Below, one piece after another: positions 1 through 64,000 of a stretch of 64,000 nt of DNA. The notes below the pieces were generated by a model. The model was not told the origin of the DNA, ran no database searches, and worked only from the letters and a program-made list of their open reading frames with translations. The number at the start of each line of letters is the position of its first letter. Within the stretch, counting starts at the first letter, position 1. Both the position numbers and the translations under genes were made by a program. Where the stretch lies: positions 1-64,000 of IMG/VR virus record IMGVR_UViG_3300013286_000013. One strand, given 5' to 3'. This stretch comes from a virus.

Positions 1-3000
1 ACTCACAATAGTAGTAAAGGTAGAATTTACTGTTGTTGCTATCTGACTATCAACCAATCCTGTTCCACCGACTGTTAGTCCGCTGACACTCAACCAACCT
101 GTCCAGGTATTAGAAGCGATACTAACTGTATTAGCGATGGTGTTTACTGAATAGTCAACTGCATATCGCAATGGAGTGGTACCAACACTTACCAGCACAG
201 ATGCAGTGCTTGCGGGCTTGCCGCCAATTTCAAAAGTTGTAGTTAAATTATCTAACAAATACTTTCTGTTGATAATCAAAGGACTTGCCTGTCCCTTTGA
301 TTCAAATACAGTAACAGCAAAACTTTCTTGTACTTGTCCCGGTAGCAATTCTTCTGGTGCATGACTGTAGTTTGCATCTAAGAACGCACTGCCGTCTAGT
401 AAAATATCAGATGGTTTAATACCAAGTGTAATCTCACCTAACTGGCCGCCGCTTATCACTGCATCTAGTGCGTCCGGATCTCCAGGAAGTATAGTTCCAT
501 CACTTGTCTGATCTCTAAATGTAACATATTGAGTTGCAGAAAAATCCTGAGTAAAATTAACCAATGGAATATAGACTGTTGCTGTCGTTCCTGTTCCCAC
601 GATGGTAGGTACCACTGTTGGATCTAGTCGAGTAGTTCTTCCCGATCCCGTAGTCACATAAACGTTGATACTTGCTCCAACCGGAACAGCAAATGGTGTT
701 GTTACTGGTATTAGGTTCGCCGCCTCGTTAGAAATAAGACTATTAAGTTCGGCAGCTTTTGCCGAGTACCCATTCACTTGAATCTGCGATTCATTAACCT
801 GTCCCAGAATATATTGGTATTGGGGATTGTTAACCAACTGCACACCTGCGCCTGGTACCTGTATTAGAGTAGGAGTTTGTGCTAACGCAGACTGGAGTTG
901 AGCTAATCGTGTTGTCCAGAATGAAAGCTCATCTAACACCTTGACCAATTCTGCTCGATGTACTGCTGATAGACTTACCGCAAGATTTAATGGATCGGTT
1001 ACTACTCCATAGTTAGATTCGCTAGAGTAGCTGTCCCAGGCGCTGGTATAGAACGGCAATGCATCCCATCCAGACGCATAGTTAAACGGCAGTGTGTCAA
1101 CTTTAACACCACCAAATGTCATGCCTTTCATGAGCTGTGTCAGCTCTTTACCTGGCATACCGGAAGCAGGATTATAATAATTGTTAATTCTATCAACTGC
1201 TGACAATAATTTAATATCTTTTGTATAGTTTAAGACTAGACGTTTTTCTTTATCAGGAACAAAGTTCAATACTAATTTTGCGAATTTCTTAAGAGCAGTG
1301 ACCCCACTGGTGTTTGTAAAGAAATCTGAATAATATTGGATTGTGTATTGATCACTTAATATCATTGATCCGTCTATTGTAAGATCTATAGTATTCTTTT
1401 CGGCCTGCGGTACCCAGGTCAGCGCCCAGGTGTAGGTTTCGCCATCACCTATAAAATAGTCAGTTGTCTTGACATCTGCTATTTCTGTTCCGTAGGAAAT
1501 TCGGTCAAACTTCATTGTTACAGATGTTTTTCTAACTTTTCCGTTGTATAGTTGTACTCTAGCTTTTGCTTGTGTAAAATCTTGACCTCCGCCGCCAGTT
1601 AACACGACAGTCGGTGTTTCTGTATAATTGCTACCAGGATCAAGTACAACGATATCATATACTTTTCCTAGGCTAATATAGGCCCTAGCAAATGCACCAT
1701 ACCCTGTATCATTAGGAGCTGTTATAATTTGCACTTTTGGAGGACTTACATAATTTGATCCGCCGTCAGTTATTTGAACCTCTCCTACACTATAGGAAAA
1801 ATTGTCCGCCCATGATTTCCAAGGATACGTTTTTAATAAAGGATCACTATAAGATTTAATGGTGGTAAACTCTTCCAAAGTTTGATCGTAGTAGGCAGGT
1901 AGGTCGAAATCGCTACTGAAAGTATGAGTTGGATCTAATGATGTATAATCCGTTGTAAAATTTCTAATTTTTGTGTGGTAAGGTTTTACTTCTTCAATCC
2001 ATTTTTCATAGAAGGCACTGTCTTGTAGTTTGTATGTAGGTCGCTTATCTAGAGATCCTGCTTTATTCCTAACATTAATGAAGGCTGTTTTAAATGCCCA
2101 ATCAAGATTTGCCTGTTCTGAAAATGCATATTTTACAGCATGGAAGAAGAATTTATTCCAATATTGTTTTAAATCGCCCACAAACAAATCATTCTTGATT
2201 GCTTTGAGAATATAACTCAACTCAACGTCTGGAGATTGATCAAAGAACGTAGAATCATAAGCGGCGATTTCATCAAAAGCAAAGTTGGTTAAAGAAGGGC
2301 GCCATAATGCAGGATCAATTTGTATTGTTCCTTTTTCTTCAGCAATGATATCGTAGTCAGTATCAAACGTACCGACCTTGATTGTTCTATCAACTTTCTT
2401 TAAGACTACAAATCGGCCGGCACCGGCATTTTGTATTTTTACAAGGTCTCCCAGTTTAGGAGTTATTCCGTTTAGCCCGTATGTATCGCTTATCGTATAG
2501 GAAATCAGCTGTAGATTATTGTAATCTGCTCTCGCCCAGTCGACAGGATACCAATATTTGGTTACATCATACTGCTGACTATGAATGCGTGTCCAAAGTT
2601 GTTCTGCTTGGCTCCATTCAAACTTGCTCCACATGTTTTTTGCTTCGGAATCTGTTTGAACATAAACAGTGTACGGACGAACTAATAATTTTGGTACTTC
2701 TGTATAACCATATCCAGGTTCAACGATGGTTGCACCAACTACCCGTCCTGTTTCGCTTAGGGTGGTTTGTATCACTGCCCCATATCCGTTTCCAGAAACT
2801 GTCACTGTAGGAGGATAGAGATAGTTGTAGCCGCCGCCCGGATAAGAAATAATCACTCGATCAATTCCACCGTTACTATTGATAGTGCATACTAACTGTG
2901 CTTGGCTTAGAGCTCTCGTTTCAACAAGCCCTAATTGGTAATTTGTTTCGACCACTTGGTCCCACGCATTTTGTTGCGGCGATGGAATCGCTTCCATCAT

Positions 3001-6000
3001 CTTTAGATTAGGAATTGATTTTAAACTTAAAATTCTATTTTCTAATAAAACAGTATTAGTCCATTCCAATACTGTTCTCAAAGCTTCGGCTCTATCAGCA
3101 AACATCGTCTGACGGGGTCGCACGTTGATACCATATCGCTGTTGAACTGACAGTGCAGGATCTGGAACCGGCTGACCAATCTTATCATATCCAACTAGAC
3201 TGTCTATTAATTTTTGTTCTAACATTGTAGAAGGACTGCCGTAAGGATCGCCTTCTTGTAACAGCAACCATTCTGTATGCCGCGGAGCTGAACTTGTTAG
3301 TCTATCAAAATTAATATGTAAATTTGTCGAATTGTTATTGATCAAATCCTTAACATTGACCAATGCCACTGCATCTTGTCTTAAAATTGTAGCATGTTCT
3401 ACTAATTGATTTTTAGGATCAGCGATTAGTCCTGCAACTGTTATTGCACTTATTCTTCTATTTTTAACTCCGGCAGGTATGGTAGTCTTGTTTCTAACCC
3501 AGTAGTAATATATATTGCTAAACGTGCTGGTTACTGCATTATAAACCTGTTTGACAGACAACACACTATTATCAGGGTGCTTTGGTTGACCACTTATACC
3601 TCGAAGTAATCCGTTGCTTGTATCAGCAACTGCCGCCCATTCACTAGGTAATAAATTAGAACTCACCCATTCATATACCTGAATGGCGCTACCTGGAAAT
3701 GTTGTTCCCCACTGATTTTTCCTATACTCTAAATCGCCCTGTTCATACCAAAAGTATTTTACAGCACCAGTATCCCACCATAACTCTCCAACATGATCAT
3801 CAGTCCAATTGGTATTGGTATCAACAGATATTTTTCCTGTTCCGAGAGTATAGACAGCAGGGTCAGTTATCGTTTTATAAGTTAATTCTTGATTGGCTGT
3901 TCCGGGAATGTATCCTTTTACAGGATCGAATATTTCAAGGTACTGAGTGATTGTATCTTTCACTGAGTCAATTACCATTAGACGTTTAATCACTGAAGGA
4001 TCTACCAACGGCTCTTCATATCTTAATAGTTTCCAACTGTTTACAGATGTATCTATTTTTTTGAATATAAATGTTTGACCGTTATTTTTTCCAGCCATAG
4101 TATCAGAGGTTGGGGCACCTACATAAATGTTGCCAGCTAACTGAGCTACTGAGTAACCAAAATCACTACCTGTTGTGATTGAATTTGACTGTATATCTTG
4201 AGCATAAGAAAAATATGTATGATATCTATTAAATACACTAACTGAGCCTGCTCCCTCTATATTGCTATAGAATCGTGTTGACTGATTATCAAATGTTGTT
4301 TTTAAGTGTCGAACATCAGTAGTATAATCTTTTACATATTTTGTACCGTATAGAGACTGCGCATTTGGCAGTAGTCCCATATAGGTATCAAATGTGATAT
4401 TTTGAAGTTCAAGCGTGCCAAGACTTGATACAATCAATGTTTGTTTATTGTCATCGATAGAAATATCAAATCCAAAAATTGTATTAGAATTTCTATTAGG
4501 CTGTGTTAGGTTTTGCAACCATGTAAATTTAGATCCATTCCATTGCCATACACTAACCATACCTTGGTACAATCCGTATTGTGTTCCTGGACTGCTTATG
4601 AACAAGTATTTTCCGTCCTTGCTCATTACAAGTTTGTTACCAAGCAAGTCGCCTGAGGTAATAATGCCCAAGAGTCCCGCCGTATCTTTAGTAATATCGA
4701 CAGGCAATGCTGTAAATGTATTGTTAGAATTCTTAGTATAGATCCTTACAACTCCAGTATTAGTATATGCACCCGGGGCACCGACTGCCACAATGCTGAG
4801 ATCGGCACTGGCTGCTATGCTTTGACCAAAGAAACTACCTTGTGGCAAGTTGTTATTTGATAAAGCCGCTAACGCAGAAATTGAAACTGTGCTGGTATTA
4901 TACAGTCCTAATGTCATGTTGTAATTATAAACCTGCCCAATACCTTCGCCGGGCGCTCCAACTAAAAATTGTTTATTTGTTGCTGAAGAATTTACCACAA
5001 TAGAATTTCCGTACCGACCATTTGAAGTAGGATTAGGAGTAGTTAGCACCGCCAAGGTTACTGGTTGATTCAACACTCTATTAACGGCGGTAATCTTGAT
5101 CATACCAGTTCTATCAAGCTGTGTGATATTGTTAGTATCTTGTACAAAACGTAAATTACCAGTGCCCGTTACATCTCCTCGAACTCTACTTGTCGCAGGT
5201 GCGCCTGCAAAAATTACATTATCGGCCGCATCAAATTTTAAACTATACCCGTACTGTGGGGGTATAGTGCTTAGATAATAGTCATGACCGGCTTCTTTCA
5301 GAGAGTAGGTGAATAGAGTGTTTACCTTAACATCTCTAACAGATGTTTTATCATAGACAAATATTTTGCCATATCCATAGTTGTTGTCATAAAAGCCGGG
5401 AGCACTAACTACATAGGTCGAAGTTGATTCATCTGTACTGTATGAAAATCCATACTGCTGATTTGTATTATCAACTGCATCTGAATATGTTGTAGCCGAG
5501 TAATTATCGATCTTTTCGTAGACTGCCCATTTCTTAGATCCATCATCGTCGACCCAAATTTTATCACCGTATTTGGTTGTTGTTAATCGTGGCAGTGAGG
5601 CCAGATCGTCAAAGCTACCGAAGCGAACTGAAACAAATTTAGAAACGATTCCAATATAGATATCTGATGAATACGGTACCGCAGTTAAGGTGCTAGAAAC
5701 AGTAAATTGTGTGTTAGACTCAACTGACGTAACAAGATATACTTTATTAAGATCTGGAATAAATCTTGAAACAGCAATAACCTCACCTACTACCAATCCG
5801 TGTGATTGAGCAGTAGTGAACTGAGTACCTATGCCGGGTTCAGTAACTGTAACTTGAATGATCTGTACATTCTGTCTCGTATATCGTAGAACATCCCAGC
5901 TACCAGTGGGACTATATCCTAACCAGAAAGTGCTGCCTTCTGCAATTAGATTTGGATCTCCTATGTCCAAGATGCTGTTAATATTATAGGCGGTTGCTGT

Positions 6001-9000
6001 TACATCGTCAACACGCACATATCCTGCTGTCTGTATTTCAGAAATATATTCTGAGAAGTTAGTATCCAAAGTTGGAAACACACTACCGTAATCGTAATCA
6101 TCTGGTGCAACTAACATATCACTTTGAGGAACACGATATATGAAATCATTATTAATAGCAGGATAACCTGTAAATTGTATAATCTGAGGATTCTGAACGA
6201 ATCTCTGATCATTTAGATTGAACTGTAATTCCTTGTAAGAACTATAGCCACCAAATGCTCCTATTCTAAAAGCCCAAGTTTCTAAAAATTCAACTTCGCC
6301 TTGCAGATTATTAAGACTTGCCTTGGCTAATTTAGTAATAGAATTAGACGTGCCTTTTTCTTTGATATATCCTTGATAGAATTTATACTGTGCAATTCTA
6401 TCATCAAAAATATTATCTAAGTATATTCTTGGAGTATATCCTGTAAGATGTTGGGCCATACGTTGCTGGCCAATATCAAAATTATCTATATCCAAACTAT
6501 AAAAATCTTCAAACTGAGTTATCTTATATTCAAAGTTTGGTAGCAATGCAGGCACGGGTTTTGATGTCAATCCCCGCCACACTTTAAAATCAAAAGATGT
6601 AGAACCGTCGACCTTCTTAATAGCTGAATAATATTTTCCAGAATATCTCACAACTTCGCCCGGTGCATAATCTGAGTTTGGTTGCCAGTCAGCAACAACT
6701 GCTTCATCATATATAAATCCAGGAGTTGCAAGACCGCCATTCCATTCTGCTGTTCTAAACCCTGTTAATTTGATACGTTGCTGACGATAGCCAGTGTCTT
6801 TATCGTACACAATATCTTTGAACATACTGAAATTATTAAAAACAACCGCATGTTGCTTTTGTATAATATTCACCTGAGCAAAGTAGAAACCTGTGTTAGG
6901 TAATAAAGATTCAATTACAAATTCACCATCTTCCCGTGATAAGGTAAACTGCTGACTAGGAAATGCTGTTCCGTCTGAAGTTAATAAATTATATTGATAA
7001 TATGGATCTGTTAGATCATCAACTACTCCATATAGAGTTTTATTTCCTGCACTGTCAGATGTTTTAAATTTAATCTGCTGAGCGAAGGGGCTTAACACCA
7101 ATAACGATCCGTCTATCCAATTCTGCGTTGTCCAGAATAAAAATTCTCTTGTTGAAAAATCCCAATCAAGTATTGAATTAAGGTCTGACTGAAAGTAATC
7201 AAATACAAACCCCTGGCTTTCTAAATATTTTCCGTAGCCAATTAAAAAATCGTAAACGTCTTGTATTGTTAGTAGTGTCGACCCATAAGAGATAGTAACT
7301 GGTACAGTTTCGTATTTTACTGCCTTGGCAACTGTGATACCACCAACCACCGGCAATTCTACTAACTGCTGGAAGTTGCTCGGAGAGAATGTTGTAGTCG
7401 CAGTATGACTTAGTTTTGTTCTGTAATAGACGTTTTGGTAAGATACCAATTGACCTGTTTGATAGAATTTATTTTCAGTCCAGGTTACATAATTTTCAGA
7501 AGCTCCGCCTAGTGTGACTTTGGTATCTTGAAAACTGTGAATAGGAGTTAATATTGTAAAATAAGGTTTGAGAGAATCATATCCCTTTACAGTATATGCT
7601 CCTTGATTTTTTTGAATAATAATACCGCTGACTGACAAAGATGTAATAGGGTTACTCTGATGTAGATAGATATTATAATCTTCCGAAGGTAGTAATACTC
7701 CGGGATTAACGCTAGATGGATCTACTGAATCAATCCGTACCGCTAACTTGTCTTTGTCTAAAAATCCTTCTGCTTTGTATATTAGATTATAATCCACACC
7801 AGTAAGATCTACTTTTAGTCTATTAATATAATTATTATTTCTTTGCAACCCTGCTTCAATTAGCAGGACGCTGTAGCCAGCCGCATATTGCAATTTTCCA
7901 GCAACAGTATCTCTATACAGAATAAGGTCTGAAAGTTTTAATAATTGTTCATTATCGCCGTATACTGTTTGACCGGCCACTGAAAATTTAATTCTGCTGG
8001 TGTCGAAAAGCAGGGACGCATATTTGGCAGGCTTAGTAAGAGTAAGCAGTATCTGAACGGCGAAAGGCCATGCGCTTGATCTTCTCCATGCTGTTTCAGC
8101 CGGAGAGTGATCTCCAAAAATCCATTCTGCATTGGTCTGATTAAAAATAACATTCTGTGCCAGACCAATGCGTTGCGGATCTAATAATGTTCCATTTTCA
8201 GTAACTGGTAATATCTTTAATAGATTCGGTCTAGCATAATTTAAATCAATGCCGGCCCTATCGCCGCTACGAATAATACCCTGTGATAAATCTGACCATA
8301 AGATTGTATTACCAGACGTAAATGGTGCCGGGCCGTATTGTGCCTTCCACCAATCCGGCTGTTCGCTGAACCCTAGCATTTCCCATGCATGGGTATGCGG
8401 ACGATCAGTGTCATAGAAATATTTAAAAATTCCTCTCCAATGGCCAGGAAGTTGTAGATTATTTGTAGGGTTAGTTGCAGATGTTCTAAAATTCCATGTT
8501 CGCGGATCGTATACCGCAATTATATTTGTTCGATAATCGACTCCATTAAATCCTGTCCATTTTAAAAATTCCGCGCTCAGAAGTTTAAAAATTTCGTTAT
8601 AACTAAAATCTTTATTTCTATATGCGCCTGGCAACACAGAATTGATATCAAGTAGCGTGGGAGTATATACCGAAGATGATTTTATATTATTAAAAATTCT
8701 CGTTTCTAATTCGAGGATAATATCATCTCTGTAATCGCCGTATGCCAGCATGATACTGCCGTCGTGTCCTTCAATTACAAATGCCGGCGTTGTATATGTT
8801 GTATCAAAATACTTTGATGGTCGGAAGCTAGGGTATAGGCCTAACTTTGACGGTGTTGGCGGAACGTAACAACCTTGTGTTGTTGCATAAAACTTTATTT
8901 CAATAATATCGTTGAGTGTTAGTTTTTTAATAAAAGTTACACTGGGATCTGTGCTAGGAATAGTATAGTCTATGCCTAGTATTAACTGTACTCCGTTAAT

Positions 9001-11823
9001 GTAAATTATCACTGCTTTGTCATTAACATCTACCAAATTTACGATCGAAGGAAGAGCGTATGTTGTGATTCTTAAATCTGTTACTGTATAAGTTCTCAAT
9101 ACGTAATCTTGCCCGTATGGAACCATGTCGGAGTAACCATATGGAAACAATACATCTTTTCCTGCGTTAATTGCAGATAAGATTTGATCAACTGCATCTC
9201 GAGGAGTTATTGCATTTGTAATTTCGTTAACTGCTTTAAGGAAAGTAGATTTAAAATTTTGATAATCGTCTGATACTTTCTTCACAGCGTTGATAATACT
9301 ATGTTCTTTCAGTCCAATAAAAAAGTGTGCAAATGACAGAGGTTCGATATGGGAAATTAAGCGGGTGCCGTACTGTGCGGCATCACCTAAGTCTCGCAAA
9401 TTATTAAAACCCAGCGCCGATCCAAAGAAGTTGGGAATCTTTTCAGAAATAGATTGCAACTGATTCGTAAATTCTGCCAATGTCAATTGTGCAATAGGAC
9501 CATTCAACGGATTGTTTGTTAAACTTATGCTAGGCTCGTATACTCCATTCTCGTTAGGAATTGCAGTTGTATAGAGTTTAAACAAGACTCTACTTGAGAT
9601 AGGTAAATTATTATAGAAGACTACAAATAAGTATTGGTTCTGCGGAACAATCTCAAATTCAATATATTGTATTTTTTTGATACCATTTACAAATACATCT
9701 ATTTTTAAATCATTTTGCCATCCCGGATAATTGACCGCATTAACTTCCACGTTCGATGTTGCTATCTCAATCACCTGATACTGTAAAATAGCTATAGGAA
9801 GATTAATTGACGGCGTCCAGGCATTTACATATTTTGTCGATACCCCGTTTGATATTTTTAAAAATCCGGATGACACAGGCACGATCGAAGTTCCTGTAGC
9901 TGATGCTACAGAAAATGTGTCTGTATTAAAATAGTTTGTGAAAAGAAAGTCACCAATATTCGCAACATTGAGATATTTTAAATCAAGGCCCAACACCGGG
10001 TCGTGTATGGTACCTTTGGTATAGCCGAATAATTTAGTTCCGGAAAAATTTCCAGGATAATAGGCTGTGTTGCTGTAGCTTATTCCGTTGGCATCAAATA
10101 GGTCAAATACGGGAGCTTGGTTTAACCCTGTTTTCTGTTGGGCCAATATCCAACTCTTGCCATCCCACCACCAACTAGATCCCTTGTATTCGGATCCTTC
10201 TGCTGTAACAACTGTATCTCCAACTGTGGGATTAGAAGCTATATCCTCAACTAGATTAACAATTTGGTTTCCGTTGACAGTTTCTATTTTGACTACAAAA
10301 GTTTTTCCTCTTACTAAAGTATCTTCGTCAGCGTTAAAAATAACTCGATAGCCTTCTTGTAATAATACTCCGTCAATATAGTACCCTGCACTGCCTTCAA
10401 CTGTAAAAAATGCATTAGCTGTTATCGTATCTATTAGATGAACATTGGTTTTTGCTGTTGTGCCAAAATTAAATAATTTAATGTTAGGTTGAAATTCAAT
10501 GATAGGGCGGCGAGCACGTTTGTCTTGCGGAAATACTGCAGGTACACCATTCGCTTTAGCAGATGCCGAAATAATTCCAGCATGGAACCAGCGGTTATAT
10601 CTAGACCAGGGATTTCTATCAGCACTGGCTCGATTGATTGTCACATAGTCCGGGGTAATTGGGGCATTTTTAAAATCATCAAATGGGAACTCATCAAATT
10701 TTTGCGCATCAAAGTTAGTGTTGAGACTATTTGATAGATCAACACTATTTTGCAAGCTATCAAAATCTGTTAGATTAATAGCAGTGCCAACACCTTCAAC
10801 TATCCAACGCTTCTTTGCATAAGACTGAGGAACTACGCTATCTGGAAAGTATATTACCATTCCGTTTGACAGCTGGATATTGTTACCGGAGTTGTATGTT
10901 TTTTTACCTATAAGATCTGCTTCAACGTTCAATTCTGTATTTTCTAATATAGACTTAACAACAATTTTTCCTGCTACACGAGTATCGTCGCCTGCTACGT
11001 AATATAGAACGTCTGGTGTTAGGTCATCGATAGTGACAATAATCTGTCCATCTTTGGAACCATTATTAAGCACTCCGGAGTACTGATCTGCCTGACCGTA
11101 TGATAGTGCTGTCTTAATATAGAGATTATGCACCGAAGTAACATTTAGCACATAGGTTAATCCCCTATAAAAAGTTACAGTAGGATCTGGTGTTAATCCA
11201 TTAGGAGTAAAGATAAAAACAGTAGCATTATTTGTGTCGCTGATTATTTTTTGATCAATAGTTGTAAAAGTATTAACAGTTGCGCCGCCGTCCGTAACAG
11301 TATATGTACTAACTGTGGACTTTTGTATGCCTGTGATTTCTATAGGATCAGGGCCGGCTTCTAACCAATAGTATTGAGTATAGTTTACGAATTTATCAAT
11401 GTCTATCTTGGGATCATAAGAGTATACAGTAGGTCTAAGAATTTTATCATGATTGTCGGTAGTGGCATTGTAATATGATAATTGGTTTAAAAAGTCATCA
11501 TAGCTTATCGCATGTGTTATGTTATTGCTGTCATCTCTAATAATTAGACCAGGATCTAATTGGTAATCTTGTGTTAATTTTGACACACTACCGATATACT
11601 GATCTTTTAATGGATTGTATGTTGATGTAATTTTGCTTCCAACATATCCGCTAATTCTTTCAACTCGAGGAACCTCAACTAACCTATCCAAGGTACTTGA
11701 TAAGAATTTTATATTTTTATCTGTCTTGAGATATTCGGGTAATAAATCGCTGGTCTTTCTCGTGTGACTGGGATCGTTTAAGTTGTAAACGTCAGTTAAT
11801 TCGTTTCGTGTATTTTTTGCCAT
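1..11823 (-). CDS. Giant (>3,941 aa, truncated at window edge) baseplate/virion structural protein with an FG-GAP beta-propeller and CBM5/12-like motifs
   Basis: ATG at 11823 (MAKNTRNELTDVYNLNDPSHTRKTSDLLPEYLKTD...). The same frame is still open at positions 60-1 (...GLVDSQIATTVNSTFTTIVS). No stop-terminated long ORF is listed here, consistent with one frame running off the window. Follows the gp6-like gene. Seven FG-GAP-like blades at ~4050-5470. Confidence 0.85.
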   Translation of the reverse strand, partial: MAKNTRNELTDVYNLNDPSHTRKTSDLLPEYLKTDKNIKFLSSTLDRLVEVPRVERISGYVGSKITSTYNPLKDQYIGSVSKLTQDYQLDPGLIIRDDSNNITHAISYDDFLNQLSYYNATTDNHDKILRPTVYSYDPKIDIDKFVNYTQYYWLEAGPDPIEITGIQKSTVSTYTVTDGGATVNTFTTIDQKIISDTNNATVFIFTPNGLTPDPTVTFYRGLTYVLNVTSVHNLYIKTALSYGQADQYSGVLNNGSKDGQIIVTIDDLTPDVLYYVAGDDTRVAGKIVVKSILENTELNVEADLIGKKTYNSGNNIQLSNGMVIYFPDSVVPQSYAKKRWIVEGVGTAINLTDFDSLQNSVDLSNSLNTNFDAQKFDEFPFDDFKNAPITPDYVTINRASADRNPWSRYNRWFHAGIISASAKANGVPAVFPQDKRARRPIIEFQPNIKLFNFGTTAKTNVHLIDTITANAFFTVEGSAGYYIDGVLLQEGYRVIFNADEDTLVRGKTFVVKIETVNGNQIVNLVEDIASNPTVGDTVVTAEGSEYKGSSWWWDGKSWILAQQKTGLNQAPVFDLFDANGISYSNTAYYPGNFSGTKLFGYTKGTIHDPVLGLDLKYLNVANIGDFLFTNYFNTDTFSVASATGTSIVPVSSGFLKISNGVSTKYVNAWTPSINLPIAILQYQVIEIATSNVEVNAVNYPGWQNDLKIDVFVNGIKKIQYIEFEIVPQNQYLFVVFYNNLPISSRVLFKLYTTAIPNENGVYEPSISLTNNPLNGPIAQLTLAEFTNQLQSISEKIPNFFGSALGFNNLRDLGDAAQYGTRLISHIEPLSFAHFFIGLKEHSIINAVKKVSDDYQNFKSTFLKAVNEITNAITPRDAVDQILSAINAGKDVLFPYGYSDMVPYGQDYVLRTYTVTDLRITTYALPSIVNLVDVNDKAVIIYINGVQLILGIDYTIPSTDPSVTFIKKLTLNDIIEIKFYATTQGCYVPPTPSKLGLYPSFRPSKYFDTTYTTPAFVIEGHDGSIMLAYGDYRDDIILELETRIFNNIKSSSVYTPTLLDINSVLPGAYRNKDFSYNEIFKLLSAEFLKWTGFNGVDYRTNIIAVYDPRTWNFRTSATNPTNNLQLPGHWRGIFKYFYDTDRPHTHAWEMLGFSEQPDWWKAQYGPAPFTSGNTILWSDLSQGIIRSGDRAGIDLNYARPNLLKILPVTENGTLLDPQRIGLAQNVIFNQTNAEWIFGDHSPAETAWRRSSAWPFAVQILLTLTKPAKYASLLFDTSRIKFSVAGQTVYGDNEQLLKLSDLILYRDTVAGKLQYAAGYSVLLIEAGLQRNNNYINRLKVDLTGVDYNLIYKAEGFLDKDKLAVRIDSVDPSSVNPGVLLPSEDYNIYLHQSNPITSLSVSGIIIQKNQGAYTVKGYDSLKPYFTILTPIHSFQDTKVTLGGASENYVTWTENKFYQTGQLVSYQNVYYRTKLSHTATTTFSPSNFQQLVELPVVGGITVAKAVKYETVPVTISYGSTLLTIQDVYDFLIGYGKYLESQGFVFDYFQSDLNSILDWDFSTREFLFWTTQNWIDGSLLVLSPFAQQIKFKTSDSAGNKTLYGVVDDLTDPYYQYNLLTSDGTAFPSQQFTLSREDGEFVIESLLPNTGFYFAQVNIIQKQHAVVFNNFSMFKDIVYDKDTGYRQQRIKLTGFRTAEWNGGLATPGFIYDEAVVADWQPNSDYAPGEVVRYSGKYYSAIKKVDGSTSFDFKVWRGLTSKPVPALLPNFEYKITQFEDFYSLDIDNFDIGQQRMAQHLTGYTPRIYLDNIFDDRIAQYKFYQGYIKEKGTSNSITKLAKASLNNLQGEVEFLETWAFRIGAFGGYSSYKELQFNLNDQRFVQNPQIIQFTGYPAINNDFIYRVPQSDMLVAPDDYDYGSVFPTLDTNFSEYISEIQTAGYVRVDDVTATAYNINSILDIGDPNLIAEGSTFWLGYSPTGSWDVLRYTRQNVQIIQVTVTEPGIGTQFTTAQSHGLVVGEVIAVSRFIPDLNKVYLVTSVESNTQFTVSSTLTAVPYSSDIYIGIVSKFVSVRFGSFDDLASLPRLTTTKYGDKIWVDDDGSKKWAVYEKIDNYSATTYSDAVDNTNQQYGFSYSTDESTSTYVVSAPGFYDNNYGYGKIFVYDKTSVRDVKVNTLFTYSLKEAGHDYYLSTIPPQYGYSLKFDAADNVIFAGAPATSRVRGDVTGTGNLRFVQDTNNITQLDRTGMIKITAVNRVLNQPVTLAVLTTPNPTSNGRYGNSIVVNSSATNKQFLVGAPGEGIGQVYNYNMTLGLYNTSTVSISALAALSNNNLPQGSFFGQSIAASADLSIVAVGAPGAYTNTGVVRIYTKNSNNTFTALPVDITKDTAGLLGIITSGDLLGNKLVMSKDGKYLFISSPGTQYGLYQGMVSVWQWNGSKFTWLQNLTQPNRNSNTIFGFDISIDDNKQTLIVSSLGTLELQNITFDTYMGLLPNAQSLYGTKYVKDYTTDVRHLKTTFDNQSTRFYSNIEGAGSVSVFNRYHTYFSYAQDIQSNSITTGSDFGYSVAQLAGNIYVGAPTSDTMAGKNNGQTFIFKKIDTSVNSWKLLRYEEPLVDPSVIKRLMVIDSVKDTITQYLEIFDPVKGYIPGTANQELTYKTITDPAVYTLGTGKISVDTNTNWTDDHVGELWWDTGAVKYFWYEQGDLEYRKNQWGTTFPGSAIQVYEWVSSNLLPSEWAAVADTSNGLLRGISGQPKHPDNSVLSVKQVYNAVTSTFSNIYYYWVRNKTTIPAGVKNRRISAITVAGLIADPKNQLVEHATILRQDAVALVNVKDLINNNSTNLHINFDRLTSSAPRHTEWLLLQEGDPYGSPSTMLEQKLIDSLVGYDKIGQPVPDPALSVQQRYGINVRPRQTMFADRAEALRTVLEWTNTVLLENRILSLKSIPNLKMMEAIPSPQQNAWDQVVETNYQLGLVETRALSQAQLVCTINSNGGIDRVIISYPGGGYNYLYPPTVTVSGNGYGAVIQTTLSETGRVVGATIVEPGYGYTEVPKLLVRPYTVYVQTDSEAKNMWSKFEWSQAEQLWTRIHSQQYDVTKYWYPVDWARADYNNLQLISYTISDTYGLNGITPKLGDLVKIQNAGAGRFVVLKKVDRTIKVGTFDTDYDIIAEEKGTIQIDPALWRPSLTNFAFDEIAAYDSTFFDQSPDVELSYILKAIKNDLFVGDLKQYWNKFFFHAVKYAFSEQANLDWAFKTAFINVRNKAGSLDKRPTYKLQDSAFYEKWIEEVKPYHTKIRNFTTDYTSLDPTHTFSSDFDLPAYYDQTLEEFTTIKSYSDPLLKTYPWKSWADNFSYSVGEVQITDGGSNYVSPPKVQIITAPNDTGYGAFARAYISLGKVYDIVVLDPGSNYTETPTVVLTGGGGQDFTQAKARVQLYNGKVRKTSVTMKFDRISYGTEIADVKTTDYFIGDGETYTWALTWVPQAEKNTIDLTIDGSMILSDQYTIQYYSDFFTNTSGVTALKKFAKLVLNFVPDKEKRLVLNYTKDIKLLSAVDRINNYYNPASGMPGKELTQLMKGMTFGGVKVDTLPFNYASGWDALPFYTSAWDSYSSESNYGVVTDPLNLAVSLSAVHRAELVKVLDELSFWTTRLAQLQSALAQTPTLIQVPGAGVQLVNNPQYQYILGQVNESQIQVNGYSAKAAELNSLISNEAANLIPVTTPFAVPVGASINVYVTTGSGRTTRLDPTVVPTIVGTGTTATVYIPLVNFTQDFSATQYVTFRDQTSDGTILPGDPDALDAVISGGQLGEITLGIKPSDILLDGSAFLDANYSHAPEELLPGQVQESFAVTVFESKGQASPLIINRKYLLDNLTTTFEIGGKPASTASVLVSVGTTPLRYAVDYSVNTIANTVSIASNTWTGWLSVSGLTVGGTGLVDSQIATTVNSTFTTIVS

Positions 11824-11833
11824 TTTTAAATTC

Positions 11834-14800
11834 TTATACGATAGATAGTCTTGAAGGAGTCAATGCTGTGATAATTTCTATATCCGCCACGGCGGCTCCG
11901 CTTACAAATATTTCGTTACTCTGGCAAGCTATTTCAAATAGATTACCGAAAGACGAACCATTCTTAGAAACGATAATAAAGTTTGTAATATCAGGTGTCA
12001 TCATGTTCATAACGTAGGTAGATAACTCACTGAAATTAAACGAATCACCAAAATTCCAATTGTCGAGGGCGAAGAATTCATTAATTAGAGAAATAATTCT
12101 AGTTTTTAAATTATTATCATTAATAGGAATATTAGGATTTTTTACAGCTCTAAATGTTGCCTGTAGATTTAATTCTGCGGCTGGTCCAAATAAAATTTTA
12201 TATTTTGCAGGATGATATATAATCGTGTCTGATATACTTTTTATAGGATTGAGATATTGACTATAGGTATCTTCGAGTGTAGCTGTCGTCGGAGGCTGAG
12301 GTTCCATTTTAGTAGTGTCTAACAACCACATTCTGTAAGCAGTATCATAACCTTTGGTTAGCATATAGATATCAATGATGTTTGATTTAGCAGGATCTAT
12401 ACGCTTCTCTTCTCCGCTGTTATGAATATAATGAAATTTTAAATTGCTACGACCTGCACGAGCAAAGAACTGCGGTTGCAGTAGATAGGCTAGGTTTTCT
12501 GCAGAATATTGTTTAACTACATCTGCCGAATAGAAATAATACAACTGACCATCTATTGGAGAATCTACATAGCTTTCGTCGGGGTATGCAATAAACTTGC
12601 TGAAGGGATAAAGTTGATATCTTGAGCCGTCTTTCATTAATTGAAAATATACGAAGTTTCCAAGGAACCCTGTTTGCACTAAGGTATTTTGACTGTCGGT
12701 AATGATTGCAAAACTATCAGGATCGTCTATTTGTCCGTTATTTTTAGAATCATAGAAACTAATCAAAATCTTTTTAGGTTCTACGTATCCGTCATTTTCA
12801 ACTATAGATTCATCAACTTGCCATGAATGATCTTTACCTAATTCGTTGATAGTCTGTCCTGCAGGTATTACTATCCAGGCGCCGTTTATTTTTCTACTTA
12901 CAATATCATTAAGTGTATTAAGATAGAAATCTCCATTGACTCCTAGGGTTGATTGTGGGGTGGCCGAGCCGTGTCGCCATGTATTTCCTAGATTAGGAAT
13001 CGTATTAATACCTAATACAGAAATTTTGTCTTTGATAGTAGTATTGGAAACATAATCAAAATTATTTTTATAATCATCTATAAAGAATGAAGTTTGTTCT
13101 GCACTTTCAAATACATAATTTGTTTTTCTATAGAATGCAGTATAAGAAGTGCCAGTCCACTGAAACGCAAAAATCCAAGATGAATCAACATTTTGATTGG
13201 TAACATCTCCTTGGTATATTAGACTGAACTTAGTTTGTAGATCAATATTAGTATCCGTAACTATATACCATGCTCGAGTAAGCCTATCGAAACTTAATCC
13301 AAAGTTAAGTTTTCCTACCATTTGATTTACAATTTGGTTTTCCAGAGCGAACGGTAAACTTGTAACAAGTTGCGGAATTATCTCAACTGGGATAGAACCG
13401 TCAGCTATGAACCCTGTTAGTACTATTGGACCGGTGCCGTCATTTAAGAGACCGTTGCCACTATTTGACCCGTCACCGGTTACTAGAGATACTCGTGCCC
13501 AGGTGTATGTGCGTGTTGTAGAGTCAGCTTGGTCAGTTAGTCTTCCTGATGGTAGATAATATTTTCCTGCAGGTGGCTGAAATTTAATCAGGGCGCCACC
13601 TGTAATATATTGTGTATTACTACTGCTGAAATATCCAACTTGCTGTGGTGTTGTGGTGCCGCTGGCAAAATCGTATTTGTCTTTGAAATAGCCACGGACC
13701 TGCCCAGATTCAGTCTGTGCAAGAGTCCAACTGATGTTGATGTTTGACAAGTCTGGTCTTGGATATTTGTCAAAGTAGAAATTTCTAGTTGTTGGGTTTT
13801 CAAGCAATGGTTCAATTTTAGATTTCAAAACACCAAATGCTTGATTACGATTATCAAATGTAAATGTAAAACTCAGCTGTTGATCTTCTTTATAAATTAT
13901 CCCATCCTGAGCATATATATCTGTTTGACTGTACCTGCCTGTGACATCATTGAGATCAAAGTATTTGCTAATTCCAGAACTCTGTCTGTTGATACTTTTA
14001 ACTTTGATAACGTCCGATGCAACGGTAACTGGTCCGATATTATAATCCTCTCCTGTTATCATTCTATTTTGTAGATAATAATTTTGAGGAGCCTTTTGTT
14101 TGATAGATAAATCTGTTTCTGCAGGCGAACTATTGTAGACAGAATATTGCAAACTCAATGTCAATGACAAAGATTGCGTTTGTCCTGCACTGTTTACATA
14201 GGGTATTCTTACTGACAGGCCGTTGATGTCTGATGGTGAAATCGTATATCTTAATCCGTTGCTCTGTCTATAATACAATGCAAACTTACCTTTAGGTAGA
14301 TCACCAAAGTTGCCATCTGCAAAGTTTAAATCAATTTGATCATTGATCCTAGAAGTAACAGCATATAAAGTTCTTGTGTTTAAATTTAAACTATTATAGA
14401 TAACGTTATTGCCCACCGTAGCCTCAACTTTAGACCACTCTCTATCGTAGGCTCCGTTCGCACTCAGTTGCCACAGCCAAACGTCACTATTGTTGATATC
14501 AGTAGCATTGATACCAACAATTTCATTTGGAACTGGATTATCAACAGAGAACGAAGTGCTGTTTAAGGATCCCTGTTTAAAATGCATAAAGAATCCAGTA
14601 TTTTTTGCACCTGCTCCTTGATTGTCATTCCTCCAAATTATGCCAGTCTGTCTTCCGGGCAGTGGAGATTCTTCATATATGTAAGTTTTATCTTTAAAGG
14701 TTGCACTTACCAATTCAAACGCCATGGCCAATCCGCTGATAGATTTATTAAAAGTATATACAGGAGCACCAGTTTGATCTGTGTTTATTCTATATTGTTC

Positions 14801-15349
14801 TGTTGAAATTCCGCCAATGGTATCTGACAGGGCTGGAGACCCAAATGCCATACCGGACGGCATTGCAGAATTCATGACTAGAATCCACTGCTGATACCAG
14901 TTATTATTAGAAGGATCATCCCAGCTGATAATTTGATTGGCAAGATTGATTCCGTTGTTGTCAGTAATAGAATCTGTCGTGCTGATGGCGGTAATTTTTA
15001 AAAGCCCGCTGGCTGGTGTATTTCTTTGTGCATTGTAACTGATCAGCTGTGCTAAACGTAGGATACTATCTCGGCGCTGGGCTGTTTCTAGAAAGTTTTC
15101 ACGAGCATTTAAATCAACACGGAAACTTAAATTCTGACCTAGATAACAGATGAGATCTACCAAGGCAATAAACTCAGAACTTTCAATGTAGTCATTGAAG
15201 TTCTCAGGATAATTTGCTTTTAGATATTGAACTGCTGATCGACGAAGAGTATCGTAGTCATACGATTTGAAATCTGCATTATTAAAGGATTGGTAGATCT
15301 TAGTCCAATCTTCTGCGACAAGTAGTTTTGAGTTAGTTGCTGGTATCAT
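11834..15349 (-). CDS. Baseplate wedge subunit, T4 gp6-like
   Basis: N-terminal DFKSYDYDTLR...YPENFNDYIESSEFIALVDL...ENFLETAQRRDSILRLAQLISY and internal KAPQNYYLQNRMITGEDY motifs typical of gp6/baseplate-J-like wedge proteins; adjacent to a gp25-like gene. Confidence 0.85.
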   Translation of the reverse strand: MIPATNSKLLVAEDWTKIYQSFNNADFKSYDYDTLRRSAVQYLKANYPENFNDYIESSEFIALVDLICYLGQNLSFRVDLNARENFLETAQRRDSILRLAQLISYNAQRNTPASGLLKITAISTTDSITDNNGINLANQIISWDDPSNNNWYQQWILVMNSAMPSGMAFGSPALSDTIGGISTEQYRINTDQTGAPVYTFNKSISGLAMAFELVSATFKDKTYIYEESPLPGRQTGIIWRNDNQGAGAKNTGFFMHFKQGSLNSTSFSVDNPVPNEIVGINATDINNSDVWLWQLSANGAYDREWSKVEATVGNNVIYNSLNLNTRTLYAVTSRINDQIDLNFADGNFGDLPKGKFALYYRQSNGLRYTISPSDINGLSVRIPYVNSAGQTQSLSLTLSLQYSVYNSSPAETDLSIKQKAPQNYYLQNRMITGEDYNIGPVTVASDVIKVKSINRQSSGISKYFDLNDVTGRYSQTDIYAQDGIIYKEDQQLSFTFTFDNRNQAFGVLKSKIEPLLENPTTRNFYFDKYPRPDLSNINISWTLAQTESGQVRGYFKDKYDFASGTTTPQQVGYFSSSNTQYITGGALIKFQPPAGKYYLPSGRLTDQADSTTRTYTWARVSLVTGDGSNSGNGLLNDGTGPIVLTGFIADGSIPVEIIPQLVTSLPFALENQIVNQMVGKLNFGLSFDRLTRAWYIVTDTNIDLQTKFSLIYQGDVTNQNVDSSWIFAFQWTGTSYTAFYRKTNYVFESAEQTSFFIDDYKNNFDYVSNTTIKDKISVLGINTIPNLGNTWRHGSATPQSTLGVNGDFYLNTLNDIVSRKINGAWIVIPAGQTINELGKDHSWQVDESIVENDGYVEPKKILISFYDSKNNGQIDDPDSFAIITDSQNTLVQTGFLGNFVYFQLMKDGSRYQLYPFSKFIAYPDESYVDSPIDGQLYYFYSADVVKQYSAENLAYLLQPQFFARAGRSNLKFHYIHNSGEEKRIDPAKSNIIDIYMLTKGYDTAYRMWLLDTTKMEPQPPTTATLEDTYSQYLNPIKSISDTIIYHPAKYKILFGPAAELNLQATFRAVKNPNIPINDNNLKTRIISLINEFFALDNWNFGDSFNFSELSTYVMNMMTPDITNFIIVSKNGSSFGNLFEIACQSNEIFVSGAAVADIEIITALTPSRLSIV

Positions 15350-15373
15350 ATATGTTATGCCATTTGGATAACA

Positions 15374-15379
15374 TATTTA
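15374..15379 (-). promoter_or_regulatory. Putative late promoter (TAAATA) for the gp6-like gene
   Basis: TAAATA 24 nt upstream of ATG 15349. The motif recurs upstream of most structural genes and resembles the T4 late promoter TATAAATA. Confidence 0.55.
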
Positions 15380-15401
15380 TTAGTAACATAAACTACGTAG
15401 A

Positions 15402-15839
15402 TTATTGTAGTGATAATCCGGCTTGTTTATCAAAATTTAACCGCATCACATCAACTTGGCTGGTAGGTACAAATCTGAGATTAATTTCCAAGACTAGGCC
15501 AAATTCTGCTTCTGTTATGGTCACTGACATAATGTTGACCCTAGGATCTGATGCTACAATTTTTTGTATATCTTGCTCTATTTCGGCCCTTACTTCGTCA
15601 GTGAACGGATCGTACAGTTTGTCCCATATAATAGTACCCCAGCTAGGTTGCATTACCCGCTCGCCCTGACGTGTATTGAAATAGTTTAACAGATCCTGCT
15701 TGACAATATCAAAATCATACAGCGTCACAGTTCTTGACATGGGATCTTGCGTGGAGAATCCTACATAAAACTGAGATGTTTGTTCTTTATTTTGCTCGCT
15801 ATAATTAGCAGGCTTGATTATGATATTTTTATATGGCAT
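15402..15839 (-). CDS. Baseplate wedge protein, gp25/GPW-like
   Basis: DLLNYFNTRQGERVMQPSWGTIIWDKLYDP...IVASDPRV is the gp25-family signature; 145 aa. Confidence 0.9.
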   Translation of the reverse strand: MPYKNIIIKPANYSEQNKEQTSQFYVGFSTQDPMSRTVTLYDFDIVKQDLLNYFNTRQGERVMQPSWGTIIWDKLYDPFTDEVRAEIEQDIQKIVASDPRVNIMSVTITEAEFGLVLEINLRFVPTSQVDVMRLNFDKQAGLSLQ

Positions 15840-15844
15840 GCGTA

Positions 15845-15850
15845 TATTTA
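15845..15850 (-). promoter_or_regulatory. Putative late promoter (TAAATA), 5 nt before the gp25-like ATG
   Basis: Minus strand reads TAAATA-tacgc-ATG with no Shine-Dalgarno. It overlaps the gp5-like stop codon, so chance is possible. Confidence 0.45.
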
Positions 15851-18166
15851 AGCAACAAGTGTGCCTCCTCCTTCTCTAAAATATTGAGCTAATGTTGTAG
15901 TAGGAACTTCACGCTGTCCGTATCCTGCACCCTGAAAGCTGGCCCATATTTTTCTAATTTTGTATGCCGCTGAAGAAAACTTACCTGCTCTAACATCGTC
16001 CAGTGCATTGCGAGTTTGAAGAAGGTATATACATGCCTTGTCTTGACTTGCAGGACTAAAGTCAGGTAAGTTGCAGGCTTTTTTGCAGGTGTCCCAAGTG
16101 TCTGGCATAAACTGGTATGCGCCTGCGGCAGAAGATCTGAGTCTTGCTGGACCTAAAACAATTCTAGGATGATCTTTGTATTTGTAACTTCTGTTAGTGT
16201 AACTATCACCGTTTTTATCATATGAGTTGCTACCATATGTATAAAATTTGAGTCCGTTATAGTTACCAGCTCCCGTAGGAGTAGTAACTCCAGGGGGTAG
16301 ACCTGCATTGTCAATGTCAAATAATGCGCTGGTATATTGTGTTCTATATCCATCTTTGCTGGCTGTGCCTTCTGCTCTGCGAATAGTCCACAAGAATGCC
16401 GCAATATTATCTTCTGCAAGATTACCTGTCTTGCTAGGTGGTGCGTAGGACGGATTTTTATTGTAAACAATATTAGCACCTGAAAAAGTATTTGTACCAG
16501 TATTTTCTGAATCAGTTCCGCCGAATCCAAATCTCTCAGGGTTAACGTTCTCATGATGCTCCCAAGGTTCGTGTGTTGGAACTCGAGTCATAATTGTAAC
16601 AATATCTGCGGCTTTGTAAAATTCACCGTCGCTCCAGGATCCCGGAGGTTGTCTATTAGGTAAATTATATCTTTGAAGGGGTTCTGGTGCATCTGGGAAA
16701 GTTGGGGCATCAGCAGTAGCAGAATCGGGGGCAGGACCAGCTGTTGCCGCAGGACCATTAATGCCAAGTGCCGGAGATGTTAGGTACAATGCCTGTTTCC
16801 CTAACACATTAATTTTCTTAGTTGCGGCAATTGAAATCGTATCATTTGCATTAAAACTAACAGATCCTTGACTTCCTAATTTTACTGTCTGGCCGCCGTT
16901 GATATTTAAATTGTCTGTTGCTTGAATAAAAGAATTAGTAGATCCCAATCTAAAATCACCATTTACTTTGATATTAGTGTTTCCGCCAGAAGCAAGATTT
17001 AAATTGTCGCCGCTTGCACTAATATGCATATCAGATTGTGCGCCAAGAAACATGTCACTTCCTGCGCTGATATGTAATTCCTTACTTGTCTGCATTTTTA
17101 TATCATTTACTGCTAATCCATAAATGCTGTTGCCTGATTCTATTTGAAGGTTTTCTCCGCTGGTTATCTTCACAGCTCTACCTGCTTCAATATTGAAATC
17201 ACGGTCAGCACGTAGGTTAAAATCTCCTTCTGCATGTAATGATATAGAATCGGCCGCATAGGCATCGATTTTGCCTTGACTTGTTAATTCTATCCATGCT
17301 GTTCCTGCGGCATTGCCAATATAGATCAAATCACTACTATTGTGTAGCAATATCTGATGCCCTGTACGAGTACGAATTCTTATAAGCTCATTGAGATTGT
17401 CTTTATCCCCATCGTCCATTACAAACTGAGATCCGCCCATTCTACTTACGTAGGCTGTAGATTTTACATCAAATCCTATTTCCCCCGTTTTAGATCCTTT
17501 TGACTCGTCAATTGGACCAGGTGTGCTGATGCCAAACACGCTAGACGGGTATTCTCGTCTAGCTGAACTAGAAGTTATTCCCCGTATGTCATCTAAAATA
17601 AGACCTTGCGCCAGGAGTCGGTCTGCGAACGGGTGGACAGGCTTTGTGAACTTGTTGACATCTGAGCCCGATAAATCCCTACTACGCTTAAGAAATTCTC
17701 CAACTGGGAGATTTGTAGTTCCATATTTTCTTTCTTGTTCCGGAGTTAGTGCAACGTTGCGACTGGCTGCGATTCCAGGAACCATGTGATTTTGATAAGT
17801 GTCAGGTATGCATCCAATCCAATAGCCTGCATTTGCCATTCCTCTAACGAATATAACCATAACGCATGAGCCAATGTCAGGAGGTACCATCCACATACCG
17901 TATGATTTTTGTACATCATTAAAATCTGCCGAGTTGTTGCCTTCAAATCCACTCGAGGTTGTTCCCCAGAATGGGCTCATGTAATAGACCGGAATAGTAT
18001 TTGATTGCAAATTTGAATCGGCTGTTCCGCCTTCGTATAATAAAACTTCAAGACCGCCCATCAAAGTAGAATCTAGATGGTTTACTACCCTTGCCAAGAA
18101 AGGACCGGCGCCAACAACTTGCCCTTCAAGCAACTTGTGTTTTGATTCGGTTGAATTGATTGCCAT
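15848..18166 (-). CDS. Baseplate hub spike (gp5/VgrG-like) with C-terminal lambda-R-type lytic transglycosylase domain
   Basis: N-terminal OB-fold-like part (YGMWMVPPDIGSCVMVIF), RIRTRTGHQILLHNS and beta-helix-like repeats. The C-terminal AFLWTIRRAEGT...DHPR...SAAGAYQF...DFSPASQD...WASFQGAGYGQ matches lambda R lysozyme motifs. Confidence 0.85.
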   Translation of the reverse strand: MAINSTESKHKLLEGQVVGAGPFLARVVNHLDSTLMGGLEVLLYEGGTADSNLQSNTIPVYYMSPFWGTTSSGFEGNNSADFNDVQKSYGMWMVPPDIGSCVMVIFVRGMANAGYWIGCIPDTYQNHMVPGIAASRNVALTPEQERKYGTTNLPVGEFLKRSRDLSGSDVNKFTKPVHPFADRLLAQGLILDDIRGITSSSARREYPSSVFGISTPGPIDESKGSKTGEIGFDVKSTAYVSRMGGSQFVMDDGDKDNLNELIRIRTRTGHQILLHNSSDLIYIGNAAGTAWIELTSQGKIDAYAADSISLHAEGDFNLRADRDFNIEAGRAVKITSGENLQIESGNSIYGLAVNDIKMQTSKELHISAGSDMFLGAQSDMHISASGDNLNLASGGNTNIKVNGDFRLGSTNSFIQATDNLNINGGQTVKLGSQGSVSFNANDTISIAATKKINVLGKQALYLTSPALGINGPAATAGPAPDSATADAPTFPDAPEPLQRYNLPNRQPPGSWSDGEFYKAADIVTIMTRVPTHEPWEHHENVNPERFGFGGTDSENTGTNTFSGANIVYNKNPSYAPPSKTGNLAEDNIAAFLWTIRRAEGTASKDGYRTQYTSALFDIDNAGLPPGVTTPTGAGNYNGLKFYTYGSNSYDKNGDSYTNRSYKYKDHPRIVLGPARLRSSAAGAYQFMPDTWDTCKKACNLPDFSPASQDKACIYLLQTRNALDDVRAGKFSSAAYKIRKIWASFQGAGYGQREVPTTTLAQYFREGGGTLVA

Positions 18167-18169
18167 ATA

Positions 18170-21100
18170 TTAACTTGTTTTTGTCAGCATTAGTTTATCT
18201 AAAGGACTAAGTGCTCGCTGTGTTCCATATAGACTGTTCACAGTGTTTATTTCAACGTAGTATCCTCCAATGCCTTGTAGCGTTCGGATTGCATTGGCAT
18301 TATTTGACTCAACTGACCCTAGTCCTTGAACTGCGGGTGGCAGTCCATTGGTATTTAAACTTGCATTGTTTAACTCTGCGGCGCTCCTGAATTTGTCAAA
18401 CTGTTGAGTAGCATTTAAGGGGTTGCTGCCGCCTGTTCCGTTTGCCTGCCCTCTAGATCCGCCAAGAAGAGCTAACAATGCTCCCACTGATGCAAAAGAT
18501 GAGGCTCCTGGTAGATTAGCAATGTTTCCACCATTAGCAAGAATTTTTTGCAGATCATACTGGCTAACATTTGCAAGAGGCGATTTAGTCAGTGCTTGTA
18601 GTGCGGGTAAGTTGGCAATGCCGGCGCCTGTTAAATTCTTTAGGCTGAGACCCAGCGCCTGGAATCCTTGGATATTTGCATCTTTAGGTACAGACGCTAA
18701 TACTTTTTGTAGCTTTGACAATAGTGATGTTTGCTGGTCAGTTGACAGCCCCGAAAATTGTGCAGGATCAATCCCTAACTGTGCGGCAATTGCTGTAGGA
18801 TCGGTAGGTACACCGTTTAATGCGGCAATGGTTTTCTGTCCAATGTTATTAAGATTGGAATCTTTAGAGGGGTTGGTAATATAATTTTTTCCATCAGCTG
18901 TAATTATATTATTTTTATAATTTGTTTCTAATGTATAGAGATTATTAGTGTCTTGTACAAAGCTGGAAATAATATTTGCCTGCGCATTTTGATTCGCTTG
19001 ATTCTGTGCAGTTTTACTAGGAGCCGGTATCGTTGTTGTTTGCAATGGAATGCCGCTTGTGTAGGGATTATATCCTGTCAACGATTGACCGACTGCTGGT
19101 GCACCAGGGTTGTTTAACAAGGCATCTGCAACTGCAACCAATCCTCCTATTTGCACACCTACTGAGGCAATAGCCTGTAACGGAGCTACTACTCCCTGTA
19201 TCACTCCAAGTCCATCTGAAATAGCGGCATCAATTCTTTTGACTGACGACTGCAATGCTCCAGATGTTTGGGCAAAAAGCCCCTGTGCCGACGCCATCAA
19301 TCCTGCCAATCCCAGGCTGGGAATTTGAGGATTTAAAATCTTACTTAGATCGGCAGTCTGCCTCTTAGTGCCAAACTTATTCACAGAGGCCGGAGCAGAG
19401 TCCGCCGTCTGCTGTTGGCCGGGCTCCGGAGAACTCTTAAAGGGAATTGAAGGTGTTATTTTCTTAGACGGTTGTTGGCCTGCAAGTCTTATCAGATTCA
19501 GTGTTTGGGTAAACTCGCCATCCCTAAAATGATGGTCCATCGATCTCACTAGGAATATTCCACTGAAGTGATCAACAGTTTCTCCGCCAAAATCCATAAA
19601 TCCGTCTGATCGATAATCTCGAGGATTTTTAAAATCAATGCTTATGTAAATCTCACCATCTAGCCACGGAGCTTCTCCGTTCTGATTTTGGGTTTCAGTT
19701 TTAAATTCAGAGACAACATTACTCATACCCGAAGTTACAAGATAGTAAGGATCACCAATAATTTTGCAAGTCATTCCTTGCATTTCGCTATTGTCAAGTA
19801 GACTAAGTTGTATAGCTTTTGCTAGAGACTGATACGGTGATATCTGTAGCGGTTTTCCATCTAGTCCGCTGGCGCTGGTATCGCCAGCAATGGCCGGAGC
19901 AGTATTAACTTGAGCACTAGGATTATGCTTTGCTTGATCAGAGACAGCTATCTTCACAGTATTAGACGGAGATGCACCCATTGAGGTTGCAGATCTATCT
20001 TGCACTCCTAATTTGTAAGGACGCTGTTGATAATATAAGGCATTGAAACTGATTCTAAAATCTATTAAGTCAACATTTTTTCCGGTATAGATATAATTGT
20101 ATGTTCTAGATAATGTTCTTTTTAACCCCTCAGTATCCCAGGATCCAAATTCTTCAGGCAGACGTGAATAATGTATCCAATATGGTCTAATTTCGTAGGT
20201 AATGGTATAAGCGGGCCGATTTTCTTTAGGATTTCTTTTTTCTTTTAATTTTGTAGTGACATGAATCCTGTACCAAGGAACCTTACCATTGTATTTGCTT
20301 TTCCATTTATCTTTATTATCAATAAAATCTTTAGTGTATTCGCTGTCTCGTATAACAACATCTATAATATCAAAAATTTTAGTTCCTGCTTTAACAGAGA
20401 TTGTTTCCCCTTTTTTATCATACCTGACCGCAGTAACTTCTTTGTCTACAAATCTATAATTATTTTTTGATGTTTTGTCAGTAGGTGCCGCAAACTCAAA
20501 CATAGAGTTTGCCCTTAGAAAATCGTTGATTTTTTTATTTTCAATAGTGATAGTTTCTGCAGACCCGTCGGGTGCTTTTATTGGTAAGAATTTAATTTCA
20601 TACGAATTAAAAATTGGAGATCCTTCAGCATCGTTACTTTTGCTTTTTGCTGTTTCAACCTCTTTTACCAAGTTCGTCAGCATGTCGCCGACTGTTTCGC
20701 CCTTCATCTTCATAGTTACCGGAATGTTGGCATCAAGTCCTAATACGTTTGCATTAAGATTTACTAAGCCGCATCTGTAACTTGTACCACGCTCATCGGC
20801 AGTTATTTGAACAGTGTTTAAGCCAACTGTCCAATATCTTTCAGATCTTGGTACTTTCTCAGCTTTACCTGTTGTGTCGTTCCACCCCCAGAACTCTATC
20901 TTTAGGCATAATGGCTTATCAACATGATCTTCATAACCGGCCGCTAGACAATTGACTCTTAGGGACTCGAGGAATCCGTTCATGCTGAGAGGTTCTACTA
21001 CAGTCAGTTGGAATTGAGTTACTACAGCTCCTTCAGTCAACATCCAGGGACCATTCATTTCGAGGCTTTCTACAAATAGATCAAATCGACCAGTACCAGT

Positions 21101-21448
21101 TTTGTTAAACTCTTCTACTAATTGTTTCACATCTAAGTTTTTAGACGTTTTAGACCCATAGAATCCGCCATCTTGTGCGTCAGCATCTCCGCTCTGTGTA
21201 GGAGTATTATTGTAATCAAATAATTCTGCGTCGGTTATTCCTTGTGTGCCCTTGCCTGAAGTTTTAAAAATTACATGTTCTAGCTGAGGAGATTTTGCAA
21301 GATATGAAGTGCTGTTAAATTGGTCTTGAGTTAACACCGCAAGAGTAAACACATAGTTGTAGGAACTATAATAGTTCAATGGGTTAGTTTCACCCGCTGA
21401 AGCAAATGCAGTGCTTGTATTGAAATAACTGGTACTTGAATCCAGCAT
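18170..21448 (-). CDS. Probable baseplate hub/tail protein (gp27/GPD-like) with a low-complexity C-terminal extension
   Basis: 1,092-aa ORF between gp53-like and gp5-like genes. CKIIGDPYYL and FSGIFLVRSMDHHFRDGEFTQTLNLIR resemble hub-protein C-terminal motifs. Function inferred mainly from position. Confidence 0.55.
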   Translation of the reverse strand: MLDSSTSYFNTSTAFASAGETNPLNYYSSYNYVFTLAVLTQDQFNSTSYLAKSPQLEHVIFKTSGKGTQGITDAELFDYNNTPTQSGDADAQDGGFYGSKTSKNLDVKQLVEEFNKTGTGRFDLFVESLEMNGPWMLTEGAVVTQFQLTVVEPLSMNGFLESLRVNCLAAGYEDHVDKPLCLKIEFWGWNDTTGKAEKVPRSERYWTVGLNTVQITADERGTSYRCGLVNLNANVLGLDANIPVTMKMKGETVGDMLTNLVKEVETAKSKSNDAEGSPIFNSYEIKFLPIKAPDGSAETITIENKKINDFLRANSMFEFAAPTDKTSKNNYRFVDKEVTAVRYDKKGETISVKAGTKIFDIIDVVIRDSEYTKDFIDNKDKWKSKYNGKVPWYRIHVTTKLKEKRNPKENRPAYTITYEIRPYWIHYSRLPEEFGSWDTEGLKRTLSRTYNYIYTGKNVDLIDFRISFNALYYQQRPYKLGVQDRSATSMGASPSNTVKIAVSDQAKHNPSAQVNTAPAIAGDTSASGLDGKPLQISPYQSLAKAIQLSLLDNSEMQGMTCKIIGDPYYLVTSGMSNVVSEFKTETQNQNGEAPWLDGEIYISIDFKNPRDYRSDGFMDFGGETVDHFSGIFLVRSMDHHFRDGEFTQTLNLIRLAGQQPSKKITPSIPFKSSPEPGQQQTADSAPASVNKFGTKRQTADLSKILNPQIPSLGLAGLMASAQGLFAQTSGALQSSVKRIDAAISDGLGVIQGVVAPLQAIASVGVQIGGLVAVADALLNNPGAPAVGQSLTGYNPYTSGIPLQTTTIPAPSKTAQNQANQNAQANIISSFVQDTNNLYTLETNYKNNIITADGKNYITNPSKDSNLNNIGQKTIAALNGVPTDPTAIAAQLGIDPAQFSGLSTDQQTSLLSKLQKVLASVPKDANIQGFQALGLSLKNLTGAGIANLPALQALTKSPLANVSQYDLQKILANGGNIANLPGASSFASVGALLALLGGSRGQANGTGGSNPLNATQQFDKFRSAAELNNASLNTNGLPPAVQGLGSVESNNANAIRTLQGIGGYYVEINTVNSLYGTQRALSPLDKLMLTKTS

Positions 21449-21449
21449 T

Positions 21450-21755
21450 TTATAATCCCAATGCCCTATTAATGGTTGTGAGTTGCGGAATAAAAATTTT
21501 CACGCCAGGTAGCATGTCATATATAGGATCTCTAATTATATCTTTATTCCGCATGGCAAACACCCACCAAAGCTGTTCATTCTGGTATATGTCAAACGCC
21601 AACAGATCAGGACGATGTTTATATTGCGAAGTTAAGGTGATTTGCGTATCATTTTTTAACAACGGTAGATCACGTATGTTCATAATATCTAGATAATTAG
21701 ATTTCTGAACAGTGTTAAAATAGGGACTTGCTTTACTATATACAATTTCGGCCAT
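21450..21755 (-). CDS. Baseplate wedge protein, gp53/LysM-like
   Basis: YKHRPDLLAFDIYQNEQLWWVFAMRN...PGVKIFIP is a gp53/tail-X-type motif. Confidence 0.8.
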   Translation of the reverse strand: MAEIVYSKASPYFNTVQKSNYLDIMNIRDLPLLKNDTQITLTSQYKHRPDLLAFDIYQNEQLWWVFAMRNKDIIRDPIYDMLPGVKIFIPQLTTINRALGL

Positions 21756-21756
21756 T

Positions 21757-22557
21757 TTATAGATATCCTTGATCTGCTAACTTACCTTTGTTGAATTTAT
21801 CAACTGAATAGCCTAGTTGCTGTGCGCGGCTGTAGACTGGTATTAATTCCAACGTTAGAGAACTTAAAACAGGAACAAAATTATTACCATAGTCCTTAAT
21901 TCCTTCTCCAACTTGAATATAATCAACACCGTCTGGTAGATCTAATTTCCAAGACTGTACAGCAACGGGCACATTATGTAGCATGCTATTACCATATGCC
22001 ATGAGCCTGCAAATCGGTGGAGGAGATCCTGCTCCTACATCATCACCCCAGCGCATTTTTGTAAGAGTCCTCAACAGATGTTGAACTGCTAATATCAATG
22101 ATCCTTCGTATTCGTTTTGACAGGTAAATTTTCCTGTTATCTGTATAGCCGATGTCTGTGCATTTTTAAAAAAGTAATTGTTAAAATTTGAATGTGTCGG
22201 GGCAAGGTTGGTATAGGCCGCGGTGTTACTGTAACTTATTGTTGGGGTGAAGGGGAAAATAATACCGCCAGGATGAGATGCAGGGCCGCCAATATTTTCA
22301 AAAGGTCTAGTACTACCAAACTGTGGGCCACCGCCCAGTGTTCTGCTGGTATACATTTCAGGAACACATAATTTAACTCTAATATCTTGGGCAGGTGATC
22401 CTTTCCAGTTGATAGAAGCTGGCATAGCCGACTCAGGTACTGCCGCCGACTTTATTTTAGTAAAATTAGGTGCCGCCAAATCTCCGCCGGAGTTAAAGCC
22501 TGCATTAGAGTTTCCTTGTGCATTTCCATCTTCACTTGGTTTTCCGGTAGTTGCCAT
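21757..22557 (-). CDS. Probable tail-tube initiator / baseplate protein (gp48/gp54-like)
   Basis: First gene of the baseplate operon; SD AAAGGA upstream. GIIFPFTPTISY...IQITGKFT...PPPICRL...VPVAVQSW resembles tube-fold baseplate proteins. Confidence 0.5.
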   Translation of the reverse strand: MATTGKPSEDGNAQGNSNAGFNSGGDLAAPNFTKIKSAAVPESAMPASINWKGSPAQDIRVKLCVPEMYTSRTLGGGPQFGSTRPFENIGGPASHPGGIIFPFTPTISYSNTAAYTNLAPTHSNFNNYFFKNAQTSAIQITGKFTCQNEYEGSLILAVQHLLRTLTKMRWGDDVGAGSPPPICRLMAYGNSMLHNVPVAVQSWKLDLPDGVDYIQVGEGIKDYGNNFVPVLSSLTLELIPVYSRAQQLGYSVDKFNKGKLADQGYL

Positions 22558-22575
22558 GTTTTTTCCTTTACCAGT

Positions 22576-22581
22576 TATTTA
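22576..22581 (-). promoter_or_regulatory. Putative late promoter (TAAATA) for the baseplate operon
   Basis: Minus strand reads TAAATA-actggt-AAAGGA-aaaaac-ATG(22557). Confidence 0.65.
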
Positions 22582-22615
22582 ACCTGATAAATAATATACG
22601 TAGATAATAAAAGTC

Positions 22616-22643
22616 TTGACTTCTTACTTTTTTCTGCTATAAT
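22616..22643 (+). promoter_or_regulatory. Sigma70-type promoter for the gp55-like gene
   Basis: TTGACT (22616-21), 16-nt spacer, TATAAT (22638-43) with extended -10 TG; then GGAG SD and ATG at 22664. Confidence 0.8.
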
Positions 22644-22663
22644 AGTACTGGGAGATCCTATAC

Positions 22664-23587
22664 ATGACATCAATAATAACAACAAGAAAAGTCAAGTATC
22701 TAAACAATAGAGATTTATTGGCAGAGATACACAAAAGCAAAGTAAGTTTTTGCAGTTTTACAAAAGCAGAATATCATCAATACGATATCATACTTACAAA
22801 CTTAGACAAAATCAACATTCGCACTGTAGCAGATGCCAAACGTGCAAGAGCCAAGCGGCTTGGCATAGAAGCTTTTAACGCATTACGCATTGCGGGCGAC
22901 AAGAAAACAAAGCTCGCAGAAGTAACACCAGATTACAAAACGATTGCCAAAGAAGATGTTGTGATCCGTATTATGACATTTGAGCATATTCCCCTAGCAC
23001 CGGGTCGTAAAAAGACCACAAAGACCACAGCAGATAGTCACGACAAGGTTAACTTTCCTCCGTTCCAACATTGGAAATATGATGATCAAGGTAACTTAGA
23101 GTGTGTAGGCAAAAGTCACTGGAAGGGCGGGGTTAAGACTGGCAAGTTCAGCAAAGACCACGGGCGCATTACTGAAAATCTAGGTAAAATGTATATCAAA
23201 CTAAGCGAACGATATGCACAGCGAAGCAACTGGCGCGGATATACTTACATCGATGAGATGAAGGGACAGGCTATTCTACAGCTGAGTCAAATCGGACTTC
23301 AGTTCGATGAATCAAAATCAGAAAATCCATTCGCCTATTATACTGCCGCAGTAACAAACAGTTTTACTCGCATCCTAAACATCGAAAAGAAAAATCAAAA
23401 CATTCGAGATGACATGTTAGAAGAAAACGGACTAACTCCTTCTATGACAAGGCAGTACAGTCAAGAGTTTGCAGAAGAGATCGCTCGTCAAGCAGAACTG
23501 TACAAAAACATGCGCATGCCAAAGAGCGAAGAAGATCCTGTCGAGGAAGAGGAAGCAGAAACTACAAGTGGCAAAGAAATCACTTGA
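22664..23587 (+). CDS. Late-transcription sigma factor, T4 gp55-like
   Basis: YLNNRDLLAEI...LGKMYIKLSERYAQRSNWRGYTYIDEM...FDESKSENPFAYYT...NSFTRILNIEKK are gp55-family motifs. Acidic C-terminus; upstream of gp47/gp46 as in T4-like phages. Confidence 0.85.
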   Translation: MTSIITTRKVKYLNNRDLLAEIHKSKVSFCSFTKAEYHQYDIILTNLDKINIRTVADAKRARAKRLGIEAFNALRIAGDKKTKLAEVTPDYKTIAKEDVVIRIMTFEHIPLAPGRKKTTKTTADSHDKVNFPPFQHWKYDDQGNLECVGKSHWKGGVKTGKFSKDHGRITENLGKMYIKLSERYAQRSNWRGYTYIDEMKGQAILQLSQIGLQFDESKSENPFAYYTAAVTNSFTRILNIEKKNQNIRDDMLEENGLTPSMTRQYSQEFAEEIARQAELYKNMRMPKSEEDPVEEEEAETTSGKEIT

Positions 23588-23612
23588 TTTACCACTGCTT
23601 TTTTGTTAAAAT
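23584..23612 (+). promoter_or_regulatory. Sigma70-type promoter for gp47/gp46
   Basis: TTGATT (23584-89), 17-nt spacer, TAAAAT (23607-12) with extended -10 TG; AGGAG SD before ATG 23630. Confidence 0.65.
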
Positions 23613-23629
23613 AAAAGATAGGAGATCGT

Positions 23630-24643
23630 ATGGGACTTTTTAAGAAGGTAGCATGTTTCACCGACATCCATTTTGGGTTGAAGTCAAACTCTGCTACACA
23701 TAATCAAGATTGTGAAGAATTTGTAGATTGGTTTATTGCCAAAGCCAAAGAAGAAGGTGCAGAGTCCTGCATCTTTCTCGGAGACTGGCATCACAACAGA
23801 AACAGCATCAATCTAATTACGCTAGATACTTCAATCCGTTGCTTGGAAAAGCTAGGTGCGGCATTTGAACAGTTCTTTTGGTTTCCAGGAAACCACGACC
23901 TCTTTTATAAAGACAAGCGTGAGATACACTCCAGTGCATTTGGTCGTCATATCCCGGGTGTTACAGTGGTAGACAGTATATGGACAAAAGACGAGGTTAC
24001 TCTTGTTCCGTGGCTGATAGGCGACGAGTGGAAGACCATGCGAGAGCTAAAAAGCAAATATGTCTTTGGTCACTTTGAGCTTCCTTTGTTCTATATGAAC
24101 GCAATGGTACAGATGCCCGACCACGGTGAACTACGTAGAGAAGACTTTGCTGGTCCGGACTATGTATTCAGCGGGCACTTCCACAAGCGACAAGCCAACA
24201 ACAATATCGTCTATATCGGTAATGCATTTCCCCACAACTATTCAGATGCATGGGATGATGACCGTGGCATGATGGTGTTAGAATGGGGTGGCAAGCCTGA
24301 ATATCACATCTGGGAAGATGCTCCTAAGTTTAGAACTATTAAATTATCAGATCTAATTGACCGTAAAGACGATGTTCTCAAGAGTAAGATGTATCTTAGA
24401 GTAAATCTTGACCTTCCGATTACATTTGAAGAAGCTAATTTTATTAAAGAAGACTTTAGTAGCAATTACAACATACGAGAAATGAGTCTTATACAAGAAA
24501 AGACCACCCTCGAAGGTGTGATCGACGATTCAGCTGATGCAAAATTTGAATCAGTAGACCAAATTGTTACTGAGCAGTTGATTAATATCGAGTCTGATCA
24601 GTTTGAACAAAAACTATTGTTGGACATTTACCATAATCTATGA
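23630..24643 (+). CDS. Recombination endonuclease subunit, gp47/Mre11/SbcD-like metallophosphoesterase
   Basis: FTDIHFG, FLGDWHH, PGNHD, GHFE and SGHFH metallophosphoesterase motifs. Confidence 0.93.
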   Translation: MGLFKKVACFTDIHFGLKSNSATHNQDCEEFVDWFIAKAKEEGAESCIFLGDWHHNRNSINLITLDTSIRCLEKLGAAFEQFFWFPGNHDLFYKDKREIHSSAFGRHIPGVTVVDSIWTKDEVTLVPWLIGDEWKTMRELKSKYVFGHFELPLFYMNAMVQMPDHGELRREDFAGPDYVFSGHFHKRQANNNIVYIGNAFPHNYSDAWDDDRGMMVLEWGGKPEYHIWEDAPKFRTIKLSDLIDRKDDVLKSKMYLRVNLDLPITFEEANFIKEDFSSNYNIREMSLIQEKTTLEGVIDDSADAKFESVDQIVTEQLINIESDQFEQKLLLDIYHNL

Positions 24644-26427
24644 CATTTAAAATAAAAAACATCACAGTTAGAAACTTTCTTAGCGTAGGTAATCAAACTC
24701 AAGCAGTTGATTTTGATAAAGAACACTTGACTCTAGTGCTGGGTGAAAACTTAGACCTAGGGGGAGATGATAGCGGAAGCCGTAACGGTACAGGTAAGAC
24801 CACCATTGTCAACGCACTATGCTATGCGCTCTACGGAAACGCACTAACTAACATTCGCAAAGAGAACTTGATCAATAAAACCAACGGCAAAGGCATGTTG
24901 GTCACTGTTGAGTTTGATGTAAATGGCATTTCTTATCGTATTGAGCGCGGTCGTAAGCCTAACATTTTAAAGTTTTACGTCAACGATCAGGAACAGAAAT
25001 CAGTAGATGTTGAAGATGATGCTCAGGGCGATAGCCGTGAAACGCAGAAACATATAGAACAATTACTGGGTATGAGCCCGTTGATGTTCAAGCATTTGGT
25101 AGCGTTGAACACTTATACTGAACCTTTTTTGAGTCTTAAAGCGGCAGAACAACGTGAGATCATTGAGCAATTATTAGGCATAACTCTGCTTTCAGAGAAG
25201 GCAGAAAGCCTTAAAGCTCAAATGAAAGACACCAAAGACGCTATTATTTCAGAGTCTGCAAAGATTGAAGCTACTAAAACTGCTAACGAAAACGTTCAAA
25301 AGAGCATCGATAGCCTAGGAATTAAGAGTTCAGCATGGGAATCTAAGAAAGATAACGACCTAGAAGGGCTAGGCAAAGCTATTGTGCAATTAAGTTCTGT
25401 AGATATTGAGTTAGAAATTGGTCTGCATGAGAAACTTAAAATGTGGACTGAGAACAACAACAAGATTAAAGATCTTAACAAACAACGTGCTACTTTAGAA
25501 TCTGCGATCGGGCAAGCTGAAAAAAGCGTAAAGAAGTATAGTGGCGAGCTAGAAAAACTTGCAAATAAAACATGTCATGCCTGTGAACAAGAACTCCACG
25601 ATCACAAGCACAGTGAAATGACTGCTGAGGCTACTACACACTTGGCTGAAGCCAACACATATTTTGATAAAGTCACTAAAGATTTTAACAAGATACAAAA
25701 AGAAATCAAGGCGATTGGTGAGCTAGATAAAAAGCCAACGACCTTTTACGAAACACTACAGGAAGCACTTGGACATAAGAATAATCTTGCTAATCTTGAG
25801 AAGGCACTTGAAACAAAGGTAATTGAGCCAAATCCCTATGTAGAACAGATTGAAGAATTAAAACATACTGCACTACAGGATATCGATTGGAACTCTATTA
25901 ATTCTCTAACAAAATTTAAAGAGCATCAAGAATTCCTGTACAAACTGTTGACAAACAAAGATTCATTTATCCGCAAGAAGATCATTGATCAAAACTTGAC
26001 GTTCTTGAACAAGCGTCTAGGATACTATATTGATAAAATTGGTTTGCCACATGCTGTTGTATTCCAAAATGACCTTACTGTGGAAATTACCCAGCTAGGA
26101 CAGGACTTGGACTTTGACAACTTGAGTCGTGGTGAGCGTAATAGACTGATCTTAGGATTGAGTTGGGCGTTCCGTGATGTTTGGGAAAACCTGTACCAGC
26201 ACGTAAACTTGTTGTTTATAGACGAACTTATCGATGCAGGCATGGACGCGGCAGGCGTCGAAGCGGGACTTGCAGTTCTTAAGAAGATGGCCCGTGAGCG
26301 CAATAAGAATATCTACTTGATCAGTCATAAAGATGAGCTAATCGGACGTGTTAACAACGTGCTTCACGTGATTAAAGAGAACGGATTTACCAGTTACTCA
26401 AACGATGTCGACTACGTAGAGGCATGA
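24640..26427 (+). CDS. Recombination ATPase subunit, gp46/Rad50/SbcC-like
   Basis: Walker A (NGTGKTT), coiled coil with CHAC zinc hook, signature LSRGE, Walker B LLFIDE and H-loop ISH. Confidence 0.95.
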   Translation: MTFKIKNITVRNFLSVGNQTQAVDFDKEHLTLVLGENLDLGGDDSGSRNGTGKTTIVNALCYALYGNALTNIRKENLINKTNGKGMLVTVEFDVNGISYRIERGRKPNILKFYVNDQEQKSVDVEDDAQGDSRETQKHIEQLLGMSPLMFKHLVALNTYTEPFLSLKAAEQREIIEQLLGITLLSEKAESLKAQMKDTKDAIISESAKIEATKTANENVQKSIDSLGIKSSAWESKKDNDLEGLGKAIVQLSSVDIELEIGLHEKLKMWTENNNKIKDLNKQRATLESAIGQAEKSVKKYSGELEKLANKTCHACEQELHDHKHSEMTAEATTHLAEANTYFDKVTKDFNKIQKEIKAIGELDKKPTTFYETLQEALGHKNNLANLEKALETKVIEPNPYVEQIEELKHTALQDIDWNSINSLTKFKEHQEFLYKLLTNKDSFIRKKIIDQNLTFLNKRLGYYIDKIGLPHAVVFQNDLTVEITQLGQDLDFDNLSRGERNRLILGLSWAFRDVWENLYQHVNLLFIDELIDAGMDAAGVEAGLAVLKKMARERNKNIYLISHKDELIGRVNNVLHVIKENGFTSYSNDVDYVEA

Positions 26428-26663
26428 AGCTAAATCAGTACATAGAACTGCATGAAAGATATATTTCGTTGTTGGTAGACTATCACAACGCATATACATC
26501 ATGGGTTAAAAGTCAGTCGCTAGAAAAGACTACAGCATTGCGAAAGATTCTCAAAGAGATGCGTAAGGTACAACACGAAATGTGGGCTACCGCAAACGAC
26601 GCTATGAAAGAATCCAAGCAACGCAAGCGACAAAAATGGAACAGAGAACATAAGGAACAATAA
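26424..26663 (+). CDS. Hypothetical small helical, basic protein
   Basis: 79-aa ORF overlapping the gp46 stop (ATGA) and the next start (TAATG), suggesting translational coupling. Confidence 0.7.
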   Translation: MKLNQYIELHERYISLLVDYHNAYTSWVKSQSLEKTTALRKILKEMRKVQHEMWATANDAMKESKQRKRQKWNREHKEQ

Positions 26664-26857
26664 TGTCAGATACAATCCAAGCAATTAAAGATGCTGTAAC
26701 AGCATGGGAAGCAGAAGATACAAAATTTGAAAAAGGTAACAGCGCCGCTGGTACCCGAGCTCGTAAGGCACTAGGCGAACTTAGCAAATTAGTCAAAGCT
26801 CGCCGCAACGAAATCACAACAGAAAAGAATGCCCGCAAAGAAGCCAAGGTAGCCTAA
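26663..26857 (+). CDS. Histone H1-like (Hc1-family-like) small basic protein
   Basis: KFEKGNSAAGTRARKALGELSKLVKARRNEI resembles the Hc1 core (GNKAAA.R.R); SD TAAGGA upstream. Confidence 0.7.
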   Translation: MSDTIQAIKDAVTAWEAEDTKFEKGNSAAGTRARKALGELSKLVKARRNEITTEKNARKEAKVA

Positions 26858-27406
26858 ATGCGATTCAATTATTTTTTTGTTAAAGGATTTTACTCTCCGG
26901 ATGAGGTCACTAGACTAAAAAATATCTTAATTAAGAATCAAGATAAAACCCAACCAGACGTGCCTGCTAAGAATGTTGTAAAAACAGCCGAAGTAGGTAT
27001 TGTTCCGATCCTTGCCTTGCAGGAACACATTGGTGGCATTTTGAATCTAATTAAAAAAATCAATAAAGAAAACTTTGGTTTTGATCTCTATGATTTCACT
27101 GAGTATGATACTGTAAATTATAATCAGTACAATTCAGATACCAACGGTGAGTACGGGTGGCATACAGATTTTCCTTTGAGTTTCTTTCATCAGATCAAAC
27201 TTACTGTGTTGGTTAACCTAAGTACAGAAAGTTATGAGGGCGGAGACTTTGAGATTTTTTTAAACGGTCCTATTCCTATTCCTGATTTTAAGGAACCAGG
27301 CGGAGTGTTAATTTTTCCATCGTACATATCGCACAGAGTTACACCAGTAACAAAAGGATCTAGATCATCTATGAGCTTGTTTGTTACAGGTCCACGTCTA
27401 AGGTAA
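26858..27406 (+). CDS. 2OG-Fe(II) oxygenase (PKHD/prolyl-hydroxylase-like)
   Basis: YGWHTD (HxD), KLTVLVNLS, YEGGDF, LIFPSYISHRVTPVTKGSRSS (distal His and Arg). Confidence 0.9.
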   Translation: MRFNYFFVKGFYSPDEVTRLKNILIKNQDKTQPDVPAKNVVKTAEVGIVPILALQEHIGGILNLIKKINKENFGFDLYDFTEYDTVNYNQYNSDTNGEYGWHTDFPLSFFHQIKLTVLVNLSTESYEGGDFEIFLNGPIPIPDFKEPGGVLIFPSYISHRVTPVTKGSRSSMSLFVTGPRLR

Positions 27407-27407
27407 T

Positions 27408-27836
27408 ATGGATTGGATTCATAATGGTATGGTAGTTGCAGAACTACCAGAGGATTGTGTCGGTTTTGTTTATCTCATTACCAACAATCTTACAGGCAGA
27501 AAATATATAGGCAAAAAATTAGCAAAGTTTGCAAAGACGACCTACAAGACTGTAAAGTTAAAGAACGGCACAAAGAAGAAAAGGAAAATCCGTAGTAAGA
27601 TTGCCAGCGACTGGCAAGAGTATTACGGATCCAATTTAGAATTAAACACAGACGTACTAAAGTTAGGCAAAGAACAATTCACCCGAGAGATCCTGCACTA
27701 TTGCAAAAGCAAAGCAGTATGCTCTTACATCGAGGCCCTTGAACAATTCAACCGCAAAGTATTAGAATCACAAGATTACTATAACGGACAGATCTCAGTC
27801 CGTGTCCATGGCTCTCACATAATCAACAAAATCTAG
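27408..27836 (+). CDS. Short GIY-YIG (Seg-like) endonuclease, catalytic domain only
   Basis: GFVYLITNNLTGRKYIGKK (GIY-YIG motif), YYGS, FTREIL, conserved Glu (YIEA) and YYN; 142 aa with a Lys/Arg-rich insert. Confidence 0.85.
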   Translation: MDWIHNGMVVAELPEDCVGFVYLITNNLTGRKYIGKKLAKFAKTTYKTVKLKNGTKKKRKIRSKIASDWQEYYGSNLELNTDVLKLGKEQFTREILHYCKSKAVCSYIEALEQFNRKVLESQDYYNGQISVRVHGSHIINKI

Positions 27837-28281
27837 GCTCAGTCTTACAGGATATGCTCGCACCGGCTTAAATCGGGTGCCTAGCGACAACCGGATAATA
27901 ACGGGGACGGAAGCCTCTGCGCTGTACAGAGCACTTATCAACCATCCTTGACAGGACGACGATCGCTATGCCGCGATTTTGATATTTGAATAGAGTGAAT
28001 AAGAGCTAAAAGAGGGGAGAAAAACCCCGGACTTAACGTATATGTTAGCGTATGTATGTTAGGTTACCGTCATAAAAAGACGTAGCTAGGGGTACAGGAT
28101 GACCGCCTCAGTAATGCTACAACGCTAAGTGACTTGCGTACTCAGATAATGCCAAGTGAACTTTACCCGGTTACCTGGGTTAAGTGTGACCATTATATCT
28201 AGATAATACTTAAACATCTAAAGATGTTCTAGAAAATGCTCTGAGCGCAAGCGAAAGAGCAAGTGAACGCAGTTCACTTTT
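27837..28281 (+). ncRNA. Candidate large structured non-coding RNA (family not recognised)
   Basis: About 445 nt with no listed ORF in a gene-dense genome. More than 10 stem-loops read by eye, including a 14-15 bp stem at 28031-28064 with 4-5 G.U pairs that work only on the + strand. Ends in a hairpin plus T run. Confidence 0.6.
28261..28281 (+). terminator. Probable intrinsic terminator at the 3' end of the structured element
   Basis: AAGTGAAC-GCA-GTTCACTT followed by TT. Confidence 0.5.
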
Positions 28282-28292
28282 AGCATTAAACA

Positions 28293-28298
28293 TAAATA
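28293..28298 (+). promoter_or_regulatory. Putative late promoter (TAAATA)
   Basis: TAAATA, then GGAG SD at 28307-10 and ATG at 28320. Confidence 0.6.
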
Positions 28299-28319
28299 TT
28301 CTTGCTGGAGAATGCAAAA

Positions 28320-29012
28320 ATGAAAATAAGTGAATTAGTAATGGAAAGCCATAAACTTGATGAAGCTCCTATGGGCATGCTCAGTAAGTTTGGCAATAAA
28401 GTGATGAGTAAATTTGGTAGCGATACTTCTACTGGAAAGCTAAAGTCAGGTGATGTAGCTAATAAGTTATATTCAGCGTTCAATCAATATCTAGGTCAAT
28501 CAGGACAACAGCCAACATGGCCTGTTGTTTCAAAATGGTTACAGTCAAACAAGTATCCTATCAAGATGGCACAGAAAGTAGTTCAAGGTGCCAAAGCAGA
28601 TGCCGCCATTCCACAAGGGCCTAGCATGTTGGACAGAGCTAAATCTGGTGCTCGACAAGTTGGTAATAAGATTAAACAGGGTGCAGAGAAAGTAGCTAAC
28701 TATGCTATGGACAAAGCTGGTGCTCCTGGAGAGTTTGCTGAAGGTAAAATTAGTGAAGCTACTGGTGCTCCACTAGATAAGAAAACACTAGAGAAAGTGT
28801 TCATGGCGGCCGCTCAAGAAGCCGCAGTAGTTGTTCAACAACGTAAGCAAGGTGGTGGACAGCCTAATCAAAAAAATAACGGACAGCAACAGCTATCTGT
28901 TCAACAAGGTGGTAAGAGTCAAGGTGGAGATGCTAAGTTGGCGCAACGTGTTAGCAACCTTGAAGCTGAAGTTGCCGCACTAAAAGGATCTGGGGAACAA
29001 AACGCCGCTTAA
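28320..29012 (+). CDS. Hypothetical late protein, possible internal head protein
   Basis: Start moved to ATG 28320 because of the SD. N-terminus MKISELVMESHKLDEAP with further hydrophobic-x-E sites resembles gp21-processed internal proteins (inference). Confidence 0.7.
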   Translation: MKISELVMESHKLDEAPMGMLSKFGNKVMSKFGSDTSTGKLKSGDVANKLYSAFNQYLGQSGQQPTWPVVSKWLQSNKYPIKMAQKVVQGAKADAAIPQGPSMLDRAKSGARQVGNKIKQGAEKVANYAMDKAGAPGEFAEGKISEATGAPLDKKTLEKVFMAAAQEAAVVVQQRKQGGGQPNQKNNGQQQLSVQQGGKSQGGDAKLAQRVSNLEAEVAALKGSGEQNAA

Positions 29013-29239
29013 AAGAACGGCAAGCCGCTTTCTTTTGTAGTTTCTAGATTGCTTCTGATTATCTTAGACACTATCTCTCGATCTCCGCTATCCATCATAT
29101 AGAGCTGGTCTATTGTTATCCCTCCTCGCATGTACCAACACATTTGATATAGATTATGTTTAATGGCTTCTATCTCTCGATCCATCTCTTGCACTAGGGC
29201 TAAGATCTTATCGTAGGGTAGAGCTAGAAGCCTTATACG
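29009..29239 (-). CDS. -1 frame extension of the tail chaperone (GT-like / gp51-like portion)
   Basis: The frame is open from the slippery site: RIRLLALPYDKILALVQEMDREIEAIKHNLYQMCWYMRGG...SGLPFF. No SD before the GTG used by the ORF track. Confidence 0.7.
   Translation of the reverse strand, partial: RIRLLALPYDKILALVQEMDREIEAIKHNLYQMCWYMRGGITIDQLYMMDSGDREIVSKIIRSNLETTKESGLPFF
29011..29036. terminator. Possible bidirectional terminator at the convergent gene junction
   Basis: AAAAGAA-CGG-CAAG-CCG-(CT)-TTCTTTT immediately after the overlapping TTAA stops of the convergent genes. Confidence 0.45.
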
Positions 29240-30108
29240 AAAAAATTTGCTTCGTTAAACGTGAAAGGAACTTCGATAGTAGGCGGAGCGCCTTTTTCTA
29301 ACATTTCCGGAGTACTTTGTATGGTCATTGGCTTTAATTGATTGTTTAAATTAAGAACTCCCAGTCTGTCCTTAATCTTTTCAAATACTGCGCTGTCACA
29401 TTTTTCAATAAACTCTGTAATAAATTCGGGATCTTCTACTACTCCTGCTATACTTTCTATCCTGTAAATAGCCTGACCAATTATGGTAATTGTCTTGCTT
29501 GTGAGTTTTTGAAAGGCCGCTTGAAATGCCTTGATCTTGTCTTGTTCGGAAGTGTTGTCATCTTTGATAATACTGATTAATCTCTGCGTGTCAAATTCTC
29601 CTATCTGCGCATCAGTCTGACTACGATAGGTTAAAGGTTTAAGATAGACTACTAATTCTGGAGATATTTCAAATCTATCATCCCAATCAACTTGAGACTG
29701 CAGATTTTCTAAAACTTCGCGCACGTTAATTTCATAATCGGTATCGCCGTCAATAGTAGGATGTGTTATTTTCATAGTGAGCATTTCGCCATATGTAGCT
29801 AACCGCACGGCTACTAGAATAGTATCAAGATCAACCTGTGGGCAGTCCCAGGCATCAAGCACGTTGGGCATGCAACTGTGAATAATTTCTACCATAGCTT
29901 GACCGTTCATCAATGCATCTGGAGTTTTTAACAGGAGTTCATCGCGGGCTGTCATTGAAAACACAGGATATTCTCCGTTGACACTTACATTGAGACTGCC
30001 TTCTTTCCAATATTTGCCGTTGCTGGGTAACCTAATATAGATCTTGGGCTGTCTTAAAACGCTTAATAACGGATTAATTCTTACTGCTGGTTGGGTAATT
30101 TCTGTCAT
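29233..30108 (-). CDS. Baseplate hub / tail assembly chaperone, T4 gp26-like
   Basis: RQPKIYIRLPSNGKYW...MTARDELLLKTPDALMNG...DLDTILVAVRLATYGE resembles gp26-family proteins. GGAG SD upstream. Ends GCA AAT TTT TTC GTA TAA. Confidence 0.75.
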   Translation of the reverse strand: MTEITQPAVRINPLLSVLRQPKIYIRLPSNGKYWKEGSLNVSVNGEYPVFSMTARDELLLKTPDALMNGQAMVEIIHSCMPNVLDAWDCPQVDLDTILVAVRLATYGEMLTMKITHPTIDGDTDYEINVREVLENLQSQVDWDDRFEISPELVVYLKPLTYRSQTDAQIGEFDTQRLISIIKDDNTSEQDKIKAFQAAFQKLTSKTITIIGQAIYRIESIAGVVEDPEFITEFIEKCDSAVFEKIKDRLGVLNLNNQLKPMTIQSTPEMLEKGAPPTIEVPFTFNEANFFV

Positions 30109-30121
30109 TTCTGCACTCCGA

Positions 30122-30153
30122 TAAATAATATGGCAATCTGATACACTTATTTA
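30122..30153. promoter_or_regulatory. Face-to-face pair of TAAATA late promoters (+ 30122-27 toward the tape measure gene; - 30148-53 toward the chaperone)
   Basis: One TAAATA on each strand within the 74-nt gap between the divergent genes. Confidence 0.6.
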
Positions 30154-30182
30154 TCTACGCACATATCCAGGAAATTTAAACC

Positions 30183-32609
30183 ATGGCAGGAAAAGAAACA
30201 GTCAAAGGTACGTTTGGCAATGAGCCAATAGAGCTTAATAATGCCGCGAGCGAAGCTACGCTTTATGCCATGTTAAAAATAGCACAGAAAGATAGTGCTG
30301 TACTTGCAGAAATGGCCAAGAAGGCAGGTATTGATAGTAAAAAAATTCAAGAGTCTTTAGACAAACAATCAGACGGTGGCGGCGGTAGCAAAGGTGGTGG
30401 ATTAGGATTGTTAGGTGGCGCCGCAAATTTAGCAGGTGGCTTCTTAATGGACATGGTAGGAAGCATAGGAAAGACTATTGGTAACCTGGCTAACTTTAGT
30501 CAGAGCTTGATGGACGGCACTGCAAGAGCCAGTGATTTTTTCAAAGCCTTTAGCGGTCTGCCATTAGGGCTAGGACTGCTCGCAGATGCATTGGCATTTT
30601 CTCAAAAGTTTTTTGAAAAACAAATAGACACCTATAGGATAATAAGTCAGACAGGTGCAGGTCTATCTAGCAGTCTAGGAGGACTACGCATACAGGCGCT
30701 TAATCTTGGGCTGAGTATGGACGAGTTTGGAGCCATGTTTGCAAAAAATCAACGTGCATTAGGACAGCTTGGCGGCAAGTCAATGGAAACTGCAAAAAAT
30801 TTAGTAGCAATTAATAATGCATTAGTTAATAGTCAAATGGGAAGAAATTTAGCAGGACTTGGGTATACCTTTAGTGAGCTCAATGGTCTCATAGGAGATT
30901 ATCTAGCTGTTACAGCAGACGGTGTAAGAATCAATCATGATTCGGGCAGTGAGCAGAGAAGATTGGCCAAGGCCGCTGGGGAGTATGGCAAGGAACTTGA
31001 TTTCCTTGCCAGACTAACAGGTGAAAGTAGAGAAGCTATTCAAAAGAAAATGGAAGCAGATAATCAAGAAGCCAGCTGGCAATTATACCTTACAAGTCTA
31101 GGACCTGAAATGCAAAAACAAGCTACGGAAGCTATTGCTCGTGCCAGACTGATGGGAGGTAAAGGCGGTGTTGATGCTATTAAATCTATGTTTATGGGAT
31201 TTGCGGGACCGTTCAGCCAAGAAGGTCAGTTTTATGTTTCTACCATGCACGGAGGAACACAAGCACTGAAAGGAATGGTTGCCGCAATTAAAAGCGGGCA
31301 ATCAAGTGAAATAGTTAGCACTCAAATTAATAAACTTTTTGCGCAAGGCATGGCAAGCAATATCAAAGACGTAGATAGATTCAGACATACTATATATGCG
31401 GCTGGCCAAGGCGGCGCAGAAAGCGCCAAGGCTTTCTTAGAATTAGTCGAAGCGCAGAAAAATTTTAGGAATCAAGGAAAATTTGCGGAAGCAGATATTT
31501 TGAAGTCTATTATTGCTACTCAAAAAAAAGCCGCAGCCGATGCAGATGCGGCTAAAGGACAAGCCGAAACAGACAAGCAGATGAAGGCTTTAGGAGCAAC
31601 ATTAACAACTGCATTACTACCTGCTTTATCTAGACTTAGTACAGTTGGCCTGAGTTTAATAAGCAGATTTACTGAGTTTATTAAATCGGAAGGTGTTATG
31701 GACAAGATTAAGAAAGCCGCTAACATATTAGCTGAATTTATAGAAAATTTATTCAATGACGCTGGAAGAGAAAAAATATTAAATGATTTCAAGTACATGA
31801 TGAAATTGATGTTGATAGAGATCAAGTATGCATTGAACTTGTTTTATACAAAAGGTGATGCGGCGGCCGAAAGAGCAGAATTAGATAGACAAAAAAAGAT
31901 TATAGATCTAACTGCTCAAAAAGAAAGATTAGCAAACGAAGCAAAGATCCTACAAGAAAAAATGCTTATTGTGCAGAAAAATGATGCTAAAAAGTTTGAC
32001 GAACAAATCAAACTAAGAGAGAAACATATCTCAAGTATCGAAAACGACGGAAAATTAGAGGAAGCAGTTAAACAAGAAAGAATTCAAAAAATTCGTGACG
32101 AGATACGTGAATTAGAAGATAAAAAAGAAGCCGCTGGAAAACTCAAAGCACCAGAACTGGCCGCCCAAATAGAACAAAATAGTAAAGATTTATCTAAAAC
32201 TACAGAAGAACTTGACAAGCTATTAGCAGAAAAAAATAAAGTGGAGAAGGCAAAAGCTGATAGAGCTAGAGATGCTAAGGAATCTGAAAACAATATGCCT
32301 GGCCCTATCCGTCCAACATTTGCTTCGGGTACATTAGGATCAGGAAAATTGATACAGAATTTTGGTAGAGAAACTATAGCATCCCTGCACGGAAAAGAAG
32401 CCGTATTAAATGAAGAGCAACTAACAAATCTAGCTAAAGGTGTCCAGCAATCTTCTCCACAGATAAATTTAGACGGCCTAGATGTGCTGGCAGAAGGCAT
32501 AATTACATTAAATAGAACTACAGCAATGCAGAATAAGATACTCGGTACTATTGCCGACAATCAGCGTACAATGATCAACCGGGCAACCGGAAATAGACTA
32601 ATGGCATAA
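30183..32609 (+). CDS. Tape-measure-like tail protein
   Basis: 808 aa, Ala/Gly/Lys-rich and helical, with a coiled-coil C-terminal third and a C-terminal FASGTLG...FGRETIASLHGKEAVL motif; divergent from the frameshifting chaperone. Confidence 0.7.
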   Translation: MAGKETVKGTFGNEPIELNNAASEATLYAMLKIAQKDSAVLAEMAKKAGIDSKKIQESLDKQSDGGGGSKGGGLGLLGGAANLAGGFLMDMVGSIGKTIGNLANFSQSLMDGTARASDFFKAFSGLPLGLGLLADALAFSQKFFEKQIDTYRIISQTGAGLSSSLGGLRIQALNLGLSMDEFGAMFAKNQRALGQLGGKSMETAKNLVAINNALVNSQMGRNLAGLGYTFSELNGLIGDYLAVTADGVRINHDSGSEQRRLAKAAGEYGKELDFLARLTGESREAIQKKMEADNQEASWQLYLTSLGPEMQKQATEAIARARLMGGKGGVDAIKSMFMGFAGPFSQEGQFYVSTMHGGTQALKGMVAAIKSGQSSEIVSTQINKLFAQGMASNIKDVDRFRHTIYAAGQGGAESAKAFLELVEAQKNFRNQGKFAEADILKSIIATQKKAAADADAAKGQAETDKQMKALGATLTTALLPALSRLSTVGLSLISRFTEFIKSEGVMDKIKKAANILAEFIENLFNDAGREKILNDFKYMMKLMLIEIKYALNLFYTKGDAAAERAELDRQKKIIDLTAQKERLANEAKILQEKMLIVQKNDAKKFDEQIKLREKHISSIENDGKLEEAVKQERIQKIRDEIRELEDKKEAAGKLKAPELAAQIEQNSKDLSKTTEELDKLLAEKNKVEKAKADRARDAKESENNMPGPIRPTFASGTLGSGKLIQNFGRETIASLHGKEAVLNEEQLTNLAKGVQQSSPQINLDGLDVLAEGIITLNRTTAMQNKILGTIADNQRTMINRATGNRLMA

Positions 32610-32615
32610 TAACAT

Positions 32616-34355
32616 ATGAGTTGGAAAAAATACTTTACACCAGTTTCGACAGGTAACTTTGGCCCCATTAGCGGCCAGTCAGGTGCAAGTCCTCAACGTG
32701 CAAACTACAGCAGTTACCTGCCTGACGTTTACACAGGGCATCCCAACAGACTAGAACGTTATAGGCAATACGATACAATGGACGGTGACTCGGAAGTCAA
32801 CGCGGCCCTAGACATTCTAGCAGAATTTTGCTCACAGATCAACGATGAAAACGGAACACCGTTTGAACTTGATTTTAAAGATCAAGCAACTCCTACAGAA
32901 ATCAAGATCCTTAAAAAGTATCTACAGCAGTGGACTAAACTAAACCTATTTCAAAAGCGCATCTTTAAAGTGGTACGCAACGTATTCAAGTACGGCGACA
33001 GCTTTTTCATTCGCGATCCAGAAACACAGGCATGGGTCTATGTGGATCCTGCTAAGGTTGATCGTATAATTGTCAATGAAAGCGAAGGCAAGAAACCTGA
33101 GCAGTATGTTATCCGTGACCTAAACATTAACCTACAATCGCTAACAGCAACCAGTATCAATCCCAGTAATCAAAACAGCGGCATGGGCGGTGGTTCATCG
33201 TTTGGTACAGCCAATGCCGGCGGCTCACGCGGTATGGTAGGCGGTGCTACTCCAAATGCTGGTAACCGTTTCCAAATGAATCAAAATCAACATCCTGTTG
33301 ATGCAAAGCACGTTATTCACATTAGTCTGTCAGAAGGTCTAGACAACAATTTTCCTTTTGGAAACAGTCTTTTAGAGAGCATTTTCAAGGTATATAAGCA
33401 GAAAGAACTACTGGAAGATGCCATTATCATCTATCGTATACAGCGAGCTCCAGAGCGCAGAGTATTCTATATTGATGTGGGTAACATGCCAAGCCACTTG
33501 GCCATGGGCTTTGTTGAACGTGTTAAAAACGAAATTAATCAAAGACGTATTCCTAGTCTAACCGGCGGCGGCACTAACCTAATTGACAGCAGTTACAATC
33601 CATTATCAATCAACGAAGACTACTTCTTTCCGCAGACAGCAGAAGGTCGTGGATCAAAAGTTGATGTGCTACCTGGCGGCACAAACCTAGGAGAAATTGA
33701 TGATCTGCGTTATTTTACCAATAAGTTATTTCGTGCTCTACGCATACCTAGTTCTTATCTACCTACCGGCTCTGACGACGGAGGAAGCAATTTCAATGAT
33801 GGACGTGTTGGAACAGCATACATACAGGAGTTGAGATTCAACAAGTATTGTGAACGACTACAGAGTCTAATGAACTCGGCCTTTGATCAAGAATTTAAAA
33901 CTTATCTCTATTCAAAAGGCATCAACATTGATCCTAACCTGTTCGATGTTACATTTAATCCTCCACAAAACTTTGCAAGTTATCGTCAAGCAGAGATGGA
34001 CGGAGTACGTATTAACACATTTGGCAGCATTGTTGCGCTACCCTTTATCAGCAAACGCTATGCACTAAAACGCTTCTTGGGACTTAAACAAGAAGAGATT
34101 GCAGAGAATCAAGAGATGTGGGAAGAAGAAAACATTGACAAGACTAAACCTATTTCAGCTTCTGCAGAACTACGTTCTGCGGGCATTACAGCAGGCGGTA
34201 TGGGTGGTGATATGGATAGCCTAGGACAATCAGATCCGGGTACTCCAGAGATGCAGGGCGCAGATGAGACTGGCGGAGCAGGCAATGCCGCAATGGCTCC
34301 TAGTGCAGGATCAGCAGGCGGTGGTGGCAGCGGAGCACCTCAAGGCCCGATGTAA
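32616..34355 (+). CDS. Portal protein, T4 gp20-like
   Basis: LLEDAIIIYRIQRAPERRVFYIDVGNMP, EDYFFPQTAEGRGSKVDVLPGGTNLGEIDDLRYF and ELRFNKYCERLQ. Confidence 0.96.
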   Translation: MSWKKYFTPVSTGNFGPISGQSGASPQRANYSSYLPDVYTGHPNRLERYRQYDTMDGDSEVNAALDILAEFCSQINDENGTPFELDFKDQATPTEIKILKKYLQQWTKLNLFQKRIFKVVRNVFKYGDSFFIRDPETQAWVYVDPAKVDRIIVNESEGKKPEQYVIRDLNINLQSLTATSINPSNQNSGMGGGSSFGTANAGGSRGMVGGATPNAGNRFQMNQNQHPVDAKHVIHISLSEGLDNNFPFGNSLLESIFKVYKQKELLEDAIIIYRIQRAPERRVFYIDVGNMPSHLAMGFVERVKNEINQRRIPSLTGGGTNLIDSSYNPLSINEDYFFPQTAEGRGSKVDVLPGGTNLGEIDDLRYFTNKLFRALRIPSSYLPTGSDDGGSNFNDGRVGTAYIQELRFNKYCERLQSLMNSAFDQEFKTYLYSKGINIDPNLFDVTFNPPQNFASYRQAEMDGVRINTFGSIVALPFISKRYALKRFLGLKQEEIAENQEMWEEENIDKTKPISASAELRSAGITAGGMGGDMDSLGQSDPGTPEMQGADETGGAGNAAMAPSAGSAGGGGSGAPQGPM

Positions 34356-34360
34356 TTTGG

Positions 34361-34366
34361 TAAATA
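34361..34366 (+). promoter_or_regulatory. Putative late promoter (TAAATA), 5 nt before an ATG
   Basis: GG-TAAATA-tagac-ATG(34372); no SD. Confidence 0.6.
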
Positions 34367-34371
34367 TAGAC

Positions 34372-34623
34372 ATGCTATTAAACGAATTCATTTACTTTAG
34401 TCCTGAGCAAGAGGAGATGTCCGACAAGGGTCGCTACGATCCGTTGGACGATAAAACATCAGTCCTACACGATAAAGACACTCGCAAAACTCGCTTGACA
34501 CTGGGCATGATAAATGATCTGCGCAGGGCAAGTGAAGCAAGAGATCGTGAAACCAAAGAGAATCTAATAGTAGTACGCCAGATGTATGCAATGCCAACTG
34601 AAGAAGGTGCCGCTCCGGCATAA
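34372..34623 (+). CDS. Small head-module protein (hypothetical)
   Basis: MLLNEFIYF...DTRKTRLTLGMINDLR..., 83 aa. The track start at 34264 overlaps the portal gene, so the start was moved to 34372. Confidence 0.75.
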   Translation: MLLNEFIYFSPEQEEMSDKGRYDPLDDKTSVLHDKDTRKTRLTLGMINDLRRASEARDRETKENLIVVRQMYAMPTEEGAAPA

Positions 34624-34774
34624 AATAAACTTGTAGTTTAATTCAAAAAGATACAAGTTAAATATTTTAAACAAAATTCAATACAAACTTAGAAAGATAA
34701 TAACTAAGTTTCGTCACCAAATGCCAAAAAGACTCGTTTTTGGCCTATTTCCCATAATTAATATAGGTGAGCAT

Positions 34775-34780
34775 TAAATA
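34775..34780 (+). promoter_or_regulatory. Putative late promoter (TAAATA) for the core/protease/scaffold/capsid operon
   Basis: TAAATA ~50 nt upstream of ATG 34829 (AGGAG SD); a second TAAATA at 34659-64. Confidence 0.6.
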
Positions 34781-34828
34781 TGCTTATATATTATTCACCC
34801 CTTGACAAACCAACAGGAGAAACCCGCA

Positions 34829-35767
34829 ATGAATAAATTCGAACAACTATTAGACTATATCGTAAACGAGGAAAAGGACAAAGCTGAAGAGCTATTCCAT
34901 GAAATCGTAGTAGAAAAGTCACGTGATATCTACGAAAACTTGATCGCTGAAGAAGCAACATGCGATGCCTGCCACAAAGATCCATGCGAATGTGACGATG
35001 ACAAAGAAGAAAAAGAAGATGACGAAAGCGTAGAAGAAGCTTTTGGCATGGAAGACGAAGGCGAAGAAATGGGTGGCGATGCTACTGATGATTTCACAGC
35101 TGACACAGCAGATACAGATGGACCAGGCGCTGAAGAAGACGGCGAAGAAGCTGGCGACATCGACGGTGACGGTACTCCAGCAACTGCTGATGATGTACAA
35201 GATCTAGCTGACGCTCTAGAAGAATTGAAAGCAGAATTTGCTAAATTGATGTCCGGCGAAAAACATGAGGAAGAAGAAGATCCAGATGTACATGGCGGCG
35301 CACTAGACGACATGGACGCAGGCGACGAAGAAGAAGATGACGAAGAAGATGAAGAAAAAAATCCTTTTGAATCACGTCAAATGACACGCGAATATCGTGA
35401 AACAGTAGCAAAACCAAGCAATACAGAAGCTGGTGATGGCAAATCTGGTCCGATCAACGCAAACCCAAAGAACCGTCCAAGCGGCGGCAATGTGAGCGCA
35501 CATAACATTGCTCAAGGCCAAACTGCAAGTGATTCAAATATCAAAGGCGGCGAAGGTTTAGTTGGTGGTATCAAAGGCAAGTTTACAAGCCCAAATACAC
35601 ACAACGTTGACGGTGTTAAGTCTGGTATCAAAACAGTAACCAAGCAAGGTGCTGGTTATCCAGGTAACAACAAGACAGCAGGTCCAGTAGGATCTGGTAC
35701 AGGCGACAAAGCTGGTCAAACATCAGTTGGTAGCCCTAAGTCAGTTGTTGACCACAAACAAGGTTAA
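34829..35767 (+). CDS. Acidic prohead core / scaffold-like protein
   Basis: ATG 34829 after AGGAG. Very Asp/Glu-rich middle and Gly/Lys-rich tail; lies between portal and protease. Confidence 0.7.
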   Translation: MNKFEQLLDYIVNEEKDKAEELFHEIVVEKSRDIYENLIAEEATCDACHKDPCECDDDKEEKEDDESVEEAFGMEDEGEEMGGDATDDFTADTADTDGPGAEEDGEEAGDIDGDGTPATADDVQDLADALEELKAEFAKLMSGEKHEEEEDPDVHGGALDDMDAGDEEEDDEEDEEKNPFESRQMTREYRETVAKPSNTEAGDGKSGPINANPKNRPSGGNVSAHNIAQGQTASDSNIKGGEGLVGGIKGKFTSPNTHNVDGVKSGIKTVTKQGAGYPGNNKTAGPVGSGTGDKAGQTSVGSPKSVVDHKQG

Positions 35768-35786
35768 TAAGTAGGTGACTACTAGG

Positions 35787-36413
35787 ATGCAATTTTTACG
35801 AGAACACCTTAGCTTTGACCAAGCTAATGCGGTCGTAGAGAGCGACGACAAAGACGGCAAGAGCCTTTATCTAAAAGGCATTGCTATCCAAGGCGGTATT
35901 CGCAATCAGAACCAGCGGGTTTATCCAGTCAAGGAAATCGAAATCGCTGTAAAGACTCTCAACGATCAAATTCAGAATGGTTATAGTGTTCTTGGAGAAG
36001 TTGATCATCCAGATGACCTCAAAGTAAATTTAGACCGTGTGTCCCATATGATTACTCAAATGTGGATGGAAGGTCCGAACGGATATGGCAAAATGAAAAT
36101 TTTGCCTACTCCAATGGGACAACTAATTCGTGTCATGCTTGAAAGCGGAGTAAAACTAGGTGTTAGTTCGAGAGGCAGCGGTAACGTTGACGATCGTTCT
36201 GGCAATGTTTCCGAGTTTGAGATTATCACAGTTGATATAGTTGCTCAACCAAGCGCACCTGGTGCGTATCCAACACCCGTTTATGAGCATATTATGAACG
36301 CTCGTGGAGGATATCGTGCATTACAGGTAGCTAAAGAAGTGAAAGAAGATCCTAGGGCACAGAAGCATCTCCATCAGGCGATGTTGAGTATTATCAGTGG
36401 CCTTAAAGCCTAA
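35787..36413 (+). CDS. Prohead protease, T4 gp21-like
   Basis: NQNQRVYP, LGEVDHP (His), LGVSSRGSG (Ser) and DIVAQPSAPGA. Start may be ATG 35787 or GTG 35775. Confidence 0.95.
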   Translation: MQFLREHLSFDQANAVVESDDKDGKSLYLKGIAIQGGIRNQNQRVYPVKEIEIAVKTLNDQIQNGYSVLGEVDHPDDLKVNLDRVSHMITQMWMEGPNGYGKMKILPTPMGQLIRVMLESGVKLGVSSRGSGNVDDRSGNVSEFEIITVDIVAQPSAPGAYPTPVYEHIMNARGGYRALQVAKEVKEDPRAQKHLHQAMLSIISGLKA

Positions 36414-36423
36414 GGAGAAATAA

Positions 36424-37521
36424 ATGGACGCATTCAAACAGTTAGTAGAGAGCGGAGTGATTAGCGAAGAAATTCGTACTGATCTAGAATCTGCCTTCAA
36501 CACTAAGATTCAAGAGAATCGCGACCAAGTAACCGCCCAACTAAGAGAAGAGTTTGCCCAACGCTATACACACGATAAAGGTGTGTTAGTAGAGTCAATC
36601 GACAAATTAGTAAGCGAACGCTTAGCCGCAGAGCTAGGTGAGTTTGCGCAAGATCGCAAGGCATTGGCAGAAACCAAAGCCGAGTACAAGCGCAGAATGA
36701 CAGCTGATTCCAAAACAATGGAATCTTTTGTTATGACTCAGTTAGCCAAAGAACTTGTGGAATTTCAAAATGACCGCACAAAGGTCAGCGAGAATTTCCA
36801 AAAGATGGAACAATTCGTTATCAACGCATTGGCCAAAGAGATTTCAGAATTTGCACAAGACAAGAAAGATATAGTTGAAGCGAAAGTTAAACTGGTCCGC
36901 GAAGCCAAGAGCAAATTTGCAGAAGTCAAGAAAGAATTCATCAAGCGTAGTGCCAATCTTGTCAAAGAGACAGTTAGCCGTCAGCTAACAACTGAGTTAC
37001 ATCAGTTGAAAGAAGATATCGAATCTGCTCGTACAAGCAATTTTGGTCGCCGTATTTTTGAAGCATTTGCACAGGAATTTCAACATTCGTATCTTAACGA
37101 AAAGTCTGAAACAAGTAGATTGTTAAAGATTGTAGATAAGAAAGAATTAGAAATTGCCGAAGCACAGGAAGCCGTTGCTAAAGTACAGGCCATTGCAGAA
37201 TCTAAGGACCGCGAAATTCGCGTTACGAAAGATCTAATGGAACGTGCAAAAGTAATGAGCGAACTATTAGCACCTTTAAGTGCTGAGAAGAAGGGTGTAA
37301 TGAGCGAATTGTTAGAGTCTGTACAGACTGGAAAATTAGCTAATTCATTCGACAAATACCTACCCGCAGTAATGGAAGGCGAAAGTCGTAAACAAAAGCA
37401 AGTTATTGCCGAAAGCAAGACACAAACTACTGTTACTGGCGATCGTGAGGTAAAAAATCAGCCTGAGGTAGGCTTTGACAACATTGTAGACATCCGCAAG
37501 TTAGCGGGTCTAGCAAAGTAA
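36424..37521 (+). CDS. Prohead core scaffold protein, T4 gp22-like
   Basis: Long Glu/Lys coiled coil between protease and capsid genes; SD TAAGGAG; GRRIFEAF motif. Confidence 0.8.
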   Translation: MDAFKQLVESGVISEEIRTDLESAFNTKIQENRDQVTAQLREEFAQRYTHDKGVLVESIDKLVSERLAAELGEFAQDRKALAETKAEYKRRMTADSKTMESFVMTQLAKELVEFQNDRTKVSENFQKMEQFVINALAKEISEFAQDKKDIVEAKVKLVREAKSKFAEVKKEFIKRSANLVKETVSRQLTTELHQLKEDIESARTSNFGRRIFEAFAQEFQHSYLNEKSETSRLLKIVDKKELEIAEAQEAVAKVQAIAESKDREIRVTKDLMERAKVMSELLAPLSAEKKGVMSELLESVQTGKLANSFDKYLPAVMEGESRKQKQVIAESKTQTTVTGDREVKNQPEVGFDNIVDIRKLAGLAK

Positions 37522-37534
37522 AATTAAGGAGAAA

Positions 37535-38716
37535 ATGATGTCACAACTTCTGAACGAAAGATGGTCAGAAACCAAAGAAGCCCTATTAGAAGGGTTACAA
37601 GGGAACCGTCGTGCCTCCATGCAAACATGCTTGGAAAATACACGCCGTCACCTAATTGAAAGTGCAACAGCAGGTGCTACATCTGCAGGTAACGTTGCAA
37701 CACTTAACCGCGTAATCCTACCAGTGATTCGTCGTGTTATGCCTACAGTTATTGCTAACGAAATCGTTGGCGTACAACCAATGACTGGCCCAGTTGGTCA
37801 AATCCATACTCTACGTGTTCGTTACGCAGATAATGGCTCTGACGTTACAGCTGGTGAAGAAGCATTGAGTCCATTCAAAATTGCTCAAGCCTATTCAGGT
37901 AACAATGATGCAACATATCCAAAGGCGCAGACAACAGCGGCTATGGAAGGTACACCAGGTAAGCGCATGAGCATACAAATCTTGAAGGCACCAGTCGAAG
38001 CCAAGTCACGCAAGCTATCAGCTCGTTGGACTTTCGAAGCCGCACAAGATGCACAAGCTCAACAAGGTATTGATATCGAAGCAGAAATCATGGCCGCTTT
38101 AGCACAAGAAATTACTGCTGAAATCGACCAAGAAGTATTGGCTTCACTACGTAGTTTAGCAAGTGTCGAAGAAACATATGACCAGTCATTAGTTTCAGGT
38201 ACAGCTACATTCGTTGGTGACGAACATGCCGCATTGGCAATTCAGATCAACCGTGTTGCGAACAAGATTGCTCAACGCACACGTCGTGGCGCTGGTAACT
38301 GGGCTGTTGTAAGTTCACAAGCACTTACAATTCTTCAGTCTGCAACAACAAGTGCTTTTGCACGTACCACAGAAGGTACATTCGAAGCCCCTACAAACAC
38401 CAAGTTTGTTGGTACATTGAATGGTGCAATGCGCATTTATGTTGACGCATATCTAAGCGACACAGGTCAAGATGCAAACCAAGTTCTAATTGGTTATAAA
38501 GGTCCTAGCGAGGCAGATGCTGCCGCGTTCTATTGCCCTTATATTCCGTTGATGAGCTCTGGAGTTGTTCTAGATCCAGCAACATTTGAACCAGTAGTTG
38601 GCTTCTTAACACGCTACGGCTATGTTGAGTTGACAAATACAGCTTCATCATTGGGTAACGCCGCTGACTACCTAGGCAAAGTATCTATTACTTCTGCCAA
38701 CGTAAGCTTCAAGTAA
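37535..38716 (+). CDS. Major capsid protein, T4 gp23-like
   Basis: ILPVIRRVMPTVIANEIVGVQPMTGPVGQIHTLR, AKSRKLSARWTFEAAQD, AFYCPYIPL and FEPVVGFLTRYG. The second ATG (37538) fits the SD spacing better. Confidence 0.97.
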   Translation: MMSQLLNERWSETKEALLEGLQGNRRASMQTCLENTRRHLIESATAGATSAGNVATLNRVILPVIRRVMPTVIANEIVGVQPMTGPVGQIHTLRVRYADNGSDVTAGEEALSPFKIAQAYSGNNDATYPKAQTTAAMEGTPGKRMSIQILKAPVEAKSRKLSARWTFEAAQDAQAQQGIDIEAEIMAALAQEITAEIDQEVLASLRSLASVEETYDQSLVSGTATFVGDEHAALAIQINRVANKIAQRTRRGAGNWAVVSSQALTILQSATTSAFARTTEGTFEAPTNTKFVGTLNGAMRIYVDAYLSDTGQDANQVLIGYKGPSEADAAAFYCPYIPLMSSGVVLDPATFEPVVGFLTRYGYVELTNTASSLGNAADYLGKVSITSANVSFK

Positions 38717-38739
38717 TCCAAGGCTTAAAAGCAAATAAG

Positions 38740-38762
38740 AAGGGCTCTTAGGAGCCCTTTTT
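38740..38762 (+). terminator. Intrinsic terminator after the major capsid gene
   Basis: AAGGGCTC-TTAG-GAGCCCTT-TTT. Confidence 0.9.
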
Positions 38763-38773
38763 GTTGACCACAA

Positions 38774-38779
38774 TAAATA
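38774..38779 (+). promoter_or_regulatory. Putative late promoter (TAAATA)
   Basis: Directly after the capsid terminator, ~75 nt upstream of ATG 38856. Confidence 0.65.
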
Positions 38780-38855
38780 CACTGTCCAATCCGGACTTGT
38801 TGCGGTTTCCATCCGCGCAGTGGCTAGAACCCACATACATTAAGGAGAAATTAAA

Positions 38856-39398
38856 ATGGCAAAAGGTATGAAAATCGCGAGAGCAAATAGTCTACAAGTA
38901 GACCAAACAATCAGCCCAATTCAGTTTACGTATGCCGCAAGCACATCATCAAGTGCTACTGTATATCGTGGCGGTACAGGCGGATTTACATCAGGCACAA
39001 CAAGTCTAGTAATTTTAACAAATTACAAAACTGCCGCAGGTGTTGCAAAAAGTGACGGACAAATTACTCGTCAACGTGGAGCTTATCAGTTTATGTGTCA
39101 AAGCATTGCTGGTGGTGCCGCAACACTGACACGTTGTACATTAGTTGGCGGTGCAAGCCAGCCAACATTGGCCGCAAGTCAAATGTCTATTAAAGCAGTT
39201 AGTCCAACTGGCATATTGTTTTATGCAACACGTATTACAGATCGCTATGTCTGGAATGGCACAACACGTTATCCATATGTGCTAGGTACAACAGCCGCTG
39301 TAACATACGTTGATTCAACATCAACAACTGGCGTTGTACTTACAAATTCTGTAGGTGGAACAGCAGACGACGTCTACGCAATCGTAGAAGGCGCTTAA
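38856..39398 (+). CDS. Virion structural protein (possible head decoration protein)
   Basis: Strong SD TAAGGAG, own promoter and terminator, immediately after the capsid gene; Thr/Ala/Gly-rich. Confidence 0.65.
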   Translation: MAKGMKIARANSLQVDQTISPIQFTYAASTSSSATVYRGGTGGFTSGTTSLVILTNYKTAAGVAKSDGQITRQRGAYQFMCQSIAGGAATLTRCTLVGGASQPTLAASQMSIKAVSPTGILFYATRITDRYVWNGTTRYPYVLGTTAAVTYVDSTSTTGVVLTNSVGGTADDVYAIVEGA

Positions 39399-39400
39399 TT

Positions 39401-39426
39401 AAAAGGACTCTTGGGAGTCCTTTTTT
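39401..39426 (+). terminator. Intrinsic terminator (possibly bidirectional)
   Basis: AAAAGGACTC-TTGG-GAGTCCTTTT-TT. Confidence 0.9.
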
Positions 39427-39428
39427 GT

Positions 39429-39698
39429 ATGCTAGAAATAAAATCAAGTCTCGACTGGAATTCCGTAGAAACAGAAATTAAACGCCTTGGTAAAATGCTA
39501 CCAATGTTCCAGCACGATATTAAACGACTGTGTGATACTGTGCGTCCCGAAATTGCAAAACTAAGTAATTTAGAAGTAGATCACAGGCGAGCGCACAGTA
39601 CAGCTACACACAGATATTGCCAACAGCAAGTCCAAAAAATCAACGAAACTCTAAAACTTTTTCAGAAATTCCATTTAATGGCCTTACTTGCTCAGTAG
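39429..39698 (+). CDS. Hypothetical helical protein
   Basis: MLEIKSSLDWNSVETEIKRL... The track start (TTG 39411) is inside the terminator loop, so ATG 39429 is more plausible. Confidence 0.6.
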   Translation: MLEIKSSLDWNSVETEIKRLGKMLPMFQHDIKRLCDTVRPEIAKLSNLEVDHRRAHSTATHRYCQQQVQKINETLKLFQKFHLMALLAQ

Positions 39699-39699
39699 G

Positions 39700-39705
39700 T
39701 AAATA
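39700..39705 (+). promoter_or_regulatory. Putative late promoter (TAAATA), 5 nt before an ATG
   Basis: GG-TAAATA-ctggt-ATG(39711); no SD. Confidence 0.6.
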
Positions 39706-39710
39706 CTGGT

Positions 39711-40385
39711 ATGCCAGAATTTTTCTATCCACGTTCAATAGTACAATATGCAGAATACCCTGAGATAAACGTCAGCTGGTCTAACAACCAAAGCAATCAC
39801 ACAATAGTTGATACTCCTAGTTATAATCTCAATGATCCAACTACTGGTGCTGGAAGTTATAATGTAATTGGTACAACAAAACCTTTAACACATGTTGCAA
39901 ATCCCACACGTGGACCTAAGTTAGACAAGACATATTATTTGAAATGCACTAATTTCAACATAGGAAATCTGCCTAATACAGTAACAGGAATAACACTACA
40001 TATCAGTAGTCAACGTAATCAAAAGATCATAGACGAAACCATCTGTTTGATTTATGATGGCGAAATCATCAGTGATAATAAAACAAATCTTTCAGCAGGA
40101 CACTACGGAGTTGAAGGACACATGAAGATTGAAAACGAAGCATCTTATGGAGGTCCTGGAGATTTATGGGGAGCTACCATTACCAAAACCATGCTTCAAG
40201 ATTCAAAATTTGGAGTACTGTTGAGATTCAGCAGTAACCCAATGCGTCCCCATAAAGAAGGGATGTCAATATATCAAATCGTTCTCGAAGTAGGCCCTAA
40301 CAATTATTTTGTTTTTGAAGAAAATTTTGGTACTGAATTCGTTACAGAAGATGCAACGAATGAGTTAGTTTTTGTTAACGAGTAA
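39711..40385 (+). CDS. Hypothetical late/virion protein
   Basis: 224-aa ORF with YGGPGDLWG motif, in the structural cluster. Confidence 0.7.
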   Translation: MPEFFYPRSIVQYAEYPEINVSWSNNQSNHTIVDTPSYNLNDPTTGAGSYNVIGTTKPLTHVANPTRGPKLDKTYYLKCTNFNIGNLPNTVTGITLHISSQRNQKIIDETICLIYDGEIISDNKTNLSAGHYGVEGHMKIENEASYGGPGDLWGATITKTMLQDSKFGVLLRFSSNPMRPHKEGMSIYQIVLEVGPNNYFVFEENFGTEFVTEDATNELVFVNE

Positions 40386-40388
40386 AAA

Positions 40389-40394
40389 TAAATA
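40389..40394 (+). promoter_or_regulatory. Putative late promoter (TAAATA)
   Basis: TAAATA, then AAAGGA SD and ATG 40415. Confidence 0.55.
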
Positions 40395-40414
40395 AAGGGT
40401 AAAGGAATAATCAT

Positions 40415-41440
40415 ATGACTACAAATGTCGTTCGCGTACCGGGTAATTATGTAATACAAGCGTCACCTACTATCACGCTGGATCCCAGCGGAGGTACAGG
40501 CCTTAATACTGGTACCGTAGTCATTACTGGTAGTCTTAGTGTGCTAGGAAAAACAACAACTGTTGCGTCTACCAATGCACAAATCAAAGACAACGTATTA
40601 GTTTTAAACGCAGGCGAAACTAATTCATATGTTACGCTGGGTACTTCTGGATTTATTATTGACCGAGGTAACGAGGCAAATTTATCAAATGCCGCTTCTC
40701 TTTTATATAATGATCAAGCAGGGCTTGACGGATTTACATGGCATACTTCGGATATCTCTGGAAGAGGTATTTTTGAATTCAAAGTCGCGGGCGGTGTAAG
40801 TGCCATACGTGTAAATGCAATTCGCATAGATGAAAACTCTGCTCCGCGAGTAGGTGGCTATCCTAGATTAAACTTTTTTGGAAGCGACAACTCCGGTGCT
40901 GTTATCAGTGTTGCCGGAACAGCAAACTACGAAACTCGTGTTATTGACAAAGACGATATTCCGAACAAAGCATACGTTGACATTCAAATTGCGGCAAACC
41001 AATCATCTGTTGACAATATTAGAAAAATTAAACAAGGTCCCGCAGGATCTGAAACTTTTGTACAGCTAAATGACATAAGTGTAACAGGACAACCTAGCAA
41101 TATCGTATTAGGTATTAATCAATTACCTGTTGCAACTATTAGTCAAGGATCGGTATTGTTTCCAGGATTGGCATTTACCAATCAAACTATTACAGCGTTA
41201 TCAGGTAGTGGAACGGCTGATCTTTACCTAGAACCAACAGGCAGTGGATCTGTTATCTTGCGTAAGGCACTGCGTATTACCAATCAAAACTTGCCTCCAA
41301 TATCAAATACAAACACAACTGCGATTTACACAACAGGAATCGTAGGAGCAGGTGGCACGGGAATCTATTACTTAAATAGTCTAGCATCGGGAGAATTCAT
41401 ATCTCGCAAACGTGCTATCATTTACGGATTAATATTTTAA
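40415..41440 (+). CDS. Virion structural protein (fibre-associated)
   Basis: VITGSLSVLGKTTTVASTNAQIKDNVLVLNAGE and DDIPNKAYVD are fibre-type motifs. Confidence 0.7.
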   Translation: MTTNVVRVPGNYVIQASPTITLDPSGGTGLNTGTVVITGSLSVLGKTTTVASTNAQIKDNVLVLNAGETNSYVTLGTSGFIIDRGNEANLSNAASLLYNDQAGLDGFTWHTSDISGRGIFEFKVAGGVSAIRVNAIRIDENSAPRVGGYPRLNFFGSDNSGAVISVAGTANYETRVIDKDDIPNKAYVDIQIAANQSSVDNIRKIKQGPAGSETFVQLNDISVTGQPSNIVLGINQLPVATISQGSVLFPGLAFTNQTITALSGSGTADLYLEPTGSGSVILRKALRITNQNLPPISNTNTTAIYTTGIVGAGGTGIYYLNSLASGEFISRKRAIIYGLIF

Positions 41441-41449
41441 GGACAGGAC

Positions 41450-41779
41450 ATGGCAATAACAAGCAAACAAATAACAGTAGCTGGGAACCCTCCAACACAG
41501 GTATACCAATCGAGTGGACAGAACGCAATCACTACCATGATCATCTGCAACACTTCAACATTAGTCAACACATTGATTGATATATATGTGGTATCAGCAG
41601 TAAGTGGATTTGCCGTTGGCCCGCAGACTCAAATTATCAATCAAGTACCAGTTCCTGCTACAGAGTCTTTTGTAATGGATACTGAAAAATTTATCTTAGA
41701 AGATCAGGATAGCATCAGCGTTAGATCAAGTGCTGCCGGAGCTATCACTGTGACAATAAGTACCGTGAGTACAGCCTAA
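41450..41779 (+). CDS. Small virion structural protein (paralogue of 51464-51850)
   Basis: QVYQSSGQNAITTMIICN...VPATESFVMDTEKFILEDQDSI pattern shared with 51464-51850. Confidence 0.7.
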   Translation: MAITSKQITVAGNPPTQVYQSSGQNAITTMIICNTSTLVNTLIDIYVVSAVSGFAVGPQTQIINQVPVPATESFVMDTEKFILEDQDSISVRSSAAGAITVTISTVSTA

Positions 41780-42495
41780 TGAAATTCGTTAAACGTCTAG
41801 TCTTAAACAAATATCGTCCATCGAGTCAAAACTTTGTTGTTGAAATTAATGGAAAAGTCGTTACAGATTCTAAAGCAGAATTGCAACTTCCTTCCGGCTC
41901 TACAGCCCAGCGAGCAGAGACTTTTAACAACGGCCAGATTAGATACAATAAAGATTTCAATGAAATTGAAGCATACATAAATGGCGCTTGGGAGTTTTTA
42001 AGAACTCGTAGACAAGGTAACGTACAGTTTCAAACAGTGGGCACTGGCGATTATGTAAACTCAGTTTACGGGCCACTCAGTGTTCGCCTAGATCAAACAA
42101 AACCACAAAACGTAATGCTGTATGTTGAAAATGTATTTCAAGTCCCTACAGTAAATTACACATTGGTAAATGACTTTGTGCAGACAAAAGCCACTGTTGG
42201 TGTAACAAATCCGGGAGTTACAAATATTACTCTTGTTGATAAACTTGACATACAAGTAGGATCAGCAGTGGGAGGCGATGTAGGAATTGCTCCGGGAACA
42301 ACCGTTCTCAGCGTGAGTACAAATACAAATGCAGTACGTCTAAGCTCTGCAACACTAGGGATTGTCAACGCAGGATCATTCTTGACATTTACTTTCTCAA
42401 CAGGAACTTATGCTGTATTCACCAGCCCTGTTCCAGCCAAGCCTATATACGCAATCCTTGGATTTGACGGTTACTATCCTCCTTTTAATACTTAA
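41779..42495 (+). CDS. Virion structural protein
   Basis: LQLPSGSTAQR...GQIRYN...EAYINGAW and LYVENVFQVP are motifs common in phage fibre/baseplate proteins. Confidence 0.7.
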   Translation: MKFVKRLVLNKYRPSSQNFVVEINGKVVTDSKAELQLPSGSTAQRAETFNNGQIRYNKDFNEIEAYINGAWEFLRTRRQGNVQFQTVGTGDYVNSVYGPLSVRLDQTKPQNVMLYVENVFQVPTVNYTLVNDFVQTKATVGVTNPGVTNITLVDKLDIQVGSAVGGDVGIAPGTTVLSVSTNTNAVRLSSATLGIVNAGSFLTFTFSTGTYAVFTSPVPAKPIYAILGFDGYYPPFNT

Positions 42496-42498
42496 TGG

Positions 42499-42504
42499 TA
42501 AATA
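42499..42504 (+). promoter_or_regulatory. Putative late promoter (TAAATA) for the 2,951-aa gene
   Basis: GG-TAAATA followed by a ~90-nt hairpin-rich leader and GAGGAG SD. Confidence 0.65.
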
Positions 42505-42594
42505 TATGTGATGCTGATTGCCAGCAGAACATACTGTGGTAAACCCGCAATGTAAGGTGGTTATCCGTGTAACACGGTGTATTGAGGAGCTTCT

Positions 42595-45500
42595 ATGGCC
42601 GTAGGTCGAATTACAGGCCCGTTACTTGCAAGTAATTTGCTACGTGACGGTATAAACTTAGCAGTTGAAACCAACTTGCTCTATCTTGATGTGACAACAG
42701 GTCGCATCGGCATTAAGACGAACTCTCCGCAATACGATCTAGATGTAAATGGAACGGCCAATGTTGGCAGTATAATTGTTTTAAACACATCTACACTCGG
42801 TCTACTAACAGTCACAAAAACCGCAAGTAGCGGTACTATTGGATCTACACTAGGTCCCATTCACATAAAGCCTGCCCCTGGTAACGAAATTAAATTAGAT
42901 GCTGATACTCTAGTAAGTGGAAATCTACATGCTACGGGCGATATCACAGCAGATGGCAACATTGTTCTAGGCAATCAACTAGGTGTTGATACTCTAACAG
43001 TTGGCGCAGAATTCCTTTCAAGCCTAATTCCAAAAACTCCAGGGACATATAATGTTGGCTCTCCCACTAACAATTGGAAAGATGGTTACTATCAACAGAT
43101 ACAAGCCGGTAACCTAAGAGCCTACGGTAGTACGATTACCAATCTATTAGCCAGTCAAGGCATTAGTATAGAACCCAAAGGCGGTCCGCTAAATGTCTAC
43201 GGTGAAATTCGCGTATGGGGACAAAATCCTTTAGGCACATCACCAGTAACAAAAAATCTACTGTATGTAACTGAAGATGGTAGTGATACCAACGACGGCG
43301 GAGCCATGGATCCAAGTCGTGCTTGCCGTACAGTAAGTGGTGCAACTAAGAGTCCTTTATACAAAGAAGGTACAAGCATTAAAGTTTCGCCAGGTCTGTA
43401 TAGAGAAAATAATCCCATCCTGATGAAACAATACACATCAGTAATTGGTTCAGATCTACGTACAACACTTATTGAACCAATGAACAAGACTCAAGATCTA
43501 TTCCACGTTCAATCAGGTTGTTACGTTGCACAGCTGATGATGTACAACGGCCGATCAGGAAGATTTCCTGGTGGTCCTGGTTATGCCCCCGGCACCAATA
43601 GAGGTGCCTATGCCACAGCATTTCCACCACAGGTTAACGGAACAAAGATTGACCTGTTCCACTCGCCATACATTCAAAACTGTACCAACCAATCAGGTCC
43701 TTGGTTATATGACGGCACAATGTTTGTGCCTAACCAAACAATCCAAATTCCAGAAGCTGTCGGAACAGCTACATATCCTTCAAACACAACAACATTTACT
43801 GTTACTTTAAGTACAGGATCTATCTATGTTGGCCAGTCGATCAACGGAGGGCCACCTGATCCTGGATTTCAAAATGCTCGAACACTGTTGTTGGCCAACA
43901 AGGCATTTATTCAAGAACAAACAGTTGCCTATGTTGATCAAACATACGGCGGCCCATTCCAATATAATGCAGTTAAGTGCGCCCGTGATACAGGATTGAT
44001 TGTTGACGGCCTAGGACTGGACTTGATCTATCAAGGTACAAGTCAATCAGTGTTCTCTGGTTTGCAATACTGGAATCAAACTGCTACTCCGACTCAGATT
44101 CCTGGAGAAGCAACAACAACCACAAACGCATTTAACTATATCAGCGGTCTTGCACAGCAGATTGTTAGAAATATTGTAATTGCGGCACCTTATCAAAATA
44201 CTCTAACACAGGTGACAAATCTTCCAGCCGGAGCAGTTGGTGATTCTACTCGAGTAGGATCGTTGTTTACAACTGTGACCAATATCATTACCTACGGTAC
44301 GGCTGGAATCACAGATAAGATTATCCCTAACGGTACTACTATTACTTCTAACACCAGTACCGTTGCCGCATATAATTTGTTACAGGCAAATAAGAATTTC
44401 TTAAAGTCAGAAGTAATTGCATGGATTACTGTTTTTAGTCCCGGCAGTTTTATCTACGATAAAAACAAGTGTAAAAGAGATCTTGGATATATCATAGACA
44501 GCATATCTTTTGATTTGCTACGTGGCGGAAATAGACAAGCTATTCAGGCTGGTACTCTATACTACGGGTACAGTAGCACCACTGCTATTCCTAATGAAAT
44601 TGCACAGACAACCATGGCTTATCAGTACATGAAGTCTGTGATTAGCTCAGTTGTTCAAAGCCAAAAGTTGGTGTCATTTTATCAGAGCGAAATTCCACAA
44701 GTATTAGATAATGTTAATCCTGGGTCAGCCGCCGCCGCAACAACTATCAGTTCTAATATTGATCTTATTACTCGATTAATTACAGTAGGACCAGCGGCTG
44801 CTCCTAGTCTAGTTCCTATCAGCTTAACTCAAACTTCAACAGCTGGACTATTAAATGCCTATGCATTGCTAAATGCAAATAAGAATTTTATCAAGGCAGA
44901 GGTTGTTGCCTATACAAATAGTCTACCTAACTTTGTTTACAATCAAGAAAAATGTAAAAGAGATATTGGTATTATTTTGGAAAACGTCAGCTTTGATGCA
45001 CTGTTTGGAGGCAATGCCAAGGCTATCGAATCTGGGCTTGCTTATTTTGACGGAGTAAATTCTGTAATTGCTGGACAAGAAACACAGAGTGTTGGTGCGA
45101 TCAATTATGTTAAATCATTGACCAACACAATTATTAATAACATGCGGGCTCCTAATTTAATAGGAACTACAGCAACGCATGCACAAGTTATTAATTATGC
45201 ATTTCCTGGCGGAAGTGTAGCACAAGACTCTTTAGACAATGCCTACGACACTATTACAAATATAATCAATAATGGTCCAAGCGTTGCCCCAGAAAGTTTC
45301 TTAGGTTGCGCACCTGATCCTCATTATATGAGTGCAGAAATTCTGCTACAGACCAACAGAGCATTTATACAAGAAGAAGTAGTTACATATTTAAATAATC
45401 AATTCTTACCGTTCTCATTCAACTCAGCTAAGTGCTATCGCGATAGTGGACTAATTGTTGATTCAATCGCATTGGATTTATTATTCCCAACTGCAACAGA

Positions 45501-48500
45501 CAGTCAAAGCAATTTTGCTGGACTACAATATTGGTCACAAAGCAGTTATACAGGATTGATTGCATCTCAAATAACTACCACTACCAACTCTATCAGCTAT
45601 CTAAGTAGCCTAGCACAGAAGATTATTTTAAATGACACGTCCGGTCCGCGTTACCAGTCAACGTCGGCACAAAATACATCAGTGGCTTCTAGCACTGCTG
45701 AAGTTGCCACTAAAATTGGTACAAACTTTAATTTAATTTTAGACATTTTAAACAATGGCACTGTTGGAATAACTGACAAGATAGTTCCTAGCGGATTAGC
45801 AACGAATGATCCTAGAATAGTCCATGCCTACACTCAGTTGCAAAATAACAAAGGTTATCTGCAAGACGAAGTCATTGCGTTTATAACATCAACAACTTCA
45901 GGATTTACCTACGATCAGACCAAGTGCCGACGCGATGTTGGTTACATGATTGATAGTATCAGCTTTGATTGTCTATATGGCGGGAATCGTCAGAGCATTA
46001 CATCAGGCATCAACTACTATAGTCACAATGCCCTGTCTTCCGTGCAGACTCCTGCAGAAACTACAGCAACTATAGCCGCATATACTCGTCTAAGTGACAT
46101 TGTTTCGGGGATTATTACAGCAACTCCCATAGCTCGAAGCGATAATAACATCATTGATCAAGTTATAGATCTTCCGCCTGCGACCAGTGCAGAAGTCACT
46201 CTAGCAAGAGCCAAGATTGCTAAGATATCTAGTATTATTACCACTGGCCCGTCAGCGGCATCGGCAACAGCTTCTATAAGCCTAACGCCAAGCGCAGATG
46301 AAAATGTTAAACGTGCCTATGCATTGTTAGAAGCCAACAGAAATTTTATTGCAAATGAGTTGGTACAGTTTGCACAAAATACCTACAATGGTGGTGGTTT
46401 CCAATATAATCAAGCCAAGTGCTCGCGTGATACAGGTTTAATAGTTGACGGATTTATAACTGACCTAGGATGGTCTACCAATGGCTACACCAATACCATA
46501 TTTTCAGGATTGCAATATTGGAACCAGTCAGGGTTCACAGGTCAAATAGTTGGCCAATTAACCACAACTACCAATGCAATTAACTATGTAAAAACAATGG
46601 CTAAAGAAGCTGTTGTTAACACAGTAGGAACACGTTATCAAAGCACAGTTACTCAACAGATTAATTTGCCTTCAGCAACACTATCTGAAGCCAGCACACT
46701 AGACATTGAGTTTAAAATAATAACCGATATTTTAAGTACAGGTACTGTTGGTATATCAGACAAGGTTGTTGCTAACGGCTTAGCTATTGTTTCGTCTAAT
46801 GCTCAAAATGCCTATAATATATTGCAGGTCAACAAGACATATTTCCAAGCTGAAGCAATAGCATATATTGATTCAACTAAGACAGCTGGCTTTATCTACG
46901 ATAAAGTTAAATGTTCTCGAGATGTAGGCTACATGATCGACTCTGTCTGTTTTGATCTGCTATGGGGCGGCAACAGACAGGCAATTACCAGTGGTGTCTA
47001 CTACTATTCATTCAATGGCTCGTCTAGTATTCCCGGAGAAAGTCAACAGACTATTTCGGCATATCAGCGGCTAGGGGAAATACTTGGAGACATTATTACC
47101 AATTCTCCAATACAGAACAGTCCGGGAAATATAACTGCCCAGCAATTTAACAGTTCTCCGTCAATCATTGAAACAGCCTCAGCATTGAATGCCATGGTTG
47201 CCTTGTTATTAGATATCATAAACAACGGTCCTTCAGCAGTCAGCAGACAAATACCAGTGGGCTTGACTCGCAATACAGATCAGAACATTCTCAACGCTCA
47301 GACACTGTTGTTGTTGAATAGACAATTTATTAGAGATGAGATAATTGCCTACGTCAACAGTACATTCCCTAACTACCAAGGCAATAAAGGTTTTAATTAC
47401 GATCAGGCAAAGTGTTATCGTGACACAGGTTTGATCATTGATGCAATTAGTCAAGATTTATTAGTGGGCGGAAATAGAAAAATCATTGAAGCCGGTGTGA
47501 GTTATTGGACCGGTGGTCGAAATGTTGTTTACGATCAGCTTCCACAATTTAATGCCGCACTGACCTACATCAAAGATTTATCAAGACAGATTGTACAAAA
47601 TATAACAGTTACATCGTTAAGTGCCGCACCGCAAAAACTCAATACATATTTTGGCGGCGGTATATATGCAATTGATAGTATTAACAGATTGGTAGAAACA
47701 TTTAGAACTATCGTTACTAAAGGTCCTGCCTACTCTCCAATCGGCTACGAAGGATCAGGTGCGTTTTCTGCACTGAGCCCAACCAGTGCTGACTTTACTC
47801 AAGTGGCATCTACAATATTACAAGCAGACCTAGTCGGAGCTAATCAATATAAAATCATATTGAATGTTCCTACACAAGGTCCTGGCATTAACCAAACTAT
47901 ATACTTTGGTCAAACATCTGTTTATCCGTTGCAAGATAAGGATGTTCCGGATATCTACGAACAACGAAAAGTTGATCCGTGGGGTTCTATCGGCGGAAGC
48001 CTGGTAGACGGTGGTGTAATTAGTGATCGATCACCGATTCAGTCTTTTGTTTATGATGCGTTTACGCAGGTTAACCAAGGCGGCATCGGTATTCACATTA
48101 CAAACAATGGATATGCACAGTTGGTATCTGTGTTTACAATTTTCTGCGGTACTTCAGTATTGGTCGAAAACGGCGGTATCTGTTCGATTACCAACTCAAA
48201 CGCCAACTTTGGTGACTACTGTCTAGTATCAAAGGGCTATGGTAAGCGTAGCTTCTTTGGCGAAGTTACTAATCCGGCGGTACTGCCATACTATCCAAAC
48301 GGCTTCTTTCCGCAGGCTCAACAGGTTGAAGTATACTGTCCTGACCCTGCTAATCGTCCGCACATTGGACAAGTTATGGAAGTTGAAGTTCCGGAAACCT
48401 ATCGAAATGCACAGGGACTACCTGGATACCTTTCTGCTATTGTCAATACATCTACGCTGACTACTGGTAGTATTGTGATAAATGGCATCGACACTACCGG

Positions 48501-51450
48501 AATTGTTATTGGCCAGAGCCTCTACGCACGTGATCAATTTGGTAGTTATAATGATTTATTTGGCAATCCATACATTACTACAGGTACTCAGGTTACAGAT
48601 GTTAACTTCCAATCAATCTCTCTAAGCAATCCTGTAAATGCTGGCGGCGGTGATACTGCCAATCTTAATTTCTTTACTATGTATATCACAGGCAATGCCT
48701 ATTATACTATCAGAGGTAGTACATTGGCACCTGATCCAATCGCTCCAGGTACTAAACTCATTGGTGCAGGTGCTACTGAACAAGGCAACGATCAAACAAT
48801 TGAAGAAATTCAAGCCATTACTTATCTAAGTTCCTTGACAAACAAAATTGTATCCAACACTTTAGTCAACGCATTTCAATCAACGATAACACAATTTACA
48901 AATATTGCGCTGGCAACAGGCGGACAGTCAACTGTGAGAATGGGGCAACTGTTTGCAACCTTGACAAATATAATTAACAACGGACCAAGTGTAGCTCCTA
49001 CTGTTGCCTACGCAGGCATTGTTGCACCCGGAGCGAACGATTCGTCTTCGTTATTAAGATCAAATAGATTATTCCTACAAACAGAAATAGTAAATTATGT
49101 TAATAGTCTATACTTTGTCTACGACCATGCGTCGTGGAAACGCGATTTGGCATCTATTATAGATGGTTTTGCCTATGATGTAGCCTTTCAATCCAACTAT
49201 CAATCTATCAAATCCGGAAATTTATACAATAGAAATATTGAAAGTGCCAAGTATATTTTAGAAAATGAAAAGACTCAGATAACGGATGCTATAGGCAAAC
49301 TCGGTGCTATCACTAACCAGTTGGCTGGTATTAGTACAGTCACATCTGCCATTAGTGTAATTAACTTAGACTCTATCTATATACAAAATATTATCAACAA
49401 CGGCGACGCCGGTGGTCCTGCGTACTCAATGCCTGCACCTGCAGGACTAGATTCGGGCATCGTTGGTGCCATTAGCTTAATTAACAACAACATATCCTTT
49501 ATTAAAGAAGAGTTGATAGGATGGATCAACTATACATATCCAGTTTTTACTTATGACACAGTTAAGTGCAAGAGAGACATGGGACTCATCTTAGATGCTG
49601 TTCATTGGGACGTGTTATTAGGCACCAATTATCGTGCAGTAAAAGCCGGTCAATCGTATTATCGTGGTAATTCATATGCTGTACTAACCTACGAAAAGAC
49701 AGCAACTATTGCGGCATTTAATTTTATCAAGACCGATGCATTGTTGATTCCAGCAGTAGCAACAAGCACAACCGCTACAACTACAGTAACTACTGACTTT
49801 ACAACAATTAATAACATATTGCAAAGTGGTGTAAGTGTAGCTCCTGCGATAACCTATACCCTACCTACAAATATTGCAGTTGGATTTGATAGTGCAAGTT
49901 TACTACTGCAAAATAATGTGTCATTTATCAGTGCAGAAGTAGAAGCATTTATATATACCAACTACAATGCTGGCGGCTTTGTCTATGATCGTGTAAAATG
50001 CAAACGTGATATTAGTTATCTCGTACAGGCAATTATATACGATATCACATATGGTGGAAATTCCATGAGTATTGATAGTGCGTTGCAGTATTTTGATAGT
50101 GCCAATAATAATGTAAGCACTATTCCAAATCAGCAAACACAAACCATTGCAGGTATCAACTATATTAATACCATATGCCAACGCATCATAACTAATTTGT
50201 CTCCATTAGTGGCATATCAAACAGTTAACATTGTTGCTCAATATAAAAATAATGCATATATAAACGGTTCAGCCGCAGGTTCTAAAGTTGCACTGTTGGT
50301 AACAGTGATGAGCAATATTGTCAGTAGCGGTCCTAGAGTGACCCCGGTTATTACAACTCCTGATATCAGTTGGGTCAACGACAAGACTCTTGCAGCCGGA
50401 ACAGCTATCAATGCCAGTGCGAATTCAATCTCTACACAGGCGATTACATTTATCGGGCAAAATTTTGATGTATTCACTTATGATCAAAATAAATGTCGCA
50501 GAGACATAGGCTACATATTACAGGCTCTAATATATGATTTGACCTACGGTGGCACCTGGCAGACTGTTGACTCCGGAAAATTGTATTGGAGCGGGACCAA
50601 ATCTTTAGTGCCAAATGAACAAGCACAGACTGTGGGTGCCTGGAATCGCATGTTATATCTGGTTGGTCAGATAGTACAAAATCAAAATCCTGCAAATAGT
50701 TATCAAGCTACGTACAGTCAATTCACCAACGGATCGATCACCAACGGAGCAAATGCTATACCAACATTGACTAATTTGACTGGTATATTAACTTCAATAA
50801 TTCAAAACGGATTATCTTATGCTCCTGATATTGTATATCCAAGCATATCACAGGCTACTCCTGTACTGCAGGGAATATACAACATAATCGAATCGCAAAA
50901 GACCAATCTAGTGAATCAGGTAATTACATACATTGATGGAAAGTATAATGGATTTGAATATAATCAAGCTCTGTGTAAGCGAGATGTTGGATATATTATA
51001 GATGCCATAGCGTCCGATTTGGTAACAGGCGGTAATTACAACACAGTGTTGGCAGGTCAAAGTTATTACGCCAGGGCAGGAACACATCATTACGTGCAGT
51101 TAGAAGACAACATCACGGATGCCGCTCTGTTTTCAGACAAGGCACTGGTGAATTTCTATCAGCGTTCATACATGTCGGCTTCTGGCTACTTGTTTGAGTA
51201 TGTAGGCGCAGGTTCTAACTACGGCGCTCTACCGCAGATAGGACGAGCAGATCCAATACAAGAAAGAGAAACCATACAGTTGAATAACGGTAAGGTCTTC
51301 TTTACATCAACAGACCAAAACGGTGACTTCCGAATTGGCCCGGGATTGGTAATTAGTCAGGCAACTGGCGTGTTATCAGGTCGTACATTTACCAAGTCAT
51401 TGTTTGCTAACTTGACACCGTTCATCTTGGCGATTGAAGGAAAAGGATAA
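42595..51450 (+). CDS. 2,951-aa virion fibre/spike-like protein: beta-helix-like scaffold carrying 13 helical C-x-R-D repeats
   Basis: Pectin-lyase-like segments (LYVTEDGSDTNDG...VIGSDLRTTLIEP; FTQVNQGGIGIHITNNGYAQLVSVF) interrupted by two blocks of ~145-165-aa repeats. Confidence 0.8.
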   Translation: MAVGRITGPLLASNLLRDGINLAVETNLLYLDVTTGRIGIKTNSPQYDLDVNGTANVGSIIVLNTSTLGLLTVTKTASSGTIGSTLGPIHIKPAPGNEIKLDADTLVSGNLHATGDITADGNIVLGNQLGVDTLTVGAEFLSSLIPKTPGTYNVGSPTNNWKDGYYQQIQAGNLRAYGSTITNLLASQGISIEPKGGPLNVYGEIRVWGQNPLGTSPVTKNLLYVTEDGSDTNDGGAMDPSRACRTVSGATKSPLYKEGTSIKVSPGLYRENNPILMKQYTSVIGSDLRTTLIEPMNKTQDLFHVQSGCYVAQLMMYNGRSGRFPGGPGYAPGTNRGAYATAFPPQVNGTKIDLFHSPYIQNCTNQSGPWLYDGTMFVPNQTIQIPEAVGTATYPSNTTTFTVTLSTGSIYVGQSINGGPPDPGFQNARTLLLANKAFIQEQTVAYVDQTYGGPFQYNAVKCARDTGLIVDGLGLDLIYQGTSQSVFSGLQYWNQTATPTQIPGEATTTTNAFNYISGLAQQIVRNIVIAAPYQNTLTQVTNLPAGAVGDSTRVGSLFTTVTNIITYGTAGITDKIIPNGTTITSNTSTVAAYNLLQANKNFLKSEVIAWITVFSPGSFIYDKNKCKRDLGYIIDSISFDLLRGGNRQAIQAGTLYYGYSSTTAIPNEIAQTTMAYQYMKSVISSVVQSQKLVSFYQSEIPQVLDNVNPGSAAAATTISSNIDLITRLITVGPAAAPSLVPISLTQTSTAGLLNAYALLNANKNFIKAEVVAYTNSLPNFVYNQEKCKRDIGIILENVSFDALFGGNAKAIESGLAYFDGVNSVIAGQETQSVGAINYVKSLTNTIINNMRAPNLIGTTATHAQVINYAFPGGSVAQDSLDNAYDTITNIINNGPSVAPESFLGCAPDPHYMSAEILLQTNRAFIQEEVVTYLNNQFLPFSFNSAKCYRDSGLIVDSIALDLLFPTATDSQSNFAGLQYWSQSSYTGLIASQITTTTNSISYLSSLAQKIILNDTSGPRYQSTSAQNTSVASSTAEVATKIGTNFNLILDILNNGTVGITDKIVPSGLATNDPRIVHAYTQLQNNKGYLQDEVIAFITSTTSGFTYDQTKCRRDVGYMIDSISFDCLYGGNRQSITSGINYYSHNALSSVQTPAETTATIAAYTRLSDIVSGIITATPIARSDNNIIDQVIDLPPATSAEVTLARAKIAKISSIITTGPSAASATASISLTPSADENVKRAYALLEANRNFIANELVQFAQNTYNGGGFQYNQAKCSRDTGLIVDGFITDLGWSTNGYTNTIFSGLQYWNQSGFTGQIVGQLTTTTNAINYVKTMAKEAVVNTVGTRYQSTVTQQINLPSATLSEASTLDIEFKIITDILSTGTVGISDKVVANGLAIVSSNAQNAYNILQVNKTYFQAEAIAYIDSTKTAGFIYDKVKCSRDVGYMIDSVCFDLLWGGNRQAITSGVYYYSFNGSSSIPGESQQTISAYQRLGEILGDIITNSPIQNSPGNITAQQFNSSPSIIETASALNAMVALLLDIINNGPSAVSRQIPVGLTRNTDQNILNAQTLLLLNRQFIRDEIIAYVNSTFPNYQGNKGFNYDQAKCYRDTGLIIDAISQDLLVGGNRKIIEAGVSYWTGGRNVVYDQLPQFNAALTYIKDLSRQIVQNITVTSLSAAPQKLNTYFGGGIYAIDSINRLVETFRTIVTKGPAYSPIGYEGSGAFSALSPTSADFTQVASTILQADLVGANQYKIILNVPTQGPGINQTIYFGQTSVYPLQDKDVPDIYEQRKVDPWGSIGGSLVDGGVISDRSPIQSFVYDAFTQVNQGGIGIHITNNGYAQLVSVFTIFCGTSVLVENGGICSITNSNANFGDYCLVSKGYGKRSFFGEVTNPAVLPYYPNGFFPQAQQVEVYCPDPANRPHIGQVMEVEVPETYRNAQGLPGYLSAIVNTSTLTTGSIVINGIDTTGIVIGQSLYARDQFGSYNDLFGNPYITTGTQVTDVNFQSISLSNPVNAGGGDTANLNFFTMYITGNAYYTIRGSTLAPDPIAPGTKLIGAGATEQGNDQTIEEIQAITYLSSLTNKIVSNTLVNAFQSTITQFTNIALATGGQSTVRMGQLFATLTNIINNGPSVAPTVAYAGIVAPGANDSSSLLRSNRLFLQTEIVNYVNSLYFVYDHASWKRDLASIIDGFAYDVAFQSNYQSIKSGNLYNRNIESAKYILENEKTQITDAIGKLGAITNQLAGISTVTSAISVINLDSIYIQNIINNGDAGGPAYSMPAPAGLDSGIVGAISLINNNISFIKEELIGWINYTYPVFTYDTVKCKRDMGLILDAVHWDVLLGTNYRAVKAGQSYYRGNSYAVLTYEKTATIAAFNFIKTDALLIPAVATSTTATTTVTTDFTTINNILQSGVSVAPAITYTLPTNIAVGFDSASLLLQNNVSFISAEVEAFIYTNYNAGGFVYDRVKCKRDISYLVQAIIYDITYGGNSMSIDSALQYFDSANNNVSTIPNQQTQTIAGINYINTICQRIITNLSPLVAYQTVNIVAQYKNNAYINGSAAGSKVALLVTVMSNIVSSGPRVTPVITTPDISWVNDKTLAAGTAINASANSISTQAITFIGQNFDVFTYDQNKCRRDIGYILQALIYDLTYGGTWQTVDSGKLYWSGTKSLVPNEQAQTVGAWNRMLYLVGQIVQNQNPANSYQATYSQFTNGSITNGANAIPTLTNLTGILTSIIQNGLSYAPDIVYPSISQATPVLQGIYNIIESQKTNLVNQVITYIDGKYNGFEYNQALCKRDVGYIIDAIASDLVTGGNYNTVLAGQSYYARAGTHHYVQLEDNITDAALFSDKALVNFYQRSYMSASGYLFEYVGAGSNYGALPQIGRADPIQERETIQLNNGKVFFTSTDQNGDFRIGPGLVISQATGVLSGRTFTKSLFANLTPFILAIEGKG
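43860..51080 (+). repeat. 13 protein-level repeats, consensus F-x-Y-(D/N)-x-x-K-C-x-R-D-x-G-(Y/L)-I-(I/V)-D-x-x-x-x-D-L-x-x-G-G
   Basis: Motif Cys codons at 43978, 44470, 44953, 45433, 45925, 46420, 46912, 47413, (Trp 49135), 49567, 49999, 50494 and 50974. Spacing within blocks is 432-501 nt. Confidence 0.9.
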
Positions 51451-51463
51451 AGGATAATATAAC

Positions 51464-51850
51464 ATGGCATTAATACCATTAAACGTATTCAAGACAAAAA
51501 CTTTTGTTTTGACAACACAAACAAACACATTTGTTTACACAGCACCGGTTGGAGTTACATCGATTGTATTGATGGCAAACGTAGCCAACGTAACGACGGC
51601 AACAACGGCGGCAGTGACTTTTGCACATCATAGGAATCTTCCGGTCTTACCAGATGCACAGGGTAACGGAGGCCAACCGGCAAACGTGACCACGGAAATT
51701 GTTTCAGGATTTCAGATACCTCCACAAGATGCGTCAAACATGTTGCCGGGAAAAATGATTATTGAGAGTTTAGATAGCGTAGTGGCTTACGCAGATACTG
51801 CTAGATCATTAAAATTAACTCTAAGTATCTTAGAAACAGCCAACGCATAA
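51464..51850 (+). CDS. Small virion structural protein (paralogue of 41450-41779)
   Basis: VYTAPVGVTSIVLMANVAN...IPPQDASNMLPGKMIIESLDSV; SD AAAGGA. Confidence 0.75.
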   Translation: MALIPLNVFKTKTFVLTTQTNTFVYTAPVGVTSIVLMANVANVTTATTAAVTFAHHRNLPVLPDAQGNGGQPANVTTEIVSGFQIPPQDASNMLPGKMIIESLDSVVAYADTARSLKLTLSILETANA

Positions 51851-51862
51851 TAGGAATTAACA

Positions 51863-54800
51863 ATGCCATCATTACTAAGCGGTAAGGTAAAATTAGTTAG
51901 TCCAGGAACTAATTACACCGTAGTTAACAATTATATCAGTCTGAGCCAAGCACAGGCTGGTTTAGGTGCCTCACCTACAACAAACACTGGTTACACCTTA
52001 GTAATTGGCCCAAATGGTCAGGCAACATATACAAACACACTTGGTCAAATTGCGTTTAGTACTGGTACTATTACATCGCAAGCACCGACTGGTGACTTAA
52101 CTCTTAATCCAAGCGGCACAGGTACGATTACACTTAATGGTCCTGTTAATATTCCCCAAGGTATTCAAGGTAGTGGATTTAAGACAGAAGCAAAACGTGC
52201 AACAACTGGAAACGTTTTAGTCAATCAATCCACATCAACAGTGGTCTATGACGGTTATCATGTAGATTATCTAGACCGTCTCTTAGTTAGAGCACAAGAT
52301 GATGCTAGAAGCAATGGTATCTATTATGTTTACACAGCAACGTTTGCCACTAATGTAGTTACAACGCAGATAAACTATACGCAAAATAGCTATACTGCCA
52401 CAACATACAACGTCGGTGATGCAAATAGTCTAGTTGCGGGTAGTACACTTACCAGTTTGTTTGTCGGCTTTAACACAACTATTGTTCAAATACTAGACAG
52501 CTCAACATTCTTAATGAGCAATCCTGCATTGGGAAATATTACTGGTGCAGTTTCTACAGCATCAAGTAAAGGTCTAACAAACTTTGTAACACTTTCAAGA
52601 TCAACAGATGCATACACGACTGGTGGATTGAAACACGTTGTTGTTCCAATTGTTGGAGGCACCTATGAGGGTAGATTATTTTATACATCATTCCTGGCTA
52701 CCCAGGTAGTCGGAGTTGATCCAATCAATTGGTATGAGATAGTTGATAGTACTTCTTATCAAACTGTCTACAACAAATATTTAGAAAATTCATCGATTGG
52801 CTCGTATCTTCCAAACACTGGTAGATTTACAAATTTAACTGCAATAAACACAGCTACCTTTACTAACGCAACTGATTCTACAGCAACTAACAATGGTGCT
52901 GTGATAGTAACTGGTGGGGTTGGTATTCAAAAGAGTCTGTTTGTTGGAGGAGCTACAAACATTCAAGGCAGTTTAAATGTAAACAGCCAAGCAAATATCA
53001 ATCCAGCTGATGCAACAGTATCAATTCAACCAACTGGAATTGGCACAGTTACGATCAATCCATCTACTAAAGGCACCATTAACAACATAGACATTGGTAA
53101 CACTATTCCCAAGAATGGTACCTTTGTAAATCTAACAGCTAATAATCAATTATTAGTAACATCAACATCACAGTCTACCAGTACAACTACAGGTGCTGTA
53201 CAAATTGCAGGCGGTGTTGGCATTGGTGGCAACCTAGTCCTAGGAGGTCAGTTAATATTCAGCGGACTTGCAGACGAGTTTGTTGTTAATAATTTCCGTG
53301 CAAAAGGACAGGTACTGTTTACTACGAGTACAAATTCAACATCAACTACGACAGGCGGACTTATTGTAAGTGGCGGTGTTGGTATTGCACAAGATCTAGT
53401 ATTAGGTGGTAAACTAATATTTCAGGGCTCGGGCACAAACTTATCTTTGAGTACACTATCAGTTACGTCTAGTTCACAGTCAACCAGTACTACTACTGGT
53501 GCGTTAACTGTAGTCGGTGGGGTAGGTGTAGGTGGAAACTTAACCCTAGGCGGACAACTAATATTCAGCGGTGCTGCCGGTAATTTAAAGGTCAGTACCC
53601 TAGCAGTTACCAGTTCTACAAATTCAACCAGCACAACTACAGGAGCATTTACTGTTACTGGCGGTGTTGGTATTGGACGAGATTTAGTACTAGGCGGAAG
53701 TCTGGTATTCACAAACGCCAGCGGTACTATCAACGCGGCACAAGTTCACATCCTTGGAACAAACACTTCAGTAAGTACGCAAACAGGTGCTCTAGTTGTT
53801 GATGGCGGTGTGGGTGTTGCCAAGGACGTGGTAGTTGGCGGCAATTTGGACCTAGGCGGTCAGCTGACATTTAACAAATCATTTACTGCAACCTTCGTTG
53901 CACTACACATTACCAGCACAGCAAGTAACGTCGCCTCATTTGTTGATAATGCAATTTTTGTTGAAGGTGGCCAATCTGTTAAGAAAGACCTAAGTGTTTA
54001 TGGTAACACGGTGCTCTACGGTAATTTAACGGTAGCTGGAACACAGACAGTTGTTGATTCGCAAAACACCTATATCATTGATCCAGTAATTGACATAGGT
54101 ACTGGTGTGGATAACACTCCACTATTGGTCAATGACGGTTATGATCGCGGCATGCTATTGCACTATAGCACAGGAGTTGGCGCACAATTTGACAACCATG
54201 CATTTATCGGGCGCGATGCAACTACAGGTTTCTTAACCTATAAAGTTAACATCTACCCAGGTGGCTACGAATATTTTCCGCCAGCATTTGCAAATACAGG
54301 TAGCTTTGGTACAGCACAATTTGGCGGCCTACGACTAAGTGGCGGCGCAGTTGCACTGAGCACTAACACGGGAGATCTACAAGTACTGGGCGGTATTGGT
54401 GTTACAGGCGGAAGCTATTTTGGCGGAACGCTAACACTAGGTAGTGCATTAGCCAATACAACACAGACAATCAATCATGCATTGGTAGTATCTAGTGGCG
54501 GTATTGGAGTTGCAGGAGCCAGTTTCTTTGCAGGAACGGTTAAGTTTTCAAATGCCCAAGCATCAACAGATCCATCATCCGGAGCAGTCGTGCTTTCAGG
54601 AGGCCTTGGAGTAGGCGGATCGATCTTTACTGCCGGTCCAATGCGCATAAGAAACAGTACAGCGGCTGTAAGTACTGGAACAGGTGCCCTAGTTGTTTCA
54701 GGCGGGGCAGGATTTGATGGCGATATCTATGCACATAACATCTATACAGATGCAGGCCTAACACAGCTGGCAAATTTCAACGGTGGACGCATCAGCGATC

Positions 54801-57800
54801 CATTGTTTATCGACAATACTACAACTGCAATCAGCACTACAACAGGAGCATTGCGAGTTGGTGGTGGCGTAGGTATCGGCGGGGCATTATGGGTAGCTGG
54901 AACTGCAAACGTTAGCAACTTGTTTGTCAACGGTGCGGCAGTATTAACTACATCAAGTCCGACAGGATTCAACGGCGGCACGATCATCTATCCATTGCAA
55001 ATTGGATATAGTACTTCCACGTTAAACACAACTGGCCTAACAGTCAACTCAGGTGTTAACTCTGTATCAACAGACAGCGGCGCTATTGTAACTATTGGTG
55101 GCGTTGGCATTGGTCAAGATCTGCATATTGGCGGAACGATTTATCGCGAAGGCGATATAACAACGGCCAACTGGGGACAGACAGGTATTGCGGTTAACTT
55201 GGCAAGTGCTGTCTATACAGATAATCAAGCATCTGGGTCATTTACAAATACAAACAACGTCTATGTTGGCCAGCCAATCATCAATTCAAGATACGGCTCT
55301 GCATACGCACAGGCAAACACTGTCTTTATTGAAGATGCTCCTAAAGTTAAGACCACAGCTACTACCAGCATTGCGGATTCATACGCAGTATGGGTAAACA
55401 ACGGCAAAGTTCATATTGGTAGCACAGCGTCTAGTGCAACAAACTATCTCAACAACGCACTAAGCGTAGCAGGTGGTATTGGTATTGCTGGTGCTATACA
55501 GGCCAGTGGTCCATTAAGTGCTCCACAAATATTTGACAGCGGCAATCGTGTTGTTACATTTGTTGATATCATTGACGGTCCCGGTATATCATCAACTCCT
55601 GATAAATCAGGCGGCACTACTGCCACTATTACAATCAACAATACTGGTGTTCTAACAGCAAACGCTGGTACCGGTATCAACGTTGACAGATCTACCGGCG
55701 ATGTTATAATCAGCAACGTTGGTGTAACCAAGATTGAAACAGGTCCCGGAATTAGCGCATCAACCAGCACTGGTACCGTGTCACTGGTAAACACCGGTGT
55801 CCTAAGCCTAATAGCAGGAACTGACACAGCAGTATCATCTACTACTGGTAATATTACAGTTTATAGCACAGCTACTTTGGCTTCTGTAACCAGCAGAGGT
55901 GCAACGACAACCAGCACTATTCGTTTAACTAATACGCAGACTGGGTTGGTTGTCGGAGGCGATGCTGTGTTCTCTGGAACTGTTGCAGTTACCGGAACAT
56001 TGAACATCGGCGGTGCAAGTATCAGCGGTGGCAATGCTACATTTACATCATTACAAGCTGGCGATACCCTGATTACTGGACAGCTAACAGTATCAGGAAC
56101 ATCAACATTTATCAACAGTCAACAATTGACAGTTGTTGACCCTGTTATTGACGTAGGAACAAATATCAATAATGCACCGTTATTAGTTAATGACGGATTT
56201 GATAGAGGTGTGTTGATGCATTACAGCACCACTCTTTCAAATAACATTAAATATGATGCCCACGCATTCTTAGGACGTGATAACGCATCAGGTAAGTTAA
56301 CTTATAGAACCAACATTTGGCCAGGCGGTGTAACCGATGTTCCAAATCCTTTCAGCTCGACAGGCACACTGGGAACAGCAGTATTTGCCAGATTAGAACT
56401 ACAAGGCGGAATTGCTTCTACAAGCCCAACTACCGGCGATCTACAGGTAGTAGGCGGCATAGGTGTTGGAGGCGCAAGTTACATTGCCGGACAGGCAAGA
56501 TTTGGAAGTCAGCTAAATGCAAACGCCACAGCGACTGGCGCAGTCATAGTCGATGGCGGTCAATCTATTACTAAAGATCTGTACATTGGCGGCAACGTTA
56601 TTGTACGCGGATTTGTACTGACAACAGCCACAGCTTATAACGGCGGTGAAGTATTCAATCCTGTTATTATAACTAACGGTACAAGTGCTACGAATACCCT
56701 AACTGGTGCATTGATTGTACACGATGGCGGTGCTGGTATCGGCGGCGATGTTTGGGTCGGCGGAGCTCTTAATGCTAAATCAGTCCTGGTTGATGGAAAA
56801 GCAATCACAACTGACATTCACCTAGTAACTGGTCCCGGCCTAGTTGGTGCTGTTACAACATCTAGCGGTGGCGTAACTATCACAATGACCAATACAGGTA
56901 TCTTAAACTTAGATGCGGGCCCTGGTATTAGTCTTGCAAATACCGGCACAAGCGGTATAACAACAATTACCAACACTGGTGTATTGTCTGTATCAATCAA
57001 CGGACTAGGCCTAAAGGCCAGCACGTCAACTGGATCTGTGGTATTAACTAATATTGGTGTAACAGCCGCAACAGCTGGTGCAGGTATTAGTGTAAATCAA
57101 AATACAGGCTCGATCATTATCACCAACGTAGGTGTTCAAAGCATTGGTACTATTGGTGGTGGTATAACAGTAACTACCAGCACTGGATCTGTATTCTTAC
57201 TGAATTCCGGGGTGACAAGCCTAACAGCAGGTACAGATACCAACGTTACCGCGATATCAGGTGATATTACAATTTGGGATATCAGTACCCTACAATCAGT
57301 AACCGGTCGTGGAAATATTACAACTCACGACATAACTATCGATAGTACAACTCCAACTTCTAATACTGCCAGCGGAGCATTGGCAGTCACAGGTGGTGTT
57401 GCAGTCGGACAAAACTTGTACGCAGGTGGCCAGATTTATGCTCTGGGAGGCTATTTAGGATTAAATCCTCCTGCTATCTTTATCAACAACACAAACGTTA
57501 CTGTAACTGATAATACAACTGAGCACAAGGTTTCTGTTGCTATCAACGGTACTACTACAACTACATTTGATATTGTCGGTGAGCATATACTATCTACAAC
57601 AAATTCAACAAGCACCAATACGGGCGCATTGATAGTTGATGGTGGTATTGGCCTTGCCAAGAATATCTATGTTGGTGGCAGTGCCACAGTTGCAAATACT
57701 CTAACAGTACTAAGTACATCGACGATGGGTTCAATACTGCCTCTGCCAGGCGGTTATTACAACCTAGGAAGCCCAACACAGCGTTGGGGTACACTTTACA

Positions 57801-58756
57801 TCAATTCTGCAACCATTGACATGGGTGGATTGACGTTGACATCTATCAATAGCGTATTACAACTGCCTAGTACTGCCGTCTACGGTACCCAAACAAGTAC
57901 AAGCACCATTACAGGGGCGCTAACTCTACAAGGTGGACTGGGACTAACAGGCGATATATTTGCCCGTAACTCAATCAATGGCGCAGATATTACGTCAACT
58001 GGAACCATTTATCGTTCAGGTAATATCACTAAATCTTCAATTGGAAACTTGGGATTTGCACTTGACATCGCTAATGCAACTTACACAGATTCTGGATCTA
58101 ATGGTACAGTGGCGCAAACTGCAATATCACATTTTCACGGTTCAACCATCAGTGCTACTGGCGGAACAGTAAGCTATACCAATGCGGCTACAGTCTATAT
58201 TGGAAATGCGCCGGTAACAGGAAATGGCAATACGACAATTAATAATGCATGGGCATTGCAGATTAACAATGGCAAGACTAGGCTAAATGACAGCTCAGTA
58301 TCTAACAGCACACAGAGTGGTGCCCTACAAGTTGTCGGCGGTGTTGGTATCGGCGGCGATCTGTATGTTCAAAATACCTTAAACGTTATCGGCAATACTG
58401 CAAACATTGGTAACAGTGAGATATTTACATTTACAAGTCCTGCACTTTCAACAAGTAACAAGATTAATCTTGATACCTTTGCAGTTGCAAGTTATCAATC
58501 TGCCAAATATTTCATACAGGTTGTGGATAATACTGCACTAGGTGTAGCCAACAAAATGTATGTTACAGAGCTGATTGTATACCATGACAGCATAGGTGGA
58601 GTGTACATATCAGAATACGGTATGGCCAGTAACTTTGGTGATCTAGGTACATTTGATGCTGTGATCAGCGGTCTAAGCGTTCAACTAACTTGGCAACCAA
58701 ACTATGTTCCGGTATCGATGGTTGTTAAAGTACATAGAACCACGCTCAGTAGATAA
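51863..58756 (+). CDS. 2,297-aa Thr/Gly-rich long fibre protein
   Basis: Many STSTTTGAL-x-V-x-GGVGIG repeats, TNTGVLS-x-x-AG repeats, and a C-terminal DTF...YQSAKYFIQV...ELIVYHD...ISEYG domain. Confidence 0.8.
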   Translation: MPSLLSGKVKLVSPGTNYTVVNNYISLSQAQAGLGASPTTNTGYTLVIGPNGQATYTNTLGQIAFSTGTITSQAPTGDLTLNPSGTGTITLNGPVNIPQGIQGSGFKTEAKRATTGNVLVNQSTSTVVYDGYHVDYLDRLLVRAQDDARSNGIYYVYTATFATNVVTTQINYTQNSYTATTYNVGDANSLVAGSTLTSLFVGFNTTIVQILDSSTFLMSNPALGNITGAVSTASSKGLTNFVTLSRSTDAYTTGGLKHVVVPIVGGTYEGRLFYTSFLATQVVGVDPINWYEIVDSTSYQTVYNKYLENSSIGSYLPNTGRFTNLTAINTATFTNATDSTATNNGAVIVTGGVGIQKSLFVGGATNIQGSLNVNSQANINPADATVSIQPTGIGTVTINPSTKGTINNIDIGNTIPKNGTFVNLTANNQLLVTSTSQSTSTTTGAVQIAGGVGIGGNLVLGGQLIFSGLADEFVVNNFRAKGQVLFTTSTNSTSTTTGGLIVSGGVGIAQDLVLGGKLIFQGSGTNLSLSTLSVTSSSQSTSTTTGALTVVGGVGVGGNLTLGGQLIFSGAAGNLKVSTLAVTSSTNSTSTTTGAFTVTGGVGIGRDLVLGGSLVFTNASGTINAAQVHILGTNTSVSTQTGALVVDGGVGVAKDVVVGGNLDLGGQLTFNKSFTATFVALHITSTASNVASFVDNAIFVEGGQSVKKDLSVYGNTVLYGNLTVAGTQTVVDSQNTYIIDPVIDIGTGVDNTPLLVNDGYDRGMLLHYSTGVGAQFDNHAFIGRDATTGFLTYKVNIYPGGYEYFPPAFANTGSFGTAQFGGLRLSGGAVALSTNTGDLQVLGGIGVTGGSYFGGTLTLGSALANTTQTINHALVVSSGGIGVAGASFFAGTVKFSNAQASTDPSSGAVVLSGGLGVGGSIFTAGPMRIRNSTAAVSTGTGALVVSGGAGFDGDIYAHNIYTDAGLTQLANFNGGRISDPLFIDNTTTAISTTTGALRVGGGVGIGGALWVAGTANVSNLFVNGAAVLTTSSPTGFNGGTIIYPLQIGYSTSTLNTTGLTVNSGVNSVSTDSGAIVTIGGVGIGQDLHIGGTIYREGDITTANWGQTGIAVNLASAVYTDNQASGSFTNTNNVYVGQPIINSRYGSAYAQANTVFIEDAPKVKTTATTSIADSYAVWVNNGKVHIGSTASSATNYLNNALSVAGGIGIAGAIQASGPLSAPQIFDSGNRVVTFVDIIDGPGISSTPDKSGGTTATITINNTGVLTANAGTGINVDRSTGDVIISNVGVTKIETGPGISASTSTGTVSLVNTGVLSLIAGTDTAVSSTTGNITVYSTATLASVTSRGATTTSTIRLTNTQTGLVVGGDAVFSGTVAVTGTLNIGGASISGGNATFTSLQAGDTLITGQLTVSGTSTFINSQQLTVVDPVIDVGTNINNAPLLVNDGFDRGVLMHYSTTLSNNIKYDAHAFLGRDNASGKLTYRTNIWPGGVTDVPNPFSSTGTLGTAVFARLELQGGIASTSPTTGDLQVVGGIGVGGASYIAGQARFGSQLNANATATGAVIVDGGQSITKDLYIGGNVIVRGFVLTTATAYNGGEVFNPVIITNGTSATNTLTGALIVHDGGAGIGGDVWVGGALNAKSVLVDGKAITTDIHLVTGPGLVGAVTTSSGGVTITMTNTGILNLDAGPGISLANTGTSGITTITNTGVLSVSINGLGLKASTSTGSVVLTNIGVTAATAGAGISVNQNTGSIIITNVGVQSIGTIGGGITVTTSTGSVFLLNSGVTSLTAGTDTNVTAISGDITIWDISTLQSVTGRGNITTHDITIDSTTPTSNTASGALAVTGGVAVGQNLYAGGQIYALGGYLGLNPPAIFINNTNVTVTDNTTEHKVSVAINGTTTTTFDIVGEHILSTTNSTSTNTGALIVDGGIGLAKNIYVGGSATVANTLTVLSTSTMGSILPLPGGYYNLGSPTQRWGTLYINSATIDMGGLTLTSINSVLQLPSTAVYGTQTSTSTITGALTLQGGLGLTGDIFARNSINGADITSTGTIYRSGNITKSSIGNLGFALDIANATYTDSGSNGTVAQTAISHFHGSTISATGGTVSYTNAATVYIGNAPVTGNGNTTINNAWALQINNGKTRLNDSSVSNSTQSGALQVVGGVGIGGDLYVQNTLNVIGNTANIGNSEIFTFTSPALSTSNKINLDTFAVASYQSAKYFIQVVDNTALGVANKMYVTELIVYHDSIGGVYISEYGMASNFGDLGTFDAVISGLSVQLTWQPNYVPVSMVVKVHRTTLSR

Positions 58757-58762
58757 AACCTG

Positions 58763-58828
58763 TAGTTTCTCTCTCTTTGGTAAATAGTCGTATAAGCAAA
58801 TTTTTGCCATACGTGGAGAGGGAAACTA
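58763..58828 (+). promoter_or_regulatory. RBS-sequestering hairpin with a TAAATA late promoter (58781-86) between its arms
   Basis: TAGTTTCTCTCTCT (58763-76) pairs with GGAGAGGGAAACTA (58815-28): 14 bp with 2 G.U, covering the SD up to ATG 58829. Confidence 0.65.
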
Positions 58829-61800
58829 ATGGCTACTAATGACGATTTCATAGTCAAAAATGGTCTTGTGGTTCGTGCCGCAAGCTCAGAATATCAATCA
58901 ACAAGCACCCAAACTGGTGCAATCGTAACGCCCGGCGGATTAGGCATTGGCCAAAATGCGACTATCGGCGGACAACTCAATGTATTAAGTACCTCATCTT
59001 TTGCAGGCCAATTGCAAGTTGGCGGTATAACAAAGATACTTTCCACAGCGATTAACACAGCAACAGTGACGCCAACCGGCAATGCATTGCAAGTTGCAGG
59101 CGGCATTTATGCACAGAATATCAACATCGGCGGCATAGGTTTAATCAAGGGCTCGCAGATCCTAACACAAGCTGATGGTTTCAAAGGCGGTATCATTACC
59201 GAACCTTTAACCATCAACACAACTACCCAATCAACCAGCACATACTCAGGAGCATTAACAAGCCCTGGTGGTATTGGTATTGGTGGTAACTTAAACGTTG
59301 GCGGCTACGCACAGATCACAGGAACAACATACCTGTTTGGTGATGCCTATGGTAATGGTCAACATCTATTAACAAATCTAGTAGCAAGTCCCGGTCCTGG
59401 TATAGCTTCAAAAGTAACCTTTAACGGCTACACCGCAACAATTATCACTACCAACACTGGTGTATTATCAGTAGTAGGTGGAACAGGTATCAACGTAGAT
59501 ACTCCCAACGGCAACGTCACAGTTAGCAACGTTGGTGTTACATATATCCAAGCTGGCACAGATATCACCGTTGATGTCAACACTGGCACAGTCACTATCA
59601 ATGATGCCAGCACACTACAATCTTTATTAACACGTGGCAACTCAACCGATCAAATTGTTAACCTTAACAACGGTGCCATAAGCAATGACCCTACAATAAA
59701 CAATACATTAAATGTATTAGGCAGTATCGGGGCCACACAATTAACAGTGGCCAACACCAGTTATATTGGTGGAGCCATCGTTGTTACTACCAGTAACATC
59801 AATAGATACGTTGGCGGTGTTATTACAAATACTCTGCGTATTCAAAATACCACAAGTTCACTAAGCACACAAACAGGCGCCCTAGTAGTTGATGGTGGAG
59901 TGGGTGTTGGCCAGGATGTAAACATTGGCGGACAACTTTTTGTTCAAGGTGGTATTACAGTCCTTGGTAGTTATACCACAGTCACCATCAACTCAACACA
60001 AACAGTATTCACTGACCCTGTTATTGATCTTGGTTCTGGGTACAACAACAGAGCATTATCAATCAATGACGGTTTAGATAGAGGCGTCCTTCTACATTAT
60101 AATACTGGATCAAATACAACTTTTGATAATCATGCTTTCTTAGGTCGTCAAGCAAGCACCGGTAATTTAGTTTATCTAACAGACGTACTTCCTGGCGGTA
60201 ACGAAAACGTACCAAATCCTTTTGTAGGAGAATGGGGAACTTTCAAGACTGGCCAAATTATTTTAACAAGTCCAACTGCCAGTACCAGTACAACTTCTGG
60301 TGCGTTAACTGTAGTTGGTGGTATTGCTACACAGGGAAATTTAAATGCCAAGGCGGTTTATGATGCCGGCAATCGTGTAGTTACCAATATAAACGTTACA
60401 TCTACTCTAGTATCATTAACCGACCCAGGATCTGGTATCGCAGTAGTATCAACTGTGGTAACTGGCTCATATGTAACAGTAAACTTGACTAATACTGGTA
60501 TCGTTGGATTGTTTCCTGGCGCAGGTATTGGTATTGCAGGAACAGGCGGCTTCACAGCAACTAACGGTATGATGGTTGGCGTTCCAAACATCTACAATAG
60601 AGGTGTACTAACAGTCAGCGTAATAGGTGACCTAAACGTTACATGGAACGGCCAGTCATATTACACTGGTGATATTGTTCTAAGCAATTTATCTACACTA
60701 CAGACTGTAACAGATCGCGGTAGCTCAACTACTAATATTGTTAAAGTTTTAAATCAAACAACCAGCACAACAGATACCGCAACAAATGCCCTACAGGTGC
60801 TAGGTGGTATCAGTGCCAAGACCCTATTAATTACAGATTCTGGTTACATCAACGGCGCCCAAATAGTTACATCGTCAACGATTAACAGTTTCTCCGGTGG
60901 TACGATTAACAACTCGTTGTTCATCGCAAGCACACAAACATCAACAGGTTCTACATCTGGTGCATTGCGTGTATCTGGCGGCGTTGGACTTGCAACAACA
61001 TTAAATGTTGGCGGGCTAGGTTCATTCCTCAATACTGGAACAGCATTAAGTGTTACAGGCAACGCCCTATTCAGCAGTACTATATATGTCAACACAGTAT
61101 CTGCGCTGACACTAGGATTAGATCTAATCAGTGTTGGTACTGGCACAGTCAAAGTCAACGGAGTTGATCTACTAAGCCATCCTGCAAATGTAAAATATGT
61201 AAGTGCAACAAGCGGTAGCAATACTAACGACGGATGGCGCCCAAACAGTGCCTATGCTACCATTGCCTATGCATTGACCCAGGCCACTACTGGTACAGCA
61301 GTTTATCTTGCGGCGGGCACTTATACTGAAGTATTTCCTCTAACTGTTCCAGCAGGCGTTACCGTACAGGGCGCAGGCCTACGTTCTACCATCGTTCAAC
61401 CAACTACCGGTACTAAAAATAATAATGGATTTCTACTGAACGGTGAAGTATTAGTCTGCGACTTAACCGTTGCTAACTTCTTCCAACCAGGTTCAGGATT
61501 TGCCTTTACATCTGGTGCGAAGATCACTACCAAATCTCCTTACATCGAACGTGTAAGTGTTATTACTAGAGGTTCGGTAACCAGTGCAAGTGACCCGTTT
61601 GGATTCAACCAAGCTGATGCTGGTAACGGTGTAAAACTAGATGCAAGTCTATTAGATGCTACCAGCCTAGAGCCAGCAGTGTTGTTTAACGAAGCAACGT
61701 TTATCGTTCCAAATGCGGTTGGTATATACATGACCAACGGTGCTCGTGCAGAGTTGCTAAATGGTTTCACATACTTTGCCAGCAAGTCAATCCAAGCTGA

Positions 61801-64000
61801 AGCAGGTGCTACTGGTTTAGCCGGCGCAGGTAAAACAAGATTAAAACTTTCCGGTATAACAGGCACATTTGGGGTCGGCGACATTGTCACCTATAAAGAT
61901 CCAAGCGGCAACACAAAGGCACAGGGTACTATTGCCAGCACCGACGGCACATACATTTATCTAGCAGGGCCAGTCTGGGGATTTGAAACAATTACAGATC
62001 GCGCTGGCAAGACAGTTACTGCCTATGGTAATGCAAAACAAAGCACAGTTCAAAAGAAATTTGGTACCAGCTCTTATGTGGGTGACGGTTCAGGCGACTA
62101 TCTAGAAGTACTAAGCGACAGCGACTTCCAATTTGGTAGTCTAGGTAGCTATACTGTAGAGGCATGGATTTATCTAAACAGTCTAGGCAAGACACAGAGA
62201 ATTTTCTACAAAGGTACGGCTGGCACAAACTTTAGAGTAAGTGTTAATTCAAGCAATGTTCTAAGTGCAGTCCACGCAGGCGCCACTATTGTAGGTATCA
62301 CTGCTCTGACTACAGGTGTATGGTACCATGTTGCTCTTGTTAGAAATGCAGACCTAGGCACATTTAGAATATATCTAAACGGTACACTTGACGCATATAC
62401 AACTGGCGTAACTGGAAATGTAAACAACGTTGATCCGGTTAGTATCGGCGGCATTGCGGCAACTGCCGGCGATAGTCTCGACGGTTATATTGACGATTTT
62501 AGAATTAGCAATGTTGCAAGATATACTGCTGGAACATATACGGTCCCGACTTCTGCACAGACATCCGATGTTGCAACGGTCCTGATGCTGAACTTTGATG
62601 GCGGAAATCTTTCAACTACATTTGTTGATTCTGCCAACGGTACGCAAAATATCATATCAAATGCGGCCGCAAGTGCTACCCGCATCGCCCTAGCTGACTA
62701 TCATCAGTTTGGTGCAGAACTACGTTGTATTGGATCTGCATCAGTATACGGTACCCAGGGTGTTATCGCTAATGGTACTGGTACTGATTTAAAACTGATT
62801 GCCTACAACATGAGCCATATTGGCTCAGGCAAAGACTTTTCAAATGACAACAGTCTTGTTGTCCAAGCTAATGAAGTTATTCAAACAAATGGCGGTTTAG
62901 TATACTTCCAGACGGTCGACCAGACTGGTAACTTCCGTGTAGGCACCAGCTTCTTGATCAATGAACAAACTGGTAATGTAAGTTTTGGTAACGCCAACGT
63001 CAACTTATCTAGTTTAAATCAACTACAAATTACAGACGGCAGTCATTACGCAACTATTCTTCCAACGAGTATAAGCGTTGGTAACCTAAGTCTCAGCGGA
63101 AATAGCCTATCAGCTTTAAGTGGCGGTATTTCTATTACCCCATCGGGCGGCATTGTCACTATCAACAGTAGTGCAACAGTAGTTGGCGGCCTAACGATCA
63201 GTGGATCATTTGCTGTTCCTGCACTAATTAACTCAACAAGCACAAACACAGGTGCTCTAACAGTTGGTGGTGGCCTAGGGGTTGGACTACAAGTTCAAGC
63301 TGGCAGTACAATTACAACATACAGCGCAGCCGGCTCAACAAGTTCTATACTAAACAATGCTGTCACAGTTCCTAATGGCGGAATTGGAGCCAACACATTA
63401 TACCTAACAGGCAAAGGTTATTCTGCAGGTAATGAAATTGTTACAACTGCTACCATTGGTTCCAGCTTGGGCGGCACTGTTCCAAATGCACTACGCATCA
63501 CAAGTCTTACACAATCAACAAGTACAAACACAGGTGCTCTGGTTGTTGATGGTGGCGTTGGTATTGGTGGCAATTTAACAATAGGCGGCTCGTTAAACTT
63601 ACTAGGTGGCGGAAGTGTTCTAACAAATGTTTCTGCAACTACTGACGCATATATCGGTGCAAGCGTAACCAAGACTGGCACAACTGCAACAATTAATATT
63701 GTTAACCTAGGCGTTCAAACAGTAACCGCAGGGTCGGGTATCGCAGTATCTGCAAACACTGGTACAGTGCTAATCGCCAACACAGATACGCTAGATACTG
63801 TACTTGCTCGTGGAAGTTCGACTTCACAAATTATAACAATGAGCAATGTCGGCTATAGTACTTCAACTATTGCTGGAAATGTTCTACAAGTAACTGGCGG
63901 AATTGGAGCCGCACATTTATATCTAAGTACAGATGGTTTTATAGCAGGTGCGCAGATTGTTACTTCAAGTACAATTGGTTCTTTTGTTGGCGGACAAGCA
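58829..64000 (+). CDS. Large fibre protein (>1,724 aa, truncated at window edge) with beta-helix-like and LamG/ConA-like domains
   Basis: ATG 58829 (MATNDDFIVKNGLVVR...); not in the track because it has no stop in the window. STSTxTGAL repeats; YVSATSGSNTNDG...AAGTYTE...GAGLRSTIVQP at ~61190-61400; LamG-like YTVEAWIY...WYHVALVR...YLNG...GYIDDFRIS at ~62050-62600. Confidence 0.85.
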   Translation, partial: MATNDDFIVKNGLVVRAASSEYQSTSTQTGAIVTPGGLGIGQNATIGGQLNVLSTSSFAGQLQVGGITKILSTAINTATVTPTGNALQVAGGIYAQNINIGGIGLIKGSQILTQADGFKGGIITEPLTINTTTQSTSTYSGALTSPGGIGIGGNLNVGGYAQITGTTYLFGDAYGNGQHLLTNLVASPGPGIASKVTFNGYTATIITTNTGVLSVVGGTGINVDTPNGNVTVSNVGVTYIQAGTDITVDVNTGTVTINDASTLQSLLTRGNSTDQIVNLNNGAISNDPTINNTLNVLGSIGATQLTVANTSYIGGAIVVTTSNINRYVGGVITNTLRIQNTTSSLSTQTGALVVDGGVGVGQDVNIGGQLFVQGGITVLGSYTTVTINSTQTVFTDPVIDLGSGYNNRALSINDGLDRGVLLHYNTGSNTTFDNHAFLGRQASTGNLVYLTDVLPGGNENVPNPFVGEWGTFKTGQIILTSPTASTSTTSGALTVVGGIATQGNLNAKAVYDAGNRVVTNINVTSTLVSLTDPGSGIAVVSTVVTGSYVTVNLTNTGIVGLFPGAGIGIAGTGGFTATNGMMVGVPNIYNRGVLTVSVIGDLNVTWNGQSYYTGDIVLSNLSTLQTVTDRGSSTTNIVKVLNQTTSTTDTATNALQVLGGISAKTLLITDSGYINGAQIVTSSTINSFSGGTINNSLFIASTQTSTGSTSGALRVSGGVGLATTLNVGGLGSFLNTGTALSVTGNALFSSTIYVNTVSALTLGLDLISVGTGTVKVNGVDLLSHPANVKYVSATSGSNTNDGWRPNSAYATIAYALTQATTGTAVYLAAGTYTEVFPLTVPAGVTVQGAGLRSTIVQPTTGTKNNNGFLLNGEVLVCDLTVANFFQPGSGFAFTSGAKITTKSPYIERVSVITRGSVTSASDPFGFNQADAGNGVKLDASLLDATSLEPAVLFNEATFIVPNAVGIYMTNGARAELLNGFTYFASKSIQAEAGATGLAGAGKTRLKLSGITGTFGVGDIVTYKDPSGNTKAQGTIASTDGTYIYLAGPVWGFETITDRAGKTVTAYGNAKQSTVQKKFGTSSYVGDGSGDYLEVLSDSDFQFGSLGSYTVEAWIYLNSLGKTQRIFYKGTAGTNFRVSVNSSNVLSAVHAGATIVGITALTTGVWYHVALVRNADLGTFRIYLNGTLDAYTTGVTGNVNNVDPVSIGGIAATAGDSLDGYIDDFRISNVARYTAGTYTVPTSAQTSDVATVLMLNFDGGNLSTTFVDSANGTQNIISNAAASATRIALADYHQFGAELRCIGSASVYGTQGVIANGTGTDLKLIAYNMSHIGSGKDFSNDNSLVVQANEVIQTNGGLVYFQTVDQTGNFRVGTSFLINEQTGNVSFGNANVNLSSLNQLQITDGSHYATILPTSISVGNLSLSGNSLSALSGGISITPSGGIVTINSSATVVGGLTISGSFAVPALINSTSTNTGALTVGGGLGVGLQVQAGSTITTYSAAGSTSSILNNAVTVPNGGIGANTLYLTGKGYSAGNEIVTTATIGSSLGGTVPNALRITSLTQSTSTNTGALVVDGGVGIGGNLTIGGSLNLLGGGSVLTNVSATTDAYIGASVTKTGTTATINIVNLGVQTVTAGSGIAVSANTGTVLIANTDTLDTVLARGSSTSQIITMSNVGYSTSTIAGNVLQVTGGIGAAHLYLSTDGFIAGAQIVTSSTIGSFVGGQA

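Follow-up and report, generated by a model that had tools for sequence, protein, structure and literature searches.

The stretch of viral DNA analysed here (the window; 64,000 nt, positions 1 to 64,000 of IMG/VR record IMGVR_UViG_3300013286_000013) contains at 27837-28301 a gap of 465 nt, the largest in the window without an open reading frame (ORF) of at least 50 aa. It holds this rank because the open-ended giant ORF at 1-11823 on the minus strand is counted as coding; alternative genetic codes, considered for apparent gaps at 1-12 kb, are unneeded, since that one ORF occupies the stretch. As an earlier, preliminary description had it, the gap opens at the stop codon of a nuclease gene, which encodes a 142-aa GIY-YIG protein (27408-27836, plus strand). 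Beyond the gap lies a variable plus-strand ORF of 230 aa that starts MKISEL (28320-29012), and a gp46/SbcC-like gene is found nearby at 24640-26427. The variable ORF, which had no Pfam match over the cut-off and no PHROG match, occurs in just five viral contigs and is absent where the structured RNA encoded in the gap abuts the convergent gene orf61; proteins beginning MKI[NST]EL were rejected as partners of the RNA, being near it in just 19 of 186 loci. ARAGORN found no tRNA or tmRNA genes in the window, and a blastn search of the gap against 50,697 deposited phage records returned no match.

The GIY-YIG protein consists of its domain only. Residues 3-129 match Pfam PF19835 (SegE_GIY-YIG) at 1.6e-31, phrog_447 is matched at 1.6e-35, and homologues occur in 458 deposited phage records. 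Its AF2 model has a pLDDT of 92.1, and among PDB folds the I-TevI catalytic domain fits best (probability 0.98, E 0.074). The enzyme had been described as lacking a C-terminal DNA-binding domain and carrying a basic insert, and both points hold: SegE_GIY-YIG is the only Pfam domain, and the insert is modelled as a long beta-hairpin with strands 40-50 and 56-66.

The plus strand of the gap codes for a genuine RNA of intricate fold, about 435 nt long (27849-28282; family profile positions 1-433). The nhmmer profile of this RNA found matches in 80 of 85 protein-side loci and in all 119 RNA-side loci, and a scan with the RNA motif only recovered at least 120 stretches. The single-sequence fold of the plus strand reaches -137 kcal/mol with a z-score of -3.21, equalled by none of 100 shuffles, versus a z-score of -2.08 for the minus strand; these values and the G.U pairs favour the plus strand, the one assigned previously. 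When 94 pairs proposed in 19 helices, two pseudoknots among them, were checked for covariation among 49 relatives, 89.1% of them were paired, versus 74.2% in shuffles, and double changes were found at 67 of the 94, bearing out a structure first proposed from one sequence. The covariation score was 0.419 against 0.167 in shuffled alignments, none of 500 shuffles reaching the observed value, and it fell to 0.07-0.10 once the pair partners were slid.

The preliminary description had called the gap almost entirely paired; the plus-strand fold is indeed strong, but the extent was overstated, with 188 of the roughly 435 bases in supported pairs. Nine of the ten stems that it named are backed by covariation in relatives, and ATAATG/CATTAT is peculiar to this sequence. 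Those backed include GCACC/GGTGC, CCG/CGG, CTCTG/CAGAG, GTAGC/GCTAC, the hairpins at 28032-28063 and 28161-28184, TATCAA/TTGATA with TCC/GGA and ATCGC/GCGAT inside it and, as the weakest, the GGGG/CCCC hairpin H7 (28014-28028, plus strand; 63.1% of cells paired, three of four pairs double-changed). The RNA has four domains: the Polynucleobacter-1 domain, a doubly pseudoknotted core, a hairpin flanked by a repeated word, and a GNRA-capped stem followed by a terminal hairpin.

Domain 1 (27855-27987, plus strand; helices H1-H6) is the Polynucleobacter-1 motif of Rfam (RF01718), matched at full length (model positions 1-141 of 141) with 81.1 bits against a cut-off of 37 (E 1.2e-15). Its helices 1-6 are 89-100% paired, with double changes in 19 of 29 pairs (49 relatives), and the likeness to the catalogued motif extends beyond the complete model and its covarying helices to the freshwater setting and the Polynucleobacter chromosomes. 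The catalogued part, however, is the first third of the RNA of about 435 nt, and the Rfam model includes neither the knotted core nor the twin word that are both present here. The earlier statement that no known family could be recognised was thus wrong for this third; for the RNA beyond 27855-27987, the same Rfam check matched no family. Domain 1 was swapped for other sequence in 16 of 18 core-bearing loci tested, loci that were picked mostly since their profile match lacked the first third.

The core, on the plus strand throughout, is built around the long hairpin H8 (28032-28063; double changes in 11 of 12 pairs, helices 8 and 9), whose loop UUAGCG makes the first pseudoknot. In this pseudoknot, 28045-28050 pairs with 28123-28128; all six pairs are double-changed, 95.8% of cells are paired (helix 10), and the corrected mutual information (MIp) is 0.42-0.73. 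The second joins 28069-28073 to the H10 loop bases 28099-28103 (three of five pairs double-changed, 90.1% paired, helix 11), and its pairs 28071-28101 and 28072-28100 are 100% Watson-Crick in 150 sequences. H9 (GTAGC/GCTAC, 28082-28120) encloses H10 (28089-93 with 28105-09; helices 12 and 13), whose loop, ACAGGAUGACC, is invariant, as are the alignment columns GGTAC.GG...ACCGCC. A weak local likeness to the cow-rumen-2 RNA (RF02947) at 28031-28122 (17.7 bits, E 2.3) consists of a hairpin with a UUAGC loop followed by GUAGC..ACAGGAUGACC..GUAA; homology was rejected, as the cut-off is 66 bits and the match was not reproduced in 13 further loci. Both pseudoknots, like the twin word, were absent from the preliminary description.

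Downstream of the core, hairpin H11 (28161-28184, plus strand) covaries in relatives, and its pairs 28164-28181, 28165-28180 and 28168-28177 are 97-99% Watson-Crick with three to five pair types (150 sequences). H12 (28215-28226, plus strand) varies in sequence and length; differing hairpins occupy this place in the alignment, many of them with a CUUCG loop, and it is just 56% paired in fixed columns. H13 (GCUCU/AGAGC) surrounds H14, a GCAA-capped two-pair stem (together 28238-28260, plus strand; helices 16-18), and the motif GAGCG.AAGCGAAA found there is kept in chromosomal island copies too. The terminal hairpin H15 (28261-28279, plus strand; helix 19) has seven of eight pairs double-changed and is 96.9% paired.

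H11 lies between two copies of a short word, R1 (A-CUC-AGAUAAU, 28140-28150, plus strand) and R2 (A-UCU-AGAUAAU, 28197-28207, plus strand). Among 149 distinct relatives, in which 16 word variants occur, the two copies are the same over all 7 letters in 144; the first 6 letters are identical in all 149, and the five mismatches all fall on the last letter. The word switched at least 62 times on a tree from which its own columns were left out; the words are only some 55 nt apart, and if phages exchange the whole block, joint changes are overcounted. MIp between the copies is 0.54-0.98, while the next best column reaches at most 0.21, and no third column in the alignment covaries with the twin word. 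The spacing from R1 to R2 is 47-60 nt in 184 of 185 loci, and the twin word is kept, with other letters, in six of nine island copies.

This like-with-like covariation is not accounted for by pairing inside the RNA. Within 600 nt, no complement of the word recurs at a constant position, and neither a third copy nor a complement of the 12-mer is present in a complete phage genome of 354,680 bp. Several partners for the word were considered and set aside: a match, with G.U pairs allowed, to one conserved domain 1 strand (37 of 113, no covariation), the 3' strand of H11, which could pair with the words in the window in a pairing that does not covary, and a trans partner with a GGG core, for which the complete 354,680-bp phage has just the two self sites. 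Nor does the word appear to be a motif of the whole genome: the window contains more YAGATAAT sites than expected (17 versus 7.04), with no context common to them, and in phage flanks the own word is not enriched (own/other rates 0.6-2.0 over 155 loci and 1.36 Mb). A coding or hopping unit was likewise rejected, the word spacing not being a multiple of 3 (the three remainders occur 68, 67, and 50 times). In the P4 CI RNA (seqA/seqC) and P1/P7 c4 RNA (a/b boxes), short repeated words also set lineage-specific specificity; those repeats are complementary to a third box in the same RNA, whereas the RNA here has neither a constant-place complement nor a third covarying column. A ToxI-like RNA of a type III toxin-antitoxin system, which would have full units repeated in tandem ahead of an endoribonuclease toxin gene, was rejected, the repeat being a word of 7-11 nt with no tandem array (the tandem-repeat scan covered window positions 1-12000), downstream of a DNA-nuclease-type gene.

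The RNA is a single-copy, fixed-position gene of uncultured freshwater jumbo T4-like phages, with one copy per record in five large phage records, two of which are 99-100% complete. Relatives reside in small integrase-bearing islands of Polynucleobacter chromosomes, and 16 of 141 Polynucleobacter genomes score above the RF01718 cut-off. One module recurs at each of the 11 chromosomal loci examined, comprised of an integrase, a clamp-loader-like AAA protein, two unknown proteins, a 188-aa Phage_integrase-only protein, and a variable ORF. After this module comes the RNA, with a divergent DUF6641 gene beyond it. Inversion of the cargo by the small island recombinase was rejected, with no inverted repeats at the expected borders, as was DUF6641 as a universal partner, which is absent from six phage records (two of them 99-100% complete); control genomes are also blank.

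In phages, the conserved RNA starts about 12 nt past the stop codon of whichever ORF is upstream. Across the 111 RNA-side loci with room upstream, a GIY-YIG gene lies within 240 nt of the RNA in 98 (77 within 120 nt, and 21 at 135-240 nt behind a different 5' domain), and in 8 others 790-1940 nt separate the two; in one of these (L016), a 300-aa ORF with no assigned family fills the gap of about 950 nt. The remaining five loci have no GIY-YIG gene, and three of them carry PF24608 (PDDEXK_15), a PD-(D/E)xK nuclease, in its place. Conversely, 5 of the 85 close GIY-YIG loci are without the RNA and sit behind a ribonucleotide reductase small-chain gene, and three cultured phages with more distant GIY-YIG homologues have no RNA-sized gap and no core motif genome-wide. 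Neither GIY-YIG nor PDDEXK_15 occurs within 20 kb of the RNA in the 11 island loci. The nuclease is therefore a frequent neighbour of the RNA, not a required partner; the linkage of 98 in 111 is still high, and a functional tie to "a nuclease" in phages may therefore exist.

A promoter scan performed at chance level (8 found versus 6.2 expected). The preliminary description saw no separate promoter and proposed co-transcription with the nuclease, which fits the phage copies, given the distance of about 12 nt from the upstream stop codon, and is weakly suggested by one RNA-library contig that bridges 27794-28005. Contigs from RNA libraries lie piecewise over the 2OG and GIY-YIG genes and the RNA, at depths of 2.6-9.4, and end short of 28258; as assembled contigs of low depth in which DNA carry-over is possible, they have no bearing on transcript level, ends, or absence.

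Taken together, the RNA appears to be a separate gene rather than a nuclease guide, and the independent large phage RNA that the preliminary description offered as its second option fits the evidence. Our best reading, to which we give a probability of about 0.5, is a stand-alone gene for a structured RNA of about 435 nt, whose product is a trans-acting scaffold with a specificity word that is read twice. The phage RNA would arise as the 3' portion of the upstream ORF's mRNA, here that of the GIY-YIG nuclease gene, and would then work on its own in trans. Its knotted core may serve as a scaffold that presents two identical single-stranded words about 50 nt apart, A-CUC-RNAURA-N and A-UCU-RNAURA-N, which would form a rapidly changing specificity element that a single reader recognises twice. 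Candidates for that reader are a bivalent nucleic acid or protein, or each copy may read the other. Judging from its neighbourhood alone, the RNA likely acts in the replication and recombination biology of the phages and of the elements that share their hosts.

A bolder and, in our judgement, unlikely extension makes the twin word an RNA-borne self-recognition code. The copies would read each other, for example as parallel-stranded like-with-like pairs held by the H11 linker, or one bivalent partner would read both, and joint switching would separate an RNA from those of competitors. Fast joint switching could in this way allow jumbo T4-like phages and satellite-like islands to distinguish their own RNA from that of others.

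That the RNA is a cis-acting mRNA element is about equally improbable. It could be a 3' untranslated region (UTR) acting on the upstream mRNA through stabilisation, termination, or feedback, or a leader that controls the downstream one. The table of Weinberg et al. (2010; PMC2864571) classes the Polynucleobacter-1 motif as "cis-reg: y," a likely cis-regulator. The short distance from stop codon to RNA leaves no room for a promoter, UUUU directly follows H15 in the window, a plus-strand ORF begins 38 nt past the RNA there, and a variable ORF often follows the RNA in islands. However, the RNA sits behind an ORF and is not a 5' leader, because in 37 of 136 loci a convergent gene lies no more than 60 nt from the end of the RNA, which leaves nothing downstream to regulate; the role listed in that table is ill-suited to the phage copies. 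The upstream gene also differs by locus (GIY-YIG, PDDEXK_15, or the 300-aa ORF) and is divergent in islands, the T-run after H15 is not conserved among relatives, and at about 435 nt, with invariant loops and two pseudoknots, the RNA goes far beyond the needs of known terminators and UTR stabilisers.

A replication-origin or recombination element, either a primer or R-loop RNA like ColE1 RNA II or a locus whose words are DNA sites (iterons or matching crossover cores), is in our estimate no more probable than a cis-acting element. Its setting includes the gp46/SbcC-like gene and, in islands, the clamp-loader-like AAA protein and two tyrosine-recombinase-family genes. Tyrosine-recombinase overlap regions typically require identity of two short cores, which the twin word resembles. 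Yet the word spacing takes every value from 47 to 60 bp with no helical phasing, inverted binding arms around the words were not seen, phages have no recombinase gene near the RNA, and the locus shows no skew turning point. No deletion joint between the words was found in the RNA-library contigs, and covariation at the RNA level implies selection on the RNA fold, with which a primer role is compatible.

The first option of the preliminary description was a nuclease-RNA pair, likened in layout to IscB and TnpB. In such a pair the RNA would guide, activate, or restrain the adjacent nuclease, and the words, which that description did not have, would be guide or specificity segments. We now consider this very unlikely. 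The layout does recall the OMEGA RNAs of IscB/IsrB (HEARO) and TnpB, in which a structured RNA of several hundred bases adjoins a small nuclease gene. The close spacing in most phage loci, a GIY-YIG protein with just a basic hairpin and no DNA-binding domain, the other nuclease type at the same place in three loci, as if "a nuclease" were wanted, and the fast change of the word, like that of specificity elements, all speak for such a complex. However, by Pfam and fold match the nucleases here are of the GIY-YIG or PD-(D/E)xK kind, not RuvC/HNH, and one conserved scaffold would have to serve these two unrelated folds. The same RNA follows the 300-aa ORF of L016 and resides in islands with neither nuclease within 20 kb, and RNA and nuclease are each found without the other; the linkage proposed earlier stands for the 80 of 85 protein-side loci and fails in five RNA-side loci and the islands. 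The variable guide-like segment that had been named as something to look for was not found in relatives as any long stretch: what varies is hairpin H12 and five positions of the 7-nt word, a specificity part of 6-7 nt with 16 variants. No transposon or other mobile-element ends were seen, and the RNA had no Rfam match to the OMEGA/HEARO families.

Marginally less probable still is a self-processing RNA cut at the same site in both words, releasing or circularising a piece of about 57 nt with H11 and rejoining the flanks with one word: excision of a segment with identical border words would leave the same junction behind, catalysis is frequent among RNAs that are large, knotted, and highly conserved, and RNA repair enzymes are commonly encoded by T4-like phages, but the ribozyme and intron models of Rfam give no match up to an E of 10, no joint spans 28144-28201 in the RNA-library contigs, and no known self-cleaver needs a 7-letter identity. 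A group I intron with a GIY-YIG homing endonuclease was rejected, as no intron model matched at E up to 10 and the flanking ORFs are complete and unrelated. In size, complex conserved fold, and presence in phages, the RNA resembles the large orphan RNAs GOLLD, ROOL, raiA, and OLE, but it matches none of them in sequence or structure, and we know of none that carries a covarying direct repeat.

An orphan Rfam motif that the 2010 table lists as a possible cis-regulator is thus the first third of a far larger knotted RNA. Abundant uncultured jumbo phages of lakes have this RNA as a single-copy gene at a fixed place, and it is also carried on integrase islands; cultivable Polynucleobacter carry it in such islands, and it can therefore be studied in a culturable bacterium. 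The findings also advise caution, as a structured RNA beside a small nuclease gene need not be a guide RNA. The like-with-like covariation of the twin word points to a reader of the word or to an unusual RNA interaction. If the self-recognition reading is true, the twin word would represent a new kind of RNA specificity determinant, common to virus and cellular mobile elements.

The structured RNA of about 435 nt (27849-28282, + strand) lies in an ORF-free gap at 27837-28301, behind the gene for a 142-aa GIY-YIG protein (27408-27836). This gap, called the largest non-coding one in the preliminary description, is indeed the longest stretch of the window without an ORF of at least 50 aa, when the giant ORF at 1-11823 (-) is taken into account. 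On its 5' side are genes for a gp46/SbcC-like ATPase (24640-26427), a 79-aa ORF, a 64-aa Hc1 histone H1-like protein (26663-26857; PF07432, 1.6e-15) and a 2OG-Fe(II) oxygenase (26858-27406); on its 3' side are a 230-aa ORF (28320-29012) and, on the opposite strand, a 61-aa ORF (orf61) followed by a T4-type baseplate hub protein. The Hc1 gene, two genes 5' of the nuclease, is retained in many relatives, and the oxygenase gene is restricted to the closest ones (L002, L003, L082, L084, and L086). The giant ORF, open at the window start, spans at least 3,941 aa and adjoins a 1,171-aa ORF on the same strand (11834-15349). The window holds no tRNA or tmRNA genes; the source virus record has 73,188 bp and a completeness rating of 21%.

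Viral contigs contain at least 570 relatives of the GIY-YIG protein, the best 80 of which were kept. An iterative nucleotide profile built on the gap matched 80 of 85 loci, with about 63 matches running full length and beginning directly after the GIY-YIG stop codon. From an alignment of 49 distinct full-length RNA copies, RNAalifold predicted 62 pairs, of which 44 show compensatory changes, and the addition of mutual information from 150 sequences gave a fold model of 94 pairs in 19 helices, two being pseudoknots. Across the 49 sequences, paired cells under this model amount to 89.1%, versus 74.2% in shuffles, and both sides have changed in 67 of the 94 pairs. The covariation score is 0.419, versus 0.167 for shuffled data (reached by 0 of 500 shuffles), and falls to 0.07-0.10 when partners are slid by 1 to 3 columns. 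Double changes occur in all six pairs of one pseudoknot (PK1, 28045-50 with 28123-28) and in three of the five pairs of the other (PK2, 28069-73 with 28099-103). Relatives uphold nine of the ten stems originally named from the sequence; ATAATG/CATTAT was not upheld. Columns 27945/27957, in the first third of the RNA (domain 1, 27855-27987), covary in a non-Watson-Crick manner, with U/C in 37 of 49 sequences and C/U in 12. The word AAGUGA occurs four times in the window sequence (28128, 28155, 28182, and 28262), three copies being 27 nt apart; its repeats are not conserved in relatives. The knotted core (domain 2) may serve as a scaffold. A self-processing RNA has low odds.

The preliminary description had recognized no known family, a claim that does not hold for domain 1: an Rfam scan identified 27855-27987 (+) as RF01718, the Polynucleobacter-1 motif; the hit scores 81.1 bits (cut-off 37) and spans the 141-position model in full. 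It is the sole Rfam family above cut-off in the whole window, and each of five large phage records has exactly one match. In 16 of 18 loci, chosen mainly for a profile match starting near position 170, RF01718 scored below the gathering cut-off, and because it is missing there domain 1 is swappable. At loose thresholds, the only further Rfam row on 27300-28450 was cow-rumen-2 (17.7 bits, E 2.3), a likeness at 28031-28122 that has a UUAGC loop and a ACAGGAUGACC loop in common and is absent from 13 further loci examined.

Weinberg et al. 2010 (PMC2864571) enter Polynucleobacter-1 in a table as "RNA y, cis-reg y, switch ?", with Burkholderiales and fresh water or estuary as sources; in the literature searched, the motif appears by name only in that table. 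A purely cis-acting role, as that entry might suggest, has low odds. Of 136 distinct RNAs, 37 end at most 60 nt from convergent orf61, so that in those 37 the RNA cannot be a leader; in 94 of 136 the gap behind the RNA exceeds 300 nt and contains variable genes, such as the window's 230-aa ORF. The interval from the stop codon to the RNA leaves no space for a promoter, and a sigma-70-like site at 27739-27768, in the GIY-YIG ORF, does not exceed what chance would produce. Among assembled contigs, one from an RNA library spans 27794-28005 with three differences, lending weak support to read-through.

The preliminary description had also proposed that nuclease and RNA form a pair, with an independent large phage ncRNA as the alternative. 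A core-motif scan from the RNA side returned at least 120 stretches and, among the matches listed, 119 new loci. Among these, a GIY-YIG gene lies within 120 nt of the RNA in 77 and 135-240 nt upstream in 21, the latter because the first domain differs; 790-1,940 nt separate the two in 8, 8 have no room upstream, and 5 have no GIY-YIG gene. In three of these five (L126, 3963-4484; L131, 2614-3126; L147, 265-771), a PDDEXK_15 nuclease (PF24608; 2.5e-29 and 4.5e-24 for the two scanned) replaces GIY-YIG behind gp46, directly 5' of the RNA. At L016, a protein-side locus, the roughly 950 nt between gene and RNA are occupied by a 300-aa ORF. Conversely, 5 of 85 protein-side loci have a GIY-YIG gene 75-79% identical and no RNA; there the gene, which overlaps one for a membrane protein, follows the ribonucleotide reductase small-chain gene (PF00268, 2.6e-75), and none of these records, all of them fragments, contains the core motif. 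More distant homologues (<60% identity) occur in 458 deposited phage records, mainly of cyanophages. In Melnitz-3, P-SSM2, and phiM12 at most 148 nt lie behind the homologue, and the core motif has no match anywhere in the three genomes, even at one mismatch. Homologues in deposited cyanophage and other phage genomes are often labelled "NAD synthetase," which looks like a propagated misannotation. A role for the RNA as guide of the adjacent nuclease has low odds, and a literature search on GIY-YIG plus structured RNA returned nothing about this element. Phage loci retain one order, namely gp46, small genes, GIY-YIG, RNA, variable stretch, orf61 (-), hub (-), with identities of 70-82% for GIY-YIG, 50-78% for gp46, and 30-50% for the hub. 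In this the GIY-YIG gene behaves as a core gene and not as a roving homing endonuclease.

Mutual information also revealed columns that change together to equal, not complementary, letters (28144/28201, 28145/28202, 28148/28205, and 28150/28207). They belong to a twin 7-mer at two sites, A-CUC-AGAUAAU (R1, 28140-28150) and A-UCU-AGAUAAU (R2, 28197-28207); CUC and UCU, in front of the 7-mer, do not vary. With columns aligned by the profile, both copies have the same 7-mer in 144 of 149 distinct sequences and the same first six letters in all 149; a looser best-pair search found identity in 186 of 192. The word has 16 variants, and the spacing of its copies ranges from 47 to 60 nt, multiples of three not being favored. 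When the word columns are left out of a FastTree tree, the minimum number of changes on it is 62 for the word and 35 for position 0 by itself; the tree is rough, and the count leans high because block exchange between phages could shift both copies together. No third covarying column was found, nor, within 600 nt, any complement at a constant position; a phage's own word was not enriched in 1.36 Mb of flanks, and a complete 354,680-bp phage lacks a third copy or complement of the 12-mer. The 8-mer YAGATAAT has 17 sites in the window versus 7.04 expected (0 of 100 shuffles reach 17), without common context.

The RNA also occurs outside phages. When one genome per species was scanned for the core motif, 27 stretches emerged, and 16 of them contain the RNA by profile; several lie on phage-like contigs binned into MAGs, and some lack T4-like neighbors. 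RF01718 was above cut-off in 16 of 141 sampled Polynucleobacter genomes, often on megabase contigs. Eleven chromosomal loci (L251-L261, 15-20 kb) have one module, a small integrase island, in common: an integrase, an AAA protein matching clamp-loader PHROGs (phrog_168, 1.8e-22), two proteins without family, a 188-aa tyrosine recombinase with the Phage_integrase catalytic domain alone (3.4e-26), a variable ORF, the RNA, and a divergent DUF6641 gene (7.5e-13). GIY-YIG and PDDEXK_15 are both missing from these loci. Beside such recombinase genes an origin or recombination role of the RNA locus might be considered; its odds are low. DUF6641 was not found in six phage records (control genomes likewise had no match) or mentioned in the literature searched. 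Of 186 loci, 19 encode, close to the RNA, proteins that start M-[KR]-I-[NST]-E-[LI], frequently have low-complexity tails and match no family; MAG contigs without T4-like neighbors are among these loci (e.g., window 28320-29012; L126, 4979-5917; L223, 4487-4903; L214, 1343-1843; L252, 5590-5997). Island copies retain the four-domain layout, the GAGCG.AAGCGAAA motif, and the twin word with different letters, its 7-mers being identical in six of nine and one or two letters apart in the others.

These observations fit a stand-alone RNA gene; in phages its product would derive from the upstream message, in islands from a promoter region of its own. The twin word may be a specificity element, either read twice or with copies that read each other. 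The Polynucleobacter module resembles a mobile or satellite-like element and has an RNA in common with jumbo phages.
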